From contig CAYYRD010000008.1 of assembly GCA_964474025.1 (NCBI GenBank), positions 53,593 to 117,592 of the forward strand: a DNA stretch of 64,000 bases. Reading direction: 5' to 3'. Each line of letters begins with the position of its first letter. Position 1 is the stretch's first letter. Below the pieces are notes generated by a model. It saw nothing but the letters and a program-made list of their open reading frames with translations, was not told where the DNA came from and searched no databases. This document shows positions 1 through 64,000 of this stretch, in pieces. The stretch comes from an uncultured Dehalococcoidales bacterium (GTDB lineage Bacteria > Chloroflexota > Dehalococcoidia > Lucifugimonadales > Lucifugimonadaceae). The position numbers were made by a program, and so were the translations under genes.

Positions 1-929
1 ACCCCGGATGCTTCAGCGGGTACCCCGTACCGGGCGACGATGACGCTGCACCGGTTGAACTCTGCGCGGGGTATCTCTTCGCCGATATAAACAGCAGCAC
101 TGCCGTCGCTCGGCGCTCCCTCCGTGAGCTCGTGCAGCGCGTCTTCACTGTCGAGCACTTCTGTCAATTCAACGCCGTAGTTGTCCTGAGACAGTTCAGG
201 GGTACCGAGCAGGCGGCCCAACCCTTCAATGTTGTAACCGGAGATCTTCTGCTGGTCTCGTTCTCTGAGGGCGCTTACGGTCGATTCGAGGACGATCGAC
301 TCGAGTCCCTGGCCGGCGGCGTCCTTTCCCCTCTGTTGTGCGATCTCTTCTGCGGTACGACCGGTAACTGCATCGTGGACACGGTTGCGGACGCGGTAAA
401 GTTCGTCCTGCGTTGTGGGAGATTCCAGGGGGATCAGTTGCTTGACGACCGTCGTCTCGTGAAGGATAAGGACCAGCATGGCGGTCAGGTCCTGCATCCA
501 CAGCAGATCCAACTGCTTGATCCGCGATGCGTCCGCCCGCGGAGTCGACGCGAATGCCAGGGTCTTGAGAAGCCCCGCCACGATGGAAGCGGCGGCGTCC
601 GCCCACTCTTCCATGTCACGCCGTCGTTGTTCCAGGGCGGCCTGTATCGCGGCGAAGTCCCGTGCGTTTGGCCCGCCATACGCGGTTTCCAGCCCTTCAA
701 CGACGAACCGATACCCCTTGTCCGCCGGTATGCCGCCTGCGGAGCTGTGTGGGCGAGTAATATATCCGTCATCTTCCAGACTGACCATCTCGTTGCGCAC
801 GGTCGCCGGGCTGACCCTTACGTCAAGATCCGAGGCGACCACCGAAGACGCGACCGGCTCACCGGTCGCGATGTACCCATCGACGATCAGCCTGAGTATG
901 CTGCCCCGGCGCGGGCTGAGGGTGGTCAT
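1..929 (-). CDS. hrcA: Heat-inducible transcription repressor HrcA (C-terminal end lies beyond window start)
   Basis: Minus-strand frame from ATG 929-927 reads MTTLSPRRGSILRLIVDGYIATGEPVASSVVASDLDVRVSPATVRNEMVSLEDDGYITRPHSSAGGIPADKGYRFVVEGL..., the typical HrcA winged-helix N-terminus. The frame stays open to position 1. It is absent from the ORF track because the window edge truncates it. Confidence 0.85.
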   Translation of the reverse strand, partial: MTTLSPRRGSILRLIVDGYIATGEPVASSVVASDLDVRVSPATVRNEMVSLEDDGYITRPHSSAGGIPADKGYRFVVEGLETAYGGPNARDFAAIQAALEQRRRDMEEWADAAASIVAGLLKTLAFASTPRADASRIKQLDLLWMQDLTAMLVLILHETTVVKQLIPLESPTTQDELYRVRNRVHDAVTGRTAEEIAQQRGKDAAGQGLESIVLESTVSALRERDQQKISGYNIEGLGRLLGTPELSQDNYGVELTEVLDSEDALHELTEGAPSDGSAAVYIGEEIPRAEFNRCSVIVARYGVPAEASG

Positions 930-998
930 TGACGCTCTCCCGGGAGAAGCGATCCGGACTGAGATGACGGCCGCAGGTCGGGCCAGCCGATCGTGGCG

Positions 999-1027
999 AA
1001 CGTAGCACGGCCCAAAAGGGGTGTCAA
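999..1027 (-). promoter_or_regulatory. Putative hrcA promoter (-35 TTGACA, 17-nt spacer, -10 TACGTT) overlapping a degenerate CIRCE-like inverted repeat
   Basis: Minus strand reads TTGACA-ccccttttgggccgtgc-TACGTT about 65 nt upstream of the hrcA ATG. TTGACACCC-N8-CCGTGCTAC resembles CIRCE (TTAGCACTC-N9-GAGTGCTAA) only weakly, about 6/9 per half-site. Confidence 0.3.
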
Positions 1028-1173
1028 CACGATTGAGTTACGTTGACCGCCCAATGGGGAGCGCGTAGAGTGGAGCGTGGTCATACGGGCCCGTATTTTG
1101 TGGCCGTATCGGCCTTCATCCCGCCGATTTTTTTGCACCCTGCTTGCGCAACGCGCGCCTTCGGAATCACTTT

Positions 1174-1815
1174 ATGGAAATTCGCTGGCTGGCCGACAGG
1201 TCGATCATAATCAACGCCGCCGCGGGGACGCTCGTGATGGACCCGTTACCCGGATCAAGTCCCGGTCCGGATATCGATCCCGGCACCGCCGTGGTGACCG
1301 TGAGTCACGCCGCCGCCCTTCCCGGAGTCGATGGGTGGCAGGACAAGGTTCAGGTGATCCGAGGGCCGGGCGAGTATGAGATTTCAGGCCTGGGAGTGCG
1401 CGGTATCGCCGTTCCACTCGGTGATGCCAGTGATCCCAGGGCGCTTAATACGGTTTACGCCTTGGACGCCGAATTGATTACTGTCTGCCATCTGGGCGCC
1501 TTGAACGGGCCGCTCACCACACAGGCGGTGCAACTGATCGGCCATGTGGACGTGCTGATCACTCCCGCCGGCGGCACGGATCAGGCGCTATCGGCTGACC
1601 AGGCGGCGGCCGTTACCCGGGCGCTGGAGCCGCGCGCGGTCATCCCGTTGCACCCGGGAGTTCCATCCGACGGATCCGATTTCGCTGCACTAGATCCGTT
1701 CGTCTCTGAAATCGGTCTGCCGAAGCCGGAACCGCTAGCTCGGGTCGCGTTTACACGTAGCAACCTTGGAGAATCCCAACGCCTGGTCCTTTTGCGGCCC
1801 CAGGGCAGCATCTAA
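1174..1815 (+). CDS. MBL-fold (COG2220-like) hydrolase-family protein with a degenerate metal motif
   Basis: MEIRWLADRSIIINAAAGTLVMDP... resembles the N-terminus of beta-lactamase-fold hydrolases, but the HxHxDH position reads VSHAAA. Start taken at the ATG at codon 11 of ORF 1144..1815. Confidence 0.55.
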   Translation: MEIRWLADRSIIINAAAGTLVMDPLPGSSPGPDIDPGTAVVTVSHAAALPGVDGWQDKVQVIRGPGEYEISGLGVRGIAVPLGDASDPRALNTVYALDAELITVCHLGALNGPLTTQAVQLIGHVDVLITPAGGTDQALSADQAAAVTRALEPRAVIPLHPGVPSDGSDFAALDPFVSEIGLPKPEPLARVAFTRSNLGESQRLVLLRPQGSI

Positions 1816-2036
1816 CGGCCAGCCGGACCCGTATTCCGCGGCACGATATATCCGCGTGATCGCCAGGCGTTTCCGGGTCGCCGTTCCACATCACGTCTGT
1901 GAGTCAAACGACCGCGTACGCGAGGTTCGTACGGCGCGAGTTCTCTCTCACACTCGCTGGACCTGAGCGGCGATGTCCTGGATCAATCCGCCTCGGTCAC
2001 GCGTTGCAGAAGCCGAACCTGGCGTACACGCCTGAA

Positions 2037-3158
2037 CTATCCGTCCTGTTCGGCTGCCGGAACCGCAGTCCTGCGCCTGATTCCTACCCATAACGCCAGG
2101 GCAACAGGCGCCAGCAGCAGGCCCATCTGGCCAGCAGATGCCGGGCCTCCCGGATTGGCGCTGCACAGCCCGCCGCCCTCGTCTTCATCAACCTCCGCCA
2201 CCGGCGTTGAGGTTGCCTCCGGTTCTGGCGTCGATGTCGGTGTCGGCTCCGGAGTTGAAGTTGGAGTTGGAGTTGGAACCGTGGTCGCCGTCGGCGGGAT
2301 CGGGGTGGGCGTTGCAGTGGGCGTCGGCGAAGGCGTGCTCGTAGGCACCGGAGTCGGCGTCCGCGTCGGCTCGGGGGTCGCCGTCGGCAACGGTGTCGCG
2401 GTCGGAAGCACCGGAGTCGGCACCGGAGTCGCCGTGGGGACCCGCGTCGGTACCGGTGTTGGCGTCGGCAGGGCGTCGAAGGTCAGAATGATGTTCGACA
2501 CGATTTTGCCCGGCTGATACGGCTCGGTCTGATTGGCCTTGTTGCCGGCCAGGAAGAACTCGATAGGCTCGCCGGCGAGAGCGATGTCCTGCGGATCCAC
2601 GATGATAGAGAATTCGCCGCTGGAAATATTCCCCCCTGTGACTTCGTATTCCGAACCGATTCGGATCGTGAAGGGAGTCGAATCTGGCGGGCTCACACCA
2701 CCCGCCTGTATGAATCCCGAATAACGGGCGGGAAGACTCGGTATCGGAGTCGGCTCTAAAGGCGTGGCGTTAAACACCACGTCGAATACGCGGGATGCCG
2801 GACACGGCTCTGGACCACAGTTCGGCAGGATGTAGGTATCCCGATCCGTGGCGATTACCTGGTTCTCAAGAATGAACTCCACATCGTTGCCGCCCGCGCC
2901 CTCGACGGGTCCGACCTGGAGGGCGTTGTAACGGCCGCCCCTGGTCTTCACAGGCAGCGACACGTAAGAAGTGCCGACTATCCGTGCCTGGATGTCAAGG
3001 CCGTCTGGCGCGGGCTGGCCTTCCACCGTGACGAAACCCTGATAGAGCGTGAACCCAAGACTTGGAAACCCTTGAGCGCGAGTCGTCGTGAAACCGGCCG
3101 TGATCACGCCGACAAGCATGACAGCCAGCAATAAGGTCGAGACAACTCTGCGCTTCAT
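2037..3158 (-). CDS. Secreted surface protein: signal peptide, two beta-rich domains, about 100-aa Pro/Thr linker, C-terminal Cys + TM + RRR sorting-type anchor
   Basis: N-terminus [30 protein letters not shown]. Long PTPTPVPT... low-complexity run. C-terminus [42 protein letters not shown] Shine-Dalgarno before ATG 3158. Confidence 0.75.
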
Positions 3159-3218
3159 GATTCCTCCTGGACCGTTGCGTAGACCCGATTAAGTTTACGC
3201 ACCTCCCAGACAAACACA

Positions 3219-3250
3219 CACCCCCCTCCCCAATAAAGGGAAGGGGGGTG
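3219..3250 (-). terminator. Intrinsic terminator hairpin downstream of the S-layer-like gene
   Basis: CACCCCCCTCCC-loop-GGGAAGGGGGGTG (12-13 bp G/C stem) lies 28 nt after the stop at 3278. On the minus strand it is followed by TGTGTGTTTG. Confidence 0.6.
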
Positions 3251-3277
3251 CGTCTGATTCCCGATTAAGGGTCTCGA

Positions 3278-6169
3278 TTACGGGACGATCACGTCCGCTG
3301 CCGTGGCGTAGGCCCAGTAGGCCTCACCGGTGATAGCGTTCGGACCGAGTTTCGGTGGCGTGCTAGACCGGGTCGACAACTGTTCCCAGACCTTGTCGGT
3401 CGCGTCCCAGGAGTACACCTGGGTGACCTTGGACGGGAAGTAGTCCAACCCGGACTTGACCGTGTTACCCGGCTGACGCAGGGCGCCACCGGTACCACCG
3501 GTAACGTCCGTCACGCCGACGAGGTTCCAGCCCTTGACCAGATCGATCGACGGTGGGATCGACGACGCGGTGAGGGACGGGATGGCGACCACGAGGGCCG
3601 ATACCGCGTCCGCTACCACGATGTAGCCGACTCCGCTTTCGATGCTGGTCAAGTTACCGGCCAGGTCGTTGCTCTCGGAGTCACGTACGGCGCTGGAGAA
3701 GGTTCCAGCTGTCGCATCGTATGACGATACCGAGACGATTCCATCCGGCGAGAACACCGAGTTGATGTCCGTGTCAGACGGGGTCAGCGGGAACGACACC
3801 AGGGTCGTGCCCGGCAATACGGTCAACTTGAACTCTGCCCGCTTGGCGATTACGAACGTCTTGGACAGGCCAGTGGCCGTGTTGCCCGCGAGGTCGGTCG
3901 CCGTGGCCGTGGCCTTGTATGTGCCGAGGGCCAGTGCAGAGGTCGCCCGGATGAACGTCTTGCTGTCGCTGGTGCCAAGCTCGGAAGTGACGTTATCCAG
4001 CGTAGTAGCGGACGAGAGTCCGAACTCCGCCTTGGAAACAGTCACTTTCTCGCCGAAGTCCCAGCGGACGAACGGACTGTTGTCCGAGATCGTACCGCTT
4101 GGCGACAACGACAGTGTCGGCGGCGTCTTGTCCAGGGCAAAGGTCACCGCCCCCGAAGCGAGGGAGTTTGCCTTGCCCTTGACCGTCTGGCCAATCGTGG
4201 CAGAGCCAACGGCGGTGTCACCACCAACCTTACTGGATACCGCGGTCAGCGTAGCGGCGTCGTTCGCCGTCACGACTACTGATTTCTTTTTGCCGTCTGC
4301 GGTGGATCCGTCATAGGAACCGCCGGCGAAGGTTGCAATCCACGTGTTGCTGCCCTGGTTGACGGCAGTAACTGAAGGCTCGCTTGCGCCAGCCGTTGCG
4401 GAGTTTGCGGCCTCGTTGTAGATCGCGACCGTCGGGTCAGACGAGAGGTTCTCGTCCGACGTGATCGTGATCGTCATCCCGCTCTTGGTCAGGGTCGCAG
4501 GCGCCGTGGCGGACGAGCCGCCGGACAGTGCAACCGTGATTGTCGGAGCGATAGCGTCCTTCGACGTGGTGTCGGCGATCGCGACAGCCGTGTTACCGGC
4601 TGCGTCCGTGATCGAACCAACGACCTTGATCTTCGGTGCGTCCTTCGTCGCCAGGGCGGTGCCCAGGGTCAGGAAGACACGGTCTTTGAACCCGGTACCA
4701 CCGACTTCGGCGGTGGTCGGAACCTGAGTGACGCTGCCGACAACCACTTCAAAGTCGGTATTGGCAACCGACGTAGCGTCGAGGTCGTCATTGAAGTTGA
4801 CTTCGATCGCGTTCTTGACGTTGAACTTGCGAACGACTGGACTCTTCGTCTTGTCGAGCGCAAAGCCTGTGTAGGCGGCTGATACCGACGGGATGATCTG
4901 GTCGATCTTGACGGTATTCGGCTGCCCAAGGCCGGCAGTGTTGGTCTTCGTGGTGCTCGAGTCGCTCCAACCGATGTTCCCTGCCAGGTCGGATGCCCGA
5001 ACCTGCCAGTCGACGATGTGGTCGGGTTTCTGCGATGACGCAAAGCCGGTCGGGACATCGCTCAACGTCTTTGAGAACGTCGTGCTGGTAGCCCCGTCTG
5101 CCGTACCAACCGGCAAGACTAGAGCCGTCCCCGTCGTCCCTTTCGTCACCACAACACGGCTCGTGTTGGTCTGGTCGTTGCCCTGGTCCACGAACAACTG
5201 GATTTCAGTGATGTCCAATGCGGAAGTGCTGTCAGACACCGATCCAGTGAACGTCGGGTTACGGAGCTGAGTCGAACTGCCGTTCGCCGGCGCCGTGAGT
5301 GTCACCAGCGGAGCGACGGTTTCTGCCGTCGCGGTGGAAGTCTTGTCAGCTCCGGCCGCCTGGCTGCCATTTTCATTCAGGTCGTCGTAAGCGACGGTAA
5401 CGACACCACCACTCTGGATGCCCTTGGCGTCGGCAGAGATAGTCGTGCTCTGGATGTCTTCAAGGTCTATGTACCCCTTGAACACACCTGAGCTCGCGGT
5501 AGTTTCGGTCAACGTGCGAGTCTTGACTGTCGTGGACTGGGTGGTCGTGACTTTGACGTTCACCGTGTCCTGGATACTCGTCGCCCAGTTAAGGATCACA
5601 GCTCCTGCGCCGCCCGAGGGCGCCGTGGCGCCGGTCTGAACCAGGGTGATCGTGCCGGGGGAGGTCTTCGAACCCGCTACTGCGTTAGACAGAGCGACTC
5701 GAGTCTTCTCGGTCCCGGTAATGGTGATGTCTACACCATCCGTGATACCAAGCGTGCCGGTGTCCACGATCGGACTATCGGCGGTGGACAACACAACGGT
5801 CGCCGTTTTACCGGGCCCCGTGAAATCACCGACGCTCGTGACCGTGGTCGACTTCGCCGTCGTCGTGTTCTGGTCCGCGTCTTCGACAAAGATCGTCACC
5901 CTGTCGGCGTTCGTCTGGATTGTCGACTGCGCGGCCGCCGAAGAGGCGTTTACTTCCACAAAAGTGGAGTAAACGGTCCCCGTTGTAGAAGTGTAGCCAG
6001 TGAGAGCAGACGGGTCGTTGGTTATCTTCGACCACTCATTCGCCACATAGACCTTGGCAGTCGTGTTGGCTGCACTGGCCTCTGAACCTGACGATGTCAG
6101 GCCCACTAGCCCCACCACAAGCAGCACGAATGCTGCCAGAGCGGTTATCAATTTCACCGAAAGTTTCAC
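3278..6169 (-). CDS. Large S-layer-like / cell-surface protein (963 aa, Thr/Ser/Ala/Val-rich, Ig-like repeat character)
   Basis: GTG 6169-6167 is preceded by GGGGGA at 8-nt spacing. The signal peptide is VKLSVKLITALAAFVLLVVGLVGLTSSGSEASA. The upstream part of track ORF 3278..6325 (MGRITGRRRR...) is unlikely to be coding. I recognised no enzymatic motifs. Confidence 0.8.
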   Translation of the reverse strand: MKLSVKLITALAAFVLLVVGLVGLTSSGSEASAANTTAKVYVANEWSKITNDPSALTGYTSTTGTVYSTFVEVNASSAAAQSTIQTNADRVTIFVEDADQNTTTAKSTTVTSVGDFTGPGKTATVVLSTADSPIVDTGTLGITDGVDITITGTEKTRVALSNAVAGSKTSPGTITLVQTGATAPSGGAGAVILNWATSIQDTVNVKVTTTQSTTVKTRTLTETTASSGVFKGYIDLEDIQSTTISADAKGIQSGGVVTVAYDDLNENGSQAAGADKTSTATAETVAPLVTLTAPANGSSTQLRNPTFTGSVSDSTSALDITEIQLFVDQGNDQTNTSRVVVTKGTTGTALVLPVGTADGATSTTFSKTLSDVPTGFASSQKPDHIVDWQVRASDLAGNIGWSDSSTTKTNTAGLGQPNTVKIDQIIPSVSAAYTGFALDKTKSPVVRKFNVKNAIEVNFNDDLDATSVANTDFEVVVGSVTQVPTTAEVGGTGFKDRVFLTLGTALATKDAPKIKVVGSITDAAGNTAVAIADTTSKDAIAPTITVALSGGSSATAPATLTKSGMTITITSDENLSSDPTVAIYNEAANSATAGASEPSVTAVNQGSNTWIATFAGGSYDGSTADGKKKSVVVTANDAATLTAVSSKVGGDTAVGSATIGQTVKGKANSLASGAVTFALDKTPPTLSLSPSGTISDNSPFVRWDFGEKVTVSKAEFGLSSATTLDNVTSELGTSDSKTFIRATSALALGTYKATATATDLAGNTATGLSKTFVIAKRAEFKLTVLPGTTLVSFPLTPSDTDINSVFSPDGIVSVSSYDATAGTFSSAVRDSESNDLAGNLTSIESGVGYIVVADAVSALVVAIPSLTASSIPPSIDLVKGWNLVGVTDVTGGTGGALRQPGNTVKSGLDYFPSKVTQVYSWDATDKVWEQLSTRSSTPPKLGPNAITGEAYWAYATAADVIVP

Positions 6170-6529
6170 GTTGCTTGTCCCCCTATGACTTTCGCGTTTC
6201 TGACCACCGCCGGCAGGGTTACCTGCCTGTGGGTCTAGGCCTCGCCGTGATCCCAAGATGAACACTTTCCTCCACAGGATCGCTCCGCCTTTTGATCGAC
6301 GGCGCCGGCCCGTGATACGTCCCAATACTTCACATGGAAAACGCGCACATATACGCGCGGACTCCCGGGACTGGAGCCGAGCAGATGGATTCTTACACTC
6401 CGGTTAGGAGGCTGTCAAGAAGCCGGAAGCGCGCCAAACTGGGCGTTTCAGACAGGTTTCCAAACTCTTATCCGGTAGCGGATGAAGCCCCTCTGCGGGG
6501 CGCCCGACTCGGTTGTCGTGGCGGTCGCG

Positions 6530-6559
6530 AGAATACGTGTACGGACAGATCAGTGTCAA
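6530..6559 (-). promoter_or_regulatory. Putative promoter of the S-layer-like gene, giving a 5' leader of about 350 nt
   Basis: Minus strand reads TTGACA-ctgatctgtccgtacacg-TATTCT (18-nt spacer) in the only AT-rich patch between the rho stop and the S-layer start. Confidence 0.35.
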
Positions 6560-6644
6560 CGACATTTCGGACACTTAATTTTCACTTAAGGGCGTGTTTT
6601 CCACGGTTGTCGGCTCGTCAATCGTGGAGATACATACGCGGCGA

Positions 6645-6706
6645 GGCCACCGTTTCACTGGATAACGGTGGCCCCACGATAAAATCCACTTTGTGCGGAA
6701 GGGCAA
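6645..6706 (-). terminator. Two hairpins just downstream of rho (candidate rho terminator region)
   Basis: GGAAGGG-caaatt-CCCTTCC at 6687..6706 lies 18 nt after the rho stop. A perfect 10-bp stem GGCCACCGTT-N9-AACGGTGGCC lies at 6645..6673. Neither has a clean U-tract. Confidence 0.35.
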
Positions 6707-6724
6707 ATTCCCTTCCAAAGCCAA

Positions 6725-8029
6725 TTACCCCACCTTGTTAATCGAGGCCAGGAATTCCTGGTTGTCCTGCGTCTTGGACATACGCTCGATAACACGCTCG
6801 GTGCCGACCGTGTTATCGCCGCCGGAATCCGAGGCAATTATCGACACCATGCGACGGAGCAGCCATATCTGGCGCAAATCCTGCTCGGAAAGCAACAGCT
6901 CTTCGTGCCGGGTGCCGGATCGCTGGATGTCTATGGCGGGGTAAACGCGGCGTTCGGCGAGCACGCGGCTGAGATGGAGTTCCATGTTGCCGGTTCCCTT
7001 GAACTCCTCGTAAATCAGGTCATCGAGCCGGCTGCCCGTGTCGATGAGACAGGTCGCCAGTATCGTGAGGCTGCCGGCTTCATCGCAGTTCCGGGCCGCT
7101 CCGAAGAATCCTTTTGGCGGATACAGGGCCACCGGGTCCATTCCGCCGGAGAGGGTCTTGCCGCTTCCGGGGACCGAAAGGTTGTAGGCGCGCGCCAGCC
7201 TCGTGAGGCTGTCTACGAGGATTACGACGTCTTCACCGGCCTCAACCAGGCGCTTGGCCCGGGCCAGGGCCGCTTCCGCCGCGCGCGTGTGGTCCTGTGG
7301 GGGTTCGTCGAAGGTTGAGCTGAAGACCTCGCCTTCGATCGATCGACGCATGTCGGTGACCTCTTCGGGTCGTTCTCCGACCAGTGCCACGATAAGGCTC
7401 ACCCCGGGGTTATTGGCGGTGATGCCCTCTGCGATCTGTTTGAGGAGGATGGTTTTGCCGGCCTTCGGCGGGGCGACGATCAACCCGCGCTGGCCTTTCC
7501 CGATGGGGGCGATCAGGTCGATCAACCGTGTCGCCATGTTTTTCGGCGTGGTCTCGAGCTTTATCAGCTCGTCGGGGAAGATCGGGGTGAGGGACTCGAA
7601 CTTGGTCCGGTTTCGGGTTGACTCCGGGTCCTGGCCGTTGACGACCTCCACCCGGATCAGGGCGTAGTAGCGTTCTCCTTCTCTTGGAGCACGGACCTCG
7701 CCGGCTACCTGGTCGCCGGGCCTCAGGCCAAATCTCCGGACCTGGGCGGGGGAGACGTAAACCTCGGTGTCGGATTCGCTCCCGCTGCCGGTCGGCTGGC
7801 GCAGGAAACCGTGCCCGTCGTTGCTCACCTCAAGGACTCCCATGCCCAGGAGCTGGTCGGCTTCTTCGGCGTGGCGGGCGAGGATCTGGAGGACCAGGTC
7901 CGATCGTTTTCTCGGAATTCCGTTCCGGAGGCTCAGCTCAAGCGCCCGGGAACGGAGTTCGTCCATCGACATGGCGCCGACGTTTCCGAGTTGCGAGCCA
8001 CCTTCGTCGTACTGGATATCCTTCGGCAA
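6725..8029 (-). CDS. rho: Transcription termination factor Rho
   Basis: Rho_N-like [34 protein letters not shown]-binding region [14 protein letters not shown]. Walker [16 protein letters not shown]. The start is uncertain: TTG 8029, ATG 7972, or CTG 8122 (see findings). Confidence 0.95.
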
Positions 8030-8570
8030 TCCCGCCGGTGTTCCACGGCCGCGGCCGTTTGATCGGCGTCCCCGGTGCGATGACCGGCGACGGCGGCTGC
8101 GAGACTGGCTCTGTGTAGTCAGCTTAATTCCTCCAGGTTGTGCCTGTTATGGAGACGAGGGTGTGAGTAGCCAAACGCGTCTCGTATGGACCCGGCGTCA
8201 ACGACGGTCGTCGTGGCTGGCTGGCGCGAGGCCAACCAACCCGGCGACGCGATGCGCTGTGCGCTGGGTTCGGGATGATCTATTGAAAGAGTGTGGGGAC
8301 GGAGTCTCGTTAGAGTCGATCTCCGGAGGAATCGGCCTGTGTTTGCCGACGCCGCATATCCGTCTGGTTGCCCTGTGGACGGTTTACCTCTTGACCGGAT
8401 GGTCCGCCGATTTTCGGCGAAGCCCGCGACGCCAAATTGCGTTTGTATGCAGACAGGTACCGGGAGGTGCCCAGGGATGGGAAGGCCGGAAGTCCCGACC
8501 GATGCGCCTTACCAGTGACTTCAGGTGGTGTGCGCCTCTCGCGACTATAGCACAAGGTTCCCGTAATCCA

Positions 8571-10262
8571 CTACGTCGAGATTCCTGATCGCTCGATCAT
8601 ACCCGCCGATGGTGAGACGTTTCCGTTTTCAGATTCGTCCAGGGGCATTGTGTGCTGTGCGCCCTCCCTGAGGGTATCGACAGCCGCGCCCACAAATTCA
8701 CGGAACAACGGATGTGGCCGGTCAGGCCGGGACGCGAACTCCGGGTGGAACTGTGAGCCGACCATGAACGGATGGCCCTCCACCTCGCTGATCTCCACCA
8801 GGGAATCGTCAGGGGCTGTTCCGCTCGATATCAGGCCGGACTCGTTGAACCGTTCTCGATAGTCGTTGTTCAACTCATACCGGTGGCGGTGGCGTTCGTT
8901 GACGAGTTCAGCGCCGTAAGCATCCGCGGCGATGGTCCCAGATGTCAGCTTGCACGGGTAAAGACCGAGGCGCATCGTGCCCCCGGTCGTGCCCAGCTCA
9001 CGTTGCCCGGGGAGATACGCGATTACGTGATCTTCCGAACCGGGATCAAACTCCGCGGAGTTTGCGTCTTCCAGCCCGAGAACGGACCGGGCGAACTCGA
9101 TCACCATCACCTGCATGCCCAGGCAGAGTCCGAGATAAGGAATCCCGCGCTCGCGTGCGTAGCGCGCGGCCGAGACCATCCCTTCTACGCCCCGCTCTCC
9201 GAATCCGCCGGGAACCACGATCCCGGATGCACGGCTGAGCACGTGGTCGGGACCCTGCTCTTCAATGTCCTCGGCCTTGATCCAATCGATCACGACCTCA
9301 CAGTCCTGGGCGAGCGCGGCATGTCGGAGCGCCTCTATAACGGAGAGGTAGGAGTCCGGTAGTTCTACGTACTTGCCGACGATGGCGATCCGTACCGCCC
9401 GTTTGGGGTCGCGAAGTTTCTCGACCATGTCGGACCATGCCGAAAGGTCAGCGCTTCTGGTGATACCCAGGCGACCGGCAAGGAAATCGCCGAAACCCTG
9501 CTCTTCAAGGCTTAGCGGGACTGCGTAAACCGTGTCCAGGGTTTCCAGGCCGATGACGGCCTCGGTCGGCACGTCACAGTAGAGGGAGATCTTTTCTCGC
9601 AGGCCCAGGTCCACCTCGTAGTCACTCCGGCAGATTATGGCGTCTGGCTGTATGCCGATGCCGCGAAGCGCCTGGACGCTGTGCTGCGTGGGCTTCGTCT
9701 TCAACTCGCCGGTCGAGCCGAGATAAGGCAAAAGGGTGAGGTGGACGTATGTGGCGTTGTCCCGTCCTACGTCGTTCCGCATCTGCCTTATGGCTTCTAG
9801 GAAGGGTAGGCCCTCGATGTCACCCACGGTGCCGCCGACCTCGATCACGGCGACATCCGCTCCGCTTTCATCCGCGAGCTGGTGGATCCGTTCCTTTATA
9901 AGGTTGGTAACGTGGGGAACGGTCTGGATGGTCCCGCCGAGGTAGCGGCCGTTACGCTCCCTGGAGATGACGTCTGAGTAAATCTGCCCCGCTGTGACGT
10001 TGGAGACGGCGGTTAGCTCGACGTCGATAAAACGCTCGTAATGACCGAGGTCCAGGTCGGTCTCCGAGCCATCTCCGGTCACAAATACCTCGCCGTGCTG
10101 GTAGGGAGACATCGTCCCCGGATCCACGTTCAGGTAGGGATCGAGCTTCATCACGGCGATGCTGGCGCCGCGATTCTTGAGCATCCGCCCGATGGAGGCG
10201 ACGACTATTCCCTTGCCCAGGGAACTAACGACGCCGCCAGTCACGAACACATACTGGGTCAA
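8571..10262 (-). CDS. pyrG: CTP synthase
   Basis: [31 protein letters not shown]...[22 protein letters not shown] plus a glutaminase domain (GLCLGMQ). TTG 10262 is preceded by AAGGAGG at 7 nt. The track ORF start at 10322 is probably too long. Confidence 0.95.
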
Positions 10263-10752
10263 GGTCGTGCCTCCTTGGAGGAACCGGGGAGCTCTGGGGA
10301 TTCGGGGGATACGGAAATGCAAGTTGGCGCAGAGGGGTTCAGAAACATCTGATCAACACCGGAGGCCCCGAACGAGAAATGTTGATTCTGACCGCCAGCC
10401 GTGACGCACGTGAGGCGTTGAGACGAGCAGCGGTCGGGTGAGTCGGGAGGAAGCCGCAGGCCGGAGGAACCGGCTTTTCAAAATGAAATCTGCGGACTCT
10501 GCGACTGATGGGGGGGGTTACCTCAAGTGGAGCCTGACACCGACTCCGAATTCGATGCTCCGAGGTTACCAGACGACCGGCTTCACGGCGAGGCCCGGGC
10601 TGGAAACCGAAACGTGGAACGGGAGAGCATGATGGCGCAGAAGAATTGCGCGAGCATTTGCAGCGCTCAACGAACGGGAGCGATCCGATACGTTCGTTCC
10701 CATCGACATACAGGATCCCAGAACTGGCCTCCCGCCGGTTACGGAGTTAGAA

Positions 10753-11922
10753 GTGAAGATCACAGACATCAAGGTCTTTCCCACGCAGGTGGGCAATCAC
10801 AGTCAGTTCCTGGTCAAGGTTGAAACAGACGAGGGATTGTACGGCTGGGGCGAGGGAGGACTGGCCAACCATGATCGGGCGGTCCGCGGGGTGATCGAGT
10901 ATTTCAAAGGCTTCTTGATCGGCGCCGACCCGCTCGACCGCGGGGCCCACTGGCAGCGCATGTACCGGGGCCAGTACTTCGAGGGCAGCCTGATCCTGAC
11001 GGCGGCGATCTCGGCCATAGACATCGCCCTGTACGACATCGCGGGCAAGGCGATGGGCGTACCCGTTTACCAGTTGCTCGGCGGCAAACAGCGTGACTAC
11101 GTCCCGGCCTTCGCCACCGTCACAGCTCCCGACGGACCCCGACTTGTCGAAGACTGCCAGATGCTCGTGGAGAAGGGTTGGAACGCGATTCGCCGTAATC
11201 TCCCGCTCATGCCGGACGGCAGCGCTGGCAGGGGGAACGAACTGTATGAGCCACGCGAGTCGATCGCCACCACAGCCGTCTGGCTAACGAAGGTGCGCGA
11301 GGCCCTCGGACCGGAACCCGTCCTCGGCATCGATGTACACCACCGCTTCTCCGTCGCCGAGGCCGCGTCCTTCTCGCAGAAGATGCCGCCGGGAACGCTC
11401 GACTTCCTGGAAGAGCCCATCCGTTCCGAGTCGCCGGAGGCCTACGAATCGCTCAGGTCCATGACCGACATCCCGTTCGCCATCGGCGAGGAGTTCTCCT
11501 CCAAGTGGGCCTTCATACCCTTTATAGAGCGTGGCCTCACAAGCTTTGTTCGCCTCGACATCTGCAACATCGGCGGCTTCACGGAGGCGATGAAGGTCGC
11601 CGGGTGGGCGGAGGCCCATTACATTGACCTCATGCCGCACAACCCCCTCGGCCCCATCTGCACCGCGGCGAGCGTCCACATGGGCGCGGCCGTCACCAAC
11701 TTCTCGTGGCTTGAGTGCAGGAACTCCCCCACCGAAAACCTGGGCAGGGACGACCGTGAGCTATTCCCCCAGCTTCTGGAACTGGAGGGTTCCCGGTATC
11801 CAGTGCCAACGGGTCCCGGGCTGGGTGTCGATGTCGACGAGAAGGTCGCCGGCGCTCGGTCAGCCGAACCGGCGCCGTTCACACATCTGCACAGGAGAGA
11901 CGGCTCGTACACAAACTTCTAG
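10753..11922 (+). CDS. Enolase-superfamily enzyme (mandelate racemase/muconate lactonizing family, sugar-acid dehydratase-like)
   Basis: MKITDIKVFPTQVGNHSQFLVKVETDEGLYGWGEGG...AISAIDIALYDIAGKAMGVPVYQLLGG. GTG start with GGAG at 6 nt. Confidence 0.85.
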   Translation: MKITDIKVFPTQVGNHSQFLVKVETDEGLYGWGEGGLANHDRAVRGVIEYFKGFLIGADPLDRGAHWQRMYRGQYFEGSLILTAAISAIDIALYDIAGKAMGVPVYQLLGGKQRDYVPAFATVTAPDGPRLVEDCQMLVEKGWNAIRRNLPLMPDGSAGRGNELYEPRESIATTAVWLTKVREALGPEPVLGIDVHHRFSVAEAASFSQKMPPGTLDFLEEPIRSESPEAYESLRSMTDIPFAIGEEFSSKWAFIPFIERGLTSFVRLDICNIGGFTEAMKVAGWAEAHYIDLMPHNPLGPICTAASVHMGAAVTNFSWLECRNSPTENLGRDDRELFPQLLELEGSRYPVPTGPGLGVDVDEKVAGARSAEPAPFTHLHRRDGSYTNF

Positions 11923-12083
11923 ACGGACCGCATTACGGTGATATCGTTACGGCCCCGAGTTAACCGGGGCCAGTAACAACCATCGAGCCGGCGACCCCGG
12001 CTAGGTGAACGATTAGCTCGATCAACGAAGCGGGCCCCGTTCGCCGATCGACCTTTCTCAATCACAGGAAGCCGGAGCCGCCA

Positions 12084-12860
12084 ATGACGAAACTGGATCT
12101 CACCGGGAAAAAGGGGGTCGTGTTTGGCGTGGCCAATGCACGATCTATCGCCTGGGCGATCTCCCAGGAACTGGCGGACGCAGGCGCTGAACTGGCTTTT
12201 GCCTATCAGAACGAACGCTTGCTTGAACCCGTCAAAAAGGCGGTCTCCGCGCTCGGCGAACCGTGCCTCGTGGAATGCGACGCTACCGACGCAGCACAGG
12301 TCGAGGCCGCGTACGAAAAGGCCGTGGGCGCGCTGGGCGGGCTGGACTTCGTCGTCCATTCAATCGCGTACGCGGAGCGGGGCGATCTTGGCGGGAATTT
12401 TTCCGAGACCGGAATCGACGGTTTCCGGACGGCGCTGGAGGTCAGCGCATACACGCTGATCCCGATCACTGCGCTCGCGGTCCCACATATGGGCGAGGAC
12501 GGAGGGGCGGTTGTCACGCTGACCTTCGACGCCTCCCAGAACGTGTACCCCGGGTACAACGTGATGGGCACGGCGAAGGCGGCGCTGGAGAACACGGTGC
12601 GCCAGCTCGCTGCCGAGTTCGGGCCGAGCTCGGTGAGGGTCAACGCGGTATCCGCCGGTCCCCTGCCGACTCTCGCCGCGCGCAGCATCCCGGGCTTTAA
12701 CGAGATGCGCCGGTCGCACGCCGCACGCGCGCCGATCGGGCGCAACATCACGCACAAAGAAGTCGCCGACGCATCGGTATTTCTGCTGAGCGACCTCGCG
12801 ACGGGGATCACCGGTCACGTGCTGCCTGTGGACGGCGGTTACGGGATCATGGGCATATAG
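12084..12860 (+). CDS. fabI: Enoyl-[acyl-carrier-protein] reductase (NADH)
   Basis: LTGKKGVVFGVANARSIAWAISQELADAGAELAFAYQ... and YNVMGTAKAALE, an SDR-type FabI signature. Confidence 0.9.
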   Translation: MTKLDLTGKKGVVFGVANARSIAWAISQELADAGAELAFAYQNERLLEPVKKAVSALGEPCLVECDATDAAQVEAAYEKAVGALGGLDFVVHSIAYAERGDLGGNFSETGIDGFRTALEVSAYTLIPITALAVPHMGEDGGAVVTLTFDASQNVYPGYNVMGTAKAALENTVRQLAAEFGPSSVRVNAVSAGPLPTLAARSIPGFNEMRRSHAARAPIGRNITHKEVADASVFLLSDLATGITGHVLPVDGGYGIMGI

Positions 12861-12965
12861 AGGTCCGTGAGACCTTGAATTTGGATTCCGGAAAGCCTGA
12901 TCCAGGGAATTCCGGAACCGCACGCTCCCGAGTATCAACGCTTTCAAATATATAAGGAGAAGACA

Positions 12966-13685
12966 TTGGCCGAGCCGACTGCCCCACTTACCGAAGCTGA
13001 ACTGGACGCAATCCGACAGCTCGACACGCCGACTATCTCGAACGCCCTGGAGTTGATAGACGGACTACGGCCCTGGACAGACGGTTTCACGCGGCCCGAT
13101 ATCGTGTGCCGTTTCCCAGAGTTCAAGACGGTAGTCGGCTATGCCGTGACCGTAGAGATCGCCTCCGCCGTTCCCGGCCGCAAATCCGTCCCGCGCGATC
13201 AGTACTGGGATTCGATAGTCGCCCAGCCCTCGCCCCGCATGATCGTCATCCATGATCGAGATGAGAAACCACTCGGCTCTTTCTGGGGCGAGGTGAACGG
13301 AAGCATCGCCAAGGGTCTCGGAGCCGTGGGGGTCGTTACAGACGGCACCGTCCGCGACCTGGACGAAGTCCGAGAGATGGGCTTCCAGTTCCTGTCGAAA
13401 GAGGTCTGCGTTTCGCACGCTTACGTGCATGCGGAGGCGCTCGGGACCACGATCGAGGTTTCCGGGATGAAGGTCAGCCCGGGCGACCTGATCGCCGCCG
13501 ACAAGCACGGCGCTATCCAGATTCCGCTCGAGGTCGCACGGGACGTTCCCCGACTGGCCGAGTTGATGGGTGTTTACGAGGCTCCCATGATCAAGGCGGC
13601 GCAGGCCCCGGGGGCGACGCCGGACAAACTGCGCGCAGCCGCCGCGGAACAGGCAGCCGTCAGAGAGAACAACGCGGCGTATTAG
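12966..13685 (+). CDS. RraA-family protein (RraA / 4-hydroxy-4-methyl-2-oxoglutarate aldolase-like)
   Basis: GSFWGEVNGSIAKGLGAVGVVTDGTVRDLDEVREMGFQFLSKEVCVSHAY matches the RraA-like fold core. Confidence 0.75.
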   Translation: MAEPTAPLTEAELDAIRQLDTPTISNALELIDGLRPWTDGFTRPDIVCRFPEFKTVVGYAVTVEIASAVPGRKSVPRDQYWDSIVAQPSPRMIVIHDRDEKPLGSFWGEVNGSIAKGLGAVGVVTDGTVRDLDEVREMGFQFLSKEVCVSHAYVHAEALGTTIEVSGMKVSPGDLIAADKHGAIQIPLEVARDVPRLAELMGVYEAPMIKAAQAPGATPDKLRAAAAEQAAVRENNAAY

Positions 13686-13933
13686 GACGTATTACTCACC
13701 GTGGGGAGTGACCGTCCCGATCCGTTGGCCCCGTCCGGCGACCGGTGCGGAGCGGCGTTGGTCCACGGTGCGAACGTCGACGGCCTTGAAGGCTGGCCTG
13801 TGCTGGCGGGCGGCCGGGCGAGGCGTGGCAACGCACCGGAGCCGGAAAGACGCAACTGTCACACACCAATTTGACGGGTGTGGGAAGTTCGGCGGCGGTC
13901 TCTCCCTCGAATGCTGTCTATCCGGCCGCGCCT

Positions 13934-14737
13934 TCACTCGCGTTTGCTTCCCGGACGCCGATCGAAGTCCGTGGTGAACCGAACGCCGAGATCGGACTCG
14001 GTACGTCCCACGTCGAACTTTTCACGCGCCCCGGGCGCTCCGATTAGATGGTATCGACGTAACCCGCCTTTCGGTTCGGAAGGCATGGATAACGCGCCGA
14101 GGCAGGCGCGGCCCACATCGTAGCGATCTATCCACGCGTCCTCGTGCATCGACCGCTCCCAACCGTCGTCGCCCCACTTCGATCTCCCCTGCTTCACATC
14201 CACGATGTCGCCCAACCGCAATCCGATCACGTCCATGCCATGAATAGCGGCGAACCAGGCGCCGACCTCTTCCTGCAGGTGCTTCGTGAGGTCGTAAATG
14301 TCGTCAGGCTGTCCGTAGTAAGGCGTATCGCCTGTTACTGATTCACCCGCCGGGCGTGTGACGTGCGTCTCTGCCGACGCGATGAATATCACCCGCCCGA
14401 TACCGGCCTCCCGCGCGGCCTCGAACACGTTGAATGTGCCGCGAACGTTCACGTCGAAAGGTTCTGCCTCACCGGCGCGGTAGTGGCCGTGTGCCAGCGT
14501 GCTCCGGACGGCGGCGTGAATCACCGCCTCCTGCCCCTCCATGGCGGCTCTCATCCCGATGTAATCCGTGATCGAGCCCGGAGTGGTTTCGACTTCCGCG
14601 TCCTCGGGCAAGACCGGGGATTCGACCGGAATATCGGGAGCCGCCAGATCAAACGCACGCACTGCGTGCTCCGTGGCCACGACCTCGGTCACGGCCTTGC
14701 CAAGCCAGCCGCGTGCGCCGGTGATCAGAACCTTCAC
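13934..14737 (-). CDS. NAD-dependent epimerase/dehydratase family protein
   Basis: MKVLITGARGWLGKAV Rossmann motif. GTG start lies 6 nt after the upstream stop. Confidence 0.8.
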   Translation of the reverse strand: MKVLITGARGWLGKAVTEVVATEHAVRAFDLAAPDIPVESPVLPEDAEVETTPGSITDYIGMRAAMEGQEAVIHAAVRSTLAHGHYRAGEAEPFDVNVRGTFNVFEAAREAGIGRVIFIASAETHVTRPAGESVTGDTPYYGQPDDIYDLTKHLQEEVGAWFAAIHGMDVIGLRLGDIVDVKQGRSKWGDDGWERSMHEDAWIDRYDVGRACLGALSMPSEPKGGLRRYHLIGAPGAREKFDVGRTESDLGVRFTTDFDRRPGSKRE

Positions 14738-14743
14738 TGCGGA

Positions 14744-16429
14744 TCAGGCACGGTCGTGTATCTCCACCGTTTGTGACGGGCCGTTAGTCATCATGACCAT
14801 GCTTTTCCCGGCGGGCCCGCCGAACGACACGATCTCGATCCGCTCCGGACGGTTGAACGCCGGGAAACTGGTGCGGGCCGCTTCTTCCGGGGATAGCTCC
14901 AGTAACCAGCGCCAGGGCGGCAGCAGCCAGTCCGGGTTGGCCTTGAACCCGTTGTGGAGTCCGGCCGCCGTCACGCGGGTCTTCGCCCACAGGTAGTCGC
15001 GCACCATGTCCTTTGACCATCCGGCATCTGTGCACACCCGGGCGTGGTCCGGGCAGAGGATCACCAGCGCCCCGCCCCCACCCTCGCGGTCGTACGGATC
15101 CGGGTCAGACCATCGGATGCCGAAATATCCGCCACCGCCTCGAATCCCGCCGGCCACGGTGTTCAGCACGCGCTCCGGGGTGAAGTTGTTAAGGTCCGCG
15201 GCGTCGATCAAGTTGCGCACCCCGGCCACCGTCACGGTGGAGGCACTCTTCGGGAATCCGCGCTCTTCAGCGAGCGACTCCCACGGGCCGCCTTCCACCG
15301 GCTCGGCGGCGCACAGCGAGAACTTGGAAGGCGCGCCGATGGTGTCCATGTCCATCTCGGTCGGGTAGTTGTGGCCGACATTCATCAGCACCAGCCGAAA
15401 CGCCCGCCCGAGGACGATGTTGACCCGCGACTGCTTGCCGGGACCGAGTGATGCCTTGCCGGTGTTCAATCCCAGTTCGTCCACGATAGGCCCGTTGAGC
15501 AGCATGATCGGCGCGTCCGGGCTTGTCGACATGAGCCACTGCCGCGCGCGAGAACCCATCTTGATGACCGCCTCACACGCGGCGATCAAGGCCGGGAGGT
15601 GTGACGGTTCGCATCCCGCCATCGCGGCGGATACAGCGATCTTCTGGACCGTCGCTATGCCCATTCCCGGGGGCAATATTCCGACGATGTGTTCCGGATC
15701 CAGTGACGTGCCGGACAGTATTTCGTTAACGCGTTCCGGTGTCGGCGGGAGCAGCGGGAGTCCATCTCCCCATCCGTTTTCCAGGAAGGCCTCGTTGAAC
15801 TGCGCCAGCGCGTCCATCTGATCTGTGCCGTCAAAATCAAGCGGCCCACCCGGCAACCGCTCCGGCAGGGGTCCGGAGTCTGCGAGGCCGGGCAGCGCTT
15901 CGGGATCGGTCAATCCCCGGACCACCACATCGATGCGCTCCGCAATGCTCGCCCGGGACCGTTCCGGCGGCACGCTCGTAATCACGTCCGGCACGACGAC
16001 GAAGGGAGCGCGAGGCATGCCGAAAACGCGTGCGCTCGCCACGGTGTCCTTCTCAAAGCCTGCGGACGCCACTGATACCGTGGGGATGCCCTTGCGCTCC
16101 AGGTAAATCATGTCGTGGACAAGCCACGACGTGCACTGCCCTCAGTCGCTTGAGGAGCCGACCACAACGTCACACTCCTCGGCCGCCCGGTCCAGCATGT
16201 CCGATGGTGTCGGGATGCTTCCCTGGTAGGTGGCCAGCTCGACGCCCGAGAAACGGTCGCTCAACATCGTACCCACCTGATCAAGGATGGCGTCTCCACC
16301 CCGTTTCCGGTTCCAGACGAGTCCCACCCGCAAACCGTCCAAGGTTGTGGGACGCGCTGCGATTTCCGTCTCGATTCCGGCCCCCTGCAGGGCGGCGACC
16401 GGGTTCATGACTGTGAGTTGGTGAGCCAT
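14744..16429 (-). CDS. GrdB/UGSC-like selenoprotein candidate (561 aa if the in-frame UGA at 16144-16142 is read as Sec)
   Basis: Track ORFs 16142..16429 and 14744..16111 are in the same frame (16144-16111=33) and separated only by TGA. The context is ...CDVVVGSSSD-U-GQCTSWLVHDMIYLERKGIPTVSV. GAGAGG Shine-Dalgarno before ATG 16429, but none before ATG 16111. Confidence 0.6.
16112..16130 (-). promoter_or_regulatory. SECIS-like stem-loop 11 nt downstream of the in-frame UGA
   Basis: mRNA GUCGUGG-CUUGU-CCACGAC: perfect 7-bp stem, 5-nt loop containing GU. Confidence 0.45.
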
Positions 16430-16622
16430 TTGGAGCCTCTCTGGCTGGTTCTGAGCGTATTACGTGCCGACTGTCTCACGAAGCTAGTCCCGCGCCCGCG
16501 GGCCGTCAACCGGAGCGGCTGTTTCCCGAACGTCACGCCGATCTCACTCTCGACCTGAATCCAGGAGATCACGGCGCGGTAACATGCCGCCGTCATGACA
16601 AGCGAACGCCTCCGGAAGCGAA

Positions 16623-18254
16623 TTGAAAGGGATGCGGCAGTTAAACAGCATCGCCCTGCGGCTAAGTCCACTACGGACCACTGATGAGCTGCGGTCATCG
16701 GTTCTCTGGGTCCGTGACGAGTTCGGCTACGACGCGATCGCTATTTACCACCATGACCCGGCCACAGGAGGCCTGCGGCTGGTGGCCGGCGGGGAGGATC
16801 TGGACACCGCAACCTGCCTGAGGCTTTTGGTCGACGCAACGACGGCGCCCGGCAAGGCGCTCATGACCGAGAAGACGGTGATGATCGCTAATGCCGCGGC
16901 GGAGGCTGATCCGGATTCAAGGTTGGCTCTCCGGAACGCCGGATCCGAGATGGCGGTCCCGATGCGGATCGGGATGCAAATGGTCGGAGTGCTTGACATC
17001 GCCAGTACCGAGACCGGCGCATTTGATGACATCGACCGGGAGACCGCAGAGGCGCTGGCCCAACTGGCAGCGATCGTGATCCAGAATGCCCAGTTGCACG
17101 GAGACCTGCAAAACGAGGTCGAAGACGTGACGGTGCTGGTCGCTATCGGACGGATCATCAACTCTTCGCTGGAAATCGACGACGTGTACGAGCCGTTCGC
17201 GCTGAACGTTGCCCGGGTGATTCCGTTCGACTGGCTGCACCTGACAGAAGTTGACACCGATCTTGACAGGGCGAGACACATGTTCATGGTGGGGCAGGAG
17301 TTCGCAGGTCGCGGTCGCGGCGAGTGGTGGCCGCTGGGAGGCACGTTTACCGAATACGTCATCGGGCACCGGACCGGCGTTACGGTCTCCGGGGAATCGC
17401 CGGAAAGGTTGAAGGAACTTTACCCTCTGCTGGCGCCGGTGATCGACGGCGGGGCGAAGTCGTTTCTGTCGGTGCCTCTGATCGCCCGGGATGAGGTGAT
17501 CGGAGCGCTACAGATGGGAACCAATGAGGGGAGTGCGTATTCACCCCGCCACATGGCGCTCGCCGAAAGGGTCGGAAACCAGATAGCCCGCGCCGTGGAA
17601 AACGCCCGCCTGTTCCGGGAGAACCGGGACCTGGGAGTTCTGGAAGAACGGAACCGGGTGGCGCGGGAGATCCACGACACCCTGGCCCAGGGATTCACCG
17701 GCATAGTGTTGCAGCTCGAGGCGGCGGAGCAGGCGCTGCAGGAAGCTCCGGAGGAGGTCTCCGAACACCTTGATCGAGCGAAGACACTGGCCCGTGGGAG
17801 CCTGCAAGAGGCGCGTAGATCCGTGTGGGACATGGTCCCGGAGACGCTGGAGCAACGGTCACTGGACAACGCGCTCGCCGACGCGGTCCGGGAGTTCGCC
17901 GAGACCGGTCCCGAGGAAACCACGTTCACGGTCGAAGGAGAGGTACGGTTCCTGCAAACAAGTGTTGAAACGGCGTTACTACGGATCTGCCAGGAATCAC
18001 TTACAAACCTGCGGAGACACGCCGGGGCGTCAGTGGCCAGCGTGAAGCTGAGTTTCGAGTCCGGCCGGGTCAAGCTGACCGTGAAGGACGATGGCAGGGG
18101 ATTTGATACAGCGGTGGCACGAGGTCGGGACGATGGCGGCGGGTTCGGGTTTATCGGGATGGAACAACGGGCACGTCTGCTACAGGGGAACCTCCTGGTG
18201 ACCAGCGGCCAGGGGGACGGAACGACTATCGAGGTAACGATGCCGACGGGATAG
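16623..18254 (+). CDS. GAF-domain sensor histidine kinase (HisKA_3 / NarX-type)
   Basis: Two GAF-like regions, then REIHDTLAQGFTGIVLQLEAAE (H-box) and an HATPase region (VKDDGRGF...GFGFIGMEQR). Confidence 0.9.
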   Translation: MKGMRQLNSIALRLSPLRTTDELRSSVLWVRDEFGYDAIAIYHHDPATGGLRLVAGGEDLDTATCLRLLVDATTAPGKALMTEKTVMIANAAAEADPDSRLALRNAGSEMAVPMRIGMQMVGVLDIASTETGAFDDIDRETAEALAQLAAIVIQNAQLHGDLQNEVEDVTVLVAIGRIINSSLEIDDVYEPFALNVARVIPFDWLHLTEVDTDLDRARHMFMVGQEFAGRGRGEWWPLGGTFTEYVIGHRTGVTVSGESPERLKELYPLLAPVIDGGAKSFLSVPLIARDEVIGALQMGTNEGSAYSPRHMALAERVGNQIARAVENARLFRENRDLGVLEERNRVAREIHDTLAQGFTGIVLQLEAAEQALQEAPEEVSEHLDRAKTLARGSLQEARRSVWDMVPETLEQRSLDNALADAVREFAETGPEETTFTVEGEVRFLQTSVETALLRICQESLTNLRRHAGASVASVKLSFESGRVKLTVKDDGRGFDTAVARGRDDGGGFGFIGMEQRARLLQGNLLVTSGQGDGTTIEVTMPTG

Positions 18255-18309
18255 GATGGCGTTAACCGCCGGACTCATCACAGGCCGGGAACAGTTTCAG
18301 GAAACAGGT

Positions 18310-18954
18310 ATGGAAGAAATCAGGTTGCTAATAGTCGATGACCACATGGTGGTCCGGGACGGGCTGGTGGCGATGCTCCAGCGCGAACCGGATCTGACGG
18401 TGGCCGGTGAGGCGCGTAACGGGCGTGAGGCGGTCGATAAGGCCCGTGAGCTGGAACCGGATGTGATCCTCATGGACCTCCGGATGCCGGAACTGGACGG
18501 CGTGGGCGCGATGCGTGAGATTCGCGAGGGCAATCCTGACGCCCGTTTTCTTGTGCTCACCACGTATGACACGGACGAAATGATCTTCGATGCGCTGGAC
18601 GTGGGGGCGAAGGGCTACCTGCTCAAAGACACGTCCCGGGAAGAGCTTTTCCGAGCCGTGCGGGCGGTGCACAAGGGCGAGTCCCTCATCCAGCCTGCGA
18701 TCGCAGCGAAAGTCCTGAACAGGCTCTCAGAGTTGTCGCACCCGCCTTCAGAGGCGGAGGGACTTTCGGATAGGGAGCTCGAGGTCCTGCAGGCCATGGC
18801 GAAGGGCGCCGGCAACAAGGACATCGCCGCATCGCTCTTCGTGACCGAGAGCACGATAAAGACCCACGTGGCCAACGTTTTTCACAAGCTCGGGGTGAAC
18901 CGGCGGACGGAGGCGGTGACCGAGGCGCTTCAGCGCGGGATCATCAAGCTTTAG
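18310..18954 (+). CDS. NarL/LuxR-family response regulator
   Basis: MEEIRLLIVDDHMVVRDGL...DVILMDLRMPELDG receiver domain plus a C-terminal LuxR HTH (LSDRELEVLQAMAKGAGNKDIA). An alternative ATG at 18256 abuts the kinase stop. Confidence 0.9.
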   Translation: MEEIRLLIVDDHMVVRDGLVAMLQREPDLTVAGEARNGREAVDKARELEPDVILMDLRMPELDGVGAMREIREGNPDARFLVLTTYDTDEMIFDALDVGAKGYLLKDTSREELFRAVRAVHKGESLIQPAIAAKVLNRLSELSHPPSEAEGLSDRELEVLQAMAKGAGNKDIAASLFVTESTIKTHVANVFHKLGVNRRTEAVTEALQRGIIKL

Positions 18955-19200
18955 CCTGCCGTCCCGGGCCGCGCCGCGCCGAACCCGTCAAAACCGCGGG
19001 CATCGTTCCTCGATGGCTGGGCCGAAAGTACGAGTCCCGGTAGTACTAACGGGGGAGACGGTACCGGGCCAGTTCGGCTTGCATGGATCAGACGGGCGAC
19101 CGATGGTGTTGTGCTGGTTCCGAGAAGACCATTGTGGCAAAGGGGCGCACCGCTTGCCTGCCCCGGTACTTCACGAAGCCGGTCGCTTCGGGAGAGTCAC

Positions 19201-19578
19201 TTGCCTCCAATCACGGTACTGGTCGTAGACGCCGCCGAGCCCATCCGCCACGGCCTGCGCGGCATCTTGAGGTCGGCCCCCCACATCGACGTTGTCGGAG
19301 AGTCCGCCAGTGGAGTTGACGCGATCGTGCAGGCGGAGAGGCTTCGCCCCGATGTGGTGCTGATCGATGCGGCCATCGCCGAACCCGGTGGCTGTGACCC
19401 TTGCGGCCGCATAAGGGAGATTGCTCCCGGATCGAAGTTCTTGTTCCTTCTCACATACGAGGAACAGCTTGACGCGGGCCTCGCAGCCAGGGCGGATGGT
19501 TACTGGCTAAAGGACGGCGGGCGCGACGCTCTCGTCCAGGCCATACAGTCCGCGGCCCCGCCGGAACCCGGCGCCTGA
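19201..19578 (+). CDS. Stand-alone receiver (REC) domain protein with an altered acidic pocket
   Basis: ITVLVVDAAEPIRHGL...DVVLIDAAI...FLFLLTYEE...GYWLKD. TTG 19201 is preceded by GGGAGAG. There is no output domain. Confidence 0.55.
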   Translation: MPPITVLVVDAAEPIRHGLRGILRSAPHIDVVGESASGVDAIVQAERLRPDVVLIDAAIAEPGGCDPCGRIREIAPGSKFLFLLTYEEQLDAGLAARADGYWLKDGGRDALVQAIQSAAPPEPGA

Positions 19579-19868
19579 TCGCTCTTTCCCTGTTTCTGCG
19601 TTTCTGCGCGCCCGGAGTCACACTCGCTTTCGGTTGTTCGCGCGGTTGATAGACGGACAGCGTCTCGGCTCAGCTGGGCGGCAATGGACAGAGAGCAGGC
19701 CATTGGCCCGGTCACCCAAAAGTATGAGCGGGGCTAGACCGTGTGGATGAGTGGAGGTTCGGATGTTTTGCCCACCGTATTTCAACTGACCTCCCGATGC
19801 TCTGGACCTGCGCCATCCCCAGAATCGTTCTCAACGAAAAGACGGGACCTGAATTACGTGAGGGCATC

Positions 19869-22169
19869 ATGCAGACCGCACAGTCATACAAGGGATCGAA
19901 TCTCTCCGCCACGGGCCGACTGGCGTCATGGAGCGCCCGGCACAAGTGGTGGGTACTCGGCCTGAGCATCTTCGCGATCGTCGTTTCGATGGCGGTTTCC
20001 AGCGCTGTGTCGCCGAAGATACTCGGCGATAACGACGCCGGACTGAAATCTGATTCCGCAAAGGCGGTCCAGCTGATTGACGAGCGGTTCGAGTTCGGTG
20101 TCGAGGACAACGAGCAACTCGTGTTCACGCACGGGTCTTATGACGCCGACGCGGGCGCCTACAGGGCGGTCGTTGAAGGCCTCGTCGAGGACCTTCGGAC
20201 CCTTCCAGAAGTCGCATCGGTCGTCACCTACTACGACACGGGTGATCGCGATGGCATGGTCGCCGATGACGGGCGCGTGCAGCGTGCTGATGTCGTCGTC
20301 GCTGATTCCGGCACAATCGCCGGTCCCGGGTCCGATATTGACTACGCCGAGCGCGTTAACCCGATTACCGAAACAGTATTCGCGGCCCGGGAAGAGGCCG
20401 AAGCGGCCGGGTTCACGATCGACATCGCAGGCGAGCTATCGATCAATACAGAGATCGACGAAATGGCCGAAGAGGACCTGGGCAGGGTGCTCATCATCTC
20501 GCTCGGTCTTGGATTGATTTTCATGCTCCTCGTATTCAGGGCTGTCGTGGCGGCGGTAATACCGCTCACACTGGCCATCGGGGCCATAATCATCGCCAAC
20601 GGTATGGCTGCGGTCATCAGCCAGTCGTACGCTCTTAACGAGTCCTACGGCGAGATGATTACGCTGCTGGGCCTGGCCGTAGGGATCGATTACTCCCTCT
20701 TCATCGTCAGCCGGTTCCGCTCCGAGCGGAAGGCCGGCGCTGCGAAGCTGGACGCCATTACCGTGGCGAGCAACACAACGGGTCGGGCGGTCTTCTACGC
20801 CGGGATCACCGTACTGCTCTCGCTCAGTGGACTGGCGCTGACCAACAACGCAATCTTCATCTCACTGGCCCTCGGCGCCATCCTGGTGGTGGCGGTTGCG
20901 ATCGTCGCTTCCCTGACGACACTGCCGGCGGTCCTGGCGATTCTTGGAGACAACATCAACAGGCTCCGCATCCCCTTCCTGAGCCGTGCAAATGGCGACG
21001 GCGTCTGGAGCCACATCGTTACACGTGTGATGGCCCGGCCTGCGATCTTCGCCGGCGTCACGGCCGCAGCCCTGATCGCCGTGGCCCTGCCGGTCCTCTC
21101 ACTGGACCTCGGTTTCAGCACCGGCTCTGCGGCGCTGCACGAAGACATGGAGACCAAGCAAGCCGTCGTCCTGCTTGAAGAGCACTTCACCGGCGGCCTG
21201 GCTGCCCCGGCTTACCTCGTCGTAGACGCTCCTGACGTAACCGCTCCGGAAGTGCGGGCCTCGGTGGCGCAGATCGTCGCAGCCGTCGGCCAGAACGAAG
21301 CTTTCTACCCGGCTTCGGATCCGGTACAGGGTCCGGCGGGCGATGCCCTTTTCATCGCCATCCCGCTCAGTGGAGATAGAGACGCCAACGAGGCGGCTGT
21401 AGACCTCCTCCGGAATGAAATCGTCACCGATGCCTTTGAGGGCACCGGCGCACGCGGACTGGTCACCGGAATGACCGCCTTCAGCATGGACTTCACGGCC
21501 CAGATGAAAGGATCAACCCCTTACGTATTCGGATTCACCCTCGGGCTGGCCTTCCTGCTCCTGCTGGTCATGTTCCGCTCGATCGTGATCCCGGTGAAGG
21601 CGATCCTCCTGAACCTGCTATCGGTAGCAGCCGCATACGGAGTCGTGGTGATGGTGTTCCAGTGGGGCTGGGGCGTAGGGCTCCTTGGCTCAGAGGCCGG
21701 AGTGATCGGCGCATGGTTGCCGCTCTTCCTCTTCGCCATCCTGTTTGGCCTGTCCATGGACTACCACATGCTCCTACTCAACCGCATCAAGGAAGGACAC
21801 GACAAGGGACTTTCGACAGATGAATCAGTCTCCCAGGGAATCCGGCTCACCGCAGGTCAGATCACGAGCGCAGCGGCCATCATGGTCGGAGTGTTCGGGT
21901 CCTTCGCCCTCGGACGGAACGTTGAGATGCAGCAGTTTGGAATCGGGCTTGGCGTGGCGGTCCTGATCGACGCCACCCTGATCCGCTCGATCCTGCTTCC
22001 GGCATCGATGAAGCTCATGGGTGACTTGAACTGGTACCTGCCGAACTGGCTCCAGTGGCTCCCCGACGTCAGCGTCGAGGGACCAGAGGCGGAGCCGGCC
22101 ACAAACACTGCCACGGTCCCCGGACCCACACCGGCTGCGGAAGCGATCCCGGTCGGAATGGGCGACTAG
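19869..22169 (+). CDS. MMPL-family (RND superfamily) membrane transporter
   Basis: Two blocks of about 6 TM segments each with large loops. Motifs GIDYSLFIVSRFRSE and GLSMDYHMLLLNRIKE. ATG 19869 follows GAGGG. Confidence 0.9.
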   Translation: MQTAQSYKGSNLSATGRLASWSARHKWWVLGLSIFAIVVSMAVSSAVSPKILGDNDAGLKSDSAKAVQLIDERFEFGVEDNEQLVFTHGSYDADAGAYRAVVEGLVEDLRTLPEVASVVTYYDTGDRDGMVADDGRVQRADVVVADSGTIAGPGSDIDYAERVNPITETVFAAREEAEAAGFTIDIAGELSINTEIDEMAEEDLGRVLIISLGLGLIFMLLVFRAVVAAVIPLTLAIGAIIIANGMAAVISQSYALNESYGEMITLLGLAVGIDYSLFIVSRFRSERKAGAAKLDAITVASNTTGRAVFYAGITVLLSLSGLALTNNAIFISLALGAILVVAVAIVASLTTLPAVLAILGDNINRLRIPFLSRANGDGVWSHIVTRVMARPAIFAGVTAAALIAVALPVLSLDLGFSTGSAALHEDMETKQAVVLLEEHFTGGLAAPAYLVVDAPDVTAPEVRASVAQIVAAVGQNEAFYPASDPVQGPAGDALFIAIPLSGDRDANEAAVDLLRNEIVTDAFEGTGARGLVTGMTAFSMDFTAQMKGSTPYVFGFTLGLAFLLLLVMFRSIVIPVKAILLNLLSVAAAYGVVVMVFQWGWGVGLLGSEAGVIGAWLPLFLFAILFGLSMDYHMLLLNRIKEGHDKGLSTDESVSQGIRLTAGQITSAAAIMVGVFGSFALGRNVEMQQFGIGLGVAVLIDATLIRSILLPASMKLMGDLNWYLPNWLQWLPDVSVEGPEAEPATNTATVPGPTPAAEAIPVGMGD

Positions 22170-22442
22170 GACCAACGCCGGCCTGCAAGGCCGGCAAGAA
22201 ACAACGGGGCCGCGTCTCTCCAGCCCTCACGAGACACGGTCCCGTTTTCTTTTGGTGTGGGAGTCAGACTCTGCCCTGAAGGCGTGGTCCTCGGGTTCCC
22301 GTTTCAGTCGTGGGGAACAGCTGCATCTATTGCTTCGGAAATTTCGCGCCGTCACTTGCGCACCCGGAGTTATCGGGGATCTCCGGGAACGCCACGGCAC
22401 TTCAGGCAAAAAGTTCCGGAACTGTGCGCCCTCATCGACCGG
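22143..22442. repeat. Direct repeat copy A (about 290 bp): MMPL 3' end plus downstream hairpins and palindrome
   Basis: Aligns with 25894..26183. Shared strings include cggaatgggcgac, gccggcaag, ccccgttttctttt, tgccctgaaggcgtgg and caggcaaaaagttccggaactgtgcgc. Confidence 0.75.
22203..22254 (+). terminator. Intrinsic terminator after the MMPL gene
   Basis: AACGGGGCCGCGTCTC-loop-GAGACACGGTCCCGTT followed by TTTCTTTT. Confidence 0.6.
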
Positions 22443-22662
22443 ATTCTTTCAATGGTCGCCTGGGCCATTCGCGGCCGTGCCATCCGTAAACTCGTTCCTG
22501 GTACAACTACTTCGATGACGAACATCGTCGCTGCTGGAATACCAACATATGAATCGGCAGACACGGGATGAAATATGTATGAATAGGGACAGTCAGATGG
22601 CCGTGAGTGGGGCAGTCCGGGCAATTCCTTGGAGAGTCACGAAGGAGTGATCGGACGAAACG

Positions 22663-25557
22663 CTATTCATGACCTGATTCGCCAGAATCGAATTGAGGGT
22701 CTTCGCCCGCCAGTCCGGTGCGGGTGGCAAAAGCGGCCGCTTCGGCGCGATTTGCTGCGCCGGTCTTGGCGAATATGTTCTGCACGTGGCGAACAACCGT
22801 GTTTGGCGAGATAGTGAGAGCCTGGGCGATTGCCCCATTGGTAAGACCACTGGCCACGAGCACAAGGACCTCGACCTCGCGCTCGGTCAAACCGGCGGCG
22901 TACGTCGTCCTCCCCCCGCGTCGCACGGGCGCCCGGTCGCTGAGCTCCGCGAGGCGTGCTTCAAGGGGCCGCATGCCAATCTCCCTGGTTATGGCGAGTG
23001 CCTCGTCGAGCAGCCCGAACGCCATTTCACGATCGCCAGGACCGGCGCGCCCGAGCAAGACTTCCGCGGCTCCCCCACACGCCCATGCCAGCCAGGGCCG
23101 GTAGCCCGCGTTTCTCGTGGACTCGATGACCGTCTCGAAACGGGCAAGCGCGTCATCGGCCCGCCCTACGGCTGCCGCCGTCCACGCAAGCTCACGGTCG
23201 CGATCCGGGACATCGGCGATCTCATCGTAAAACCGTTCGGCATCCGCCATATCACCGGCCTGTGCCAACACCTCGGCAAGCGCCCGTTTGGCATCAAACT
23301 CTATCGTCGTTAATGATCCGGCGCTGAGTACTTCCTCCGCGGCCGACCTGGCGATGGTTCGGAACTCGTCCAGATCAGTAATGCGAATGGCGTGGGGTAG
23401 CGTCGCCGTTAGCTGTGGGGCGGCGCCTGGATATGCCATGGCCTCGGACTTACTGCCATAGGATTCGCGCAACTTCTGGAGACGGGTCACGTAACTCTTG
23501 CCCTCGGTGACTTCTCCGACCTCCAACTCGACCAGCGCACGACGGGCGATCGCGCGTGCATCGTCCGCCCAGGCCTGCTGACTTCGGCCTAAGAACTCCC
23601 TGGCCCGATCCCACTCACCGAGGTTTGATGCCAGATCCCCTGCCATAAAACAAACGGTCGAGATCCGCTCCCTGTAACCAGAGCGTTGCGCCGCGGCAAT
23701 TCCTGCTTCGTACTGCTTGAAAGCTTCCTGGGGGTTGCCGCCCATGGCCAGGTCGTTTCCGGCGATGAAGCGAACCCCTGACTCCGTCAACGGGTCGTTC
23801 ACGGTTTCCGTCAAGTCAACGGCCCGCGCCAGGTATTCTGGATTCGGGCGGGCCCCTCGGATGGCAAACGTCTGCGCCAGCAACGCCATCCACAGCGCCT
23901 GAAACTCCAACGAGTGGTTGCCACGATCTTGAGCTATCTGCAATGCCCTGTCCACGGACTCGAGAACGACCTCTATACCTCGTTCGGTCGACTGGGCCAT
24001 TTGCAGCAGTATGTGGCCCTCATCCAAAGATCCGGGCGCAACCAGTTTGAGGGCTCGCTCACGAACGGATAGCAAGGCGTCGGCGATTTCGACGCTTACA
24101 CTCGGAAGCCGGGCGACGCTCACGGCGTCGCGGTTCCCACCTGTGGTTTCGTAATATTCGAAGGCGGCGGTCAGATCCGGAACCGCTTCCTCGAACTTGC
24201 GCAATGCCAGGTTTGCTCTCCCACGCCCGAAGCGAAGATCGGCAATCTCGTTGTCGATTGCATCGTCGCCCCGTGCAGCGAAAGCACGGTCGAAGTGAAC
24301 AACGGCTTGTTCGACACCTCCGGATTCCAGAGCCCGTTCACCTGCCGTTCGGCTGTAATGTATAAGTTTCGCTGTTCCGAGAACCGATTCTCCTTCGGCG
24401 AAATGCCTGGCCAATTCGGCGGCATTTTCGTCGGCGTTGTCGCCGTGAAACGATTCCATCTTGGTCGCGACCCTGGCATGTACTCGCGCGCGTCGCGTTG
24501 CTGAAAGCCTGGCGATCAACGTTTCCTGTATGAGCGCGTGAGTAAAGCGATAGAGGCCGACCGCGTCGGGGATTTCTTCTATCAGAGAGGTGCTCACGGC
24601 CCCTTCGAGCTGGTCCAATAAATTTTGGTCAGCGGCGTCGCCCAAAAGAATTTCCAGGTGCGAAGCCCGGAACTCTCTCCCCAGTACGGCGGCGACGATC
24701 AGCGCATCATTGGTCGATTCAGGCAAGCGGCGAAGACGGCGGCCTATAGCTTCCCGGACTCCGACCGGCACCCGGAATCCGTTTGGTCTTGAGTTGACCG
24801 AACGGCTCTGGCTCTCTCCTCCCGAATCTGCAAGATCACTGGCTATTTCCGACACGAAAAACGGGTTTCCAGCGGTCCGATCTTCGATATCCCGCAGTAA
24901 CTGTCCGCCGGGTGGGGTACCCGTCACGGCTGCGACGAGTTCACTGACCCCCTCGGTGTCTAATCCGCCCAGTGCGATCCGATGGAACAAACGGCCAGTC
25001 CCAATACCTCCGAGGGCTTCGGTTAAAGGGTGATCACTGGATGGATCGACGTCACGGTACATCCCGAGGACCATCACGTGGGACTCGTCGATGGAAGTGG
25101 CCGCAAATTCAAGAAGCCGGATCGAAGCCGTGTCCGCCCAGTGCAAGTCCTCAAGGATGAGCAGCACAGGCTTCTCTTCCGACGCCCGCCGAATAATCGA
25201 AGTGATGGCGTCAAATTGAAGAAAACGGACCTGCTCCGGGTCTGCGGTTTCAGGCCTCGTCGTGAAGTTTCGAGAACGCCCGGCCAACTCCGGCATTAGT
25301 CCGGACACGATGGGCGCGTGATATCCGAGTACGGCTTCAATCCGCTCATCGTCGAGTTCGCCGACGAGAGTCCTGAGCATCTGCGTCCACGGCCAGAAAG
25401 GAGGGGCGCCTGATTCTTCCGGACACCGACCCCACAGAATCAACGCATGGTGCCGGGCTGACGCCGCCAATTCTTCCGCCAACCGAGTCTTTCCGATACC
25501 CGGCTCGCCCACCAACATCGCGATTTGGCCGCGCCCCCTTTCGCTGCTTGAAAGCAC
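22663..25557 (-). CDS. LuxR/LAL-family regulator (AAA ATPase + TPR-like repeats + C-terminal LuxR HTH). The N-terminus is split by a frameshift.
   Basis: Walker A LVGEPGIGKTRL. C-terminal LTEREVEVLVLVASGLTNGAIAQALTISPNTVVRHVQNIFAKTG. The expected N-terminal 30 aa (MAAQRGQDQIIGREGEIGRLEECFQAAKGG) lie in another frame at 25536..25622. Confidence 0.85.
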   Translation of the reverse strand: MLSSSERGRGQIAMLVGEPGIGKTRLAEELAASARHHALILWGRCPEESGAPPFWPWTQMLRTLVGELDDERIEAVLGYHAPIVSGLMPELAGRSRNFTTRPETADPEQVRFLQFDAITSIIRRASEEKPVLLILEDLHWADTASIRLLEFAATSIDESHVMVLGMYRDVDPSSDHPLTEALGGIGTGRLFHRIALGGLDTEGVSELVAAVTGTPPGGQLLRDIEDRTAGNPFFVSEIASDLADSGGESQSRSVNSRPNGFRVPVGVREAIGRRLRRLPESTNDALIVAAVLGREFRASHLEILLGDAADQNLLDQLEGAVSTSLIEEIPDAVGLYRFTHALIQETLIARLSATRRARVHARVATKMESFHGDNADENAAELARHFAEGESVLGTAKLIHYSRTAGERALESGGVEQAVVHFDRAFAARGDDAIDNEIADLRFGRGRANLALRKFEEAVPDLTAAFEYYETTGGNRDAVSVARLPSVSVEIADALLSVRERALKLVAPGSLDEGHILLQMAQSTERGIEVVLESVDRALQIAQDRGNHSLEFQALWMALLAQTFAIRGARPNPEYLARAVDLTETVNDPLTESGVRFIAGNDLAMGGNPQEAFKQYEAGIAAAQRSGYRERISTVCFMAGDLASNLGEWDRAREFLGRSQQAWADDARAIARRALVELEVGEVTEGKSYVTRLQKLRESYGSKSEAMAYPGAAPQLTATLPHAIRITDLDEFRTIARSAAEEVLSAGSLTTIEFDAKRALAEVLAQAGDMADAERFYDEIADVPDRDRELAWTAAAVGRADDALARFETVIESTRNAGYRPWLAWACGGAAEVLLGRAGPGDREMAFGLLDEALAITREIGMRPLEARLAELSDRAPVRRGGRTTYAAGLTEREVEVLVLVASGLTNGAIAQALTISPNTVVRHVQNIFAKTGAANRAEAAAFATRTGLAGEDPQFDSGESGHE

Positions 25558-25893
25558 TCTTCAAGCCGCCCAATCTCACCCTCACGGCCGATTATTTGGT
25601 CCTGCCCGCGCTGCGCCGCCATCACTGCGGATGATACAGGACCGAAACATCACCGATTGGCACCGTACCGAGATCACCCTGCCTCATCAGACGACTGGGT
25701 AGCAAAAACGGTCGCAACTAATCGTGCGGTGAGGTAGATCCAATCATGATATTCAAGGATTACTAGTCCGTGGACGGCAGAAATCACCCGAGATCCGGCC
25801 CGGTCCGCTCACTCGCTTGTGAGGCTGGGCGCGAGGCTCCCGGTATGACCTTCACCCCGAATCTCGTGCCTGACTAAAGGTTAGGATTCCGAG

Positions 25894-26183
25894 GCGATCC
25901 CGGGCGGAATGGGCGACCAGGATCACCGCCGGCCCGCAGAGCCGGCAAGCCACAACGGGGCAGCGTCCCCTGAGGGCAGGAAAGACGCAGCCCCGTTTTC
26001 TTTTTGTTGAGGAATCAGACTTGCCCTGAAGGCGTGGCTCTCGGATCTTCTCATCAGTTGTGGGAGACCGGCACGACGGTTGCTTCCGGGAACTCCGGGA
26101 ACTCCGGGAACTCCGGGAACTCCGGGGACTCCAGAGGACATCAGGCAAAAAGTTCCGGAACTGTGCGCGATTCCTGATACCGG
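25894..26183. repeat. Direct repeat copy B (about 290 bp) upstream of the MFS gene
   Basis: Same order of blocks as copy A. It includes a relic of the MMPL C-terminal codons (gcgatcccgggcggaatgggcgaccagg versus gcgatcccggtcggaatgggcgactagg) and a terminator-like hairpin at 25954..26006. Confidence 0.75.
26085..26132. repeat. 9-nt tandem repeat (TCCGGGAAC x4, TCCGGGGAC, TCC) inside repeat copy B
   Basis: Read directly from the sequence. Copy A has only 1-2 units (ggggatc tccgggaac gcc). Confidence 0.9.
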
Positions 26184-26217
26184 CCCATCCGGGCCTTCGC
26201 TAGGATGACCCGTACTT

Positions 26218-27504
26218 ATGTCATCCCGGCAATCTCCAATAAACGTCACGGACAACATCGGCCCACTCTCCCCCGCCTACAACCGGTGGAAATTGCGCGC
26301 CCTTTTTGGGTTCGTCGGCTTCTACGTGTTTGTCTACATGGGCCGATTCGCCCTCTGGCCCGCTGCACCGGTCATCAAAGACGACCTGGGGTTTACACAC
26401 GTCGAAATCGGCATAATCAACGCCGCCGTCCTGTGGGGATTCGGGTTGGGCGACCTCGTGCATGGACGAATGGCCGAGACCTACGGACTGCGGCTATGGG
26501 TAATGCTCGGCGCAATCTCGACCAGCATATTCGCCGTAATCACGAGCTTCGCAAACGGGATCTGGACCTTCGCCATCCCGTGGGGATTTGCCGGCTTCGT
26601 CAACGCCACTGCCTGGGCTCCCGGAGTATCCCTGATCACACAGTGGTGGCCCCGCACCCAGCGCGGGCGCGCGCTCGGTGTCGTTGGATTCGGGGCCGGA
26701 AGTGCCATGCTCGTGATGTGGCTCGTCACGGGATGGGTCGCGTCGGAGTGGGGCTGGCGTGCTGCCTTCAGGTATCCACCACTGCTGATCGGCATCGCCG
26801 GGGTCGTCTATTTCCTGGTCGTCCGGGACCGGCCATCTGACGTCGGGCTGGAGCCGTACGAAGAGGACCCAAATTCATATACAGGCCGCGCGGAAGCGGC
26901 TTCGGCCGGCCAGTTAAAAGGATTCGGCCCATACAAAATCCTGTTCACCAACTGGCGCTTTCTGGCCGCATCCCACGTCAAAGGCCTTGAGAACATCGTT
27001 CGATACGGGCTGACGACCTGGGTCCCAATCTACTACTTCGAAGAGGGTGGGCTATCGATCGAATCCACGGTGCTGGTGACGGTTGCCCTGCCTGTCGGAT
27101 ACCTGACCGCCCCGCTGTTCTCCGGCTACATCTCTGACAGGTTCCTGGGTAGCCGACGCCGACCCATGACTCTGGCATCTGCGTTTATCAGCGCCGCAGT
27201 GTTGGTGATCATCGCGTTCACTCCGGCAAACAACGAGTTTCTCGGAGCATTTCTCTTGCTCATCGGCGGGTTTGCCATGAGCCTCACTCTCATAGCCGCG
27301 ACCGCCGTCGACATCGGTGGTCGGCACATGGCGGCGACCGCCAGCGGAGTGCTCGACGCCCACGGATACGCTTACGCCGGCGCTCAGGCCCTCATATTCA
27401 GCGTCATCCTGGATGCCAGCGGCAGCCCGTGGGAAATCGTGTTTATCGCGATGGCCGGAGTCCGGCTCATCTCGGCCGGAATCATCTGGCTGGTGCGCAT
27501 CTAA
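26218..27504 (+). CDS. MFS transporter (sugar-phosphate/organic-anion permease-like)
   Basis: 12 predicted hydrophobic segments. GRFALWPAAPVIKDDLGF...GFGLGDLVHGRMAETYGLR resembles the MFS_1 loop 2-3 motif. Confidence 0.85.
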   Translation: MSSRQSPINVTDNIGPLSPAYNRWKLRALFGFVGFYVFVYMGRFALWPAAPVIKDDLGFTHVEIGIINAAVLWGFGLGDLVHGRMAETYGLRLWVMLGAISTSIFAVITSFANGIWTFAIPWGFAGFVNATAWAPGVSLITQWWPRTQRGRALGVVGFGAGSAMLVMWLVTGWVASEWGWRAAFRYPPLLIGIAGVVYFLVVRDRPSDVGLEPYEEDPNSYTGRAEAASAGQLKGFGPYKILFTNWRFLAASHVKGLENIVRYGLTTWVPIYYFEEGGLSIESTVLVTVALPVGYLTAPLFSGYISDRFLGSRRRPMTLASAFISAAVLVIIAFTPANNEFLGAFLLLIGGFAMSLTLIAATAVDIGGRHMAATASGVLDAHGYAYAGAQALIFSVILDASGSPWEIVFIAMAGVRLISAGIIWLVRI

Positions 27505-27584
27505 GCCCCGTGTAGACTGCGCCGAGCGAAAGCGCCTTGATGCGACGGTCATGGCAGCTACTTCGTCAGCCAGGGAGGTGTCTG

Positions 27585-28676
27585 ATGCGGATACCACGCA
27601 CCACGGAAGAGATCACGCCGGAGTGGCTGACCGAAGCGCTACGCGCCGGGGGACACCTGGACGAAGGGCGTGCCGAGTCTGTCCAGTTCGAGCGCATCGG
27701 TATTGGACTCGGATTCGCATCACTGGTGGCGCGCGGCGTCGTCCATTACGCAGACAATTCAGGGGATGCGCCAACGACAATCGTCGCGAAGTTGCCGTCC
27801 GGTCATGCTGAGACCGATGAACTGGTCACACGCATGGGATTTGCCGACCGTGAAGTCCGGTTTTTCAGCGAAATTGCCCTCAACGTTGGCGTCCCTGTTC
27901 CGCGCCATTACTACGCCGACAGCGATCGCTTGACGGGTGAATACGTTCTGTTGCTGGAAGACCTGTCCGAAGCGCGACCTGGCGATCAGGTGAACGGGTG
28001 TTCACCGGAAGACGCGGAACTTGTCGTCAGGAATCTCGCAATGTTGCACGCCCGGTGGTGGGAGAGCGGCCAGCTGGATAGTTTGGATTGGCTATTCGCT
28101 ACGGCAAATCCGGAAACACTTGGAGTGATAGCCGACAACTATAGATCCAACTGGGAGCGGGTCGCTGCGGCAGTCGGCTCCCGATTTCCTGACGGTGTTT
28201 ACACAATCGCCGAGCGTCTGGGGCCGCATTTCGAGGGAACGATGCGGCCACTCGGTGAATCTCCCGTCACGCTCAATCATGGCGACGGCCGACTCGGCAA
28301 CCTGTTTTTTCGAGACAACGGTGGGAGTCCCGAAGTCGTACGGATCGACTGGCAGTTGGCATCACAATCCCGTGGCGCAGCCGACCTGGCTTATTTCATC
28401 ATCTTCAGCTTTTCGCTGGAGGAACGGCGGCGACATGAAGGGGCCCTTCTACACATCTATCACGATGCGCTGGCGGAATACGGAGTCAGCGGTTATTCAT
28501 TCGATCAGCTGAATGACGACTACCGACTGGGATTGTTCCGCTTTCTGACGATAGGCGTCGGTGCGCTCGCCAACCTCGATATGGACAGCGAGGCCGGTCG
28601 AGCCACAATCGAGGCGGGGTTACCACGCCTGACGGGACTGGTCGACTGGGATTGCGGCGCGCTGATCCCGGATTAA
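27585..28676 (+). CDS. Phosphotransferase-family protein (APH / CHK / EcKL-like kinase), paralog 1
   Basis: MRIPRTTEEITPEWLTEAL..., catalytic LNHGDGRLGNLFF and IDWQLASQSRGAADLAYF. GGGAGG lies 6 nt before ATG 27585. Confidence 0.8.
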   Translation: MRIPRTTEEITPEWLTEALRAGGHLDEGRAESVQFERIGIGLGFASLVARGVVHYADNSGDAPTTIVAKLPSGHAETDELVTRMGFADREVRFFSEIALNVGVPVPRHYYADSDRLTGEYVLLLEDLSEARPGDQVNGCSPEDAELVVRNLAMLHARWWESGQLDSLDWLFATANPETLGVIADNYRSNWERVAAAVGSRFPDGVYTIAERLGPHFEGTMRPLGESPVTLNHGDGRLGNLFFRDNGGSPEVVRIDWQLASQSRGAADLAYFIIFSFSLEERRRHEGALLHIYHDALAEYGVSGYSFDQLNDDYRLGLFRFLTIGVGALANLDMDSEAGRATIEAGLPRLTGLVDWDCGALIPD

Positions 28677-28744
28677 CGTGGCACTTAGACTGCGTGGGCC
28701 GATGAACGTCGTCGACCTACCGACACAGACGGAGAGTTAGACCC

Positions 28745-29800
28745 CTGGCGATCCCCCGAACGCTGGACGAAATCACGCCCGAATGGCTGTCATCGGTGCT
28801 GCGCGTGAGCGTGGATTCGCTGATAGTCGAACCCACAGGAAACGGGTATACCGGTTCCCTTGGACGCCTGACAGTTAGTTATCCGCGCGACTCCGCCACA
28901 CCCGCCACACTCATCGCCAAACTACCGTCCACAGATTCCCAGATCCGCCGCTACGCCATCGATGATGGCATGTATCGCCGGGAAACCCGTTTCTATCAGG
29001 AGCTGGCGGCAGACTCCAGCATCTCTGTCCCGGACTGCTACCACGCGGAATTCGATAATGACTCCGGCGAATTCGTTCTCCTGCTCGAAGATCTGGTCGG
29101 ACTGGAAGAAGGCGATGAGCTCGCCGGATGCTCATTGGAGCAAGCGGCAAACGTCGTCCAGAGCCTCGCCCGTTTACACGCGGCCCGGTGGAACGACCAC
29201 CGCGTCAGCACACTTCAATGGCTCGTCGGCCCTGACTCTCCGTCGTCGACCGCCACCGGGCTTCAAAACATCTACGTGGATGCCTGGCAAAAAACGTCGA
29301 ACACCCTGGCCGAAATTTACCCGGCAGAGACGTATAAAATCGCGGACCGTCTCGGACCCGGACTCGCTTCCGTCCTGCGGACGGCAGAAACAGGGAACCA
29401 GGCGCTCAATCACGGCGATGCCCATCTCGGAAACACCTTCTTCCGGGGAGACGAGGCCGTATTCGTGGACTGGCAAAACGTCATGGTAACCAGCCCCGCG
29501 CTCGACATCGCTTACTTCGTACAGGGCAGCCTTCCCGTGGAAACGAGGCGCGCTAACGAACGCGATCTGCTCGACATCTACATGGACACGCTTGCCGAAA
29601 ACGGCGTGACCGGATACAGACAAGACCAGCTGATTCAGGATTACAGGCGAGGCCTCCTGAGAACCCTGATCCCATCGGTGTTGTCGATGGCCAACCTGGA
29701 CATGACCGCGCCAGAATCCCGCGATCTCGTGGAGACAATCGGCGCGCGCATGATCGGGATTGCAGACTGGGACTGCGGAGCGCTAATCCCGGCCTCATAA
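28745..29800 (+). CDS. Phosphotransferase-family protein (APH / CHK / EcKL-like kinase), paralog 2. Probable CTG start.
   Basis: LAIPRTLDEITPEWLSSVL aligns residue for residue with the paralog 1 N-terminus. LNHGDAHLGNTFF and VDWQNVMVTSPALDIAYF. The first canonical start (GTG 28796) would remove the conserved N-terminus. GGAGAG lies 8 nt before CTG 28745. Confidence 0.75.
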   Translation: MAIPRTLDEITPEWLSSVLRVSVDSLIVEPTGNGYTGSLGRLTVSYPRDSATPATLIAKLPSTDSQIRRYAIDDGMYRRETRFYQELAADSSISVPDCYHAEFDNDSGEFVLLLEDLVGLEEGDELAGCSLEQAANVVQSLARLHAARWNDHRVSTLQWLVGPDSPSSTATGLQNIYVDAWQKTSNTLAEIYPAETYKIADRLGPGLASVLRTAETGNQALNHGDAHLGNTFFRGDEAVFVDWQNVMVTSPALDIAYFVQGSLPVETRRANERDLLDIYMDTLAENGVTGYRQDQLIQDYRRGLLRTLIPSVLSMANLDMTAPESRDLVETIGARMIGIADWDCGALIPAS

Positions 29801-29848
29801 AATTGAACCACACACAGACATGGCCTCACCGCCCTCGCGGGTCTATGA

Positions 29849-30817
29849 TTGCGGGCGCGGAATTTCGGCACACTTTTTTCGGTCAGGAGTCCCTTGGCAT
29901 CTTCGGAAGGTAATGCGACCCCCGGGCTGAGCCTCCTTGAAGCGGCCCGACGCTCCGGTCTCGACATCGCCGAGGCACACGAGCCCGCCGACAAGACCGT
30001 CGAGCTAAACGGCCTCAAGTTCCACTACCTTGACTGGGGCAATGACCACCTTCCAGACCTGCTCTTTTTGCACGGAACGGCGCAGCAGGGCCACTCCTGG
30101 GACTTCGCTTCGCTGGCGCTGCGGGATCGTTTCCACTGCATCGCCCTCGACCAGCGCGGCCACGGCGATTCCGAGTGGGATCCTGACGGCAACTACGGCG
30201 CGCCAACCTACGTTCCGGACGTAGCGGCCTTCGTTGACACGCTCGGTTTGCAGGACTTCGTTATGGTCGGCCACTCGATGGGTGGTCGTAACGCTTATAC
30301 CTACACATCCGCAAACCCGGACAAAGTCCGCGCCCTGATCGTCGTGGACGCCGGGCCCCGGATGGAAGAGCCGGGCGGCGCACGCGTCCGAAACTTCATG
30401 GCCGGACAGAGCCAGTTCGACACGTACGATGATCTCGTCGAGCGCGTCCACTCTTACCTTCCGTCCCGGCCCATCGAACAGTTGCGCGGGAGCCTGGTGC
30501 ACACGACCCGGCAGTTCCCGAACGGAAAATGGGCCTGGAAGTACGACCCCAACATCCGGCGACCGGTCAACGGCCCGGACGATTCCGAGGAAGCCCGCTG
30601 GGAGACGCTCTCAAAAATCACCTGCCCGACCCTCTACGTAATCGGCGGGGACAGTGAGATGCTCACCCCGCCGAGTATCGAGCGCATGCTGGCGGTCATC
30701 CCCGGCAGCAAGGCCGAAACGGTGGAGCGGGCGGGTCACCTGGTGGCGGGCGACAACCCGGCCGGATTCCATGCGGCCGTATCGCCCTTCCTGGATTCTT
30801 TGACGACATCGGCGTAG
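29849..30817 (+). CDS. Alpha/beta-fold hydrolase
   Basis: LLFLHGTAQQGHSWD...LDQRGHGDSEW...MVGHSMGG nucleophile elbow. TTG start is uncertain. Confidence 0.85.
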   Translation: MRARNFGTLFSVRSPLASSEGNATPGLSLLEAARRSGLDIAEAHEPADKTVELNGLKFHYLDWGNDHLPDLLFLHGTAQQGHSWDFASLALRDRFHCIALDQRGHGDSEWDPDGNYGAPTYVPDVAAFVDTLGLQDFVMVGHSMGGRNAYTYTSANPDKVRALIVVDAGPRMEEPGGARVRNFMAGQSQFDTYDDLVERVHSYLPSRPIEQLRGSLVHTTRQFPNGKWAWKYDPNIRRPVNGPDDSEEARWETLSKITCPTLYVIGGDSEMLTPPSIERMLAVIPGSKAETVERAGHLVAGDNPAGFHAAVSPFLDSLTTSA

Positions 30818-30976
30818 TTTCGGGAGCCGTTAACCACGTCGATCTTCGGTAAATCGAGCCCGGCGCATGAGACCGCGGAAGAAGATTCTGCGGAAGGCGC
30901 TGAACGCAAACCCAGGCTCTTTCACGGCTGGTGGATCGTCGGCGCCGGCGGCCTCGTCCAGGGTTACGCATCTGGC

Positions 30977-32236
30977 GTGTTCTGGCAGGGTTTCGGCGCG
31001 TTCTTCACGCCTATAGTCGACTCCTTCGGTTGGAGCCGTGGCGCCACAGCCCTGGCGTTATCGTTCAACCGCATCGAGTCTGGCGGGATGTCGATCGCTG
31101 TCGGTTATCTGCTCGACAAGTACGGCCCGCGCAAGTTGATGACATTCGGGCTGTTCGTCACCGGGCTCGGCTTCATCGGCATGAGCCAGATGCAGACCCT
31201 CTGGCACTTTTATGTCGTCATGGCCGTGCTCACTTTCGGCATGTCGTTCGGGACATTTATCCCCATCGTTGCGACGGTCGGAAACTGGTTCGTTCGAAAG
31301 CGAAGCCGGGCGATCGGATTCCTGATGTCGGCCTCCGCGGTCGGCGGTATGACCGCCCCACTCCTCGTGTGGTTCGTCGATACGCTCGGCTGGCGCGACG
31401 CGTTGTTATCGGTCGGGATCGGTTTCTGGGTGATCGGGATCCCCGCGATACTCGTGATGGTCCGGCAGCCGGAAGATGTCGGGTTGCGGCCCGACGGCGA
31501 TCCGGCGCCGCAACGGACGGCCAGCGGGCTTGAGCGACCCGTCATTCCAGAGCGTCGGATTCCAATCTTCACCGCTCTTAAAACGCGGTTCTTCTGGCAA
31601 CTCGCTGTCGGTACCAGCCTCGGCCACCTGGTCAGTTCTACGACCCTGCTGCACATCGACGCGATGCAGTCGTTCGATATCAGCCGGACCACCGCCGGCA
31701 TCGCCGTCTTTGGTTTTGGCCTGGGCAGTTTTATCGGCAGGCTGGGATCGGGAATCGTCGGAGATTACTGGGACAAGCGCTACATCATGGCCGCTGCGTT
31801 TTACATGCAGATCATCGGGGTACTGGGGCTCGTCTCATTGAACGCCACGATAGGCGGTGTCTTCCTGGGACAGTGGGGCCTCGTGTTCTACGCCGCCTTC
31901 TTCGGAGCGGGATTCGGATCAAGTATTCCGGTCAGGATGGCCATGATCGGCGATTACTTCGGCCGGCAAACCTACGGATCAATGCTAGGAATCATGAGCA
32001 CCGTGAACGCTGTGTTGGGCGCGCTTGGTCCCGTGTTCGTCGGCGTGATGTTTGACGTGACGGACACCTACCGCACGCCGTTCTTGCTACTGCTCGTGGT
32101 ACTGCTCGCGAGCGGCCCGATGATGCTGACGCTGGAGAAGCCGGCGAGGGTAAAGGCCCGATTCCGCATCGCAGCGCACAAGGCAGATCTCGCCGCCGCC
32201 GTCGAGGCCGAGGAAGCCGAAAAGTTTCAGAACTAA
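30977..32236 (+). CDS. MFS transporter. The N-terminus (TM1) lies upstream of the first canonical start.
   Basis: Hydrophobic 12-TM pattern. The same frame stays open upstream and reads RKPRLFHGWWIVGAGGLVQGYASG (TM1). ATG 30867 is in a different frame (see finding). Confidence 0.8.
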   Translation: MFWQGFGAFFTPIVDSFGWSRGATALALSFNRIESGGMSIAVGYLLDKYGPRKLMTFGLFVTGLGFIGMSQMQTLWHFYVVMAVLTFGMSFGTFIPIVATVGNWFVRKRSRAIGFLMSASAVGGMTAPLLVWFVDTLGWRDALLSVGIGFWVIGIPAILVMVRQPEDVGLRPDGDPAPQRTASGLERPVIPERRIPIFTALKTRFFWQLAVGTSLGHLVSSTTLLHIDAMQSFDISRTTAGIAVFGFGLGSFIGRLGSGIVGDYWDKRYIMAAAFYMQIIGVLGLVSLNATIGGVFLGQWGLVFYAAFFGAGFGSSIPVRMAMIGDYFGRQTYGSMLGIMSTVNAVLGALGPVFVGVMFDVTDTYRTPFLLLLVVLLASGPMMLTLEKPARVKARFRIAAHKADLAAAVEAEEAEKFQN

Positions 32237-32403
32237 CGCAGGCCTGTGCTGATCACGTGAATGCTCAGACCGGCCGCAGCCAACCAAGTCCGGACCAAGT
32301 CTGGCGCAACCGATAAAGTCCAAACTACGTCTGGTCCCAACGGCAAACCTTCGTCCAGCAAAACCCACCCCACCGCAGCGGATAAGGTCCAGGCCCCGCC
32401 TGG

Positions 32404-33549
32404 CTAAGTCTGGTAGCGGGGGACTTCCGGCACGGCAGCGCCCTTGCAGAAGAACATCTGCGGATGGTCGCGTCTCAGGTTGACGAGCACTCGTTGACCA
32501 ACCTCGATAGTGAGTAGGTGCGGCATCTGGCAGTGGATGTGAAGACCTGAGTCGAGCCTGACATCGTAGGTGTAGGCCCAGCCCTGGAAGACGCGATCGA
32601 TCACGACACCCTGGCCTTCTTCCGATGGCGCCAGCACGAAATCATCGGGGCGCGCCATCACCTCGAGCGATGCGTCCTCGGGCGGCTCGAACCCCGGGAC
32701 GGCGCGGGCCGGACCGGCCTCGGTGACGAGACGGGTTCCGAGCGCTTCGACCGGCAAGAAGTCCGCCATGCCCATAAACCGGGCGACCACGGTCGTGGCG
32801 GGCCTGTGAAATACCCGTTCTGGAACGTCCACCTGCTCGATACGGCCGCCGACCTGCACGCCCACGAGATCGCCCATGAAGAGCGCTTCCTGCTGGTCAT
32901 GCGTCACGAACAAGGTAGTAGTCCCGGCTGCCTTCAGGATCTCCCGGATTTCGGCCCGGACGCGTTCCCGCAGACCGGCATCCAGGTTGGAAAACGGCTC
33001 GTCCAGGAGCAGTACGTCTGGACTCGATGCCAGCGTGCGTGCCAGGGCGACCCGCTGTTGCTGTCCACCCGATAGCTCGCTCGGCAGCCGTTTGCCAAGC
33101 CCCTCCAATCCCACAAGTTCCAGTACTTCCTCGACGCGCTCGGTCCGGCCCTTTCGTTCGAGGCCGTACCCGACATTCGCCTCGACCGTCATGTGCGGAA
33201 ACAATGCGTAATCCTGGAACACGATGCCGACGCTGCGCTTGTCCGGTCCCGTGTGCAGCCAGCTGGACGCCACCAGTTCTCCGCCGATCTCGATACGGCC
33301 GGTATCGAGCGCTTCCAGTCCGGCGACCATCCGCAACACGGTGGTCTTGCCACATCCACTCGGCCCGACGAGCGCGAGTATCTGCCCGCGTTTAACCTCG
33401 ATATCAAACTCTTCGACCGCGACGACATCGCCGAACGTCTTACTGACGCCCGCACAGCGAAGAGCGACGTCGGTAACGGCGCTGTCGCGCCGCTTTCTCC
33501 TGATGCCGGTTATTCCAGTTAATCCAGTTATTCCGGGCAGCCCGATCAA
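32404..33549 (-). CDS. ABC transporter ATP-binding protein (Fe3+/polyamine importer type)
   Basis: GPSGCGKTT Walker A, LSGGQQQRVALAR signature, LLLDEPFSNLD Walker B, C-terminal TOBE-like region. TTG start overlaps the permease stop (TTGA). Confidence 0.9.
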   Translation of the reverse strand: MIGLPGITGLTGITGIRRKRRDSAVTDVALRCAGVSKTFGDVVAVEEFDIEVKRGQILALVGPSGCGKTTVLRMVAGLEALDTGRIEIGGELVASSWLHTGPDKRSVGIVFQDYALFPHMTVEANVGYGLERKGRTERVEEVLELVGLEGLGKRLPSELSGGQQQRVALARTLASSPDVLLLDEPFSNLDAGLRERVRAEIREILKAAGTTTLFVTHDQQEALFMGDLVGVQVGGRIEQVDVPERVFHRPATTVVARFMGMADFLPVEALGTRLVTEAGPARAVPGFEPPEDASLEVMARPDDFVLAPSEEGQGVVIDRVFQGWAYTYDVRLDSGLHIHCQMPHLLTIEVGQRVLVNLRRDHPQMFFCKGAAVPEVPRYQT

Positions 33550-35198
33550 TTGCTTGACCTTTCACGTAAAACCAGGAACGCCATCGGGGCGGCTGACGCC
33601 AGAATCAACAGCAGCGACGGAGCGGCAGCGCGGGCGAAGAAAGCCTCTTCCGCGGCGGTCCAGATCGAAGTCGCAAGGGTCCGAGATTCTATCGGCCCGA
33701 GGATCAAGGTAGCAGGAAGTTCCTTCATCGTGAGCAGGAACACCATGATCGCGGCCGCCGCCAGCCCGGGCCGTATTACTGGCACCGTCACGGTCAGGAA
33801 CGCGTTGATTCGGGAACGGCCGAGGCTCATCGCGGCCTCTTCCATTCTCGGGTTGACCTGGAGCAGCGAGGATCGGATTGACCCGACCGCCACCGGCAGG
33901 AAAAGCACGACGTAGGCGAACACCAGCAGGTAAACGGTCTGGTAGATGTCCGTGGCGTACCTGATCCCGAAGAATACGAGGCCGAGACCGACGGCGATCC
34001 CGGGCATCGCAAAACCGACGTAAGAGAACCGCTCCAAACCCGCCGAGAGCAAGCCCGGACGCCGGACCGAAAGTACGGATATGGGCACGGCGGCGATAAC
34101 GGTGGCGATGGCGGCGGCCATCGAATACTGGACGGAGTTGTACGCCGCTCCCCAGTCGAACAGTGCGGACTCGCCGGCGTTTATTCCTCTCCCGAGCCAG
34201 AAGACGAGCACGAAGACCGGTACCCCGAGCGCCAGCAGCGTGACGAGACTCGAAAAGACGAACGCGGGGGTTCGCCAGCGACCAAGCCGGACAACCCGGC
34301 GCTCCCGCCGGGCGGCGTTTGCCCCGGCGTAGTAACGGGCACGACGGCGAGCGGAAGCCTCGATCAGGATCAAACCCACCGCGACGCCAAGCAGCACGAG
34401 CGATAGCGCGGCAGCGCTGGCCCGGTTGAACGCGCTGTTGTACTCGTTGAAAATCACCCGGGTGAAGGTGTCGTACTGGAGCAGGGCCACGGCGCCGAAG
34501 TCGCTCAGGGTGTAGAGCGCAACCAGCAGCGCGCCCGCGCCGATCGCCGGGTACAGCAGGGGCAGTGTCACCCGTCGGAAGGTCTGCCAGCGGGATCGGC
34601 CCAGCGACCACGACGCCTCTTCCATCTCTGGTTCGAGGCGCCACAGGGTCGCCCGGACGGTCAGGAACACGTATGGGTAGCTGAGCAAGATCAGGACCAC
34701 GGTCGCGCCCGTGAGACCGTACAAATCGGGGAGACGTTCGACGCCAAACGGACCTTCAAGCCAGCCCTGGAGCAGCCCTTTTGGCCCGAACGCCGATATA
34801 AAGGCCAGCGCGCCCACGTAGCTGGGTATGGCCAACGGCAGCACCGACGCAACGACCCACGCGCGTCGGAACGGCAGATCAGTGCGAACGGTAAGCCATG
34901 CCAGCGGTATGGCGATCAGCACCGATCCCAGGGTCACGAGGACGATCAACTGGATCGAGCGCCAGAGGATGGCCGCCGTATCGGCGTCGAATATCGATTC
35001 GACGGCCGCGTCGCCTGAGTCTGCGGCGCGAGCGGCCAGGTAAACGACGGGCAATGCCGCGGCGCCCGCCACCGCGATGGCGGCCAGCCATAACGACAGC
35101 GGTTCACGCCTCAGCCAGGGCGGCAGCAACCTGCGGGGCGTCCAGATGGCTCCGGACGGCAGGGGAAGCTGCTCACCGATTACCCGGGGACCGTTCAT
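33546..35198 (-). CDS. ABC transporter permease, duplicated (two-module) Fe(III)-type
   Basis: 550 aa, about 12 TM segments, two BPD_transp_1-like modules. Overlaps both neighbouring genes by 4 nt. Confidence 0.85.
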   Translation of the reverse strand: MNGPRVIGEQLPLPSGAIWTPRRLLPPWLRREPLSLWLAAIAVAGAAALPVVYLAARAADSGDAAVESIFDADTAAILWRSIQLIVLVTLGSVLIAIPLAWLTVRTDLPFRRAWVVASVLPLAIPSYVGALAFISAFGPKGLLQGWLEGPFGVERLPDLYGLTGATVVLILLSYPYVFLTVRATLWRLEPEMEEASWSLGRSRWQTFRRVTLPLLYPAIGAGALLVALYTLSDFGAVALLQYDTFTRVIFNEYNSAFNRASAAALSLVLLGVAVGLILIEASARRRARYYAGANAARRERRVVRLGRWRTPAFVFSSLVTLLALGVPVFVLVFWLGRGINAGESALFDWGAAYNSVQYSMAAAIATVIAAVPISVLSVRRPGLLSAGLERFSYVGFAMPGIAVGLGLVFFGIRYATDIYQTVYLLVFAYVVLFLPVAVGSIRSSLLQVNPRMEEAAMSLGRSRINAFLTVTVPVIRPGLAAAAIMVFLLTMKELPATLILGPIESRTLATSIWTAAEEAFFARAAAPSLLLILASAAPMAFLVLRERSSN

Positions 35199-36265
35199 GG
35201 CAAAGCGCCGACCTCGCGTAGAAGGTCTTGCGTCGCCGCCAGATCGCCCAGGTCAGACACGTCGATGTCCGGCGTATTCAGGTCGGATAGCTCGGGCAGC
35301 AACTCAGCGCGAGGCACGCCGTCGATCAACGGGTATTCGTAGGTCTCCTCGGCGAAGTAGTTCTGGGCATCTGCGCTCAGCAGGTAGTCCAGGAAACGCT
35401 CCGCTTCTGTGACGTTGTCCGCCGTTTTCAGGATCCCGACACCGGTGACCAGCACGGCCGAGCCGGGTCCACCTCCGGGGAGGAAGTAGTTACGGGCGGC
35501 AAAACCTTCTCCCTCTTCCGCCAGGAAGCGGTGGAGATAGTAATGGTTCACGAACCCGACCTCGATCTCGCCGGAACCGGCGGCGGCGACGGTCGGCGTG
35601 TTCTTGGCGTAGATGCGGGGTTCGTTTGCCACGATTCCTTCGAGCCAGGTCCGTGTCCGTTCCTCGCCCCAGATGAGGCGCATACCGGTGACCATCGCCT
35701 GGAATGATCCATTGGTCGGAGCCCAGCCGATTCGTCCTTTCCACGCAGGATCGGTAAATCCGTCGAGCGTCTCCGGCAACTCTTCCGGGGAGAGCCTGTC
35801 CGTGTTGTACACGACCGTGCGTGCACGACCCGATACGCCGACCCAGAGGTCGTCCGGCGAACGCGCCCAGTCAGGAACCCGGCCCGTAAGGTCACCTGAA
35901 AGGGGTTTGACCAGCTCAATGACCGAGCCAAGCCCACCCGGGTCCTGGGCGAAGAAGACATCGGCGGGCGAGCGATCCCCTTCTTCCAGGAGCGTTGCGG
36001 CCAGCGCACCGGTTCCGGCGTAGTTGACTTTCGCGTCGATCCCGGTCGCGTCCTCGAAGCGCTTGATCAGCGGGTCAACCAGTGACTCGCTCCGGCCGGA
36101 GTAGATAACAAGTTCGGAATTTCCTGATTCAGCTTCTGTTTCCGCAGAGGCGCTTTCACTTTCGTCTTCCGATGAACATGCGACCGCCAGGATCAGAATG
36201 GTTGCCAGGCCCAGCAGCAACAGAAACGGGCGCCGGGCCAGAGGATTCGAATTTTCGGTTGTCAT
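35195..36265 (-). CDS. ABC transporter substrate-binding lipoprotein (Fe(III)-binding, FbpA/AfuA-like)
   Basis: MTTENSNPLARRPFLLLLGLATILILAVACSS lipobox, then ELVIYSGRSESLVDPLIKRFEDATGIDAKVNY. The track ORF start at 36607 runs into the AT-rich intergenic region and is unlikely. Confidence 0.85.
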   Translation of the reverse strand: MTTENSNPLARRPFLLLLGLATILILAVACSSEDESESASAETEAESGNSELVIYSGRSESLVDPLIKRFEDATGIDAKVNYAGTGALAATLLEEGDRSPADVFFAQDPGGLGSVIELVKPLSGDLTGRVPDWARSPDDLWVGVSGRARTVVYNTDRLSPEELPETLDGFTDPAWKGRIGWAPTNGSFQAMVTGMRLIWGEERTRTWLEGIVANEPRIYAKNTPTVAAAGSGEIEVGFVNHYYLHRFLAEEGEGFAARNYFLPGGGPGSAVLVTGVGILKTADNVTEAERFLDYLLSADAQNYFAEETYEYPLIDGVPRAELLPELSDLNTPDIDVSDLGDLAATQDLLREVGALP

Positions 36266-36378
36266 TCCTCGCAGTGAAGCCTTTCGTAACGGGAGCCGAA
36301 AGCGCCTTTGCGATGATGCGGACGCAAGAGCGCTCGGTCCGGGTCGATCGAATTCAGCACGTCGTCTGAACCCTTCAT

Positions 36379-36567
36379 ATTTCGATAAATGCCTGGCATG
36401 TACGCACAATTTCGTGCTTGTGCATATACGATTTTGAAACTTCGTACGTGCGAAGTCAAATGAGGAGATCGTGAATATATTGATTCTCACACAGCTCTCA
36501 TATACACCATCAGGTAAAGCTAATCCAAGCGTAGTTCGTATACACGAATCAATTTGTTCGTCGATGC
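36379..36567 (-). promoter_or_regulatory. AT-rich control region upstream of the iron-type ABC operon, with reiterated TTCG-containing inverted repeats
   Basis: TTCGTACGTGCGAA (36441..36454) and TTCGTATACACGAA (36535..36548), plus further nTTCGn copies at about 36381, 36411 and 36556. Confidence 0.3.
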
Positions 36568-36682
36568 ATATCATGATCCCTCCATCATGGAGAATCGCGA
36601 CGCGCATCTTGCTTTAACGGCCAACGCGTTGAATAAGCGGCGCCAGCCGCTCCCGGGTTCAATGTGGATCCCGCCTGTGCCC

Positions 36683-38305
36683 CTAAACGAGTTGGAAGGG
36701 CGGCGCCATTATTGGCAGGCTGACATGGATCAAAAACGGCTCGTCCAGCGCCAGGGCTTCCTGCAACGCGGCCTTCAAGCCAACAGGCGTGTCCACGCCC
36801 TTCGAGCGGATGCTGAACGCCGCAGCAAGCGTGTCCCAGTCCGGGTTGAAGAACTCGGTTCCTATCTCGCGGTCCCCGTATCGATGCTCCTGATCCCACC
36901 GGGAGGCCCCGAAGGCGCCGTTGTCGAACACCACCACCACGAGGTTGATGCCGTGCTGTTTCGCCGTCGCCAATTCCTGCGGGCTGTACATGAAGCCCCC
37001 GTCGCCACAGAGGGCGACCACCGGCCGATCACCCGCCGCCATTTTGGCTCCGAGGGCCGTCGGGAAGCTGAAGCCGAGGTTGCCGAAGTAGCCGGAGGTG
37101 ATGAACTCGCCGCCCTCCCGCACATCGTAGGCGATGTGACTCCAGTAGCCGATATTGGTCATGCCGGCGATCAACACAGCGTCGTCCCCGGTAGCTTCCC
37201 TGACGGCGTTGACCCATGCCAACTGAACGGGCGCAGCGTCATCGAGGAAAGCCTGCAACTTCTCGCGGTACACCGACGCGCGTTCACCCGCCGAACCATC
37301 GCCCTTATCCACACCACATCCCTGGAGAGCATCGCAGACCGCCGAGATGCCTGCTTTGGCGTCCGCCTGAATGGCGATCGTGGTGCCGTGGTCCTTATCG
37401 AGCTCCCGTTGATCGACATCGATCTTGATGATCGTCTGCCCGTCCTTCGCCTTGAACCCGGGCACCATGAACCGCGTCCCAGCGACCAGGATCACATCGG
37501 AATCGGCGAGCAGCTCTCCGCTGACCCCGATCTGGGCGTAATGCACACCCACGTACTGCGGATGGCCTGCTGGAACGCTGCCTTTTGCCTGCTGCGTTCC
37601 GACTATCGGAGCATCCAGCATCTCGGCCATCGCGGCGACCTCCGGTCCCGCCTCCGCACGCAGAACCCCACCCCCGATAACGATCGCTGGCTTCTCAGCA
37701 CCGGCAAGCGCTTCGGCGGCGCGGGCGACAAGGTCATCCGCGGGTTGCTGCGCCGCGTAAAGCTCGGCCTCTATGATCTCGACCTCACCCGTGGCGGCGA
37801 GGATGTCCGGCGGGATCTCCAGTTCCACGGGCCGCGGCCGGCCGGTAGTCATCTGCTTGAACGCCTCGTGGATCGCGCCCGGGATCTCCGAAACGGACGA
37901 CACCCGTGTGTTCCATTTGACGATGGGCTTGAAAACATCAAGCTGTTCCTCGACCTCGTGCAGTTGACCTTCGCCTTTGCCGAGCGAACCGCTGGCTATC
38001 TGGCCGGAGATGAGCAACACGGGCGACGAAGCGGCGTAGGCCGTCCCGACCGCCGCGGTGGCGTTCAAAGCGCCGGGACCGGGGACGACGAGGGCCACGC
38101 CGGGTTTACGTGCGACGCGGGCGTATCCGTCCGCCATGTAGGCGGTTGTCTGCTCATGCCTGGTGCTGATTAGCCGGATTGACTGGCTGTCATGGAGTGC
38201 GTCAAACGCCGCCATGATCTGGACGCCGGGGAGCGCAAAAACCGTGTCCACGCCCTCCGCTTCAAGCGATCTGCGAAGTGCTTCTGCGCCGGTCATCTCG
38301 GGCAT
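36683..38305 (-). CDS. Thiamine-pyrophosphate-dependent enzyme (acetolactate synthase large-subunit family)
   Basis: MPEMTGAEALRRSLEAEGVDTVFALPGVQIMAAFDAL...STRHEQTTAYMADGYARV and a C-terminal GDGGFMYSPQELATA TPP motif. Start is ATG 38305 (codon 57 of the track ORF). Confidence 0.85.
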   Translation of the reverse strand: MPEMTGAEALRRSLEAEGVDTVFALPGVQIMAAFDALHDSQSIRLISTRHEQTTAYMADGYARVARKPGVALVVPGPGALNATAAVGTAYAASSPVLLISGQIASGSLGKGEGQLHEVEEQLDVFKPIVKWNTRVSSVSEIPGAIHEAFKQMTTGRPRPVELEIPPDILAATGEVEIIEAELYAAQQPADDLVARAAEALAGAEKPAIVIGGGVLRAEAGPEVAAMAEMLDAPIVGTQQAKGSVPAGHPQYVGVHYAQIGVSGELLADSDVILVAGTRFMVPGFKAKDGQTIIKIDVDQRELDKDHGTTIAIQADAKAGISAVCDALQGCGVDKGDGSAGERASVYREKLQAFLDDAAPVQLAWVNAVREATGDDAVLIAGMTNIGYWSHIAYDVREGGEFITSGYFGNLGFSFPTALGAKMAAGDRPVVALCGDGGFMYSPQELATAKQHGINLVVVVFDNGAFGASRWDQEHRYGDREIGTEFFNPDWDTLAAAFSIRSKGVDTPVGLKAALQEALALDEPFLIHVSLPIMAPPFQLV

Positions 38306-38457
38306 GTTGGGGTCTTTCTTATCTGGTGGAGGTGGTAGCCGACGGCATTGTAGGCCGGGAAAGACTGCATCCGACGCGCCCACTGCATTCTGAAGGCCAC
38401 GACCCACACATTGCGGCGATCCGTACAATCCACTGGCCGAGGGCCACCGAGAGGAAA

Positions 38458-39495
38458 TTGTTGTTGACTTCACATCCGTCCGGCGAAGGCCTGCCCGCCG
38501 GCAAATTGCCGGGTGAGCTGCTGGCGCGCTTGCTATCCAGGATCCAGCGTGACGATCCGCGGGTGATCGTCGGGCCGGGTGTCGGCGAGGATGCGGCGTT
38601 CGTCGACTTCGGCGAAACCCTGCTCGTCGCGAAAAGCGACCCCGTGACCTTCGCGACCGATCTGATCGGCTGGTACACGGTGCAGGTAAACGCCAACGAT
38701 GTTGCGTGTTGCGGTGCGGTGCCGAAGTGGTTCCTGGGAACGGCTTTGCTGCCCGTAGGCACCACGCCGGATCAGGTGGAACGCATATTCGACCAGATCT
38801 CGGATGCTTGCGACGCGCTCGGCATCACGATGATCGGCGGCCACACCGAGATGACGCTCGACCTGCCGCGCCCGATCGTTGCCGGGACGATGCTGGGTGA
38901 GGTGACAAAAGGCGAAGAGGTGATGACGGCGGGCGCACGCCCTGGTGACCGCGTGATCCTGACCAAGGGGATCGCCATCGAGGGAACGTCACTTCTCGCA
39001 CGTGAGATGCGTCCGCAACTCGAGCTTGCCGGGGTTCCGGCGGGCGTGATCGACCGGGCAGCAAACTACCTGTACGAACCCGGGATCAGCGTAGTCCCGG
39101 AGGCGCGCATCGCACATGCCGCCGGGGGTGTCACGTCGATGCACGACCCGACGGAGGGCGGGCTGGCCACGGCGCTGGCCGAGCTCGCGACGGCATCAAG
39201 CACCGGGGTCGCGATCGACGGAGACGCCGTCCCGATCCTGCCGGAAGCGGCGGAGCTTTGTGCCGCGCTCGGGGTCGACCCGTGGGGACTCATCTCGTCC
39301 GGCGCCTTGCTCATTACGGCCCGGTCGGAAAGCGCCGCAAAGATAGTCGATGCCGTAACCGCGGCAGGGATCCGGGCGACCGATATCGGCGAGATCAGGC
39401 CGGTCGGCGAAGGGCTACTGCTACGCCGGGAGGGCGTTGAAACGCCCCTCCCTGCGTTCGAGCGGGATGAACTTGCGCGCGTGCTGGGAGAATAG
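38458..39495 (+). CDS. AIR-synthase-related (PurM/HypE/ThiL superfamily) protein
   Basis: GKLPGELLARLL...VGPGVGEDAAFVDF...DLIGWYTVQVNANDVACCGA...GGHTEM. Three consecutive TTG codons at 38458-38466 follow GAGAGGA. Confidence 0.7.
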   Translation: MLLTSHPSGEGLPAGKLPGELLARLLSRIQRDDPRVIVGPGVGEDAAFVDFGETLLVAKSDPVTFATDLIGWYTVQVNANDVACCGAVPKWFLGTALLPVGTTPDQVERIFDQISDACDALGITMIGGHTEMTLDLPRPIVAGTMLGEVTKGEEVMTAGARPGDRVILTKGIAIEGTSLLAREMRPQLELAGVPAGVIDRAANYLYEPGISVVPEARIAHAAGGVTSMHDPTEGGLATALAELATASSTGVAIDGDAVPILPEAAELCAALGVDPWGLISSGALLITARSESAAKIVDAVTAAGIRATDIGEIRPVGEGLLLRREGVETPLPAFERDELARVLGE

Positions 39496-39589
39496 ACCGG
39501 GATTCCCGCGTAGTCAGGGCCACTTGGTGTCACTTGCCAGACATCGTAAAATCAGATGATTCTTGACGAGAAGTTGACCTAAGACGCCC

Positions 39590-41785
39590 ATGCCAGCCAC
39601 AACGCTCCTGACAAAGATCGACTCCTACCTCGCGAATGATCGCGCGGAGTTTGTGCGAGACGCGCTGGATTTCGCTACGACCGCTCACTCCGGCCAGGCC
39701 CGTCTATCCGGGGAGCCGTACGTGGAGCATCCGATCGCCACGGCTGAATTCCTGGCCGAGCGCCGCATGGACGCCACCACGCTCGCCGCCGCGTTGCTAC
39801 ACGACGTGATCGAAGATTGCGAAATCACCCGGGCGCAGATCGAAGACCAGTTCGGCGACGAGGTCGCGAAGCTGGTCGATGGCGTGACCAAGATGAACTC
39901 GATCGACGTACTGACGCGCGGGGAGCGGGTCAGTACGCCGGTCTTTGCGCTCGACGGTGAAAACCAACTGGATGAGCGAACAGCACGGCAGGCCGCCAGC
40001 ATGCGCAAGATGCTCGTGGCGATGGCCGAGGATGTCCGCGTCGTCTTGATAAAGCTGGCTGACCGGCTTCACAACATGCGGACGTTAGATGCGCACACCC
40101 ATGACCGCCGCATCGCCATCGCCCGAGAAACGCTCGAGATCTACGCTCCACTGGCGCATCGGCTCGGCGCATGGGACCTGAAATGGCGTCTCGAGGATGA
40201 AGCATTCCGATACCTTCAGCCGCGACAGTACCGCTCCGTTTACAGGTTGATCAATCGCAAGCGGGCCGAACGCGAGGAGTACACCCAGCGCGTCATGAAG
40301 ATACTTCAGGACGCACTCGACGAGCACGATATCCCCGCCGAGGTTCACGGCCGCCCGAAGCATCTGTACAGCATCTACCAGAAGATGCGCCGCTACGGCG
40401 AGCAGGGCCGCCAGTTCAACGACATCCAGGACCTGACGGCCCTCCGGGTGCTGGTCGGGTCAGAGGAAGAATGCTATCGCGTCCTGTGGATCGCCCATCG
40501 CCTGTGGCGGCCGGTCCCGGGCCAGTTTGACGACTATATCGCCAGTCCCAAAGAGAACCTGTATCAGTCCATCCACACCTCCGTCATGTGTGAAGAAAAC
40601 GCTCCCGTAGAAGTGCAGATCCGCACGCGCCAGATGCATGATCTCGCCGAAAACGGCGTGGCTTCTCACTGGGCGTACAAAGAAGAGGGCGATCCGAACG
40701 CCGACGATAATTTTGAGCAACGAATGTCCTGGCTCCGGCAGATCCTTGACTGGCAGAAGGAGTTGGAGGGGGACAGCGAGTACCTGGACACGGTGCGGAC
40801 CGACATCCTTCGCGACCAGGTGTATGTCTACACGCCGATGGGCGAAATCAAGGAGTTGCCGGGCGGTTCTACTCCGCTGGACTTCGCGTATCGTGTTCAC
40901 ACAGACCTCGGCCATCACACCGTCGCCGCCACGGTCAACGGACAACTGGTACCCCTCAATACGGTGCTGGAAAACGGCGACACGGTGGAAATCCGCAAGT
41001 CACGCAGCGTGCGCGGGCCAAAAATGGACTGGCTGAACCCGGATCTCGGCTACATGGTGACGGCGAGCGCCCGCGAAAAGGTGCGCACATGGTTCCGTCG
41101 GCGGCGCCGTGAGGAGAACGTCCAGCGAGGACGTGAGTTGCTCCGGAGGCAGGTAACACAACTCCGATCGTCGACGCCGGAAGAAGAGATCGCGGCAACA
41201 CTGATGTTCGAGTCGGCCGACGAACTTGCTGAGGCGCTTGGAAGCGGGACGCTCCAACCGTCGGATGTCGTACGCGGACTGGTGGATATCGCCGGCGAGC
41301 CCGACCTGGCGCCCCCCAGGAGCGACGACGATTCCCCGCGCCACGGCGTGGTGGTCCTGGATTCTGATCAGACGGTCACCAGGCTGGCACGTTGCTGCTC
41401 ACCGGTGTACGGGGACGCAATCACCGGATACACGACCCGCGAACGGGGCGTGACGGTCCATTTGCAGACCTGTCCAAACCTGCGCGCCCGCCTGGAGCCT
41501 GAGCGAACCGCCGAGGTCGCATGGGGCCACCTGGAGGAGAGATATCCGTCACGGCTCAAGATAGACGCGTGGGATCGCGTCGGCCTGTTGAGAGACCTGA
41601 CGGCCGTGGTGTCCCGGGAGCAGGCCAACATCCACCGTATCCATTCCAGTGAGCAGCCGACTGCCGGCCGTTCGACGGTCGAACTCACGGTGTACACTAG
41701 TGGGGTTGAGCAGTTGACCAGATTGTGCGCAAGACTGGATGCGGTCCCCGGCGTGCAATCGGTTCAGAGGCAGGGAGCCGGGTAG
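39590..41785 (+). CDS. relA: Bifunctional (p)ppGpp synthetase/hydrolase RelA/SpoT
   Basis: HD domain (HPIATAEFLA...LLHDVIEDC), synthetase region (RPKHLYSIYQKM...YQSIHTSV), TGS and ACT-like C-terminus. Confidence 0.95.
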   Translation: MPATTLLTKIDSYLANDRAEFVRDALDFATTAHSGQARLSGEPYVEHPIATAEFLAERRMDATTLAAALLHDVIEDCEITRAQIEDQFGDEVAKLVDGVTKMNSIDVLTRGERVSTPVFALDGENQLDERTARQAASMRKMLVAMAEDVRVVLIKLADRLHNMRTLDAHTHDRRIAIARETLEIYAPLAHRLGAWDLKWRLEDEAFRYLQPRQYRSVYRLINRKRAEREEYTQRVMKILQDALDEHDIPAEVHGRPKHLYSIYQKMRRYGEQGRQFNDIQDLTALRVLVGSEEECYRVLWIAHRLWRPVPGQFDDYIASPKENLYQSIHTSVMCEENAPVEVQIRTRQMHDLAENGVASHWAYKEEGDPNADDNFEQRMSWLRQILDWQKELEGDSEYLDTVRTDILRDQVYVYTPMGEIKELPGGSTPLDFAYRVHTDLGHHTVAATVNGQLVPLNTVLENGDTVEIRKSRSVRGPKMDWLNPDLGYMVTASAREKVRTWFRRRRREENVQRGRELLRRQVTQLRSSTPEEEIAATLMFESADELAEALGSGTLQPSDVVRGLVDIAGEPDLAPPRSDDDSPRHGVVVLDSDQTVTRLARCCSPVYGDAITGYTTRERGVTVHLQTCPNLRARLEPERTAEVAWGHLEERYPSRLKIDAWDRVGLLRDLTAVVSREQANIHRIHSSEQPTAGRSTVELTVYTSGVEQLTRLCARLDAVPGVQSVQRQGAG

Positions 41786-41844
41786 ACCAGAACCGGCAAC
41801 CGTGATACTTGAATTCACATGAGCCGGGTTCGCATATACAGCGG

Positions 41845-41881
41845 CCCGGCACGCGATCCGGCGCAGGGCGCCGGGTTTTTT
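41845..41881 (+). terminator. Intrinsic terminator between relA and rpsT
   Basis: CCCGGC...GCCGGG stem followed by TTTTTT. It ends 20 nt before the rpsT ATG. Confidence 0.55.
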
Positions 41882-41901
41882 CTGAGGAGAACTGACGAAT
41901 A

Positions 41902-42171
41902 ATGCCCGCAGCGAAGGCCCGAAGGGTCGCTGAGCGAAAAGCAGCACGAAATCGACCCATCCGAACACTGGCTCGAAACAGGGTTGCCGACGCACGTGCA
42001 GCGATCGAGGCCGACCCGTCGTCGGAAGAGGCCGTAACGGCCGTAGCCGCCGCGAAGAGCGCTCTCGCAGTGGCCGCGAGCAAGGGCGTGGTTCACAAGA
42101 ACAACGCAGCACGCCGCATCTCCCGCCTGGCCCGTCACCTGAACCGGGCAAAGGCAAGCCAGGACTCTTAG
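41902..42171 (+). CDS. rpsT: 30S ribosomal protein S20
   Basis: MPAAKARRVAERKAARNRPIRTLARNRV...KGVVHKNNAARRISRLARHL. GAGGAG Shine-Dalgarno. Confidence 0.9.
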   Translation: MPAAKARRVAERKAARNRPIRTLARNRVADARAAIEADPSSEEAVTAVAAAKSALAVAASKGVVHKNNAARRISRLARHLNRAKASQDS

Positions 42172-42201
42172 ACTCTTGATCCGGGTACACACGGCACTCT
42201 G

Positions 42202-42795
42202 ATGCAGCCCGATCACGGACATTCGCCGGGTCCGGCGCCCGGTGAGCCCAGGACTCATTACGCCTGGAGTGTTCATCACCCGTACAAAGGCGTGGAAAAC
42301 CATGTCGCAGTAGAGGTTCGCCCACATTTCGGATTCGTCCGGCACTGGCGATTTGTCCTTCCTAGCGACTACGAAGGAGTGGTGGAATGGGGCGTCGGAA
42401 GTCCGAACGGGCAGCCGATCGGAGATCGTCTTCGGGGCGAGGCGAGCGGCGGTCCGACGCAGTTGCTGAACGGGCCGGATGTTGTGTGGTTCGGCGCCGC
42501 CGAGCGGCTTTCCGCATCATCTCGTTCCGCCTACCTGGTTTTCAACGACCCGCCGCCTCACTACGTTTCGTTCGGTGAAGCGGACGGCCCGGACGATCCC
42601 CCGGAGTCTCTCGAAGGCATTTCTTTCGGCGATTCGCACGACCATGTGGCAGACGCCCACTCCGGTCACTCCCACGGCGAGCATGATCACGACCACTCAG
42701 GCCACGATCACGCGGGTCACGGGCACGATAATCCGGGCCATGAGCACCCGGGTCACAACCATGCCGGACATGATCACGGCCCGGGCGGCCACTGA
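42202..42795 (+). CDS. Hypothetical protein with an extremely His-rich C-terminal tail
   Basis: The last 52 residues contain 19 His (HDHVADAHSGHSHGEHDHDHSGHDHAGHGHDNPGHEHPGHNHAGHDHGPGGH). I did not recognise the N-terminal 145 aa. Confidence 0.65.
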   Translation: MQPDHGHSPGPAPGEPRTHYAWSVHHPYKGVENHVAVEVRPHFGFVRHWRFVLPSDYEGVVEWGVGSPNGQPIGDRLRGEASGGPTQLLNGPDVVWFGAAERLSASSRSAYLVFNDPPPHYVSFGEADGPDDPPESLEGISFGDSHDHVADAHSGHSHGEHDHDHSGHDHAGHGHDNPGHEHPGHNHAGHDHGPGGH

Positions 42796-43672
42796 CCTTC
42801 AGCGATCTCCGTACGAGCGTCTGGCAATCAGATTCCCAGCGCGACGTTTGATTCTGGCTGGCGCGGCGCTCGCTTTCGTGGCGCTCGTCGGATGTGGCAG
42901 TTCAACGGCAATTCCGCCGGAAGTTCCCGCCGTCACCACGGCCGTGGTGACGGCGTCAGCGAAGTCAGCCGCACCAACTCCGGATGTCGCGTTCATCACT
43001 CCGATTCCGCCATCGTTTCCGACTCCCGGCAACCTCCTGGCTGCGACGGTATCACCGTCGCAGCTTCCTCCCCCAACCGCCTCGCCGTCGGTCACGGCAG
43101 TCCCCACGCCCACCATCTCCACCCGGGCGTCTGCCGTGGCTCAACCGACGGCTATGAAACCGGTTACGCCAACGGAGTCACCGTCCCCGGTTCCGCCGAC
43201 GAGCACGAGTCCCCCGGTGCTGTCGACATCCACAGCGACACCTGATCCGGTGCAGCCCACCGCGACTCGTTTGGCCACAGCGAGTCCGGTCTCCTTGCCG
43301 ACGCCCACGCCCACGGTGGTTCATGTAGAAATAACCTGCATCTTCTTTGACGGAGCCGTTCCAACTTCAGAGTCAGACGAGTACGTCGAGATACTGAACG
43401 CGGGTGGCGCGGCGGCTGATATCGGCGGATGGACGCTCACCGATATAGCGGACGGGACGCCGGTATTCGCGTTCCCGGCGACGATCATTCCGCCGGGTGA
43501 GTCGATTCGTGTTTATACCGACGAGATACATCCGGAATCTGGCGGTTTTTCGTTCGGACGCGGCGCCAGCATCTGGAACAACGGCAGCCCCGATGCAGCC
43601 GGTTTACACGATCTTTCCGGCGCGCTCGTCAGCCGGAAAAGCTATCCGCCCGGTTGCCAGACACCGCCCTAA
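42770..43672 (+). CDS. Lipoprotein with Pro/Thr/Ser linker and C-terminal lamin-tail (LTD) domain
   Basis: RRLILAGAALAFVALVGCGSS lipobox. C-terminal VHVEITCIFFDGAVPTSESDEYVEILNAGGAAADIGGWTLTD...GESIRVYTD is LTD-like. The start is uncertain: ATG 42770, CTG 42824 or TTG 42851. The earlier part of track ORF 42479.. overlaps the His-rich gene and is not credible. Confidence 0.7.
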   Translation: MITARAATDLQRSPYERLAIRFPARRLILAGAALAFVALVGCGSSTAIPPEVPAVTTAVVTASAKSAAPTPDVAFITPIPPSFPTPGNLLAATVSPSQLPPPTASPSVTAVPTPTISTRASAVAQPTAMKPVTPTESPSPVPPTSTSPPVLSTSTATPDPVQPTATRLATASPVSLPTPTPTVVHVEITCIFFDGAVPTSESDEYVEILNAGGAAADIGGWTLTDIADGTPVFAFPATIIPPGESIRVYTDEIHPESGGFSFGRGASIWNNGSPDAAGLHDLSGALVSRKSYPPGCQTPP

Positions 43673-43689
43673 GCAGTGCCACGGCCGCG

Positions 43690-43744
43690 TTGACACGTTT
43701 ACAGGGCATTGCTAGATTTCAGAACATTAGTGCGGAATGTGCTC
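43690..43744 (+). promoter_or_regulatory. Near-consensus sigma-70-type promoter plus SOS-box-like inverted repeat upstream of lexA
   Basis: TTGACA (43690) -17 nt- TAGATT (43713), immediately followed by AGAACATTAGTGCG (compare GAAC-N4-GTTC) and the longer repeat AGAACATT-N7-AATGTGCT. Confidence 0.5.
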
Positions 43745-43800
43745 GGCAAACGCCGGGGGACGCCACTTCGCCACAGGGCAGCCCACGGACGGATCAACAG

Positions 43801-44439
43801 ATGCGAGAGCTCTCCGATCGACAGCAGCTAATGCTCGGCTTCATAGAGGAATTCATGGACGATTACGGCTATCCGCCGACGGTCCGTGATATCCAGTCCG
43901 GCTGTGACATCAGCTCCACCTCGGTAGTGGACTACAACCTGAAAGCCCTGATCCAGAAGGGCTTCATCAACCGCGATGCCGAAGTATCCCGGGGGCTTCA
44001 GCTTGTCCAGGGAAGCGGTCGCCGCGCCGAGTTGCCTGACACGGTTGCGGTGCCCCTGCTCGGCACTATCGCAGCCGGTGACCCGTTCCCCCTGCCGACC
44101 GCCGACGCGCAGGGCGCGGAGACGATCGACCTCCCGCAGTCGATTACGGGCCCGGGTGAAAACCTGTACGCTCTGCGGGTCAAAGGTGAATCGATGGTCG
44201 ACGCCCTGATCGCCGATGGTGATCTTGTGGTGATGGAGCAGACGAGCAGGGTCGAGAACGGCCAGACGGCCGCGGTCCGGCTGAAGCTGGAAGATGAAAC
44301 CACCTTGAAACGGTTCTATCGGGAGGGAGAGAAGATCAGACTCCAGCCCGAGAACAGCCAGATGGACCCGATCATGTGCGATGCGAGCAATGTTGAGGTG
44401 TTGAGCCGGCTAGTAGCCGTGTGGCGTTTCATCGGGTAA
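43801..44439 (+). CDS. lexA: LexA repressor
   Basis: MRELSDRQQLMLGFIEEFMDDYGYPPTVRDIQ (HTH), cleavage-site region VPLLGTIAAGDP, and protease Ser/Lys context LRVKGESMVDA...TLKRF. Confidence 0.9.
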   Translation: MRELSDRQQLMLGFIEEFMDDYGYPPTVRDIQSGCDISSTSVVDYNLKALIQKGFINRDAEVSRGLQLVQGSGRRAELPDTVAVPLLGTIAAGDPFPLPTADAQGAETIDLPQSITGPGENLYALRVKGESMVDALIADGDLVVMEQTSRVENGQTAAVRLKLEDETTLKRFYREGEKIRLQPENSQMDPIMCDASNVEVLSRLVAVWRFIG

Positions 44440-44571
44440 ACCTCACGAGTATTACGCGCCCTGAATCTGGGACGGGCGTATACTTGCTATCGGCACGGAC
44501 GTTCATTAAGCCTCAGTCGGGTCACGATTGTGTGCTCCGCAGAAATCCGTAATCGCCGGGAGTAGCGCGAG

Positions 44572-44766
44572 ATGCCAAGCATCGGCGGACCCGAACTTAT
44601 AATCATCCTCCTGATCGTCGTGATCGTGTTCGGCGTTGGACGCCTTCCCGAGGTCGGCGGTGGACTGGGCAAAGGCATTCGAGAGTTCCGGCGCTCGGTG
44701 ACCGGCAAGGGCGACGACCCTGCCGAGGAAGCCGACGAGACCGAGAAGGACAACGGCGCCGCGTAA
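44572..44766 (+). CDS. tatA: Sec-independent protein translocase TatA/E
   Basis: [43 protein letters not shown]. Confidence 0.9.
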
Positions 44767-44790
44767 TAGCGACAGGTCCAACCGGCAATT

Positions 44791-44823
44791 AAAGACCCGC
44801 CTCGTGAGACGGGTCTTTTTGTT
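44791..44823. terminator. Hairpin terminator between convergent tatA and tatC
   Basis: AAAGACCCG-N10-CGGGTCTTT followed by TTGTTT on the plus strand and A-rich on the other side, so it may act in both directions. Confidence 0.65.
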
Positions 44824-44852
44824 TGCGGATCACCGGGAGTGATCGATACCGG

Positions 44853-45611
44853 CTAACGGCCGACTTCGGACTCGACCTCACTGCGACTCGCACGCCTTGA
44901 CCCCATTCGTGCAAGCCAGTAGCCGATCTCGTACATGACGATGATCGGCCCTGCCACCAGCGACTGGTTCAACGGGTCGAACGTCGGGGTGATCATCGCC
45001 CCGGCCACAAAAGCCAGCACCACGACCCATTTGCGTTTGCTTGCGAGCCACCTGGGCGTGACCACGCCGATCTTGGCGAGGAAGAAGATCACTATCGGCA
45101 ACTCGAAGATGAGGCCAAGCCAGAACAACAGCCGGGTGACGAGCCCCACGTACGAGCTGATCCGGATCAACGGCGTCGCAATGTCGCCGCCAAAGTTCAG
45201 CAGGAAGTTGATGGCAGGAGGAAGCAGAACGTAATAGCCGAACGCCACCCCCAGTCCGAACGAAACGATGCTTGCGGGCATCAAAACCCACAGCCATCTA
45301 CGTTCGTTCGGCTTCAAACCCGGGGACACAAACCTGACGATCTGGAACAGCATGAACGGCGTGGTTGCCGCGATCCCGACAAGAATTGACACCTTCGCTA
45401 CTGTGCCCCAGAACTCGGTCAGGTCCGTGAAGATCGCCTGACCATCTGTGAACCTGTTCAGATCTTCGGCCGGTTCAAGCAACCAGCGGAGGATATGGCG
45501 GTGGAAAACGAATGCCGTCGCCGTCGTAACGACAAAAAACAGAACGATCCGGATGATGCGCCGTTTGAGTTCCCTGAAGTGATAAGAAAACGGATGACGC
45601 GGATCGTTCAC
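44853..45611 (-). CDS. tatC: Sec-independent protein translocase TatC
   Basis: HFRELKRRIIRIVLFFVVTTATAFVF... six-TM TatC pattern. Confidence 0.9.
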   Translation of the reverse strand: MNDPRHPFSYHFRELKRRIIRIVLFFVVTTATAFVFHRHILRWLLEPAEDLNRFTDGQAIFTDLTEFWGTVAKVSILVGIAATTPFMLFQIVRFVSPGLKPNERRWLWVLMPASIVSFGLGVAFGYYVLLPPAINFLLNFGGDIATPLIRISSYVGLVTRLLFWLGLIFELPIVIFFLAKIGVVTPRWLASKRKWVVVLAFVAGAMITPTFDPLNQSLVAGPIIVMYEIGYWLARMGSRRASRSEVESEVGR

Positions 45612-46009
45612 GCAGATCCCCCGGGCGAAGCCGACGAATCCTCGCCATCCCTTGAAACGCTCGGCGACACGCCTGGCCCTTCCTCATCGGAATCGTCATC
45701 CTGGTCCGTCACTGTCTGCATCCGGCCCCGCGGTCGGCTCACCGCCCCTGCCGGCGGCGCATGCGGTCCGGCGTCGGATGCCCTCGACGACGCCGTCCCA
45801 GATTTTGTGGCGTCCGAGGTGTCTGACGTGTCGTCATCCTCATACTCCTCCATCACCATCTTCGTGAACTTGTCCCGCTCCACCTTCAACTCACGGAAAA
45901 TCTTGCCGGCTTCGCGGCTCGTTTCGATCATCTTTTTCGGGCCAAGCAGGAAGAACGCCAGCCCGGCGATGACGATAAGCTCAAACCCGCCGATACCGAA
46001 GAAGTTCAC
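45608..46009 (-). CDS. tatB: TatA/TatB-family translocase component with an acidic C-terminal tail
   Basis: VNFFGIGGFELIVIAGLAFFLLGPKKMIETSREAGKIFRELK. GTG 46009 overlaps the maf stop (GTGA). Confidence 0.75.
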   Translation of the reverse strand: MNFFGIGGFELIVIAGLAFFLLGPKKMIETSREAGKIFRELKVERDKFTKMVMEEYEDDDTSDTSDATKSGTASSRASDAGPHAPPAGAVSRPRGRMQTVTDQDDDSDEEGPGVSPSVSRDGEDSSASPGGSA

Positions 46010-46629
46010 GGCCGAACGCTCACGGTGTTCACGGGCTCCGAACAGTCGTCGCATTGGACGTCCGGATTCATGCCGGCTAGTTCAAAAAGCTCGCCCGTCA
46101 GGCACAACGGCAGCCCGACTACGTTCAGGTAACAGCCCTTGATTCGCTCGGCCGGGCTGAAGAGCCGGTCCTGGATGCCGTAGCTGCCCGCCTTGTCGAG
46201 CGGCAGCCCGGAGCGCACGTAATCGGCGATCTCCCTGTCGTCCAGGTCACGGATCCGCACGTCTGTGGAAGACCATCCGGAGGATTTTCCGAGCGGACCA
46301 TCCAGCGCCACCGCAGTGACGACGCGATGAGCCCGGTCACGTAGCCGATGCAGCGTTGCTACCGCATCTTCCGGTCCGGAAGGCTTGCCAAGCACTTCGC
46401 CATCGATCACTACTATCGTGTCCGCCCCCAGCGTGACGGCGTCGAGCGATATGCGTGAAGCGAAGGCCGCCTTTTCGGATGCAAGCCGCAGTGCCCACGC
46501 CTCGGGTGTGCCGTCCGCGGGCGTGCGATGTTCCGAGATATCCGTGGGACGAGCGTCCGTCTTGATTCCCACCGAGGCCAGTATTTCGGCGCGACGAGGC
46601 GATCCGGACGCCAGCACAAGGTGCGGCAT
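46006..46629 (-). CDS. maf: Maf-like nucleoside-triphosphate pyrophosphatase (septum formation protein)
   Basis: MPHLVLASGSPRRAEILASVGI...GADTIVVIDGEVLGKP...KAGSYGIQ. Confidence 0.9.
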   Translation of the reverse strand: MPHLVLASGSPRRAEILASVGIKTDARPTDISEHRTPADGTPEAWALRLASEKAAFASRISLDAVTLGADTIVVIDGEVLGKPSGPEDAVATLHRLRDRAHRVVTAVALDGPLGKSSGWSSTDVRIRDLDDREIADYVRSGLPLDKAGSYGIQDRLFSPAERIKGCYLNVVGLPLCLTGELFELAGMNPDVQCDDCSEPVNTVSVRP

Positions 46630-46756
46630 GTTTCCGGTCCTTACGCGATGTAGCGGGCGATTGGACGGCGTCGGGGGTTCAATCATCGTGCTTCGATGAT
46701 ACGCCGAGGCGACTTGAGTCGCCGCCCCGGCGGCGTATGAAAGCCGTGTAAGAAAG

Positions 46757-48016
46757 TCACTCCTTGCGACGCAGAAATGACGCGTTTTCGATATGCCGGG
46801 TCTGCGGAAACATGTCTACGGGCTGTATCTCTTCGAGGACAAACGGACCGTCCACAAGAGCCGCCAGGTCACGGGCCATCGACTCAACATCACAGGAAAC
46901 GAGCACCACGCGATCGGGAGCAAGCCGCCCGACCGCGGTGATCACGTCCGGGTGGCAGCCCTTGCGAGATGGATCGAGTATGACGGCGTCCACGTGAGAA
47001 TCAAACTCGGACAGCACGGTCTCCGCCCGGCCGAGGACCATCTCCACATTGTCCAGTCCCTCTGCGTTTCGTTCCCCATCGGCTACGGCGGACGGAGAAT
47101 CCTCGATGGCGATCACCTTGCGCGCATAGGGCGACAACAAAACGGCAAACACGCCCACACCCGCGTAGGCATCGATCAGGACCTCCCGGCCGGATAGCTC
47201 CAGCCGGTCCCGGATCATCTGCACCATCCTTTCCGCCTGTGCGGTGTTGACCTGGAAAAAGGACGATCCGGCGATCCGAAACTCTCGTCCAAGCATCGAT
47301 TCGCGCAGGTGCTGGCCGCCGGATGCGATATCAAGTCCTTCGCCCTTGAGTTCCGGCTGGACCAGGCGATCGCCCGTCCCGGCGCCAACTCGCACCGAGA
47401 ACTGCGTCATGCCCTTTACCCGTTTCTGGGTGGCCGCGAGGACTTCGTTGATCGAATCGTGCATAAGCAGGCATCTGTCTACCGGCACGAGCGAGCGCGT
47501 GATGGCATTGACGTACCCGACCTCGCCGAATTTTCGGCCGACACTGAATCGGGCATGGTTGCGGTAACCAAGTTGTCCGGGAGCGGGAAGCGTCGGCAGC
47601 ACCCGCGCGTTTTTCACGGACGCATCGGACGCAAGGGCATCCGTCACCATGTCCCGTTTGAACTGGAGTTGCCTGTCATAGCTAACGTGCTGCCACTGGC
47701 ACCCGGTACACAAAGCGGCGTAGCGGCATTCCGGTTCGATGCGGTCGGGTGAGGCTTCCGCCACCGCCACTACGCGTACGCCGAGGTGTTCCGGGAAGCG
47801 CCGCAGGATTTCAACCGTGACGGTCTCGCCCGGGATGCCACCCTCAACCAGCACCTGGAAGCCCTCGTGTTCCGCCCACAACTCACCCCGCTCGTTCATC
47901 GGCCCGAGCACCAGGGCGAAGGTGTCGCCCCGGTCTATGCCGAGTTCATCCGTGGGCCACGGGCCTTTATACCTGCGCCGGCCTCTGGTTCTGTTTCTCG
48001 CTCGAGGGGAGGCCAA
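46757..48016 (-). CDS. TRAM-domain 23S rRNA (uracil-5-)-methyltransferase family (RlmD/RumA-like)
   Basis: Fe-S Cys cluster CRYAALCTGCQWQH. SAM fold VLIDAYAGVGVFAV. C-terminal VSCDVESMARDL. Confidence 0.85.
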   Translation of the reverse strand: MASPRARNRTRGRRRYKGPWPTDELGIDRGDTFALVLGPMNERGELWAEHEGFQVLVEGGIPGETVTVEILRRFPEHLGVRVVAVAEASPDRIEPECRYAALCTGCQWQHVSYDRQLQFKRDMVTDALASDASVKNARVLPTLPAPGQLGYRNHARFSVGRKFGEVGYVNAITRSLVPVDRCLLMHDSINEVLAATQKRVKGMTQFSVRVGAGTGDRLVQPELKGEGLDIASGGQHLRESMLGREFRIAGSSFFQVNTAQAERMVQMIRDRLELSGREVLIDAYAGVGVFAVLLSPYARKVIAIEDSPSAVADGERNAEGLDNVEMVLGRAETVLSEFDSHVDAVILDPSRKGCHPDVITAVGRLAPDRVVLVSCDVESMARDLAALVDGPFVLEEIQPVDMFPQTRHIENASFLRRKE

Positions 48017-48199
48017 TTCGACTCAAATCGTGACCGATGGGTGTGCGACCGGTTTCCGGAAGCAACCATGCTACCGCTGCCTCGCCCAAAAGCCGATGGT
48101 GTTCGATAGTCGTTGGCCCGTTTGATATGCTTTCCGTTCGTAAGAATGATAAAGCTGGCGATAGATCTGTCCGTTCAGATCGCCACCGGAGACGGATAT

Positions 48200-49099
48200 T
48201 TGGTAGTCGATTCCGGGAACACCGGCAGGAAAGTTGAACGCCGGCTCCCCGAGTGGTTCAAGGTCCCGATGCCGGCCGGAGAAAATTTCTCCGACCTGAA
48301 AAAGCGTATGCGAGGGGCAAGCCTGCACACGGTCTGCGAGGAAGCCGCCTGCCCCAACATCGGGGATTGCTGGGACCGGCGCACGGCGTCGTTCATGATC
48401 CTGGGCGACACCTGCACCAGGGCCTGCTCATATTGCAACGTGAAGACGGGTCGGCCGACCGAGACCGACTGGGCGGAGCCGTTCCGGCTGGCCCAGACGA
48501 TAAAAGACATGGAACTCAAGTACGCCGTCATCACCTCGGTCGATCGGGACGACCTCGAAGACGCCGGTTCGACGATATTCGCGATGACGATCAAGGCAGT
48601 CCATAAATCCACGCCGGGCTGCAAGGTCGAGGTGCTCATACCAGACTTCGGGGGCGACCGGGAGTCACTCCAGAGAGTTATGGACGCCCGGCCCGAGGTG
48701 CTGAACCACAACATCGAGACCGTCAGGCGCGTGTTCCGCAAGGTCCGGCCGGCGGGGGATTACGACCTGTCGCTTGAACTCCTGAGGCGTGCGAAAGAGA
48801 TGCGACCGGATGGAGTGACCAAGTCCGGGATGATGGTCGGACTCGGCGAGACGATGGACGAGGTGTTCGAGACGATGGGGGATCTGCGCGCCAACGGTTG
48901 CGATCTGCTGACCGTCGGCCAGTACCTCCGCCCGTCCAAACGGCACCACCCGATCATCCGGTTTTACAACCCGGCCGAGTTCGAAAGGATTCGTGAAGCG
49001 GGCGAGGCGATGGGTTTCAGCCACGTCGCATCGGGCCCGCTGGTGCGATCGTCCTATCATGCCGACGAGCAGCACGAAGCGTCTCTCGCCAGCCCGTAG
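48200..49099 (+). CDS. lipA: Lipoyl synthase
   Basis: LPEWFKV...LHTVCEEAACPNIGDCW...GDTCTRACSYCNV radical-SAM and auxiliary cluster motifs. TTG 48200 follows GGAGA at 7 nt. The track start at 48113 is also possible. Confidence 0.9.
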   Translation: MVVDSGNTGRKVERRLPEWFKVPMPAGENFSDLKKRMRGASLHTVCEEAACPNIGDCWDRRTASFMILGDTCTRACSYCNVKTGRPTETDWAEPFRLAQTIKDMELKYAVITSVDRDDLEDAGSTIFAMTIKAVHKSTPGCKVEVLIPDFGGDRESLQRVMDARPEVLNHNIETVRRVFRKVRPAGDYDLSLELLRRAKEMRPDGVTKSGMMVGLGETMDEVFETMGDLRANGCDLLTVGQYLRPSKRHHPIIRFYNPAEFERIREAGEAMGFSHVASGPLVRSSYHADEQHEASLASP

Positions 49100-49177
49100 A
49101 GTCACGGCGTTGGACGTGGTCCCTTCTCCAACACACGAGCGAAGTAGCGCATCCACAGGCCGAATACGAGAAACGGC

Positions 49178-49969
49178 ATGGATAACACCCCCGAAACCGT
49201 ACTGCCCACCAGGCTCGGCCCGATTCGAGTCCGCCACCCTGAGGGAACCTTCGTCCCATCGGAGGCCAGCCGGATCGCCCTGGTTGCGATCGGAACACAC
49301 CAGGAGTTGCTCCACGGCAACGGCATCGATTGGGGCAGTGGAAGCGGATGCCTGGCGATCGCGACGTCGAAAGTGCCTGCGGTGCGAAAGGTCACCGGCC
49401 TGGAACTCTCCGATGTCGGCGTAACCGCCGCTCGCGCAAACGCCCTCGTCAACGATGTGTCTGAGAAAACCCGGTTCATCGCGGCGAACTCGTTCGCGCC
49501 CGCGTCGGACGACGATGCGAAGACGCTCGATAGTCTCCGGGGCCACACAGACTTCCTCATCGCCAATCCGCCTTCGAGCGAGGGTGACGGGTTCGAGTTT
49601 TACCGACGCGTGCTGAGAGAGGCGGGGGAGTTCCTCGTAGACGGCGCGCCGGTCTTCATGACCACTTCCATCCAGTACGGCACGAAGCGGGTGGAAGGGC
49701 TGGCCCGGGAGTGTCCGGGATTCAGTTACGAGGGAATCCTGGCAAGTACGGACTGGGTCCCGTTTGACCTGGATCGCCCGGACCTGATGCATTGCCTTGA
49801 GCTTTACGCGCAAGTGGAAGACCGAGGTGGTCCCGAATACGAGTTCGGCGGGATAGAGGGCGGCGTCACCGGTATGACCGACGCCCGGACCGCGCTGGCG
49901 GAGTTTCAACGCAGCCGCCGCCGTCCCCTGACGAAGTGGCTGACGTACCTGTTCGTACGTCGACTTTAG
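49178..49969 (+). CDS. Class I SAM-dependent methyltransferase (HemK/PrmC-like small-domain type, NPPS motif)
   Basis: IDWGSGSGCLAIA (motif I) and DFLIANPPSS (motif IV). Confidence 0.7.
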   Translation: MDNTPETVLPTRLGPIRVRHPEGTFVPSEASRIALVAIGTHQELLHGNGIDWGSGSGCLAIATSKVPAVRKVTGLELSDVGVTAARANALVNDVSEKTRFIAANSFAPASDDDAKTLDSLRGHTDFLIANPPSSEGDGFEFYRRVLREAGEFLVDGAPVFMTTSIQYGTKRVEGLARECPGFSYEGILASTDWVPFDLDRPDLMHCLELYAQVEDRGGPEYEFGGIEGGVTGMTDARTALAEFQRSRRRPLTKWLTYLFVRRL

Positions 49970-50002
49970 TCGAACCGGGAACAAGCACGTCGGCGCCGCC
50001 GT

Positions 50003-51646
50003 TTAGCCGGTAGCCACGCCCCTGACGGTCTCAAGCCGCAGATCAGACGCGGTGCCGTTCGTCGGCGTCCATCCGCCCAGGTCTGATCTCAGACCGTATA
50101 CCTCGTGACGCCAGACGACGGGGATGGCCCAGTACTCGTTGTACATCTCGCGATTGAGATCGCGAAGCCGCTCGTCCCGCTCAACCGGATCCACGATCGC
50201 GCTCAACTCCTCAAACAGCCGGTCACCGCGCTCAAGGTCGTGATACGTGAGCAGGGCCGCCCGGTCCGAGGTCAGGTAACGTTTGATACCACCCAGTATG
50301 TCCGGCCACGTCTGGTAGTTCACACCGTGAAACAGCGGTGCAGGCGCGACATCATCGAACTGCTGCGGGCGTGGTGAGTGCCGGGCCAGGATCTCGGGAT
50401 AGCCCGAGGTCAGAACCTCGACATTCATGCCTATAGCGCGCAGGTTCTCGGCGATCATCTCGTTGATCTCTATGAGTTCCGTCAGGCCGTACGACGGAGC
50501 GGAGAAGATGAACACCGTCTCGCCGGCGTATCCAGCCGCCGCGAGCGATTCACGGGCCGTGGTGGGATCGTACGGATATGGTGGAAGGTCCGGGTCGTAG
50601 CCGTCCGAAAGCGGGCTGAAGAGAGCAGACCCGGCGGCAATCTCGGCCACTTCCGGCTCGTAAACGGCGTCGATGATCGCCTGGCTGTCGATCCCCAGTG
50701 TCAACGCTTTTCTGAAGTCGAGATTGTTGTTCAGGGACTCCGACTCCGAAGCGGAGAACAGCCGCATCACGGTCGTGTTCACGTACCTCGGGCCGTCGAT
50801 CTTGAAGCCCGCGTCGCGCACCGAAGGGACATCCCCCTGCGGCTCGTCGATAGACCACGGTCGCCCGGATGGCCTGAGCACGGTCATATCTACCTCACCG
50901 CGCTTCAGCATCCCCGCCCGTTCATCAGGCTGCTCCGCAAGCACAAGCCGCAGTCGTGCAAAACCAGGCACACGCTTCTTGTCCCAGTACTCGGCATTCG
51001 CCTCGAACTCGATCCACTCACCGTCGGACCGGCCTGACAGCTTCCACGGCCCGGTCCCGACCGCGGCATATTCACCCGCCGCATGCGCGGCAAGTAGCGG
51101 CATATCGCCGGCGACCGGGCCAAAAGCGTGCATTATCGACACGTGCGGCGTTTTCAGATTGAGCAATGCCGTCCGGGAGTCCGGCGTCTCGATGCTGTCA
51201 ACGACTCCGGCCAGTACCGGACACACGGCACAGCGAGCATCTTCACGAGTGTAGTGAGCAACCGAGTAAGCGATGTCGGCGGACGTGACATCGACCCCGT
51301 CGTGCCACTTGAGGCCCTTCTTCAGTGTCAGCGTATATGTGGACGCGTCGTCACCCGGGTCCCACGACTCGAGTAGCCCGTAGCTTTGATCAAATTTGCC
51401 GTCCGGTCCGACGCCGACCAGGTGGTCATACAGGTGACCGTGGTACTGGAGGCCGGGCTGTCCGTCCATGGACGGGTCTAGGGTCTCCGCCCAGAACGAG
51501 GGCAGCGCTACGGTCAGCGTCTGATCGAGCGGTTCGGCGCCGTCATCGGAACCGCACGCGATCGCGCCCACGATCAACAACGCGGCCAGGGGCCAGAGGT
51601 GGTGCGTGGCGACGTTTCGGGCTGTTGAGCTGGGCGACCGGTGCAA
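50003..51646 (-). CDS. ABC transporter substrate-binding protein, family 5 (peptide/nickel type), lipoprotein
   Basis: LAALLIVGAIACGS lipobox. LTLKKGLKWHDGVDVTSADIAYS is typical of SBP_bac_5. No cognate permease or ATPase is adjacent. Confidence 0.8.
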   Translation of the reverse strand: MHRSPSSTARNVATHHLWPLAALLIVGAIACGSDDGAEPLDQTLTVALPSFWAETLDPSMDGQPGLQYHGHLYDHLVGVGPDGKFDQSYGLLESWDPGDDASTYTLTLKKGLKWHDGVDVTSADIAYSVAHYTREDARCAVCPVLAGVVDSIETPDSRTALLNLKTPHVSIMHAFGPVAGDMPLLAAHAAGEYAAVGTGPWKLSGRSDGEWIEFEANAEYWDKKRVPGFARLRLVLAEQPDERAGMLKRGEVDMTVLRPSGRPWSIDEPQGDVPSVRDAGFKIDGPRYVNTTVMRLFSASESESLNNNLDFRKALTLGIDSQAIIDAVYEPEVAEIAAGSALFSPLSDGYDPDLPPYPYDPTTARESLAAAGYAGETVFIFSAPSYGLTELIEINEMIAENLRAIGMNVEVLTSGYPEILARHSPRPQQFDDVAPAPLFHGVNYQTWPDILGGIKRYLTSDRAALLTYHDLERGDRLFEELSAIVDPVERDERLRDLNREMYNEYWAIPVVWRHEVYGLRSDLGGWTPTNGTASDLRLETVRGVATG

Positions 51647-51803
51647 GTGTCACGCTCCCCGACAGCCGCAATTGATGTGTGGACGGATCCAAATAAACGC
51701 CGAACATGGATCAGTTGCCCGGGCGAAAATGCGGCATGACAATTGTGCCCCACCGTCACCCGGACTACGACCTACCTCCGGCGCTAGATTTCACTTTAAA
51801 ACC

Positions 51804-53012
51804 TTACCTGCGCGGCGCATAACCGGGGCGGCGTCCGCGTTCCCATACATGCTCCCGGGCGACTTCCTCGTTCAGGTCACCACCCCAGCCGGGCCGGTTC
51901 GGGATAATCACCTCGCCATCCTCGATCACGAGCGGCTCCGTGAGCAGGTCGTCCTTCCACGGCACGTCGTCGATGTCGATCTCGGAGATACGGATGTTCC
52001 CGACGGACGCGCAGAGCGCCATCGAGTGCAGCGTCGACAGGTGGCTGTAGTAGTTGTGCGGCGCCACGTTGATGTCGAAGGTCTCCGCCATGTCAGCGAC
52101 TTTCTTCGACTGCGTGAATCCGTTCCACGGCAGGTCGACCATGCACACGTCCATCGACCGGGCCTCAAAGTAGCGCCTGTATTCCCGAGACGTGATCAGG
52201 TTTTCGCCAGAACAGATCGGCACGGTCGTGGAATCTCGAATCTCACGCAACCCCTCCGGCTCGTAGATGTCGATCTCGACCCACATCATCCTGAACTCCT
52301 CAAGCGCCTTGACGATGCGTTTGCACGCCTCAACCCGGAAGTTAAAGTTCAGGTCCAGCGCGATGTCCACGTACGGCCCGACAGCGTCTCTCAGTGTTCC
52401 AATCTGGGTGCGGATACCGTCCAGGAATGCATTTGTCACGTTGCCGTCGGTCGTTCCGCCCCCGCCGCCAAAGCCACCCAGTCTCTCCCATGTCTTGGGC
52501 TCATCATGCGGGATCAAAGGGTTCGTCTTGAGAGCCGTGAAGCCGCGTTCAACGACCTCTTTGCCGAGCGCCGTAACGTCGCCCCACGTGTTGAGTGGCG
52601 GCACACCGATCAAATCGGCATTGCCCATCCGGGAGCTGCCGCAGTGTGACCAGTACACACGCTGGCGCTCACGCGTGGGACCGCCTGCCAATTCATACAC
52701 CGGCACACCGAGCGCCTTGGCCTTGATGTCCCAGAGAGCCATGTCGATCCCGGCGATCGCCTTGCCCGCGATGCCGCCCGGGCTCTGGCGACCCATCCGG
52801 TACATGTCCCAGTAACGAGCCTCCACCGGACGCGGGTCTTCGCCGAGGAGGATCGCCTCGAACTCTTTTGCCGTCTCCACGACGCCGTAAGGGTTCCGGC
52901 CGTCCGAACACTCTCCATAGCCGGTAATCCCCTCGTCGGTACGCACGGCGATGTACTGCCAGGGGCGCCACCCGGCGTCTACGACAAAGGTATCGATTCC
53001 AGTGATCTTCAT
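51804..53012 (-). CDS. Enolase-superfamily enzyme (mandelate racemase/muconate lactonizing family), second copy
   Basis: MKITGIDTFVVDAGWRPWQYIAVRTDEGITGYGEC...GIDMALWDIKAKALGVPVYELAGG. GGAGAGG lies 7 nt before ATG 53012. Confidence 0.85.
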   Translation of the reverse strand: MKITGIDTFVVDAGWRPWQYIAVRTDEGITGYGECSDGRNPYGVVETAKEFEAILLGEDPRPVEARYWDMYRMGRQSPGGIAGKAIAGIDMALWDIKAKALGVPVYELAGGPTRERQRVYWSHCGSSRMGNADLIGVPPLNTWGDVTALGKEVVERGFTALKTNPLIPHDEPKTWERLGGFGGGGGTTDGNVTNAFLDGIRTQIGTLRDAVGPYVDIALDLNFNFRVEACKRIVKALEEFRMMWVEIDIYEPEGLREIRDSTTVPICSGENLITSREYRRYFEARSMDVCMVDLPWNGFTQSKKVADMAETFDINVAPHNYYSHLSTLHSMALCASVGNIRISEIDIDDVPWKDDLLTEPLVIEDGEVIIPNRPGWGGDLNEEVAREHVWERGRRPGYAPRR

Positions 53013-53118
53013 TCCGGTGCCTCTCCAGTCGAAAGGGATTTCTCGAATGCGGTCTCGGCGTGACCAAGCGCGGTGCCCGCGGGCGGAGGGTACACCCCTT
53101 CTCACGAGCGCGGAAGCG

Positions 53119-53970
53119 TTACCTTGTCGACCACGTAACAAGCCAGCCTATTTGTGGCTCGGCCCATCTGAACCTGACGCCTTCACCGTTCGGTCCATTC
53201 GGGACAAGGCAGGCCGGGAGAAGCTCGGCCAGCCGCGTAGCGTTAGGCGAGCCGGGGTTCAGGAAAAGCCGCTGCGTAGAACGTGTCAGCGCATCTTCCG
53301 CGCTCCGGAACTCCCCGTGCGGGCGGTCCTCCAGCCGATGCAGGTCGTATTCGATATCGAGCGATTCCAATACCCGGCGGAACTCCGGCATGGCCGGGAG
53401 GGCGATCCGTTTCTCACCAAAGAGACGTTCAAAAAGCTCATGGTAGTTGCCCTGCGGTGGGCGCTCCCGGAGCATGACCGTGACCCGTTTTCTGGCGTGG
53501 TCGTGCGCTTTCTTCAGGAAGGTCAGGATCGGTCTGGCGGCGTACATGACGTGCGAGCACACAACGTGATCGCCCACAGGAATATCGGCGGCCTGCCACG
53601 TCTCGGGCACCACCTCGACATTGCGCACCCCGAGCTGGTTAATGGCCGAATCCATCCGCGCTCGCATCGCAGCAGAGGGCTCTACGGCGATCACCCGGGC
53701 GCAGCGGCGCGCCAGCGGGATCGCGAGTCTCCCGCCGCCGGCGCCGACATCAATTACCGTGTCGTTTTCATCCAGATAGGTCTCCACCACCGGAACCGCC
53801 GGGTCCAGGTCGGATTCGGCCTGGTCAGGAGGGTTGAAATTCCATGCCAGGCCGGTCCACGGGTCCTCGTCCGGTGGTGGATCCCGGAAGCGATCCGTCT
53901 GCTCATGCTCTCGAGTGACGAGATCGTCCCAATCACGAGCGCTTTCGATTGCGGCCGCTGTTATCTGCAT
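53119..53970 (-). CDS. Class I SAM-dependent methyltransferase
   Basis: VIDVGAGGGRLAIPLARRCARVIAVEPS. Confidence 0.75.
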   Translation of the reverse strand: MQITAAAIESARDWDDLVTREHEQTDRFRDPPPDEDPWTGLAWNFNPPDQAESDLDPAVPVVETYLDENDTVIDVGAGGGRLAIPLARRCARVIAVEPSAAMRARMDSAINQLGVRNVEVVPETWQAADIPVGDHVVCSHVMYAARPILTFLKKAHDHARKRVTVMLRERPPQGNYHELFERLFGEKRIALPAMPEFRRVLESLDIEYDLHRLEDRPHGEFRSAEDALTRSTQRLFLNPGSPNATRLAELLPACLVPNGPNGEGVRFRWAEPQIGWLVTWSTR

Positions 53971-54068
53971 AGACTTCTTTCACCCAGTTTTATCGGTAAT
54001 CTGGCCGGGGCCATTTCCTGGCCCGCGAAACCAAATACGGTCCCCGGCGCATCTCAAGATATACACAC

Positions 54069-54845
54069 ATGCCCTTCATTTCTTCCCGCGACGTTTCTAT
54101 CCATTACGAGGTCGAAGGGGATCCTTCGTCTCCCCCACTGCTGCTTCACCACGGCTGGACATCCGATATCGAGTCCTGGCGCGATTTCGGGTACGTCGCA
54201 GCGCTTCAAGATCGATTTCGGCTCGTCCTCATTGACGCGCGCGGGCACGGATTGAGCGAAGCGCCCGAGGAGGCGAGCGCCTACGCTCCCGAGCTATTCG
54301 TGGCAGATGTAATCGCCGTCCTGGACACGGTGGATCCCGGGCCGATCACGTTCTGGGGCTACTCTATGGGCGCGGCTATCGGGTTTCAGCTTGCGGTCAA
54401 CTCGCCGGACAGGTTGCGTCGCTTCATTGCGGGCGGAATGCACCCTTTCGGCAGTTCGCCAACAGGCGAGCCGCGGCCAACAAAGGCAACTGCCGAACTT
54501 CGGGAGCGAGGGATGGAGGGGTTCATCGAGGCGCGGGAACTGGACCTGGGTGGAAGGCTCGTCCCGAAACTCAGGGCACGTCTTCTTTCGAAGAGCGCAA
54601 TCGGCCTGGCTAACGCGGGTGAGGCGTGGGCCGGTTGGAAGGGCGTTGGCGAACGCATCGGCAATATCGCGATCCCAACCCTGCTTTACGCTGGGACTGG
54701 TGATACCGGGTTTCACGAAGGCGCGAGTAAGGGCGCCGATGAGATGCTCGACGCGCGATTCGTTTCCATACCTGGAATCTCGCACGACGCGGGGTTTGCA
54801 TCCTCAAGAACAGTACTGGCAGCGATCGGGGATTTCCTGGCCTGA
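54069..54845 (+). CDS. Alpha/beta-fold hydrolase
   Basis: PLLLHHGWTSD...IDARGHGLSE...FWGYSMGA nucleophile elbow. Confidence 0.8.
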   Translation: MPFISSRDVSIHYEVEGDPSSPPLLLHHGWTSDIESWRDFGYVAALQDRFRLVLIDARGHGLSEAPEEASAYAPELFVADVIAVLDTVDPGPITFWGYSMGAAIGFQLAVNSPDRLRRFIAGGMHPFGSSPTGEPRPTKATAELRERGMEGFIEARELDLGGRLVPKLRARLLSKSAIGLANAGEAWAGWKGVGERIGNIAIPTLLYAGTGDTGFHEGASKGADEMLDARFVSIPGISHDAGFASSRTVLAAIGDFLA

Positions 54846-54910
54846 GGAGCGGAGCTGATTACTAAACTCACACGCGACGCGTGGCCGCTACACTTCTCCC
54901 GGGTCTACAG

Positions 54911-55405
54911 ATGCATATGGAAATCAATCGAGACGCCCCGATCGTGCTCAGCCACGAAATTTCGATATTCGCACCCCCCAGGCAGGTGTGGGAGCGACTC
55001 GCGCAGGTCGAATTCTGGTCCAGGTGGCACCCGGACATCGGGAGCGCGGAGTGGACGGACGACGAGCCGATGGACCGGCGTGGTTTCACGTTCGGCGTGA
55101 AGGTGTTCCGGTTCAATGCCCGGCTGCGCATCTACGATGAGCCCCTGGTTATCGGATGGGAGGCCCGGCACATGTTCTCCAGCCACCGCCAGGTGTTCCG
55201 GCTTGATGGTAATTACCGCCAGACCGTTCTATCCAGCGAGGCGTCGTACGAAGGGCCTGCGATGAAGATGATGCCGGAACGACTGCGCGATCCGCTGGAC
55301 CGGTTCGGGCAGACCTGGCTCGCGGCCATCAAGACCAACATTGAATCGGCGCGTGAAAACGGGGTGCGCCTCCCGGGCGCCCGGCGACCGGGACGAAATC
55401 GATAG
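54911..55405 (+). CDS. SRPBCC-superfamily (polyketide cyclase/dehydrase-like) protein
   Basis: MHMEINRDAPIVLSHEISIFAPPRQVWERLAQVEFWSRWHPD. GTG 54881 is an alternative start. Confidence 0.65.
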   Translation: MHMEINRDAPIVLSHEISIFAPPRQVWERLAQVEFWSRWHPDIGSAEWTDDEPMDRRGFTFGVKVFRFNARLRIYDEPLVIGWEARHMFSSHRQVFRLDGNYRQTVLSSEASYEGPAMKMMPERLRDPLDRFGQTWLAAIKTNIESARENGVRLPGARRPGRNR

Positions 55406-55453
55406 ACGGGGTTCCAATCTCGGGACGCCGACGCCGCTAATGTAAGGAGTTCC

Positions 55454-56323
55454 ATGCTGCTCGGAGTGGCTGGGCTGACGCCCGGGGACTGGACGTCTGT
55501 CAACGGTGATGTCGCGCGGTCGGTGCGGGAGCGCGGATTTCGAGCGTTGCAGTTACGGGTCTCCGATCCGCTTGATCCCGATCCGAAGATCGTCTCCCGA
55601 GTCAAAGATGCGTTCATGTCCTCCGGCCTGTCCATTGGACAGACCGTTGGCGAATACGGCGGCGGTCTCGTCAGCGACGACGACGCGGTTCGGCGAGACG
55701 CGGTCGAGGCTCTGAAAAGGATGGCGGCCTTCACCCGGATCATCGGCGGATCAAACACCTACCTCAGGCCGGGATCGATGAACCCGGGAGGAGGCTGGCT
55801 GCCACACCCGGACAACCGGTCTGATCCTGTATTCGACCGGTTGGTCCAATCGGCGCGTGAAGCGGCCCGGACCGCGGCCGACGAAGGCGTCATGCTCGCG
55901 GTCGAAGGCGGCGTGGTCTGTCCCCTGTTTTCGGCTGAGCGAACCCGGGAGTTCTTTGGCGCGGTTGATTCGCCGGCGCTGGGATACAACATGGACCCGG
56001 TCAACTACGTCGCAAACCTGGAGATGGCTTACGACTCGACCTCCTTGCTGAACGACCTGTTCGACCAGCTGGGGCACGTGACGATCGCCGCGCATGCCAA
56101 GGATTTCACACTGGTGGAGGGCCTTTTGCCCCACTTCGAGGAAGCTGTGATCGGCGAAGGACTGCTCGATCAAGAGACCTTTCTGCACCGGATGCTCGCC
56201 GCCCGGCCAGATGCACATATCTACATCGAACATCTTCCGGACGACCTCGTTCCAGCGGCGCGAGTTGGCCTGAATGCGTCCGCGGCAAGGGCCGGGATTG
56301 AGTGGGACGACCCGCCCGGTTGA
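55454..56323 (+). CDS. Sugar-phosphate isomerase/epimerase (xylose-isomerase-like TIM barrel)
   Basis: Length and pattern (GFRALQLR..., LAVEGG..., IAAHAKDF..., IYIEHL) fit the AP_endonuc_2 fold. Assignment is by eye only. Confidence 0.6.
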   Translation: MLLGVAGLTPGDWTSVNGDVARSVRERGFRALQLRVSDPLDPDPKIVSRVKDAFMSSGLSIGQTVGEYGGGLVSDDDAVRRDAVEALKRMAAFTRIIGGSNTYLRPGSMNPGGGWLPHPDNRSDPVFDRLVQSAREAARTAADEGVMLAVEGGVVCPLFSAERTREFFGAVDSPALGYNMDPVNYVANLEMAYDSTSLLNDLFDQLGHVTIAAHAKDFTLVEGLLPHFEEAVIGEGLLDQETFLHRMLAARPDAHIYIEHLPDDLVPAARVGLNASAARAGIEWDDPPG

Positions 56324-56530
56324 TCCTGAGACAACGGGCGAGACAGCCGATTGTCATCCCGAGCGCACTGGCCCTCTCCCGGGGGGGGAAGAGGCCTGGG
56401 TGATGGAGAACCCCATTTAATCAACGACACCGCAAGTGCGAATGACAATTGGCTCCGGCCGGCAGATAACGGACTTGCGAGCTTATGGACACCTCTTGAT
56501 ATCCCCGGCACTCAACGAAGGATCACGCAG

Positions 56531-57274
56531 ATGGGACTGGACGGCAAACGAATCGTCCTGACCGGCGCCGCCAGCGGCATCGGCATGGCAACGGCGCGCC
56601 GCGTGGCGCGCGATGGAGCTCGCGTGGCGATGCTCGACGTGATGGACGACGCCGGCGATGAGCTCGCCGCTGAAATCGGCGACCGCGCCCGGTACTGGCA
56701 CGCCGATGTGGCCGATGAGGCCCCTGTGAAAACGGTGATCGCTGAGGCGGCGGACTGGCTGGGTGGGATCGATGTCCTGCTGCACATCGCGGGTGTGCTG
56801 AACGGCGCTGATGTCGACCTGGGAGAGTTTTCTGAGGGCACCTGGGACCGGGTGATAGACATCAATCTCAAGGGGTCGTTCCTGGTCGCAAAGCACGTCG
56901 CTGCGGTGATGCGGTCCGCCGAGCGGGGAACCGGGCGCGGCGTAATGGTGCTGACGTCTTCGGGCGCGGGCGTGAAGGGCGGCAGCTCGTCGTTCGCTTA
57001 CGGTTCCAGCAAGGGCGGGGTCCACGGGCTTGCGATGGTGTTGGAGCAACGTCTCGGGCCGTTCGGGATCCGCGTGAACGACGTAGCGCCGGGCAATATC
57101 GATACCCCGCTCAAGGTGACCCAGGTCCGGGAAACATACGAGAAGACCGGCGACGCCGAGCGCTTCGAGAAGACGATGGCGTCCCTGGCAGATCCTTCTG
57201 GCGTGGCGGCGGTCATGGCGTTTCTGGCGAGCGACGACGCCGACTATGTCCGCGGAACGATTTTCACTCGTTAA
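56531..57274 (+). CDS. SDR-family oxidoreductase
   Basis: KRIVLTGAASGIGMATARRVA, catalytic YGSSKGGV, PGNIDTPL. GAAGGA lies 8 nt before ATG 56531. Confidence 0.9.
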   Translation: MGLDGKRIVLTGAASGIGMATARRVARDGARVAMLDVMDDAGDELAAEIGDRARYWHADVADEAPVKTVIAEAADWLGGIDVLLHIAGVLNGADVDLGEFSEGTWDRVIDINLKGSFLVAKHVAAVMRSAERGTGRGVMVLTSSGAGVKGGSSSFAYGSSKGGVHGLAMVLEQRLGPFGIRVNDVAPGNIDTPLKVTQVRETYEKTGDAERFEKTMASLADPSGVAAVMAFLASDDADYVRGTIFTR

Positions 57275-57469
57275 CGGGTTACACGGTTCCGGAATCCGGT
57301 AATGACTATCCGGCTCAGGGCCGGATGAATAGGACTCTCCGGTCCGTGGCGCGATGAAAATTGATACGAGAGACTGATTTCGCCATTTCTCACACCTTTT
57401 TGATGTATTTCGTTGTGTAATCGATTTCACATAACGTTATCTTTACGACACCTCCTCCAATCTTCTGTA

Positions 57470-57922
57470 TACTGCGATCATCGTCCTGATGTCTCCGTTA
57501 TCGGGTGTCGGAGAAGGTCCACCGCTTGCTGACGAAGCGAGCCCGGCCCGGCGTAATTCTGCCCGACGAAAGGCGGTCGAGCGGTGCCACTAATTCACGT
57601 GCGCAACTGCAGATGGCAGGTTGATCCCTTAAGCCCCGCGCGGCGAAGATCAACGTCGAAGATCGCGGTACCGAGCGGGGCTTCTGGATCCCATCGCATG
57701 GCTCGAGATAGTTAAGCCGAATCGGGCTCGCACGGCCCGAGGGCCATCCGGCGGTTGCGCCGGCATTGAGGGTTAACGATGGAGTGCGGCCGGGAATGGA
57801 TTTGCGGCCGTCCGGGACCCAGGGAGGAAATGCCCGGGTCCTGAGGGTGGCGGGGAATATCACATCTCCACTTCGCCACGACGAGTAAGCCAGCGCCAGT
57901 ACGTCGCTGGCTTTTCGTTTTT
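57470..57922 (+). ncRNA. Candidate unannotated transcript (structured RNA and/or micro-ORF) ending at a strong intrinsic terminator
   Basis: An AT-rich promoter-like stretch (57350..57480, TATACT at 57468) is followed by about 440 nt of GC-rich sequence with many local hairpins. It ends at AAGCCAGCG-N9-CGCTGGCTT-TTCGTTTTT (57887..57922). It has no credible ORF of 60 aa or more and matches no RNA family I can recognise. Confidence 0.3.
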
Positions 57923-57952
57923 AAGTCCGATTCTGAAACAGGATTCGGGCCG

Positions 57953-58636
57953 TTAACCAGGTTTGCGCATGCGGGCAAGTATGTGCCGCCCACCACTGGC
58001 CGAGTACCGCCGGTTTCCTGAGTTCATGACCTCCACCAGTTGACGTGCGTCTATCAGTTCAGCATCAGCTAGAAGACTGGCCTCGATCTCTTTGGCCCTG
58101 AGGAAGCCGAGCGCCAGATCGGTAACGTCATGGGACAACTCAAGATCCATACCGTACTGGGCGGCGATTGACTCTCCGGTCACTTCACTCGATCCGAAAT
58201 AATCGGTCAGCAGGAACAACCCGCCAGGTTTCAGCACACGCGATATCTCCGGCGGATGATAAAAACCCTCCGTGGAAAGCACCACGTCAAACTGATCGTC
58301 GTCGAAGCTGAGCGCCGTATCCCGATCCGGAACGAAGCGGCACAGGTCTGAAATCCCCTCTATCTCAGCCAGGTCCTCTGCAGTCGCAAGCGCCGCCTCG
58401 TCAATGTCGTATCCCCACACCGTGCAACCGAACAGGGAGGCGAGCCATCGGGCGTTGCCGCCAATCCCGCATGCGGCGTCGAGCACTGTCATCTCCGGTG
58501 CCATCTCGACGCCCTGGAGCAGGATCCTCACAAGGGTCTGGTTGGCGCCGACGTGCTGGAACTCGCCGTAAGGCTCGGCATCCGGGCGCGATCGTTCCTC
58601 AAACCACTCCTGGAGCCGTTGTGTCTTGTTAGCCAT
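57953..58636 (-). CDS. Class I SAM-dependent methyltransferase
   Basis: VLDAACGIGGNARWLASLFGCTVWGYDIDEAAL. Start taken at ATG 58636 (MANKTQRLQEW). The track ORF begins at GTG 58684, directly after the cupin stop. Confidence 0.8.
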   Translation of the reverse strand: MANKTQRLQEWFEERSRPDAEPYGEFQHVGANQTLVRILLQGVEMAPEMTVLDAACGIGGNARWLASLFGCTVWGYDIDEAALATAEDLAEIEGISDLCRFVPDRDTALSFDDDQFDVVLSTEGFYHPPEISRVLKPGGLFLLTDYFGSSEVTGESIAAQYGMDLELSHDVTDLALGFLRAKEIEASLLADAELIDARQLVEVMNSGNRRYSASGGRHILARMRKPG

Positions 58637-58684
58637 GGCGCCCACTTTACCGGCTAAAGGGATTGCAGGCAGCTTTGGTCGCAC

Positions 58685-59080
58685 TCACACGTTTGGATAC
58701 CAGGCGCCTTCACACTCGATCGCCTCATCATCGCCGGGCCAGGCCGGGACCGTGGCGATCACGATTTCCAGTGGAGTGCTGCCGTCATTCGTGAACTGAA
58801 ATCGAGTCCCCGTAGCGATACTCGCCCCGGTGCCGGGAACCAGGTCAACCGTTTCCTGGACCCCATCCCGCGAGCGCCAGAGCCTGCCCTCGCCGGAGAT
58901 ACAGAGCCAGGTTTCAGCGACCGTCACGTGGTGGACAGCTTTCGTGGTCCCACCCGGTTTCAGCGTGCAGTGCACCATGCTCACCGCGGCCATCGCCACG
59001 CTCACCAGGCGGATTTCCGATCCATCTGGCGCAATTACGTCCAGCTCCTCAGAAATCTGCCGTGACTCAAACGTAGTCAT
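58685..59080 (-). CDS. Cupin-domain protein
   Basis: 131 aa, beta-rich, HHVTVAETWLCISGEG...GASIATGTRFQF. GGGAGGGAA Shine-Dalgarno. Confidence 0.7.
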   Translation of the reverse strand: MTTFESRQISEELDVIAPDGSEIRLVSVAMAAVSMVHCTLKPGGTTKAVHHVTVAETWLCISGEGRLWRSRDGVQETVDLVPGTGASIATGTRFQFTNDGSTPLEIVIATVPAWPGDDEAIECEGAWYPNV

Positions 59081-59168
59081 CGGTTCCCTCCCTCTTCTGG
59101 TCCCCGCCGGGACTCAGACCGTGCTCCCTGCGCTACAGTGCGCCGCTCCCATCCGCACTGGATTAACC

Positions 59169-59959
59169 TCAAGAAGTTGGAAGGACCGTACGCTTGATCC
59201 CCGCAACCTCTTCATCGGGTTCAATCCCGAAACCGTGAGTGCATCTTCGGGCAGCCATTTTCGACCCCGTTGTAGCCCTTGATCACGTCGGAAACCCAGG
59301 GCCCAAGGAAGTCGTCAAAACACTCCTGTATCAAAAATGTCGGGCGTCACAGCGCATATCTGCATGGCGATCATAATCTCAACCGGGCTTTCAGCGTTGT
59401 GCACGGCCACCTCCGCATGACGGGCGCGGACGTGATGTTCAGATATCCAGCGAGGTGAAAATCGTTCCAGGTGGCGTGCAACTCGCGCGGGTCCGGATGT
59501 CCGTGATCTTCGATGCGGCTCCAGAGTGGATTTTTGTACCTGTTAGCGGGTAACGAATACACGGTGGAGTGTCGACGGACGACGTGAGCCACCCTCCAAA
59601 TCCCCTGGCCGCGTATGCGGTTAAGGCCATCAGCCGCCTGGTCAGGTTCCGGCAAATCCTGTATCCAAATCCGCTAGCAGGTAACAGGCTCCCGGAATTA
59701 TGTTCTGGGAAACATTAACTTTTGCTGCCGGGGGATTCACCACGTGCCGACGCACACAGCGGGTCACATACATGCCTCCGAGGTCCTGACGGCCCTCGGA
59801 GTTCTGGCCGTAGCGCAGGAGGACGAACGTCCTGATGGCGAACTGGACGCGCTCAGCGGCGACGTGATGCACGCGCTCGACAACTTCCGAGAGTCGCGCG
59901 TCGAAACCGCCGCTTAGAGCTCCCTCGATCATGACCGCACGCTCCATACTCCGGGGCAT
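59169..59959 (-). pseudogene. Disrupted ORF of unknown function (4-5 coding-like fragments in different frames)
   Basis: Fragment 1 is MPRSMERAVMIEGALSGGFDARLSEVVERVHH... (59642..59959). Fragment 2 is LPEPDQAADGLNRIRGQGIW...HATWNDF. Fragment 3 is ...HHVRARHAEVAVHNAESPVEIMIAMQICAVTPDIFDTGVF. Fragment 4 is DDFLGPWVSDVIKGYNGVENGCPKMH. GC3-rich codons persist across frame switches that coincide with T3/T4 runs. Confidence 0.45.
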
Positions 59960-60007
59960 TTTTCGGTTGGCCCGCGTGTTTGGCCAGCCGGAAGTTGAGG
60001 GTTGCGC

Positions 60008-60523
60008 TCAGTAGGTGACCAGTGAGTGGATTTCGTGGCCTTCCAGCACGGTCCGTCCGTTCAGAGCCTCCAGCTCCACAACAAACGCCATAGCGAGGAC
60101 CTGACCCCCGACCCGTTCGATCAGGCTCGCCGCCGCCTCAGCGGTCCCGCCGGTAGCCAGCAGGTCATCCACGACCAGAACGCTGTCGCCCTGCTCCAGG
60201 GCATCGACGCGCATCTCCATGCGGCCCGTGCCGTACTCGAGCTCGAAATCAATCCCGATCACTTCAGGCGGGAGCTTTTTCTCTTTCCGGAGCGGGACAA
60301 AAGGCAGACCCAGCTTCAGCGCCAGTGGCACGCCGAACATGAATCCGCGTGATTCGATCCCCGCCACCGAGTCGATCGCCGCCCCGCCGTAACGTTCTGC
60401 AAGGCTGTCGATGGTGTAGTTAAACGCCTCTGGCGCTTTCCACAGCGGTGTGAGGTCCCGAAACAGGATGCCGGGTTGCGGGTAATCCGGGATATCACGG
60501 ATCCAGTTCTTGAGGTCCATCAT
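60008..60523 (-). CDS. apt: Adenine phosphoribosyltransferase
   Basis: MMDLKNWIRDIPDYPQPGILFRDLTPL...VLVVDDLLATGGTAEAA (PRPP motif). Confidence 0.9.
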   Translation of the reverse strand: MMDLKNWIRDIPDYPQPGILFRDLTPLWKAPEAFNYTIDSLAERYGGAAIDSVAGIESRGFMFGVPLALKLGLPFVPLRKEKKLPPEVIGIDFELEYGTGRMEMRVDALEQGDSVLVVDDLLATGGTAEAAASLIERVGGQVLAMAFVVELEALNGRTVLEGHEIHSLVTY

Positions 60524-60650
60524 TTTCTCCGTCGTAGGCTCGGAAAAGAGCGGCTGCGCCCCTTGCATCGAGATCTCGCCCGCATACGAGTCTAATCGCC
60601 GGTCCATAATCCAGCGACGACGAAATCCCTGATAAAGCCGCCCTCAAGGG

Positions 60651-61754
60651 TCAGGCCGGGTGGTAAAGCTCCGTCTCCGGGTAAAAGTCTGACCACGCGA
60701 ACCAGAACGACACCACGGAGTGAACGCGCTCAAGCTGCTCCCCTTCCAGCTCCCCGTCGATTCCACGCCCCGTGAACGGCAGGAACAGCGATCCCGTCTT
60801 CTTGTCGCGAAGCAGCGCAGTACCGTCATCAACGATCACCTGCTCAAACTCCAGGCGGCGTCCCTCCAGATCACGGTTGTAAACAAGCGCCGTATCAGTA
60901 TCAGGCTTGAAAAACACAACCACGTCCTCGCCGGCAACCCGATCATTCACGACCGGATTGTCGTCGAGAGCCGACAGCGGAAACGCCTTCGGACCGCCAT
61001 CGAAGCCGACTCCAAGGATCTTGTCCTTACGGGCCAATCGCTCATCGTAGACGGACTCGCCGATCACGCCGGCGTCGTTGTTGGCGTAGTAGCCATCGTA
61101 CGGATCGGACGATCCGCTTCGTCCCTTGTCCAGGATCGCGGTGTCGGGGTGTTCACGCACCCACTGGCCGAAAGTGGTCTGCACGAGTGGAATGATCTCG
61201 AGCCTTCGGCCGGCCAGTTCTCCTTTGACACCCTGTGAAAGGAACTGGCTCCAAAGAGTACCGCTCTGATGGTCGTACATCACGAGCGCGTTCTTGATCA
61301 ATTTTCCGGACACACCAAACGTGTGATCTTCGCCGTTTATCGTCCGGGCATACCCGATGCCGGTAAAGCACAGCGGTCACCAGGTGACGGCGATCGGAAC
61401 TCCGCCGACGGTGTCGTTGACGACCTCCCGCCCGCTCAGAAAGGGAATCGAGTAGGCACGGCTGTCGCCGTGGATCGATACGCCCAGGACGGGTTCATCC
61501 GCTGCGTATCGGGTTGCCGCCGCCGGCGTGATGAAGCGAGGGTTGAGAATCGCCTGGATGCCGTCACGCGGTAACAACGTAACCAGCTCCAGAGTGCGGT
61601 CGAAAGATGCCGGGTCGTCGGGATCAGCGGGCACGATGATTGTCTCCTTGCTCAACAGCGCGACTCGTAACGCCTGTGGTCCGTCCATGGCAAAGAAAAG
61701 GACGATTCCCGCCACGGCCAGGCCCATGAACAGATATGACTTCTGGATTCTCAT
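60651..61754 (-). CDS. Membrane-anchored DUF3179-family selenoprotein candidate (367 aa if UGA 61379-61377 is read as Sec)
   Basis: Track ORFs 61377..61754 and 60651..61313 share a frame (61379-61313=66) and are separated only by TGA. The junction reads GGVPIAVTW-U-PLCFTGIGYARTINGEDHTFGVSGKLIKNALVMYDHQSGTLWSQ. The N-terminal half alone ends exactly where DUF3179 proteins have their CPLC motif. Confidence 0.65.
61344..61363 (-). promoter_or_regulatory. SECIS-like stem-loop 13 nt downstream of the in-frame UGA
   Basis: mRNA CCGGCAU-CGGGU-AUGCC(C)GG: 7 bp with one bulged C, 5-nt G-rich loop ending in GU. Confidence 0.4.
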
Positions 61755-61955
61755 GTATGTCTCATCGTTGCCCGTGCTCAGCGAAAACGACGGAGGTCCA
61801 GCGCGTTTCGCTGGTCTTTCTCGCCCGGGAGCCTTCAGGCCGGGCGGGTCTATCTGCTCGATTAGATGTGCCCGGATGATTTACCGGTTCTCGAGCGACG
61901 CGCGGCTCGATATACGTGTGCACCCGGCCGCCGATGCTAAAATCCGTGCCTTCGC

Positions 61956-63224
61956 GTGGTCGTGGACAGTGCTCCCGCCAGCGGTCGTCACAAGAACATC
62001 CAGCTCGTACCCGGGACCTCGCACATCCGCATCACGAAACTCGGCCTTTCAAACTTCCGGAACTACCCGGAGTGTTCGCTCGAACTGGATCCCGGGATAA
62101 CGGTTTTCCAGGGACCGAATGGACACGGAAAGAGCAACCTGATGGAGGCCGTATATCTGGTCGCCATCGCCAAATCGCCACGGTCGTCTTCCGATCGTGA
62201 ACTCCTGGGCTGGGACGTAGTGCAAAACGGCGGTCACGTGCAGATCGCCGGGGTCGCCCGTGACGATGAGCTCACGGTGCAAGCTCAGATCGATTTCGAC
62301 GTGATCCCGCGTACGCCGGAACCAGGGACCGGCGGGGCGCGACCGGCGCCGTCCGTCAAAAAGGAGTTGCGCGTAAACGGCGTTCAGCGGCCGGCGTCGG
62401 AGTTTGTCGGCGCGGTGAACGTTGTGGCGTTCTCGGCCGATGACATAGAGCTGATCACCGGGGGCCCGACGGTCAGGAGACGCTACCTCGACATCCTGAT
62501 ATCCCAGAGTGATCCGCCGTACCTCAAGATGATCCAGAGGTATGGTCGCGTCGTGACGCAGCGGAACCATCTTCTGCGCCAGATGCGGGAGGGCCGCGTC
62601 GGTGCGGACGAACTGGATTTCTGGAACGATCGGCTGGTCAACGAGGGCGCCGCGATCATAGAGCGGCGCTCACGCGCCGTCCAACGACTCGCCGAGGAGG
62701 CAGCCCCGCGGCATCTTGCGCTTTCCGGGGGGCGTGAGCGGCTCGGGGTCCGGTATCGGCCACGGATATCGGCGGTCGCCGAGAACGGCCCGGATGAGAT
62801 CCCCGGTTCAACAACGGAACTGATCTCGCTCATGCGCGCGGCCCTCCAGGTGGCTCGCCCGCGCGAGATCGGCCAGGGCGCTACGGTCATCGGCCCGCAC
62901 CGGGATGAAATAACGTTGAGCCTGAACGATGAGCCGGCCGGGGCGTTCTCCTCGCGCGGGCAGGCCCGCACCATCGCGCTGGCGTTACGCCTGGCGGAAG
63001 GCGCGTTCGTAACCTCGGCGACAGGCCGCACCCCGGTGCTGGCGCTGGACGACGTGCTGTCAGAGCTGGATGAATCACGCCGCCGGCTAGTGCTGGAGAA
63101 CGTGGCTTCGTACGAACAGGTCCTGATCACTACTACCGACTTTGACCGCGTAGAAGATTCGTTCCTCTCAAACGCTACCCGCATGACGGTCGAGGCCGGC
63201 AGGGTGACCCGTGACATCGACTGA
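61956..63224 (+). CDS. recF: DNA replication and repair protein RecF
   Basis: ITKLGLSNFRNY...FQGPNGHGKSNLMEA (Walker A)...PVLALDDVLSELDESRR (Walker B). The N-terminal about 24 aa before the conserved start are uncertain (GTG 61956 or 61962). Confidence 0.9.
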   Translation: MVVDSAPASGRHKNIQLVPGTSHIRITKLGLSNFRNYPECSLELDPGITVFQGPNGHGKSNLMEAVYLVAIAKSPRSSSDRELLGWDVVQNGGHVQIAGVARDDELTVQAQIDFDVIPRTPEPGTGGARPAPSVKKELRVNGVQRPASEFVGAVNVVAFSADDIELITGGPTVRRRYLDILISQSDPPYLKMIQRYGRVVTQRNHLLRQMREGRVGADELDFWNDRLVNEGAAIIERRSRAVQRLAEEAAPRHLALSGGRERLGVRYRPRISAVAENGPDEIPGSTTELISLMRAALQVARPREIGQGATVIGPHRDEITLSLNDEPAGAFSSRGQARTIALALRLAEGAFVTSATGRTPVLALDDVLSELDESRRRLVLENVASYEQVLITTTDFDRVEDSFLSNATRMTVEAGRVTRDID

Positions 63225-63996
63225 AGTCGGCGCGGCGGCTCGACTCGTCAAGTCGAGCCAGTACGTGGTCGCCATTACCGGCGCCGGGATATCCGTCGAG
63301 AGCGGAATCCCACCGTTTCGCGGCCCCGACGGCCTGTGGACGAAACACGGCGCACCGGCCGGCAACGGCTACCAGAGTTTCCTTGAAGATCCGTCCGCGT
63401 GGTGGGCGCGGGAGATGGAACGAGCCGTCGAACCCTGGGTCACAGAGCTTCGCCGGTCCGTAAGAAATGCCCGACCCAACCCCGGACACAACGCCCTCGC
63501 AGAGATGGAGCGAGCCGGTTACGTGCGGTCGATAATCACCCAGAACATTGATGGGCTGCACTCCGACGCCGGGTCCGAGAAAATCGTTGAGATACACGGA
63601 TCGAGGCGCTTTCTGCGATGCGTTGAGTGTGAAAACCGAACGCCCAGACCCGAGTTGTTCGCCACGGGACCGGCGCCTCCGTGCGAGATATGCGGCGGTC
63701 CGGTGAAGTACGACTCGGTGCTATTTGGCGAACCGATCCCACCGACGGTGCTGAAATCGGCCCGTTCCGAGATCGATCGCGCTGACTGCGTGCTCGTGGT
63801 AGGGAGTTCGTCCACCGTTCGTCCCGCCGGCGGGCTGCCGCGAATCGCCCGTGCGAACGGCGCGAGCTTGATCGAAATCAACATCTCGGACACACGTCTG
63901 ACTCCGGCTTGCGACGTGGTGATCCGGGCGGCGGCGGCGACGGCGCTTCCGGCGTTGTTGACCGAGCTGCATCGCCGATCGACATACCCGGGCTAA
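63211..63996 (+). CDS. cobB: NAD-dependent protein deacylase (Sir2/CobB family)
   Basis: VVAITGAGISVESGIPPFRGPDGLW, QNIDGLH, Zn-ribbon CVECENR...CEICGG. GTG start overlaps the recF end by 14 nt. Confidence 0.9.
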   Translation: MTSTEVGAAARLVKSSQYVVAITGAGISVESGIPPFRGPDGLWTKHGAPAGNGYQSFLEDPSAWWAREMERAVEPWVTELRRSVRNARPNPGHNALAEMERAGYVRSIITQNIDGLHSDAGSEKIVEIHGSRRFLRCVECENRTPRPELFATGPAPPCEICGGPVKYDSVLFGEPIPPTVLKSARSEIDRADCVLVVGSSSTVRPAGGLPRIARANGASLIEINISDTRLTPACDVVIRAAAATALPALLTELHRRSTYPG

Positions 63997-64000
63997 TAAA

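What the first reader, a model, noticed from the sequence alone, without database searches (positions are those of the whole stretch)
14744..16429. In-frame UGA fuses two ORFs into a GrdB/UGSC-like UxxC (U-G-Q-C) selenoprotein candidate with a hairpin 11 nt downstream
Seen in the sequence:
- ORF 16142..16429 has a good GAGAGG Shine-Dalgarno and reads ...LRVGLVWNRKRGGDAILDQVG...AAEECDVVVGSSSD. It ends at TGA 16144-16142.
- The same frame continues GGG CAG TGC ACG TCG TGG ... (G Q C T S W L V H D) straight into ORF 14744..16111 (MIYLERKGIPTVSVASAGF...).
- There is no other stop, and no Shine-Dalgarno before ATG 16111.
- A perfect 7-bp stem with a 5-nt loop (GUCGUGG-CUUGU-CCACGAC, 16130..16112) begins 11 nt after the UGA. 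This is the spacing known for the minimal E. coli fdhF SECIS helix.

From memory, the context U-G-x-C-T-x-x...E-R-x-G-I-P-x-V resembles the Sec region of glycine/betaine/proline reductase B-type proteins (UxxCxxC followed by ...AGIPVV). It also resembles the 'UGSC' selenoprotein family described from marine metagenomes.

Inference: this is a 561-aa selenoprotein whose C-terminal 450 aa I cannot assign. Together with the DUF3179 case, this makes two UxxC-type UGA genes in 64 kb, which argues that the organism decodes Sec.
Basis: partly seen in the sequence, partly recalled or inferred. Interest (0 to 1): 0.8.

Follow-up and report, generated by a model that had tools for sequence, protein, structure and literature searches.

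The report
UGSC-family selenoprotein fused to unknown domain
The in-frame TGA very probably encodes selenocysteine in a 561-residue protein of the known but functionally uncharacterised UGSC selenoprotein family, here fused to the large unknown domain that almost always accompanies UGSC genes.

Summary
On the minus strand, 16429..14744 is one reading frame with a single TGA (16144-16142) in the context D-U-G-Q-C. A perfect 7-bp, 5-nt-loop hairpin starts exactly 11 nt downstream.

Residues 7-174, spanning the TGA, match Pfam UGSC (128 bits; cutoff 25). Full-length homologs carry Cys at that column. In 78 of 84 junctions from 86 related loci in many phyla the codon is TGA. The hairpin is kept by synonymous-codon restriction (Ser = TCG in 66/68 against 24% background) and by a few compensatory changes. 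The six Cys forms fold it much more weakly. UGA is a normal stop in this genome.

The remaining ~370 residues form a confidently modelled domain with no Pfam model and no convincing PDB relative. UGSC genes picked only by their TGA+hairpin signature have this domain fused or nearby in 65 of 67 evaluable loci.

GrdB membership fails. A remote, in-register similarity to the GrdB/PrdB Sec region does exist (hhalign 48%; decoys below 1%).

Verdict: a correct call of a known selenoprotein kind, of unknown function. Sec machinery was not found in the window.

The parts
14744..16429 (-). Complete selenoprotein coding sequence: 561 codons plus its own TGA stop at 14746-14744. Public annotations of close relatives split it into a 94-95-aa and a ~449-456-aa gene.
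   Evidence: Single frame with one internal TGA. Homologs of 559-577 aa cover 97-99% of it. Relatives are called as 95 + 455 aa, both pieces flagged PF24696.
16436..16441 (-). Shine-Dalgarno-like GAGAGG, 6 nt upstream of the ATG at 16429-16427.
   Evidence: Read directly from the sequence. No comparable motif precedes ATG 16111.
16142..16144 (-). UGA codon 96, the proposed selenocysteine codon, first residue of the U-G-Q-C motif.
   Evidence: Aligned with Cys in 10 of 11 full-length homologs. TGA at this column in 78 of 84 junctions found in related loci.
16133..16135 (-). TGC codon 99, the partner (resolving) Cys of the UxxC motif.
   Evidence: Invariant column C99 in the UGSC-domain alignment. 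TGC/TGT in 67 of 68 distinct Sec-type junctions.
16112..16130 (-). SECIS-type hairpin: stem 16130-16124 / 16118-16112 (GUCGUGG / CCACGAC), loop 16123-16119 (CUUGU). It starts 11 nt after UGA and lies inside codons T100-D106.
   Evidence: 98.5% of cells paired in 48 distinct sequences against 18-54% when slid. There are 3 compensatory cells at 2 pairs (G-C to A-U). Ser codon TCG in 66/68 against 0.24 background; T/A codon ending in G in 61/68 against 0.36. Mean local MFE is -11.6 kcal/mol in Sec forms and -5.5 in Cys forms.
15908..16411 (-). UGSC domain (residues 7-174): a beta-alpha-repeat domain with Sec at the start of a helix.
   Evidence: PF24696 E = 5.5e-37, 128 bits, profile 2-171/172. 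NF041046 103.5 bits, below the cutoff of 125. In the AF2 model of homolog P0045 (pLDDT 90.8), the aligned Cys lies between strand 97-101 and helix 106-121. The best PDB matches are weak flavodoxin-like folds.
14747..15862 (-). C-terminal partner domain (residues 190-561) of unknown function, with conserved motifs W-x-D-G-x-P-x-x-P-P-T, A-M-A-G-C, M-S-T, N-G-P, L-G-P-G and P-x-H-A.
   Evidence: No Pfam or NCBIfam family. AF2 model pLDDT 92.2, pTM 0.92. Best PDB fold match has E = 1e-3, probability 0.63, TM 0.24-0.28. No PDB sequence match. 8,510 representative clusters at E <= 1e-3.
13934..14737 (-). Downstream gene 6 nt after the stop: an NAD-dependent epimerase/SDR-family protein (267 aa), probably co-transcribed. 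It is conserved only in close relatives.
   Evidence: PF01370 E = 7.8e-18. Same arrangement in L001/L002. Not a general neighbour of the family.

Best explanation
SHOWN BY COMPARISON

The region 16429..14744 on the minus strand is one gene for a 561-residue member of the UGSC selenoprotein family. UGA codon 96 occupies a column that is Cys in the Cys-type homologs. It is followed, 11 nt downstream, by a 7-bp/5-nt-loop hairpin that is held at the RNA level across phyla.

INFERRED FROM THE ESTABLISHED BACTERIAL MECHANISM

SelB carrying Sec-tRNA(Sec) binds this hairpin on the translating mRNA and inserts selenocysteine at the UGA, so the ribosome continues into the '455-aa ORF'.

THE PROTEIN

- An N-terminal UGSC domain with a beta-alpha-repeat pattern. 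Its best, weak PDB matches are flavodoxin-like folds. The U-G-Q-C motif sits at the start of a helix.
- A short low-confidence linker.
- A ~370-residue C-terminal domain of unknown fold class. This domain is the regular partner of UGSC, either fused or encoded by a neighbouring gene that often overlaps it.

WORKING MECHANISM (INFERENCE, ABOUT 40% CONFIDENCE)

The Sec/Cys pair cycles between selenol/thiol and selenenylsulfide. It acts as the redox nucleophile on a small organic substrate held by the C-terminal domain. This is formally like the Sec-bearing GrdB/PrdB subunits, which act on a substrate held by a partner subunit. Recurrent neighbours (TctC and family-5 solute receptors, CoA-transferase III, acyl-CoA dehydrogenase, MmgE/PrpD, hydrolases) point to catabolism of imported organic acids.
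For: - One frame, one TGA.
- Pfam UGSC, 128 bits, spans the TGA.
- Full-length homologs have ADCGxCxSW with Cys at the Sec column.
- 78 Sec-type against 6 Cys-type junctions in loci from Chloroflexota, Proteobacteria, Tectimicrobiota, Methylomirabilota, Binatia, Nitrospiraceae, Acidobacteriota and Actinomycetota.
- Hairpin paired in 98.5% of cells, with G-C / G-U / A-U variants.
- Extreme synonymous restriction of the stem codons.
- Weaker hairpins in Cys forms.
- UGA terminates 12 of 41 Pfam-supported genes in the window, including this one.
- A second known-family Sec gene, DUF3179, lies in the window.
- Two confident AF2 models. The full-length pTM of 0.91 implies a defined domain interface.
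- Stand-alone C-domain genes overlap a Sec-type stand-alone UGSC gene by 4 nt.
- Of 67 evaluable loci picked only by the TGA+hairpin signature, 35 are fused, 27 have the domain downstream and 3 have it upstream or nearby.
- Remote in-register similarity to the PrdB/GrdB Sec region: TIGR01917 E about 1e-4 for two UGSC domains; hhalign score 35.5 and probability 48% against decoy maxima of 18.5 and 0.8%.
- Neighbour families verified.
Against: - No selA, selB, selD or tRNA-Sec in the 64 kb. ARAGORN found no tRNA. The only AIRS-fold protein scores 75.8 against a selD cutoff of 125 and lacks the SelD N-terminal motif.
- No Rfam SECIS family matches.
- Alone, the hairpin is not significant.
- True covariation is sparse: 4 of 7 pairs never vary. 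Part of the stem is forced by conserved residues (S-W, H-D), so Cys forms keep a weaker version.
- The junction counts are not phylogenetically independent, so the binomial P-values overstate significance.
- The NCBIfam UGSC equivalog cutoff is not reached.
- Nothing bears directly on chemistry. The C-domain has no informative structural relative. Its most conserved Cys (C273) is Ala in a whole Sec-type subclade. No neighbour is universal.
- No expression or proteomic data.
Confidence: 0.9

Rival explanations
1. The TGA is a true stop. Two separate products are made, a 95-aa and a 455-aa protein, or the gene is a pseudogene or carries a sequencing error.
For: Gene callers annotate relatives exactly this way. 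There is an ATG 31 nt after the TGA. No Sec machinery is seen in the window.
Against: One Pfam domain is cut in the middle by the TGA. There is no Shine-Dalgarno before ATG 16111, which lies at the 3' edge of the hairpin. Cys forms are single polypeptides. The same TGA recurs in 78 junctions from many phyla with a conserved hairpin, which is incompatible with error or decay.
Confidence: 0.03
2. The UGA is read through, but not as selenocysteine. Possibilities are near-cognate Trp or Cys insertion, or a reassigned genetic code.
For: The Sec machinery is unverified for this genome. Cys works at this position in natural homologs.
Against: UGA is an ordinary stop for 12 of 41 genes in the window, including this gene's own end. 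The conserved downstream hairpin at SECIS spacing has no role in simple leaky read-through. UGSC and DUF3179 are both recognised Sec families (PMC2398784, PMC13188914). The Sec/Cys alternation at one column is the classical Sec signature.
Confidence: 0.04
3. It is a genuine member of the glycine/sarcosine/betaine/D-proline reductase B family (GRDB, PF07355). It would work as the Sec subunit of a pyruvoyl-dependent reductive C-N cleavage system.
For: The layout matches: strand, U-x-x-C, helix, E..G-I-P-T-V with Gly at +18, P-R/x, (F/H)-P-L-G. There are weak TIGR01917 hits for two UGSC domains. hhalign gives 48% probability, E = 1.9e-4, well above decoys.
Against: None of 24 UGSC domains gives a GRDB hit in Pfam at E <= 10. 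The window's own domain does not hit TIGR01917, and the best relatives reach 19-21 bits against a cutoff of 602. The similarity covers only ~69 columns. No GrdE/PrdA-like pyruvoyl proprotein, GrdA, or thioredoxin-system neighbour was seen. The partner domain has no Gly_reductase match.
Confidence: 0.1

Closest known systems
UGSC-containing selenoprotein family (Zhang & Gladyshev; Pfam PF24696, NCBIfam NF041046)
   Same: The domain matches at 128 bits. The U-G-x-C motif is at the same column. Sec forms far outnumber Cys forms: 78 to 6 here, and 255 to 21 in the GOS survey (PMC2398784). The SECIS hairpin lies directly downstream. Function is unknown in the literature.
   Different: The motif is U-G-Q-C rather than U-G-S-C. 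The score is below NCBIfam's equivalog cutoff (108 against 125), whereas stand-alone and some fused relatives pass at 128-148 bits. Here the domain is fused to a ~370-aa domain. A 'UGSC/Unknown_1' fusion was reported in 2008, but that figure is held only as an image, so identity of Unknown_1 with this domain could not be verified. The literature suggests a thioredoxin-like fold; the model's best (weak) PDB matches are flavodoxin-like folds.
GrdB / PrdB selenoprotein subunits of glycine and D-proline reductases (PF07355, TIGR01917)
   Same: UxxC with Sec first, placed after a beta-strand at a helix start. The G-I-P-T-V strand follows 18 residues later. A profile-profile alignment is in register. 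Both work with a separate or fused partner polypeptide.
   Different: No HMM-level membership. UGSC has only ~95 residues before Sec. The partner is not a pyruvoyl proprotein of the GrdE/PrdA type by sequence. The hosts are largely aerobic or environmental Chloroflexota and Proteobacteria, in organic-acid catabolic contexts rather than Stickland fermentation operons.
E. coli fdhF-type bacterial SECIS (minimal upper stem-loop 11 nt after UGA; established knowledge, not tested here)
   Same: A hairpin inside the coding sequence. It has exactly 11 nt spacing from UGA and a small apical loop containing G and U.
   Different: There is no bulged U in the stem, and the loop sequence varies between lineages (12 loop variants). 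No Rfam SECIS model matches. Binding by the cognate SelB is untested.

Membership tests
UGSC family (Pfam PF24696) | Match to the family HMM above the gathering score, covering the whole domain | tested here: met
   128 bits against a cutoff of 25, residues 7-174, profile 2-171/172. All 24 sampled relatives match.
UGSC family (seleno)protein, NCBIfam NF041046 (equivalog) | Score at or above the curated cutoff of 125 bits | tested here: not met
   103.5 bits for the full protein and 108.3 for the domain alone. Stand-alone and some fused relatives pass at 128-148 bits. The window's subgroup is more divergent than the equivalog definition.
UGSC family | U/C-G-x-C motif at the conserved column, followed by T-S-W | tested here: met
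   D-U-G-Q-C-T-S-W in the window. C96 (written for Sec), G97, C99, S101 and W102 are invariant in alignment A6.
Bacterial selenoprotein gene | In-frame UGA aligned with Cys in homologs | tested here: met
   10 of 11 full-length homologs have Cys at the column. There are 6 Cys-type and 78 TGA-type genomic junctions.
Bacterial selenoprotein gene | Conserved SECIS stem-loop just downstream of the UGA | tested here: met
   The hairpin starts 11 nt after UGA. It is 98.5% paired, with compensatory G-C to A-U changes. Stem codons are synonymously restricted. It is weaker in Cys forms.
Bacterial selenoprotein gene | Sec machinery (selA, selB, selC, selD) in the same genome | not testable with these tools
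   None in the 64-kb window: no tRNA, and the AIRS-fold ORF 38278-39495 is below the selD cutoff. The rest of the genome is not available. A second Sec-family gene, DUF3179, in the window is indirect support.
Bacterial selenoprotein gene | Selenium actually incorporated at the UGA | not testable with these tools
   Needs 75Se labelling or mass spectrometry.
GrdB/PrdB family (Pfam PF07355 GRDB; TIGR01917) | Match to the family HMM above its cutoff | tested here: not met
   No GRDB hit for the window protein or for 24 UGSC domains at E <= 10. TIGR01917 gives 19-21 bits against a cutoff of 602, and only for two relatives.
GrdB/PrdB family | Homology of the Sec-bearing region (UxxC in register) | tested here: inconclusive
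   hhalign MSA against MSA: probability 47.9%, E = 1.9e-4, 69 columns, Sec and Cys columns aligned. The reversed decoy scores 11.8 and the maximum of 30 shuffled decoys is 18.5, against 35.5 for the real alignment. An earlier comparison with a single sequence gave only 5%.
GrdB/PrdB family | Association with a pyruvoyl proprotein partner (GrdE/PrdA) and GrdA or thioredoxin-system genes | tested here: not met
   The partner domain has no Pfam match. The neighbours are SDR, RraA-like, enolase-superfamily, TctC, SBP_bac_5, CoA-transferase III, acyl-CoA dehydrogenase and MmgE/PrpD.

The most novel reading that the evidence does not exclude
UGSC is one of the most abundant aquatic selenoprotein families and has had no known function for about 20 years. 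On this reading it is not a free-standing thiol oxidoreductase. It is the Sec-bearing half of an obligate two-part enzyme, remotely related to GrdB/PrdB. Its other half is a ~370-residue domain that has no Pfam model, no convincing solved structural relative, and thousands of members. The enzyme would carry out a Sec-dependent reductive step in the catabolism of imported organic acids in aerobic Chloroflexota and Proteobacteria.
Probability: 0.35. Interest if true: 0.65.

Novelty: new member of a known kind. Interest (0 to 1): 0.4.

Why it matters
For the window itself, this is mainly an annotation correction. Two 'hypothetical' genes are really one selenoprotein, and the same mis-split affects the public records of most relatives examined here.

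The comparative work also gives a practical handle on the UGSC family, whose function has been open since the mid-2000s.

- Its partner domain is now defined, and the pairing looks nearly obligate.
- A remote link to GrdB/PrdB suggests a kind of chemistry to test.
- Natural Cys forms occur in genome records of named Nonomuraea strains (N. corallina MCN248, N. ferruginea DSM 43553), which could be studied without Sec expression systems.

The case also shows a SECIS element shaping protein sequence. The stem His codon CAC/CAT is present in 66 of 68 Sec forms, whereas 5 of the 6 Cys forms have Arg there.

Tried and rejected
- Rfam, gathering threshold on the whole window and permissive on 15900-16500: no SECIS or other family.
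- Single-sequence folding significance of the hairpin: not significant. The hairpin alone would not justify the claim.
I modelled a natural Cys homolog (P0045) and the window's own C-domain instead.
- PDB by sequence profile: nothing for the whole family or for the UGSC domain.
- PDB by fold: only weak flavodoxin-like hits for UGSC. For the C-domain, weak hits to class I fumarate hydratase, Toblerone-fold amide hydrolases and CyuA. I do not treat these as homology.
- Verifying that the 2008 'Unknown_1' domain equals this C-domain: the figure is an image and the UGSC section of the sequence dataset is not in the stored text.
- SelD candidate in the window (ORF 38278-39495, AIRS/AIRS_C): rejected. 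It is below all curated cutoffs and lacks the SelD N-terminal motif.
- C273 as the obligate redox partner of Sec: rejected. It is Ala in a whole Sec-type Dehalococcoidia subclade.
- A universal conserved neighbour gene: none found.
- Pfam GRDB membership: rejected.
- The first hhalign, against a single PrdB-type read, gave only 5% and would have dismissed the link. MSA-versus-MSA comparison with decoys revised this to 'remote, inconclusive'.
- Literature search for SAR202/Chloroflexi selenoproteins: no paper held.
Full report
1. OBSERVATION

On the minus strand, 16429..14744 translates as one frame of 561 codons with a single internal stop. This is TGA at 16144-16142 (codon 96), in the context ...VVVGSSSD*GQCTSWLVHDMIYLERKGIPTV.... 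The mechanical ORF list shows the two pieces, 95 aa (16142..16429) and 455 aa (14744..16111).

GAGAGG lies 6 nt before ATG 16429. Nothing resembling a ribosome-binding site precedes ATG 16111.

After the TGA come exactly 11 nt (GGGCAGUGCAC), then GUCGUGG-CUUGU-CCACGAC at 16130..16112. By itself this hairpin is unremarkable for a 62% G+C sequence: z = -1.18, and 24 of 200 shuffles fold as well.

2. WHAT THE PROTEIN IS

With Cys written for the stop, residues 7-174 match Pfam PF24696 'UGSC family' (E = 5.5e-37, 128 bits, cutoff 25, profile 2-171 of 172), so the domain runs straight across the TGA. NCBIfam NF041046 'UGSC family (seleno)protein' also matches, but below its equivalog cutoff (103.5 against 125). 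Residues ~190-561 match nothing in Pfam or NCBIfam.

A search of 5.8 billion proteins returned two kinds of relative:
- many ~455-aa proteins that begin just after the Sec column, which is the signature of gene callers stopping at TGA;
- a set of 559-577-aa proteins covering 97-99% of the read-through.

In the alignment, 10 of 11 full-length proteins read A-D-C-G-x-C-x-S-W with Cys at the window's TGA column. One has lost both redox residues. On contigs carrying close and distant relatives, the upstream 94-95-aa ORF ends in TGA and the frame continues for ~555-561 codons.

3. IS THE UGA DECODED?

A scan of one genome per species found at least 577 places encoding relatives. The best 80 loci come from Dehalococcoidia and other Chloroflexota, Beta-, Gamma-, Alpha- and Deltaproteobacteria, Entotheonella/Tectimicrobiota, Methylomirabilota, Rokuibacteriota, Binatia, Nitrospiraceae, Acidobacteriota and Actinomycetota. 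Among the junctions in those loci and the six fetched earlier, 78 have TGA and 6 have TGC. The TGC cases are three Nonomuraea, an Actinomycetes MAG, an Alphaproteobacteria MAG and a Sphingomonas MAG.

Evidence that the hairpin is under RNA-level selection:
- Stem: GUCGUGG/CCACGAC is almost invariant at the nucleotide level, although the proteins share only 30-45% identity and flanking codons drift. All seven pairs are 92-100% paired in 74 distinct Sec-type sequences.
- Formal count on 48 distinct sequences: 98.5% of cells are paired, against 18-54% when the partner is slid. The variants are G-C, G-U and A-U, with 3 compensatory cells at 2 pairs. For example, TCA opposite CAT occurs in L037 and in L069/L071.
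- Caveat: 4 of the 7 pairs never vary, so classical covariation is thin.
- Synonymous restriction is the stronger argument. The stem Ser codon is TCG in 66 of 68 junctions, against 24% TCG for Ser elsewhere in the same genes. The preceding Thr/Ala/Ser codon ends in G in 61 of 68, against 36%. The nominal binomial P-values (1e-38 and 5e-20) are inflated by shared ancestry, but the effect spans many phyla.
- Cys forms use ACC, TCC and CGC. Their local hairpins average -5.5 kcal/mol, against -11.6 for Sec forms.
- The stem His is CAC/CAT in 66 of 68 Sec forms, while 5 of 6 Cys forms have Arg. The SECIS therefore appears to constrain the protein sequence.

UGA is an ordinary stop in this genome. 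It ends 12 of 41 Pfam-supported genes, including this gene itself at 14746-14744.

A second gene of a recognised Sec family lies in the window. The DUF3179 read-through (TGA 61379-61377, motif W-U-P-L-C) matches PF11376 over its full length at E = 9e-83.

Against this, the window holds no tRNA and no selA, selB or selD. The one AIRS-fold protein (38278-39495) scores 75.8 against selD's cutoff of 125 and lacks the SelD N-terminal motif. Rfam finds nothing. The Sec machinery therefore remains untested for this genome.

4. THE C-TERMINAL DOMAIN AND ITS RELATION TO UGSC

An AlphaFold2 model of a natural Cys homolog (P0045, 562 aa) is confident: pLDDT 90.8 and pTM 0.91, with only the linker at residues ~190-198 poorly defined. 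The N-terminal domain is a beta-alpha repeat. The Cys equivalent to Sec lies between strand 97-101 and helix 106-121.

Against the PDB, this model finds only weak flavodoxin-like matches such as WrbA, flavodoxin-type domains and B12-binding domains (E 1e-4 to 1e-2, TM by target 0.4-0.6).

The window's own C-domain (residues 190-561) also models confidently (pLDDT 92.2). Its best PDB match is a class I fumarate hydratase subunit at E = 1e-3, probability 0.63 and TM 0.24-0.28, followed by Toblerone-fold amide hydrolases and CyuA. I regard this as no informative relative. PDB sequence profiles also find nothing.

The domain family is large: 8,510 representative clusters at E <= 1e-3 and 2,621 at E <= 1e-30. 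Among the top 150 representatives there are 52 Sec-truncated forms, 16 full-length forms (mostly C-G-S-C), 22 C-domain-only forms and 6 tandem forms; 54 did not fit these simple rules.

Stand-alone 345-aa C-domain genes lie immediately downstream of a stand-alone, Sec-type UGSC gene (called as 98 + 71 aa), overlapping it by 4 nt. TctC and MmgE/PrpD genes follow.

To test the pairing without selecting on the C-domain, I scanned metagenome contigs for the DNA signature TGA + hairpin. Of the 67 loci with enough flanking sequence:
- 35 are fusions;
- 27 have the C-domain downstream (26 as an adjacent gene, and 1 with the hit in another frame);
- 3 have it elsewhere in the locus (adjacent upstream in L208 and L180, about 3.7 kb upstream in L109);
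- 2 short contigs show none.

UGSC and this domain are therefore an almost obligate pair, and the window's gene is the fused version.

The nearly invariant C-domain cysteine (C273, A-M-A-G-C) is Ala in a whole Sec-type subclade, so it is not an obligatory partner of Sec.

No neighbour gene is universal. The family itself occurs 187 times in 85 loci, so tandem paralogs are common. Recurrent neighbours are TctC and family-5 solute receptors, CoA-transferase III, acyl-CoA dehydrogenase, MmgE/PrpD, SDRs and hydrolases. In the window, the gene is followed 6 nt later by an epimerase/SDR gene. Nearby are RraA-like, SDR and enolase-superfamily genes.

5. THE GrdB QUESTION

Pfam GRDB is not hit by the window protein or by any of 24 diverse UGSC domains at E <= 10. 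A profile against a single PrdB-type read gave 5%.

However, two UGSC domains hit TIGR01917 (glycine reductase selenoprotein B) at E = 1.3e-4 and 4.1e-4. In the stronger hit, the alignment starts three residues before the Sec position and maps to GrdB's Sec-bearing C-terminal region.

PrdB-type reads from the GOS dataset show the same layout: strand, U-x-x-C, helix, E..G-I-P-T-V with Gly at +18, then ...P-R..., then F-P-L-G.

An MSA-versus-MSA hhalign gives probability 47.9% and E = 1.9e-4 over 69 columns, with both the Sec and the Cys columns in register. The real score is 35.5. The reversed decoy scores 11.8 and the best of 30 column-shuffled decoys scores 18.5.

My conclusion is that the protein is not a GRDB member, but a remote relationship of the Sec-bearing segment is plausible.

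6. MECHANISM

Shown by comparison: one gene, with UGA at a Cys column, a conserved SECIS-type hairpin, and a two-domain architecture with a fixed partner.

Inferred from the established bacterial pathway: SelB carrying Sec-tRNA(Sec) binds the hairpin and inserts Sec.

Inferred with roughly 40% confidence: the UxxC at the helix start cycles through a selenenylsulfide and acts on a substrate held by the C-domain, by analogy with PrdB/GrdB and their substrate-binding partners. The likely setting is catabolism of imported organic acids.

7. WHAT IS KNOWN AND WHAT IS NEW

The UGSC-containing protein is an established selenoprotein family of unknown function. It is among the most abundant in GOS samples, with 255 Sec and 21 Cys forms, and a 'UGSC/Unknown_1' fusion was noted in 2008 (PMC2398784). 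It was first mentioned for Hyphomonas neptunium and the Olavius symbionts (PMC1976440). Reviews from 2022 and 2026 still list it as uncharacterised. I could not confirm that Unknown_1 is this C-domain.

The window's gene is therefore a new member of a known kind. The near-obligate pairing, the size and structural isolation of the partner domain, and the calibrated remote link to GrdB/PrdB are useful but incremental.

8. VERDICT

The selenoprotein/UGSC interpretation is supported. GrdB membership is rejected, with a remote similarity retained. Confidence that this is a single Sec-decoded UGSC-family gene is about 0.9. Interest is 0.4.

Noticed in passing
window 60651-61754 (minus strand), TGA at 61377-61379: A second selenoprotein gene: a DUF3179 protein with motif W-U-P-L-C. 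The read-through matches PF11376 over 1-292/292 at E = 9e-83. A bulged 7-bp hairpin with loop CGGGU begins ~13 nt after the UGA. Its loop ends in GU, like the UGSC loop CUUGU. The fold alone is not significant (z = -0.5).
   Followed up: partly
L006 9680-11350 (GCA_016190665.1, JACPQD010000008.1): One paralog reads TGA GGG ACC TGA, i.e. U-G-T-U. A second TGA replaces the partner Cys codon, only 2 nt before the hairpin. This is either a UxxU variant, a pseudogene or an assembly error.
   Followed up: no
L006 11448-13148 and 17092-18840; also L012, L022, L036, L038, L046: A divergent sister subfamily lies next to the main family. It has a ~103-aa ORF ending ...G-N-G-F, then TGA, then G-T-C-T-P-A-C...A-G-I-P-x-V, with a read-through of ~566-587 aa. 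It has its own G+C-rich hairpin after the TGA. Its N-part scores 24.9 bits on Pfam UGSC (cutoff 25). Its C-part is 33% identical to the window's C-domain (E = 3e-35). In the one locus with precomputed Pfam annotation (L006), neither piece is flagged as UGSC.
   Followed up: partly
Sec-type versus Cys-type junctions in L001-L088: The SECIS overlaps codons T-S-W-x-x-H-D. The stem His (CAC/CAT) is present in 66 of 68 Sec forms, while 5 of 6 Cys forms have Arg. This suggests the RNA element constrains the amino-acid sequence.
   Followed up: partly
window 38278-39495 (+): An AIR-synthase-fold protein (AIRS + AIRS_C) that falls below every NCBIfam cutoff (thiL 107/184, hypE 100/252, selD 76/125). 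It is not SelD, and its identity is unresolved.
   Followed up: partly
L031, L033, L034 (Nonomuraea corallina MCN248, Nonomuraea sp. NPDC048826, N. ferruginea DSM 43553): Natural Cys-type full-length members of the fused family occur in genome records of named (non-MAG) actinomycete strains. These would be convenient for experiments without Sec expression.
   Followed up: no
L006, L012, L063, L076 and others: The family forms tandem paralog arrays. 187 copies were found in 85 loci, and five loci hold 6-7 family ORFs (each Sec-type gene can contribute two). In Chloroflexota they often alternate with SBP_bac_5 genes, and in Betaproteobacteria with TctC genes.
   Followed up: partly
P0127, P0133, P0151, P0176, P0193, P0213: Proteins of ~710-740 aa contain two tandem copies of the C-domain and no UGSC part at the N-terminus.
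   Followed up: no
window 3278-6325 (minus, 1015 aa), 2037-3158 (minus, 373 aa) and 132-932 (+, 266 aa): Large ORFs with no Pfam family at E <= 0.001; 2037-3158 and 132-932 also have no NCBIfam match. Not examined further.
   Followed up: no

Follow-up and report, generated by a model that had tools for sequence, protein, structure and literature searches.

The window, the whole 64-kb stretch of DNA analysed here, comes from an uncultured, paralog-rich marine SAR202 lineage (Chloroflexota) and contains a regulator gene of the LAL family lying between two similar copies of one intergenic region. An MMPL-family transporter gene is found to the left and an MFS transporter gene, the first member of an MFS-EcKL-EcKL-hydrolase-MFS cluster, to the right. 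The genes, the repeat copies and the flanks of the insert are as follows:

19743..22169, + strand: MMPL-family transporter gene (Pfam MMPL, E = 6.8e-71)
22140..22429, + strand: copy A of the ~290-bp repeat, with the native MMPL 3' end and intergenic region (BLASTN against copy B)
22430..22662, unstranded: left flank of the insert, past the LAL stop; unique, with lower GC (0.54-0.56)
22663..25622, - strand: LAL-family regulator gene (AAA_16 ATPase, TPR, GerE/LuxR HTH)
25623..25890, unstranded: right flank of the insert; unique, presumed from its position to be the LAL promoter region
25891..26168, + strand: copy B of the repeat, with an MMPL-end relic, hairpin 1, a relic of the terminator and the region upstream of MFS
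26169..26217, + strand: putative MFS core promoter and leader, outside the repeat; contains CGCTAGGATG, with TAGGAT at 26201-26206
26218..27504, + strand: MFS transporter gene, OPA-like (Pfam MFS_1, E = 1.9e-47)

The MMPL gene, whose start a gene caller places at 19797, shares 88% nucleotide identity with its ortholog in the sister species (L010). The MFS gene also matches PgtP/GlpT-like NCBIfam models, at scores under their cut-offs. The segment that probably serves as its core promoter is 47/55 identical to that of L010, and CGCTAGGATG lies upstream of all MFS orthologs (11 orthologous loci).

LAL proteins are large ATP-binding regulators of the LuxR family, of which MalT is the prototype and which include actinobacterial pathway activators. 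The gene found here encodes an N-terminal AAA_16/STAND NTPase with the Walker A motif GEPGIGKT (E = 2.4e-23; 83.9 bits, cut-off 32.6), a TPR region (TPR_12, E = 1.4e-9; 38.4 bits, cut-off 30.1) and a C-terminal GerE/LuxR HTH (E = 9.7e-16; 57.6 bits, cut-off 23.5). This domain order, the length of ~960-990 aa and the divergent orientation relative to a transporter/kinase operon are all features of LAL regulators. In contrast to them, the gene is frameshifted near its N-terminus and its closest relatives (53% identity), PknK-like kinase fusions, have no HTH. Among 5.8 billion proteins no homolog above 53% identity was found besides the protein itself, no paralog is present in the window, and no ortholog was found in any other sampled lineage. 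The NCBIfam MalT model covers the HTH only, with a score far under its cut-off.

The first ~29 codons of the LAL gene, counted from the original ATG at 25622, are split from the rest by a 1-nt frameshift, located in a G5 run near 25534-25538 and identical in all assemblies. The remaining ORF (25557-22663, 964 codons) is intact although the full reading frame is not, and the present-day function of the regulator is therefore doubtful. Selection probably maintained it through most of the time that it has been at this site, since so long an ORF has survived alongside flanking repeats that have diverged by ~24%. The divergent arrangement suggests that the regulator most likely controls the MFS-EcKL operon; in another locus (L017) this position is taken by a PknK-like STAND gene. 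The left flank of the insert resembles neither other parts of the window nor the fetched loci nor MMPL, MFS or SCO4226-like proteins, and neither flank contains relics of neighbouring genes. The first-pass annotation was correct in describing the insert as holding only a minus-strand, truly frame-disrupted LAL gene.

The two copies of the repeat contain the following elements:

22177..22195, + strand: hairpin 1 of copy A, GCCGGC, a 7-nt loop and GCCGGC (fold)
22203..22253, + strand: intrinsic terminator of MMPL in copy A, a 44-nt hairpin and T-tract (fold)
22402..22429, + strand: 28-nt block of copy A, with palindrome AGTTCCGGAACT at 22412-22423; right edge of copy A
25928-25946: hairpin 1 of copy B
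25954..26005, + strand: terminator hairpin of copy B, its loop the reverse complement of that in copy A and L010
26085..26132, + strand: 9-nt tandem repeat TCCGGGAAC, five copies
26141..26168, + strand: 28-nt block of copy B, with the palindrome at 26151-26162

The direct repeats (22140-22429 and 25891-26168) align with 72.5% identity over 291 columns (E = 5.6e-40, BLASTN within the 64-kb window), and each half reaches z = 15 against shuffles in a global alignment. Thus, their likeness is far above chance for GC-rich intergenic DNA, the background explanation against which the earlier proposal of ~290-bp direct repeats had to be weighed. The coordinates and all five blocks described for them were recovered, specifically a relic of the MMPL 3' end in copy B (TAG at 22167-22169 corresponding to CAG at 25918-25920), the GCCGGC hairpin, the terminator hairpin, the tcagact block and an identical 3' block carrying the palindrome. 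The stem of hairpin 1 is unchanged among A, B and L010. The repeat unit is the spacer from MMPL to MFS. It opens with the last 27-30 nt of MMPL, which make up copy A's left edge, continues through a small hairpin and an intrinsic terminator, and includes the DNA that precedes the MFS promoter.

The state of this site in related genomes is revealing of its history. In the sister species, represented by two independent assemblies (L010 and L082), NarL, RR and MMPL genes are followed by one spacer of 281/279 nt and then by MFS, with no regulator. The flanks of these loci share 82-93% identity with the window, and in them the loci and the window are each other's closest relatives. In the outgroup L015, a 100-nt spacer separates an MMPL C-terminal remnant from MFS, again without LAL, while in more distant relatives UGSC directly adjoins MFS. 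The empty site in the sister species, together with the regulator-free outgroup, indicates that the 3.46-kb LAL segment is a lineage-specific insertion, and the absence of LAL from L015 and the more distant relatives makes gain in the window lineage the parsimonious reading. The suggestion that the regulator entered the MMPL-MFS spacer long ago by duplicative insertion, for which MMPL-MFS adjacency in relatives was the comparison proposed, is borne out by these loci.

The repeats are therefore probably two diverged copies of one ordinary MMPL-MFS spacer, duplicated when, or just before, the LAL-bearing segment entered this SAR202 lineage. Copy A would have retained a working left half, the MMPL end and its terminator, with its right half a relic; copy B would have retained a working right half, preceding the MFS promoter, with its left half a relic. 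In the 5' part of the repeat, A and L010 are 89% identical, compared with 77% for A and B and 76% for B and L010, and the unique changes number 4 in A, 6 in L010 and 22 in B. In the 3' part the corresponding identities are 71%, 76% and 73%, with 19 unique changes in A, 17 in B and 21 in L010 (tallied from the site lists). The pattern is consistent with one half of each copy being constrained. The duplication appears to be old, about the same age as the split from the sister species, and A, B and the L010 spacer form a trichotomy. The locus is an ordinary genome-rearrangement scar, neither a mobile repeat nor an RNA element, and the analysis shows no new type of element or mechanism. Its interest is as a clean, dated example of a regulator gene wired into an existing locus, at a site upstream of the MFS-EcKL operon where lineages differ in the regulators they have taken up: LAL here, a PknK-like STAND kinase or an MMPL-associated two-component system in others, and in some no regulator at all.

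Several routes could have produced this arrangement: a circle bearing the spacer may have integrated by a single crossover, template switching may have caused a duplication-insertion, or replacement may have followed a tandem duplication. No signature of a particular mechanism was seen at the junctions, where genes for a recombinase or transposase, terminal inverted repeats and remnants of neighbouring genes are all absent. Campbell-type single-crossover integration is the insertion-duplication that results from recombination with a non-replicating circle. As in its products, direct repeats of a target segment surround the insert here, the downstream repeat opens with a truncated, non-functional gene end, and relatives have a single-copy, empty site. 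However, the sole gene of the insert is a regulator gene; replication, integrase and vector-like genes are absent. No circular donor with a homologous segment was found, nor a close homolog of the LAL gene, and with copies that have diverged by 24-28% such an event cannot be reconstructed.

An unlikely alternative is that LAL and both copies predate the split from the sister species, whose single spacer would then be the deletion product of recombination between A and B. The three-way comparison is indeed star-like in the 3' part (shared sites overall: 27 between A and B, 39 between A and L010, 23 between B and L010), and the L010 spacer resembles a crossover product in being A-like on the left (89%) with the B-side promoter on the right (47/55). 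The L010 lineage is also losing the module, its histidine kinase having been deleted and its MMPL gene split by a frameshift in two assemblies. However, the 3' part of the L010 spacer is no nearer to B (73%) than to A (71%), the outgroup L015 has MMPL adjoining MFS without LAL, and all other sampled lineages lack a LAL ortholog.

It is distinctly doubtful that copy B, perhaps with LAL, was instead imported from a diverged SAR202 donor along with a foreign MFS-EcKL tract. In this scenario recombination would have been anchored on the right, with an illegitimate junction formed at 22429/22430, and the repeats would be the same spacer from two lineages. To the right of the repeat, at ~26300-29850, the window is not sister to L010; it is no nearer to L010 than to distant relatives (73-80%), L010 being near L015 there, while the flanks of the tract are 88-93% identical. 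Divergence from L010 at four-fold sites is likewise 0.51-0.55 in MFS and EcKL2, against 0.21-0.37 in NarL, RR and MMPL. The recombination history of this location is thus certainly more complex, and the 76-77% identity of A and B resembles that of the foreign-like tract. In the 5' part, B falls outside the pair formed by A and L010, and 5 of its 22 unique sites match the distant locus L083. However, the segment between copy B and the tract (26160-26342) is native-like, with 86.9% identity to L082, so a single import would require a further double crossover. In the 3' part of the repeat A, B and L010 are equidistant, with no mosaic of donor and recipient sequence. A donor in which LAL abutted a 27-nt MMPL relic would itself need explaining, and no donor lineage was found, the best MFS homologs (85-89%) coming from loci none of which has LAL upstream.

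The terminator hairpins of the duplicated spacer differ in a distinctive way. Copy A has the features of an intrinsic terminator downstream of MMPL: a GC-rich hairpin (-48.2 kcal/mol, z = -6.3) lies 34 nt past the stop, is followed by the T-tract TTTTCTTTT, and is 42/44 identical to the hairpin of L010. Because of an A-rich tract upstream of the hairpin, this terminator is potentially bidirectional and could also end the convergent LAL transcript. The hairpin of copy B (-41.6 kcal/mol, z = -3.9) has the same architecture with no same-strand gene upstream. A simple terminator scanner missed both hairpins because their loops exceed 8 nt. The first-pass annotation had taken stems that differ between the copies but stay complementary as compensatory changes under selection; both hairpins exist, but the compensatory reading is rejected, since 0 of 21 pairs among A, B and L010 (three sequences only, with low power) are altered on both sides and the differences cluster in one loop inversion. 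The 16-nt centre of the hairpin in A matches that in B at 12 of 16 positions as reverse complement and at 5 of 16 in the forward direction (p = 5e-5), and the whole hairpin matches at 36/44 and 29/44 respectively, both copies being 44 nt long.

Loop inversion through template switching, with the loop reverse-complemented, hairpin length kept and the stems still paired as they are in copy B, has been documented (Mönttinen and Löytynoja 2022, PMC8794818), and template-switch mutation in quasi-palindromes was also reported by Löytynoja and Goldman (2017, PMC5453318). The described cases concern chiefly rRNA, microRNA and short loops of 4-8 nt (PMC8794818; PMC5453318), whereas here a central segment of ~16 nt in a bacterial intrinsic terminator is involved, and the comparison is between paralogous copies. 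The difference between A and B would thus stem mainly from one hairpin inversion by replication template switching, which would leave the stems complementary without any selection; one such event accounts for a cluster of apparent substitutions. It is placed in copy B only because L010 has the loop orientation of copy A. Complementary but differing stems in homologous hairpins mimicked compensatory evolution here and, as one inversion suffices to produce them, selection on RNA structure should not be inferred from such stem pairs.

That the 290-bp unit is a functional, reusable element under selection, whether a MITE-like repeat, a structured RNA or sRNA gene, or a terminator-operator cassette, is very improbable, even though both copies have retained two stable hairpins and a T-tract and the 28-nt block is perfectly conserved. 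The left edge of the unit is plainly the coding end of MMPL. BLASTN of the window found no third copy in the 64 kb, and none was found in 90 fetched loci (~1.2 Mb of related sequence), a distribution far from the dozens of copies that a generic repeat would have. A scan for the block in 241 million metagenome records gave 9 unrelated chance matches, and a scan of viral contigs gave none. The region 21900-26500 has no Rfam 15 match at E <= 1 on either strand. The earlier proposal of a reusable regulatory or RNA module thus fails, and a structured RNA family is rejected on the missing Rfam match and the lack of any covarying pair (again a low-power result from three sequences). Target-site duplications of transposons and IS elements span 2-15 bp. 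Direct repeats around an insert, an intergenic location and hairpins recall these elements and MITE/REP repeats. However, the duplication here is ~290 bp long, the insert (22430-25890) has no transposase or integrase and no ORF with a Pfam domain besides LAL, and neither the unit nor the insert ends in terminal inverted repeats. An IS or transposon insertion is rejected on the missing transposase and the duplication length, and a dispersed repeat (MITE, REP or BIME) on the presence of only two copies in the window, none in the related loci, and the lack of terminal inverted repeats. Integrative elements with att sites have an integrase or recombinase gene and an identical core sequence at both junctions; the insert has no such gene.

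An assembly artefact (a two-strain chimera or misjoin) has a negligible probability, for although many short contigs end within the 9-nt tandem repeat, an identical 7.9-kb structure, frameshift included, occurs at 100% in five independent contigs (JGI and ENA samples), and 72% identity between A and B is too low for strain variants collapsed or joined by an assembler.

The 28-nt block at the right end of both copies (22402-22429 and 26141-26168) merits separate consideration. It is fully identical in A and B (run-length test p = 0.006 given overall identity), while the repeat continues 260 nt leftward at ~72% identity, with no recombinase present. Such identity within the relic half of copy A is not what simple decay would predict. 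In copy B the block is centred ~45-50 nt upstream of the conserved TAGGAT. The sister species has it in a degraded form (AGATCCGACAACT), and the exact 12-nt palindrome is absent from every other fetched locus. The palindrome with the GGAAC repeats is a plausible candidate for a protein-binding site upstream of MFS, and the block is the best operator candidate for LAL or the neighbouring NarL-type regulator. A tentative and rather improbable extension is that the block is a working site used twice, identical in both copies and decayed in the sister species that lacks LAL. It could possibly be an operator of LAL (or of the NarL-type regulator) flanking the LAL gene on both sides, in which case LAL and the MFS-EcKL operon would be coupled, for instance by looping. 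Alternatively, no other part of the repeats may still be long enough for homologous recombination; crossing over within the block would then remove LAL together with copy B in a clean excision and re-create a functional MMPL-spacer-MFS site, making the segment a reversible, recombinase-free gene cassette.

The 9-nt tandem repeat, present in five copies in the window, has three in the assembly of another sample; the locus L006 is 18 nt shorter here. Several contigs terminate inside this tandem repeat.

The two stretches that flank the LuxR-family LAL regulator gene are true direct repeats. Copy A (22140-22429) and copy B (25891-26168) align over 291 columns at 72.5% identity (BLASTN, E = 5.6e-40), and the global alignment scores of their 5' and 3' halves each exceed those of shuffled sequence by 15 standard deviations, a similarity well beyond chance. 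When both stretches were read and aligned, every sequence block listed in the first-pass annotation was recovered. These comprise the relic of the MMPL transporter gene in copy B, with the last codons present and the stop TAG changed to CAG (25918-25920); the GCCGGC hairpin of both copies; the long hairpin that is followed in each by TTTTCTTTT; and a 28-nt block including AGTTCCGGAACT that is the same in both copies without mismatch. The hairpins of both copies fold far better than shuffles, and an identical run of 28 nt has a p value of 0.006 given the overall identity of 72.5%. The right edge of the repeat lies at 22429 and 26168, just 5' of the segment 26169-26217. Within the window there is no further copy, the best other BLASTN match of copy A reaching only E ~0.2. 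The window forms part of JGI contig Ga0115656_1000124, and its species is represented in JGI samples 3300008627 and 3300007508 and in ENA samples SUTE22-1 and SCRA20-1. The A-LAL-B structure is not an assembly artefact: outside a 9-nt tandem repeat, contigs assembled from further JGI and ENA samples match 19700-27600 at 100% identity. The gene order of the locus is as follows.

16623-22169: GAF histidine kinase, NarL-type regulator (18256-18954), single-domain receiver and MMPL transporter genes, in this order
22140-22429: copy A
22663-25557, minus strand: LAL regulator gene
25891-26168: copy B
3' of copy B: OPA-like MFS transporter gene
27537-28676: EcKL1, EcKL-family kinase gene
28796-29800: EcKL2, EcKL-family kinase gene
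3' of EcKL2: hydrolase gene, then a second MFS gene

The distribution of this arrangement among relatives is revealing of its origin. Relatives were collected by an MFS protein search, and all are Dehalococcoidia/SAR202 metagenome-assembled genomes. Nearest to the window in the flanks (82-93% nucleotide identity, mutually closest in five flanking segments) are L010, an Arabian Sea genome, and L082 (JGI 3300035250), independent assemblies of one sister species. In both, NarL, receiver and MMPL genes are followed by one spacer (281 and 279 nt) and MFS, without LAL, so that MMPL adjoins MFS with no regulator between them. The outgroup L015, next in relatedness, also lacks LAL: a 100-nt spacer separates what is left of the MMPL C-terminus from MFS. 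The repeat unit is the MMPL-MFS spacer, occurring twice, and by parsimony the gain of LAL would fall in the window's lineage. The old duplicative insertion of the regulator that had been proposed is supported by the empty site in L010 and L082, the absence of LAL from L015, the orphan status of LAL and the quarter-diverged copies. Searches by MMPL, MFS or LAL returned no relatives closer than L010 and L082 for dating.

In more distant relatives a UGSC gene directly adjoins MFS, and the two-component/MMPL module is therefore an earlier insertion at the same spot; within this clade, the position 5' of MFS-EcKL is a hotspot for insertions. The module is decaying in the sister species (L010 5688-5696 and 7397-9722; L082 1686-3867), where the counterpart of window 14027-18130, including the histidine kinase, is absent and MMPL is frameshifted into two overlapping ORFs in both independent assemblies. 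By comparison with L087, L090 and L018, the module in the window (16623-22169) interrupts an older UGSC-MFS intergenic region, two halves of which are still detectable at ~16430-16530 and 26190-26217.

The age of the duplication was approached by dividing the repeat after the terminator and comparing each half with L010.

Table. Identities and unique changes in the two parts of the repeat (A and B, copies in the window; L010, single spacer of the sister species)
5' part (MMPL end, hairpins, terminator): A-L010 89%, A-B 77%, B-L010 76%; unique changes A 4, L010 6, B 22
3' part (terminator to promoter): A-L010 71%, A-B 76%, B-L010 73%; unique changes, tallied from site lists, A 19, B 17, L010 21

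In the 3' part, A, B and L010 split three ways in a star-like pattern. Between the window and L010, four-fold degenerate sites of adjacent native genes differ by 0.21-0.37, and most native intergenic regions share 74-87% identity. These values suggest that the 5' half has been under constraint in A and L010 while drifting in B, and that the 3' half has drifted in A, B and L010 alike, close to the neutral rate. The duplication would then date to roughly the time at which the window's species and L010 separated.

Several routes could have produced this structure. A circle carrying the spacer and LAL may have integrated by a single crossover; replication may have switched template, copying LAL from another site before resuming 290 nt upstream; or a tandem duplication may have arisen in which LAL later took the place of the promoter and MFS of the first copy. 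A diverged circular donor was rejected, since the donor/recipient mosaic with a switch point that it predicts was not seen and site counts by sub-block are star-like. That copy B is foreign instead of having been duplicated in place is improbable, although its neighbourhood gives some reason to consider it. Over the tract ~26300-29850, which comprises the MFS body, EcKL1 and EcKL2, the sister relationship of the window to L010 is lost (73-80% identity). L010 and L082 (66-80% identity) are no closer to the window here than distant relatives are, while L010 remains near L015; four-fold sites in the tract differ by 0.51-0.55, as against 0.21-0.37 next door. Sisterhood with L010 returns abruptly at ~29850, and EcKL1 is an extra gene in the window that is absent from L010. 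It looks as if recombination with a SAR202 lineage not yet sampled had replaced this tract, which is treated here as a separate, neighbouring event. However, 180 nt of native-like sequence (86.9% identity) separate the tract from copy B, and because of this, duplication in place is favoured.

The first-pass annotation had also read the differing but complementary stems of the terminator as compensatory changes under selection. This reading fails: when A, B and L010 are aligned, none of the 21 pairs in the two helices is changed on both sides, four are broken in one sequence, and one shows a single-side change (G-U to G-C). In the terminator of copy B, the middle 16 nt instead match copy A at 12 positions as reverse complement and at 5 in forward orientation (p = 5e-5), and the whole 44-nt hairpin matches at 36 and 29 positions, respectively. 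The terminator loop is inverted, which accounts more simply for the cluster of differences there; as L010 has the orientation of copy A, it is most likely copy B that was flipped. Loop inversion by template switching during replication is known in RNA hairpins (PMC8794818; also PMC5453318), and such an inversion leaves the stems complementary automatically. Allowing for it reduces the surplus of changes in copy B and removes the case for selection on its stem.

From the anatomy of the locus, copy A would terminate the MMPL transcript and, through the symmetry of its A-tract and T-tract, probably also the convergent LAL transcript. Copy B would provide the upstream region of the MFS promoter, and its relic terminator could still protect the promoter against antisense transcription or read-through coming from the LAL region. 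No role is evident for the right half of copy A or for the relic of MMPL in copy B.

The alternative that the unit is a reusable regulatory or RNA module is not sustained: it occurs twice in the window and has no related match in metagenome or viral scans. A degenerate 24-mer spanning the window-type and L010-type block gave nine matches in the metagenome collection, unrelated in GC content, genes and flanks, and a dispersed repeat or regulon was rejected; the viral scan with the block gave none. The unit has no terminal inverted repeats, the insert contains no transposase or integrase gene, and an Rfam search found no match at E <= 1. Such defining features of the MITE/REP, IS and att-integrase classes were looked for and not found, and the locus is not classed with them. 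Deletion within a tandem cluster was likewise rejected, as BLASTX, BLASTN and TBLASTN of the flanks found no remnants of a second MMPL/MFS cluster in the insert; its flanks (22430-22662 and 25558-25890) hold no trace of MMPL, MFS or other neighbour genes, and only these short flanks are distinct in composition. The closest known pattern to the A-insert-B structure is the product of single-crossover (insertion-duplication) integration, and template-switch hairpin inversion is the known match for the internal detail of the terminator. The locus is rated as another example of a familiar type of rearrangement, the remaining oddity being a 28-nt palindrome block that flanks the regulator in two perfectly preserved copies.

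The gene between the repeats is, as annotated, an oppositely oriented LuxR/LAL gene with AAA_16, TPR and GerE domains above Pfam cut-offs. Its frame disruption is a 1-nt frameshift at a G5 run (~25534-25538), common to all assemblies; the ATG at 25622 (MAAQRGQDQIIGREGEIGRLEECFQAAKGG) was originally the start, and the frameshift leads into a 964-codon ORF from 25557 that retains GEPGIGKT. An intact frame of this length beside quarter-diverged repeats points to long purifying selection on LAL, and the disruption would then be recent, or the truncated protein still usable. No homolog above 53% identity, self excluded, was found among 5.8 billion proteins, and there is no paralog in the window. 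The nearest relatives (52-53% over 89% of the length) are PknK-like kinase/AAA_16/TPR proteins without HTH, which suggests domain swapping within the SAR202 STAND family, a very large one (>5,000 matches at E <= 1e-20). Compared with window 22663-25557, three of these (P0002-P0004) have an N-terminal Ser/Thr kinase domain and no C-terminal LuxR HTH. P0003 and P0004 lie next to an SCO4226-like gene in otherwise unrelated surroundings, and as no SCO4226-like relic stands beside the window's LAL, they were rejected as donor context. In the relative L017, a PknK-like gene (2727-6937, minus strand; Pkinase, AAA_16, TPR; two ORFs) is divergent from MFS at 7116, in the same position and orientation as LAL with merely 35% identity to it, which hints that STAND-type regulators are recurrently linked with the MFS operon. 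A resemblance of the GGGACT half-sites had suggested a DosS/DosR-like identity for the upstream two-component system; this identity was rejected, the NCBIfam matches being generic NarL-family only and below cut-offs.

The 28-nt block is preserved in both copies of the window lineage, yet is not conserved across the clade. Where the palindrome stands in the window, L010 has AGATCCGACAACT, with 7 of 31 positions unique to it, and the exact 12-mer is absent from all other fetched loci. Preservation of the block could reflect function in both places, gene conversion or a crossover site. With up to 2 mismatches the palindrome has 11 matches in the window against 2 expected; the best additional one (62053) is inside the recF coding sequence (LSNFRNY). 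The sole intergenic near match outside the repeats is the near-palindrome AATTCCGGAACC (core TTCCGGAA) at 12908-12919, between adh_short and RraA-like genes, in an intergenic region only 63% identical to L010. GGGRACT motifs do not occur in the other intergenic regions of the locus.

Just beyond the block, 26169-26217 is conserved with L010 (47/55) and contains CGCTAGGATG, which lies 10-14 nt 5' of the ATG in all 11 MFS orthologs examined. CGCTAGGATGG stands at 26196-26207 and at equivalent positions in L009-L018, L067, L087 and L090, regardless of the upstream gene; this motif probably serves a near-leaderless promoter as its -10 element, or else acts as a signal in translation. With TAGGAT (26201-26206) as the putative -10 of a short-leader promoter, the palindrome would have its centre at about -56, with the 9-nt tandem repeat (TCCGGGAAC, 26085-26132) at about -80 to -130. 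This repeat has five copies upstream of MFS in the window, three in L006 (3790-4010), an assembly of the same structure from another sample, one exact and one degenerate copy in copy A, and two in L010; its expansion is therefore recent and possibly polymorphic. The variation may be copy-number polymorphism near the promoter or collapse by the assembler. Several contigs have an end in or near the repeat: four Logan contigs begin inside it, and two ENA contigs begin 28-43 nt upstream.

What the first reader, a model, noticed from the sequence alone, without database searches (positions are those of the whole stretch)
57275..57952. 680-bp convergent intergenic gap with a promoter-like AT-rich patch, a GC-rich structured body and a strong terminator: unannotated RNA gene or micro-protein?
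Seen in the sequence:
- The SDR gene (+) ends at 57274 and the methyltransferase (-) ends at 57953, so no promoter is needed here. Even so, the gap is one of the longest in the window.
- 57350..57480 is the most AT-rich stretch nearby (ttgatacgag..., ttgatgtatttcg..., tctgTATACTgcg).
- About 440 nt of GC-rich sequence follows, with many local helices. Examples are AAGCCCCGCG...CGCGG..GCGGGGCTT at 57630..57683, CCGGCG-GTTG-CGCCGG at 57749..57764, GGACCC...GGGTCC at 57814..57840, and GTTGATC/GATCAAC long-range pairs.
- It ends in a textbook plus-strand terminator, AAGCCAGCG-N9-CGCTGGCTT-TTCGTTTTT (57887..57922).
- No ORF of 60 aa or more is credible.
- One micro-ORF has a good Shine-Dalgarno (GAGGG, 6 nt): ATG 57779..TGA 57844, encoding MECGREWICGRPGPREEMPGS.

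I could not match the region to RNase P, tmRNA, SRP or 6S RNA, or to common riboswitch cores.
Basis: partly seen in the sequence, partly recalled or inferred. Interest (0 to 1): 0.6.

Follow-up and report, generated by a model that had tools for sequence, protein, structure and literature searches.

The report
New structured RNA gene in SAR202
The gap holds a real gene for a roughly 445-base folded non-coding RNA that matches no catalogued RNA family, occurs only in one genus of uncultured deep-ocean SAR202 bacteria, and carries in front of its promoter a weaker copy of the control site found on that genus's methyl-cycle (SAM/SAH) genes.

Summary
The micro-protein reading is wrong.

**What is there**
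- Window ~57478-57922 (+) is a stand-alone gene for a ~445-nt structured RNA.
- It has a conserved -10 box (TATACT, 57468-57473) and a conserved intrinsic terminator (57885-57922).
- It is conserved at 73-84% identity at the same SDR/methyltransferase site. Six species of one SAR202 (Chloroflexota) genus have it intact, as do several ocean metagenome contigs. The spacer upstream is unalignable.
- The consensus fold has 121 pairs; 21 show compensatory changes, against 8.9±2.2 in shuffles.

**Not coding**
- Substitutions show no codon periodicity, and there are 1-nt indels.
- Open frames sit in different phases in different species.
- The 21-aa ORF stops after 6 codons in 3 of 8 homologues.

**Not a known RNA**
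- No Rfam family matches.
- RNase P RNA and tmRNA lie elsewhere in the genome.
- CsrA was not found.

**Distribution**
- The RNA is dispensable: partly deleted in 3 species and absent in 5.
- It is kept intact where the neighbouring SDR gene is deleted.

**New lead**
- The conserved element at -50 to -30 is a weaker copy of a 20-bp palindrome.
- That palindrome sits in the sahR-metF, split-metH and ahcY-metK promoters. This suggests control by a SahR-type, SAH-responsive repressor.

Biochemical function is unknown.

The parts
57275..57300 (+). Conserved ~25-nt motif directly after the SDR stop codon (GGTTACACGGTTCCGGAATCCGG). It forms an imperfect hairpin and belongs to a small dispersed motif family. 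It is not part of the RNA.
   Evidence: Conserved in all syntenic loci. A second, diverged copy lies right of the terminator in L079, L101 and L027. One copy lies in an unrelated intergenic region of G001. About 10 near-matches occur in the own genome against about 4 expected (the expectation is my own estimate).
57301..57425 (.). Non-conserved, AT-richer spacer.
   Evidence: Unalignable between species whose flanking genes are 75-80% identical. GC of 57275-57467 is 0.47.
57428..57447 (+). Conserved operator-like element ACATAACGTTATCTTTACGA, centred about 42 nt upstream of the presumed transcription start. It is a weaker copy of the 20-bp palindrome (ATATAAnGATATGTTTATAT) found in the SAM-cycle promoters of this genus. 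It is a candidate SahR-type repressor site.
   Evidence: It is the most conserved block of the upstream region. A weight matrix built from the RNA promoters alone gives the ahcY site as the best other hit in the genome (25.3 bits, next 15.6). A matrix built from the four SAM-cycle sites alone scores this site 17.3 bits, the second-best non-training site among 3.3 million positions. Homologue scores are 8.6 to 25.3 bits in 7 of 9 and negative in L100 and L093.
57468..57473 (+). -10 box TATACT. There is no conserved -35 hexamer at 17±1 nt.
   Evidence: Promoter scan. Kept in 7 of 9 homologues. Conservation of the transcribed block starts 5-10 nt downstream.
57478..57922 (+). Presumed transcript: a ~445-nt structured non-coding RNA. 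The ends are inferred, not mapped.
   Evidence: 73-84% identity in 6 genus species plus metagenome contigs. 121 consensus pairs, 92.7% of cells paired, 21 pairs with compensatory change against 8.9±2.2 in shuffles and 3-8 in slid controls. Consensus energy is -138.4 on the plus strand and -110.8 on the minus strand. No Rfam match.
57478..57565 (+). 5' strand of the closing helix P1 (57478-57485, pairing with 57849-57856) and the 5' domain. The domain holds hairpin 57493-57513 with the invariant loop CGGGUG, nested helices 57516-57548, and hairpin 57549-57565.
   Evidence: Helices 1-6, mapped to window coordinates. P1 has 2 covarying pairs.
57567..57687 (+). Central domain. A long irregular hairpin (57567-57623) carries the invariant strands GAAAGGCGGU and CAGGUUGA. 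A long hairpin (57627-57687) has a variable tip.
   Evidence: Helices 7-9. Model R2, built on this domain, finds it only in this genus.
57691..57843 (+). 3' domain. Stems 57691-57709/57765-57782 enclose a junction with hairpins 57716-57744 and 57748-57763. Hairpin 57786-57811 has a UGGA loop. Hairpin 57813-57843 has a loop, GGAGGAAAUG, that looks like a ribosome-binding site plus start codon.
   Evidence: Helices 11-17, 91% mean column identity. The junction subdomain is tandemly duplicated in the most divergent homologue, L059, with changed but still pairing stems.
57857..57884 (+). Single-stranded linker between P1 and the terminator, variable in length and sequence.
   Evidence: About 11-28 nt in the homologues, up to about 26 nt in L059, with only a short AAUGUCACA-like core kept.
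57885..57922 (+). Intrinsic terminator: a 12-bp stem, a 5-nt loop and UUUUCGUUUUU.
   Evidence: helix 18: 97.9% of cells paired, one covarying pair. Conserved in every homologue, including the decayed copies.
57779..57844 (+). It is not a gene.
   Evidence: lengths 6-45 aa, premature TGA in 3 of 8 homologues, frame shifted by a 1-nt indel, and 14 of 19 variable sites at codon positions 1-2.

Best explanation
Window ~57478-57922 (+) is an independent gene for a ~445-nt compactly folded non-coding RNA. It belongs to a family that is not catalogued.

**Shown**
- A sigma-70-type -10 box (TATACT) precedes it, and a conserved intrinsic terminator ends it 31 nt before the stop codon of the convergent methyltransferase gene.
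- A helix pairs the 5' end with a segment about 370 nt downstream. It encloses three domains with many invariant unpaired nucleotides in loops and junctions.
- The RNA is under purifying selection where it is present. It is nevertheless dispensable: it was inherited vertically at one locus in one SAR202 genus and has been deleted repeatedly.

**Inferred, about 55% likely**
- Transcription is controlled by the genus's SahR-type regulator, an ArsR DNA-binding domain fused to a SAM-methyltransferase-like sensor domain.
- The basis is a lower-affinity copy of that regulator's 20-bp palindrome, centred near -42 and overlapping the -35 position.
- If so, the RNA would be made together with sahR-metF, split metH and ahcY-metK when S-adenosylhomocysteine accumulates.

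**Inferred, about 45% likely**
- The RNA acts in trans through its fold, by binding a protein or small molecule connected with the methyl cycle.
- It is less likely to act as a base-pairing antisense RNA or as an mRNA.
For: **Real, conserved unit**
- The conserved block runs exactly from the -10 box to the terminator. The spacer upstream is unalignable.
- It is single-copy in the own genome.

**Structure**
- 121 consensus pairs, 92.7% of cells paired.
- 21 pairs show compensatory change, against 8.9±2.2 in shuffles (0 of 500 reach it) and 3-8 in slid controls.
- MFE z = -3.7.

**Strand**
- Promoter and terminator are both on the + strand.
- 111 G-U cells, and consensus energy -138.4 (+) against -110.8 (-).

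**Not coding**
- Variable columns by position mod 3 are 61/143, 65/144 and 67/140, and there are 1-nt indels.
- The long minus-strand open frames fall in three different phases across species.
- The 140-aa minus-strand translation, searched against 1.84 billion proteins, gives four short hits (39-173 aa, 51-71% identical) that look like antisense ORF calls on this same RNA locus in relatives. I did not trace them to contigs. The other two hits are low-complexity.
- Pfam gives nothing. The micro-ORF is rejected.

**Independent of its neighbours**
- The RNA and its promoter are intact in G011 and G007, where most of the TIM-barrel and SDR genes are deleted.
- The RNA is absent in G001, where the SDR is intact.

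**Not a known RNA**
- Rfam E-value and gathering scans are empty.
- rnpB and tmRNA lie elsewhere. ARAGORN finds nothing.

**SahR link**
- Reciprocal weight-matrix scans connect the two sets of sites.
- The palindrome sits between -35 and -10 of four SAM-cycle promoters.
- Their genes are an ArsR-HTH+MTase regulator, MTHFR, a B12-binding protein, a pterin-binding protein and a homocysteine S-methyltransferase, plus ahcY and metK, which I identified by reading the translations.
- The motif occurs 3-6 times per genome in all 14 genus genomes, against 0-1 for the reversed control.
- The ahcY site is conserved in 8 species.
- This gene set equals the published core SahR regulon, and the published SahR site is a 20-bp palindrome (PMC4239095).
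Against: - There is no expression evidence.
- Only 8 distinct full-length sequences from one genus support the fold. Several helices never vary, and relatedness inflates the shuffle statistics.
- The operator-like site is weaker than the core sites (17.3 against 36-40 bits).
- It lies at a different promoter position, about -42 instead of in the -35/-10 spacer.
- It scores negative in the two most divergent RNA-bearing species, G007 and G004, whose ahcY operator is unchanged where seen.
- One unrelated site, C44:850, scores as high.
- No ligand, protein partner or target is identified.
- Half the genus does without the RNA.
Confidence: 0.72

Rival explanations
1. It is a trans-acting base-pairing sRNA. 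The large fold is mainly a scaffold, and a single-stranded segment pairs with target mRNAs. Candidates for that segment are the linker 57857-57884 or a conserved loop.
For: It has its own promoter and a Rho-independent terminator, as classical sRNAs do. There is a single-stranded linker with a short conserved AAUGUCACA-like core just before the terminator.
Against: - 445 nt with a 5'/3' closing helix and multi-way junctions is atypical for seed-type sRNAs.
- The linker varies in length and sequence.
- There is no conserved C/U-rich anti-Shine-Dalgarno segment.
- A crude duplex scan against the ahcY, sahR and split-metH start regions gave weaker energies than 86-96% of 250 background gene starts. 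That test is uninformative rather than negative.
Confidence: 0.15
2. It is a sensor-controlled antisense unit. The structured RNA acts like a very large riboswitch whose terminator is conditional, and read-through transcripts run antisense into the convergent methyltransferase-cupin genes. This would resemble the S-box-controlled antisense RNA of the Clostridium acetobutylicum ubiG operon (recalled from memory, not checked here).
For: The terminator ends only 31 nt from the stop codon of a SAM-dependent methyltransferase gene on the opposite strand. This arrangement is kept in every homologue. The promoter carries a methyl-cycle operator-like site.
Against: - No conserved alternative (antiterminator) pairing for the terminator arms was seen.
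- The segment between the fold and the terminator varies in length and sequence.
- The terminator is strong and conserved.
- The methyltransferase is retained at 85-97% amino-acid identity in all species that lost the RNA.
Confidence: 0.07
3. It is a non-functional relic: the decaying remnant of a gene, intron or mobile element that only looks conserved because the species are close.
For: - The locus is prone to deletion. The RNA is partly deleted in 3 species and absent in 5, and the neighbouring TIM-barrel and SDR genes also decay.
- A short motif flanks the unit on both sides in some species.
Against: - The adjacent spacer is already unalignable at the same divergence, while the RNA block keeps 73-84% identity.
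- Changes in stems are compensatory.
- Promoter and terminator are both maintained.
- No protein homology in any frame.
- No copy elsewhere in the genome and none in viral contigs.
- The flanking motif also occurs at unrelated sites.
Confidence: 0.05
4. It encodes a micro-protein (the 21-aa ORF at 57779-57844) or is a dual-function RNA.
For: GAGGG lies 6 nt before the ATG. The first 6 codons are nearly invariant.
Against: - Stop after 6 codons in 3 of 8 homologues.
- Lengths range from 6 to 45 aa, and a 1-nt indel shifts the frame.
- Substitutions are concentrated at codon positions 1-2 and are explained by stem covariation.
- The SD-like sequence and the ATG are themselves paired in the consensus fold (helices 57765-57772 and 57777-57782).
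Confidence: 0.02

Closest known systems
Orphan large structured bacterial ncRNAs (raiA, OLE, ROOL, GOLLD, MISL in Rfam)
   Same: - A stand-alone gene of several hundred nucleotides.
- A multi-domain fold with covariation and many invariant unpaired nucleotides.
- Narrow or patchy phylogenetic distribution, and no known biochemical function.
- A modular subdomain that can be duplicated (L059).
   Different: - No sequence or structure match to any of them (Rfam E-value scan).
- Found in one SAR202 genus only.
- Not associated with phages or tRNA islands.
- Carries a transcription-factor site that ties it to the methyl cycle.
SahR regulon (SAH-responsive ArsR-family repressor of SAM-cycle genes; PMC4239095)
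   Same: - The genome encodes an ArsR-HTH+methyltransferase-domain regulator whose own promoter carries a 20-bp palindrome.
- The promoters of metF, split metH and ahcY-metK carry it too.
- The RNA promoter carries a recognisable copy.
   Different: - Described SahR regulons contain protein-coding genes of Proteobacteria; Chloroflexi are not mentioned in that paper. An RNA gene as a member would be new.
- The RNA's site is weaker, sits at about -42 rather than in the spacer, and is not kept in 2 of 9 homologues.
- Binding was not tested.
SAM, SAH and SAM-SAH riboswitches
   Same: They are structured RNAs functionally tied to SAM-cycle genes.
   Different: - Those are 50-150-nt cis-acting leaders in front of the regulated gene.
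- This RNA is 445 nt, has no downstream gene on its strand, and matches none of the models.
CsrB/RsmZ-type protein-sponge RNAs
   Same: Size is similar (350-450 nt). There are GGA-containing hairpin loops (UGGA at 57797-57800; GGAGGA at 57823-57828). It has its own promoter and terminator.
   Different: There are only 2-3 such loops rather than a repeated array. The fold is globular with a closing helix. No CsrA gene was found in the 91.6%-complete genome.
RNase P RNA (bacterial type A)
   Same: Similar size, with the 5' and 3' ends joined by a closing helix. A 10-nt identity, AGGGAGGAAA, matches the P4/CR-I strand of this genome's own rnpB.
   Different: There is no covariance-model match, and the true rnpB is at C2:80079-80495 with 286 bits. 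The shared 10-mer lies in a hairpin loop near the 3' end here. The E-value of 0.25 in a tiny search space fits chance. The RNA is dispensable.

Membership tests
Any Rfam 15 family | Covariance-model score at or near the family's gathering threshold | tested here: not met
   E-value scan of 56800-58400 gave three matches at E 1.4-9.4, all far below gathering scores; two of them fit only the terminator hairpin. The gathering scan of the whole window gave 0 matches.
RNase P RNA / tmRNA / 6S RNA (housekeeping RNAs) | Model match, one copy per genome, universally retained | tested here: not met
   rnpB (286 bits) and tmRNA (147 bits) lie on other contigs. ARAGORN finds nothing here. The 6S model finds nothing anywhere in the genome, but this RNA is a branched 445-nt fold, not a rod with a central bubble. 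It is missing or decayed in 8 of 14 genus genomes.
Cis-acting riboswitch or leader | Lies in the 5' UTR of a regulated gene on the same strand | tested here: not met
   The next gene is convergent, in this genome and in every homologue.
CsrB/RsmZ-type sponge RNA | Partner protein CsrA/RsmA is encoded in the genome | tested here: not met
   PF02599 search of the own genome (91.6% complete) gave no match; the controls ring.
CsrB/RsmZ-type sponge RNA | Many repeated GGA hairpin loops | tested here: not met
   Only two conserved loops contain GGA, in hairpins 57786-57811 and 57813-57843.
Protein-coding gene or pseudogene | A conserved reading frame, codon-position bias in substitutions, and protein homologues | tested here: not met
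SahR regulon member | A SahR-type regulator (ArsR HTH plus SAM-methyltransferase-like domain) is present and autoregulated | tested here: met
   C4:165616-166638 (-) has HTH_5 plus Methyltransf_11/25 domains. The palindrome lies in its own promoter, with metF downstream.
SahR regulon member | The upstream region carries the same palindromic operator as the core regulon genes | tested here: inconclusive
   In favour: the reciprocal weight-matrix scans single out the site. Against: it has 3 mismatches in the 16-bp core, scores 17.3 against 36-40 bits, and sits at a different promoter position.
SahR regulon member | The site is conserved in orthologous promoters | tested here: inconclusive
   Positive scores (8.6-25.3 bits) in 7 of 9 homologues; negative in L100 (G007) and L093 (G004).
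SahR regulon member | The regulator binds the site, and SAH relieves binding | not testable with these tools
   This needs a gel-shift or footprinting assay, or co-expression data.
Mobile element or prophage cargo | Multiple copies, variable insertion sites, adjacent mobility genes, presence in viral contigs | tested here: not met
   Single copy. Always at the same syntenic site. No match in viral contigs. No mobility genes flank it.

The most novel reading that the evidence does not exclude
The RNA is the first RNA member of a SahR (S-adenosylhomocysteine-responsive) regulon. It would be a new class of large folded RNA that takes part in methyl-cycle homeostasis, for example by binding SAM, SAH or a related metabolite. 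Alternatively, it could bind a methyl-cycle enzyme or regulator. It would be made only when SAH builds up.
Probability: 0.3. Interest if true: 0.75.

Novelty: new member of a known kind. Interest (0 to 1): 0.55.

Why it matters
SAR202 bacteria are among the most abundant microbes of the dark ocean, and none of this genus is cultured. In the paper library searched, I found no work describing non-coding RNAs of SAR202.

A 445-nt RNA with a conserved intricate fold is a candidate for a new RNA function, such as ligand sensing, protein sequestration or catalysis. The operator-like site gives a concrete, testable handle that most orphan large RNAs lack. It predicts when the RNA is made (SAH accumulation) and in which pathway to look for its partner (the SAM cycle).

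The analysis also yields, as a by-product, a predicted SahR regulon in Chloroflexota. Its genes are sahR-metF, a corrinoid protein, a split methionine synthase, and ahcY-metK. SahR regulons were previously described in Proteobacteria.

Two things limit the impact. The RNA has a narrow distribution (one genus, lost in half of its species), and there is no expression or biochemical evidence.

Tried and rejected
- **Rfam:** the E-value scan of the region and the gathering scan of the window found nothing.
- **tRNA/tmRNA:** the ARAGORN scan found nothing.
- **Housekeeping RNA in disguise:** rnpB and tmRNA are elsewhere, and the RNA is dispensable.
- **Derived from rnpB or tmRNA:** only 8-10-nt chance identities.
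- **Degraded protein gene:**
  - The 121-aa minus-strand ORF has no Pfam hit.
  - Open frames lie in different phases in different species.
  - An exhaustive HMMER search found only what look like spurious antisense ORF calls.
- **Micro-ORF:** rejected.
- **CsrA sponge:** no CsrA in the genome.
- **Wider distribution:**
  - Models of the 3' domain (R1) and central domain (R2) found nothing in 137 other genomes of the family, outside this genus.
  - R1 found nothing real in 150 genomes of the order. The only hit, in G243, is a 42-nt tandem repeat array and is unrelated.
  - Viral contigs gave no match.
- **Insertion between direct repeats:** the flanking 25-nt motif also occurs at unrelated loci. 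The 'empty' sites in G013 and G010 keep pieces of the spacer or the RNA, so these are deletions.
no convincing match.
- **Antisense pairing with SAM-cycle start regions:** the crude duplex scan gave no signal (one search timed out).
- **Paralogous copies of the invariant RNA motifs in the genome:** none.
- **Literature on SAR202 non-coding RNAs:** nothing relevant.
Full report
**1. The observation**

The gap is real. The short-chain dehydrogenase (SDR) ORF ends at 57274 on the + strand, and a class I SAM-dependent methyltransferase ORF ends at 57953 on the - strand (Pfam). The left part of the gap (57275-57467) has 47% GC. The rest, like the whole window, has 62%.

The GTTGATC/GATCAAC pair is the exception: it is specific to this genome. 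The scan tools pick one sigma-70-like -10 box (TATACT, 57468-57473) and one intrinsic terminator (stem 57895-57911 followed by TTTTCGTTTT), both on the + strand. Folded alone, 57470-57925 gives -210 kcal/mol, z = -3.7 against dinucleotide shuffles.

**2. Organism and distribution**

Earlier notes on this genome call it an uncultured marine SAR202 (Chloroflexota) bacterium. The public records that carry homologues are titled Dehalococcoidia or Chloroflexota MAGs, one of them labelled 4000 m. The window lies in a 3.3-Mb, 44-contig assembly that is 91.6% complete. The element is single-copy there.

BLASTN against 40 relatives finds it only in the same genus, always between the SDR and methyltransferase orthologues. 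The conserved block starts at the -10 box and ends at the terminator T-run, at 73-84% identity. The 57300-57420 spacer cannot be aligned, although the flanking genes are 75-80% identical.

Two covariance models were built, R1 on the 3' domain and R2 on the central domain.
- Neither found anything in the 137 genomes sampled from other genera of the family.
- R1 also found nothing real in 150 genomes sampled from the order. The single weak hit there is a 42-nt tandem repeat array and is unrelated.
- An exact-pattern scan of metagenome and genome contigs, filtered with R1, added ocean contigs. These include a divergent homologue, L059.
- Viral contigs hold none.

**3. It is RNA, not protein**

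- Across six species, variable columns are evenly spread over the three positions (61/143, 65/144, 67/140), and there are several 1-nt indels.
- The long open frames on the minus strand (135-145 codons) are a GC-composition effect. They sit in three different phases in different species.
- The 140-residue minus-strand translation was scored against 1.84 billion representative proteins. It found four short proteins (39-173 aa, 51-71% identical) that look like antisense ORF calls on this same locus in relatives, though I did not trace them to contigs. It also found two low-complexity hits.
- Pfam gives nothing.
  - The start codon is ATG, GTG or TTG.
  - TGG>TGA stops it after 6 codons in 3 of 8 homologues.
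  - A 1-nt indel shifts the frame; lengths range from 6 to 45 aa.
  - 14 of 19 variable sites are at codon positions 1-2. Several of them are the two sides of covarying stem pairs.

**4. Structure**

An alignment of 8 distinct full-length sequences (A4) gives a consensus of 121 pairs in 18 helices. Counted on that alignment:
- 92.7% of cells are standard pairs, against 32-45% when partners are slid by 1-3 columns.
- 21 pairs carry a change on both sides, against 8.9±2.2 in 500 shuffles (none reaches 21) and 3-8 in the slid controls.

The plus strand is favoured. There are 111 G-U cells, and the consensus energy is -138.4 on the plus strand against -110.8 kcal/mol on the minus strand.

In window coordinates, the anatomy is:
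- **Closing helix:** 57478-57485 pairs with 57849-57856.
- **5' domain:** hairpin 57493-57513 with an invariant CGGGUG loop, nested helices 57516-57548, and hairpin 57549-57565.
- **Central domain:** a long irregular hairpin (57567-57623) with the invariant strands GAAAGGCGGU and CAGGUUGA, and a long hairpin (57627-57687) with a variable tip.
- **3' domain:** stems 57691-57709/57765-57782 around a junction with hairpins 57716-57744 and 57748-57763. Then hairpin 57786-57811, and hairpin 57813-57843 whose loop reads GGAGGAAAUG.
- **Tail:** a variable linker and the terminator (57885-57922).

In L059 the junction subdomain is duplicated in tandem, with altered but still pairing stems. That is typical of modular structured RNAs. 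The support comes from only eight related sequences, and several helices never vary, so details of the fold remain provisional.

**5. Not a known RNA**

- No Rfam 15 family comes near.
- RNase P RNA (286 bits) and tmRNA (147 bits) are on other contigs.
- The 6S model finds nothing in the genome, but this RNA is branched and dispensable.
- CsrA was not found, which removes the CsrB-type sponge idea raised by the two GGA loops.
- The only similarity to the genome's own rnpB is a 10-mer (E = 0.25).

**6. Evolutionary behaviour of the locus**

tBLASTN of the four neighbouring proteins against all loci shows the following:
- The methyltransferase and cupin genes are always intact.
- The RNA is intact with an intact SDR in G000, G003, G008, G004, L027/L073 and L059.
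- The RNA and its promoter are intact in G011 and G007, although a deletion has removed most of the TIM-barrel and SDR genes.
- The RNA is partly deleted in G005, G009 and G002.
- The RNA is absent in G001, G006, G010, G012 and G013.

The sites without the RNA in G013 and G010 retain pieces of the left spacer, or of the RNA's first and last bases. These are therefore deletions, not empty target sites. The RNA is thus ancestral to much of the genus. It is selected independently of its neighbours where kept, but it is dispensable.

**7. A regulatory lead**

The only conserved part of the upstream region, apart from the -10 box, is a ~22-nt block (57426-57447, TTCACATAACGTTATCTTTAC).

*Scan starting from the RNA promoters.* A weight matrix made from the nine RNA promoters alone was used to scan the whole genome. 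The best hit other than itself is a clear outlier, 25.3 bits against 15.6 for the next. It lies in the promoter of ahcY (SAH hydrolase), which is followed by metK. I identified both genes by reading their translations. That ahcY promoter block is conserved in eight genus species.

*Other sites of the same motif.* A matrix made from the ahcY sites finds three more near-perfect sites on contig C4. Each lies between a TTGAC -35 and the -10 of a promoter. The downstream genes are:
- an ArsR-HTH plus SAM-methyltransferase-domain regulator, followed by MTHFR (metF);
- a B12-binding corrinoid protein;
- a pterin-binding protein plus a homocysteine S-methyltransferase, which together form a split methionine synthase.

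*Match to the literature.* This gene set is the published core regulon of SahR, the SAH-responsive ArsR-family regulator, whose site is a 20-bp palindrome (PMC4239095). Here the palindrome is ATATAAnGATATGTTTATAT. It occurs 3-6 times per genome in all 14 genus genomes, against 0-1 for the reversed control.

*Scan starting from the SAM-cycle sites.* A symmetrised matrix was built from the four SAM-cycle sites only. It scores the RNA's element at 17.3 bits, the second-best non-training site among 3.3 million positions; the next is 12.6. The other high site, C44:850, is a TTGACAT direct repeat before an excisionase-like gene and looks unrelated.

*Caveats.*
- The RNA's site is much weaker than the core sites, which score 36-40 bits.
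- It is centred about 42 nt upstream of the presumed start rather than in the -35/-10 spacer.
- It scores 8.6-25.3 bits in seven homologues but is negative in G007 and G004.

I rate SahR control at about 55%.

**8. Mechanism**

*Shown:* a conserved, structured, non-coding promoter-to-terminator unit.

*Inferred:*
- It is transcribed from ~57480 to ~57922.
- A SahR-type repressor occludes its -35 region, and the RNA is made with the SAM-cycle genes when SAH accumulates.
- The closed, multi-domain fold with invariant loop and junction nucleotides acts by binding a protein or small molecule, not by antisense pairing.

A crude duplex scan gave no hint of pairing with SAM-cycle start regions, but that test is weak.

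A conditional-terminator, antisense role against the convergent methyltransferase is possible. However, no alternative pairing is conserved, and the methyltransferase persists unchanged without the RNA.

**9. Limits**

- The literature search found nothing on SAR202 non-coding RNAs. A description in a paper outside the library, or in a catalogue newer than Rfam 15, cannot be excluded.

**10. Verdict**

This is a genuine, previously uncatalogued structured RNA gene, restricted to one SAR202 genus. It has a testable link to the SAH-responsive methyl-cycle regulon. The micro-protein idea is rejected. The RNA itself had not been recognised in this scan.

Noticed in passing
own genome G000: C4:166663-166682, C4:169669-169688, C4:174016-174035 (all -) and C36:2655-2674 (+): A predicted SahR regulon in a Chloroflexota genus. 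A 20-bp palindrome, ATATAAnGATATGTTTATAT, lies between -35 and -10 of four promoters: sahR(ArsR+MTase)-metF, a B12-binding corrinoid protein operon, a split methionine synthase (pterin-binding protein plus Hcy S-methyltransferase), and ahcY-metK. It is conserved in all 14 genus genomes.
   Followed up: partly
window 57275-57300; also L010 1501-1530 and own genome C13:85931-85950: A dispersed ~25-nt intergenic motif, GGTTACACGGTTCCGGnATCCGG, that forms an imperfect hairpin. It follows the SDR stop codon in all species, recurs right of the RNA terminator in some, and occurs at unrelated loci. There are about 10 near-matches in the genome against about 4 expected. Its function is unknown.
   Followed up: partly
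L003 (G011) ~1259-1390 and L005 (G007) ~1061-1313: In two species a deletion has fused the first 21-43 codons of the TIM-barrel (xylose-isomerase-like) gene to the last ~42 codons of the SDR gene. The RNA gene next to it is untouched.
   Followed up: partly
L119 1390-1740 (G243, same order, other family): An array of about eight 42-nt tandem repeats (GGATGGATTCCCGTCTGCACGGGAATGACGGAGGGTGGACGG), each forming a hairpin with an AUGGAU loop. It gave a spurious weak hit to the RNA model. Its nature (coding repeat or RNA) was not examined.
   Followed up: no
L059 (metagenome contig Ga0114999_10019390), within the RNA homologue: A tandem duplication of about 59 nt of the three-way-junction subdomain, with both copies keeping the pairing through changed bases.
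   Followed up: partly
own genome C44:850-869: A direct repeat, ATATTGACAT ATGTTGACAT, upstream of an excisionase/MerR-like helix-turn-helix gene on a 4.3-kb contig. It may be part of a mobile element, and it scores by chance with the SahR-type matrix.
   Followed up: no
window 57819-57838 versus own rnpB (L110 ~1549-1568): The hairpin loop AGGGAGGAAAUGCCCGGGUC resembles the universal P4/CR-I strand of RNase P RNA (AGGGAGGAAAGUCCGGGC). It also resembles the ahcY ribosome-binding region (GGAGGACCCGGUG). This is probably chance, but it is the most conserved loop of the RNA.
   Followed up: partly
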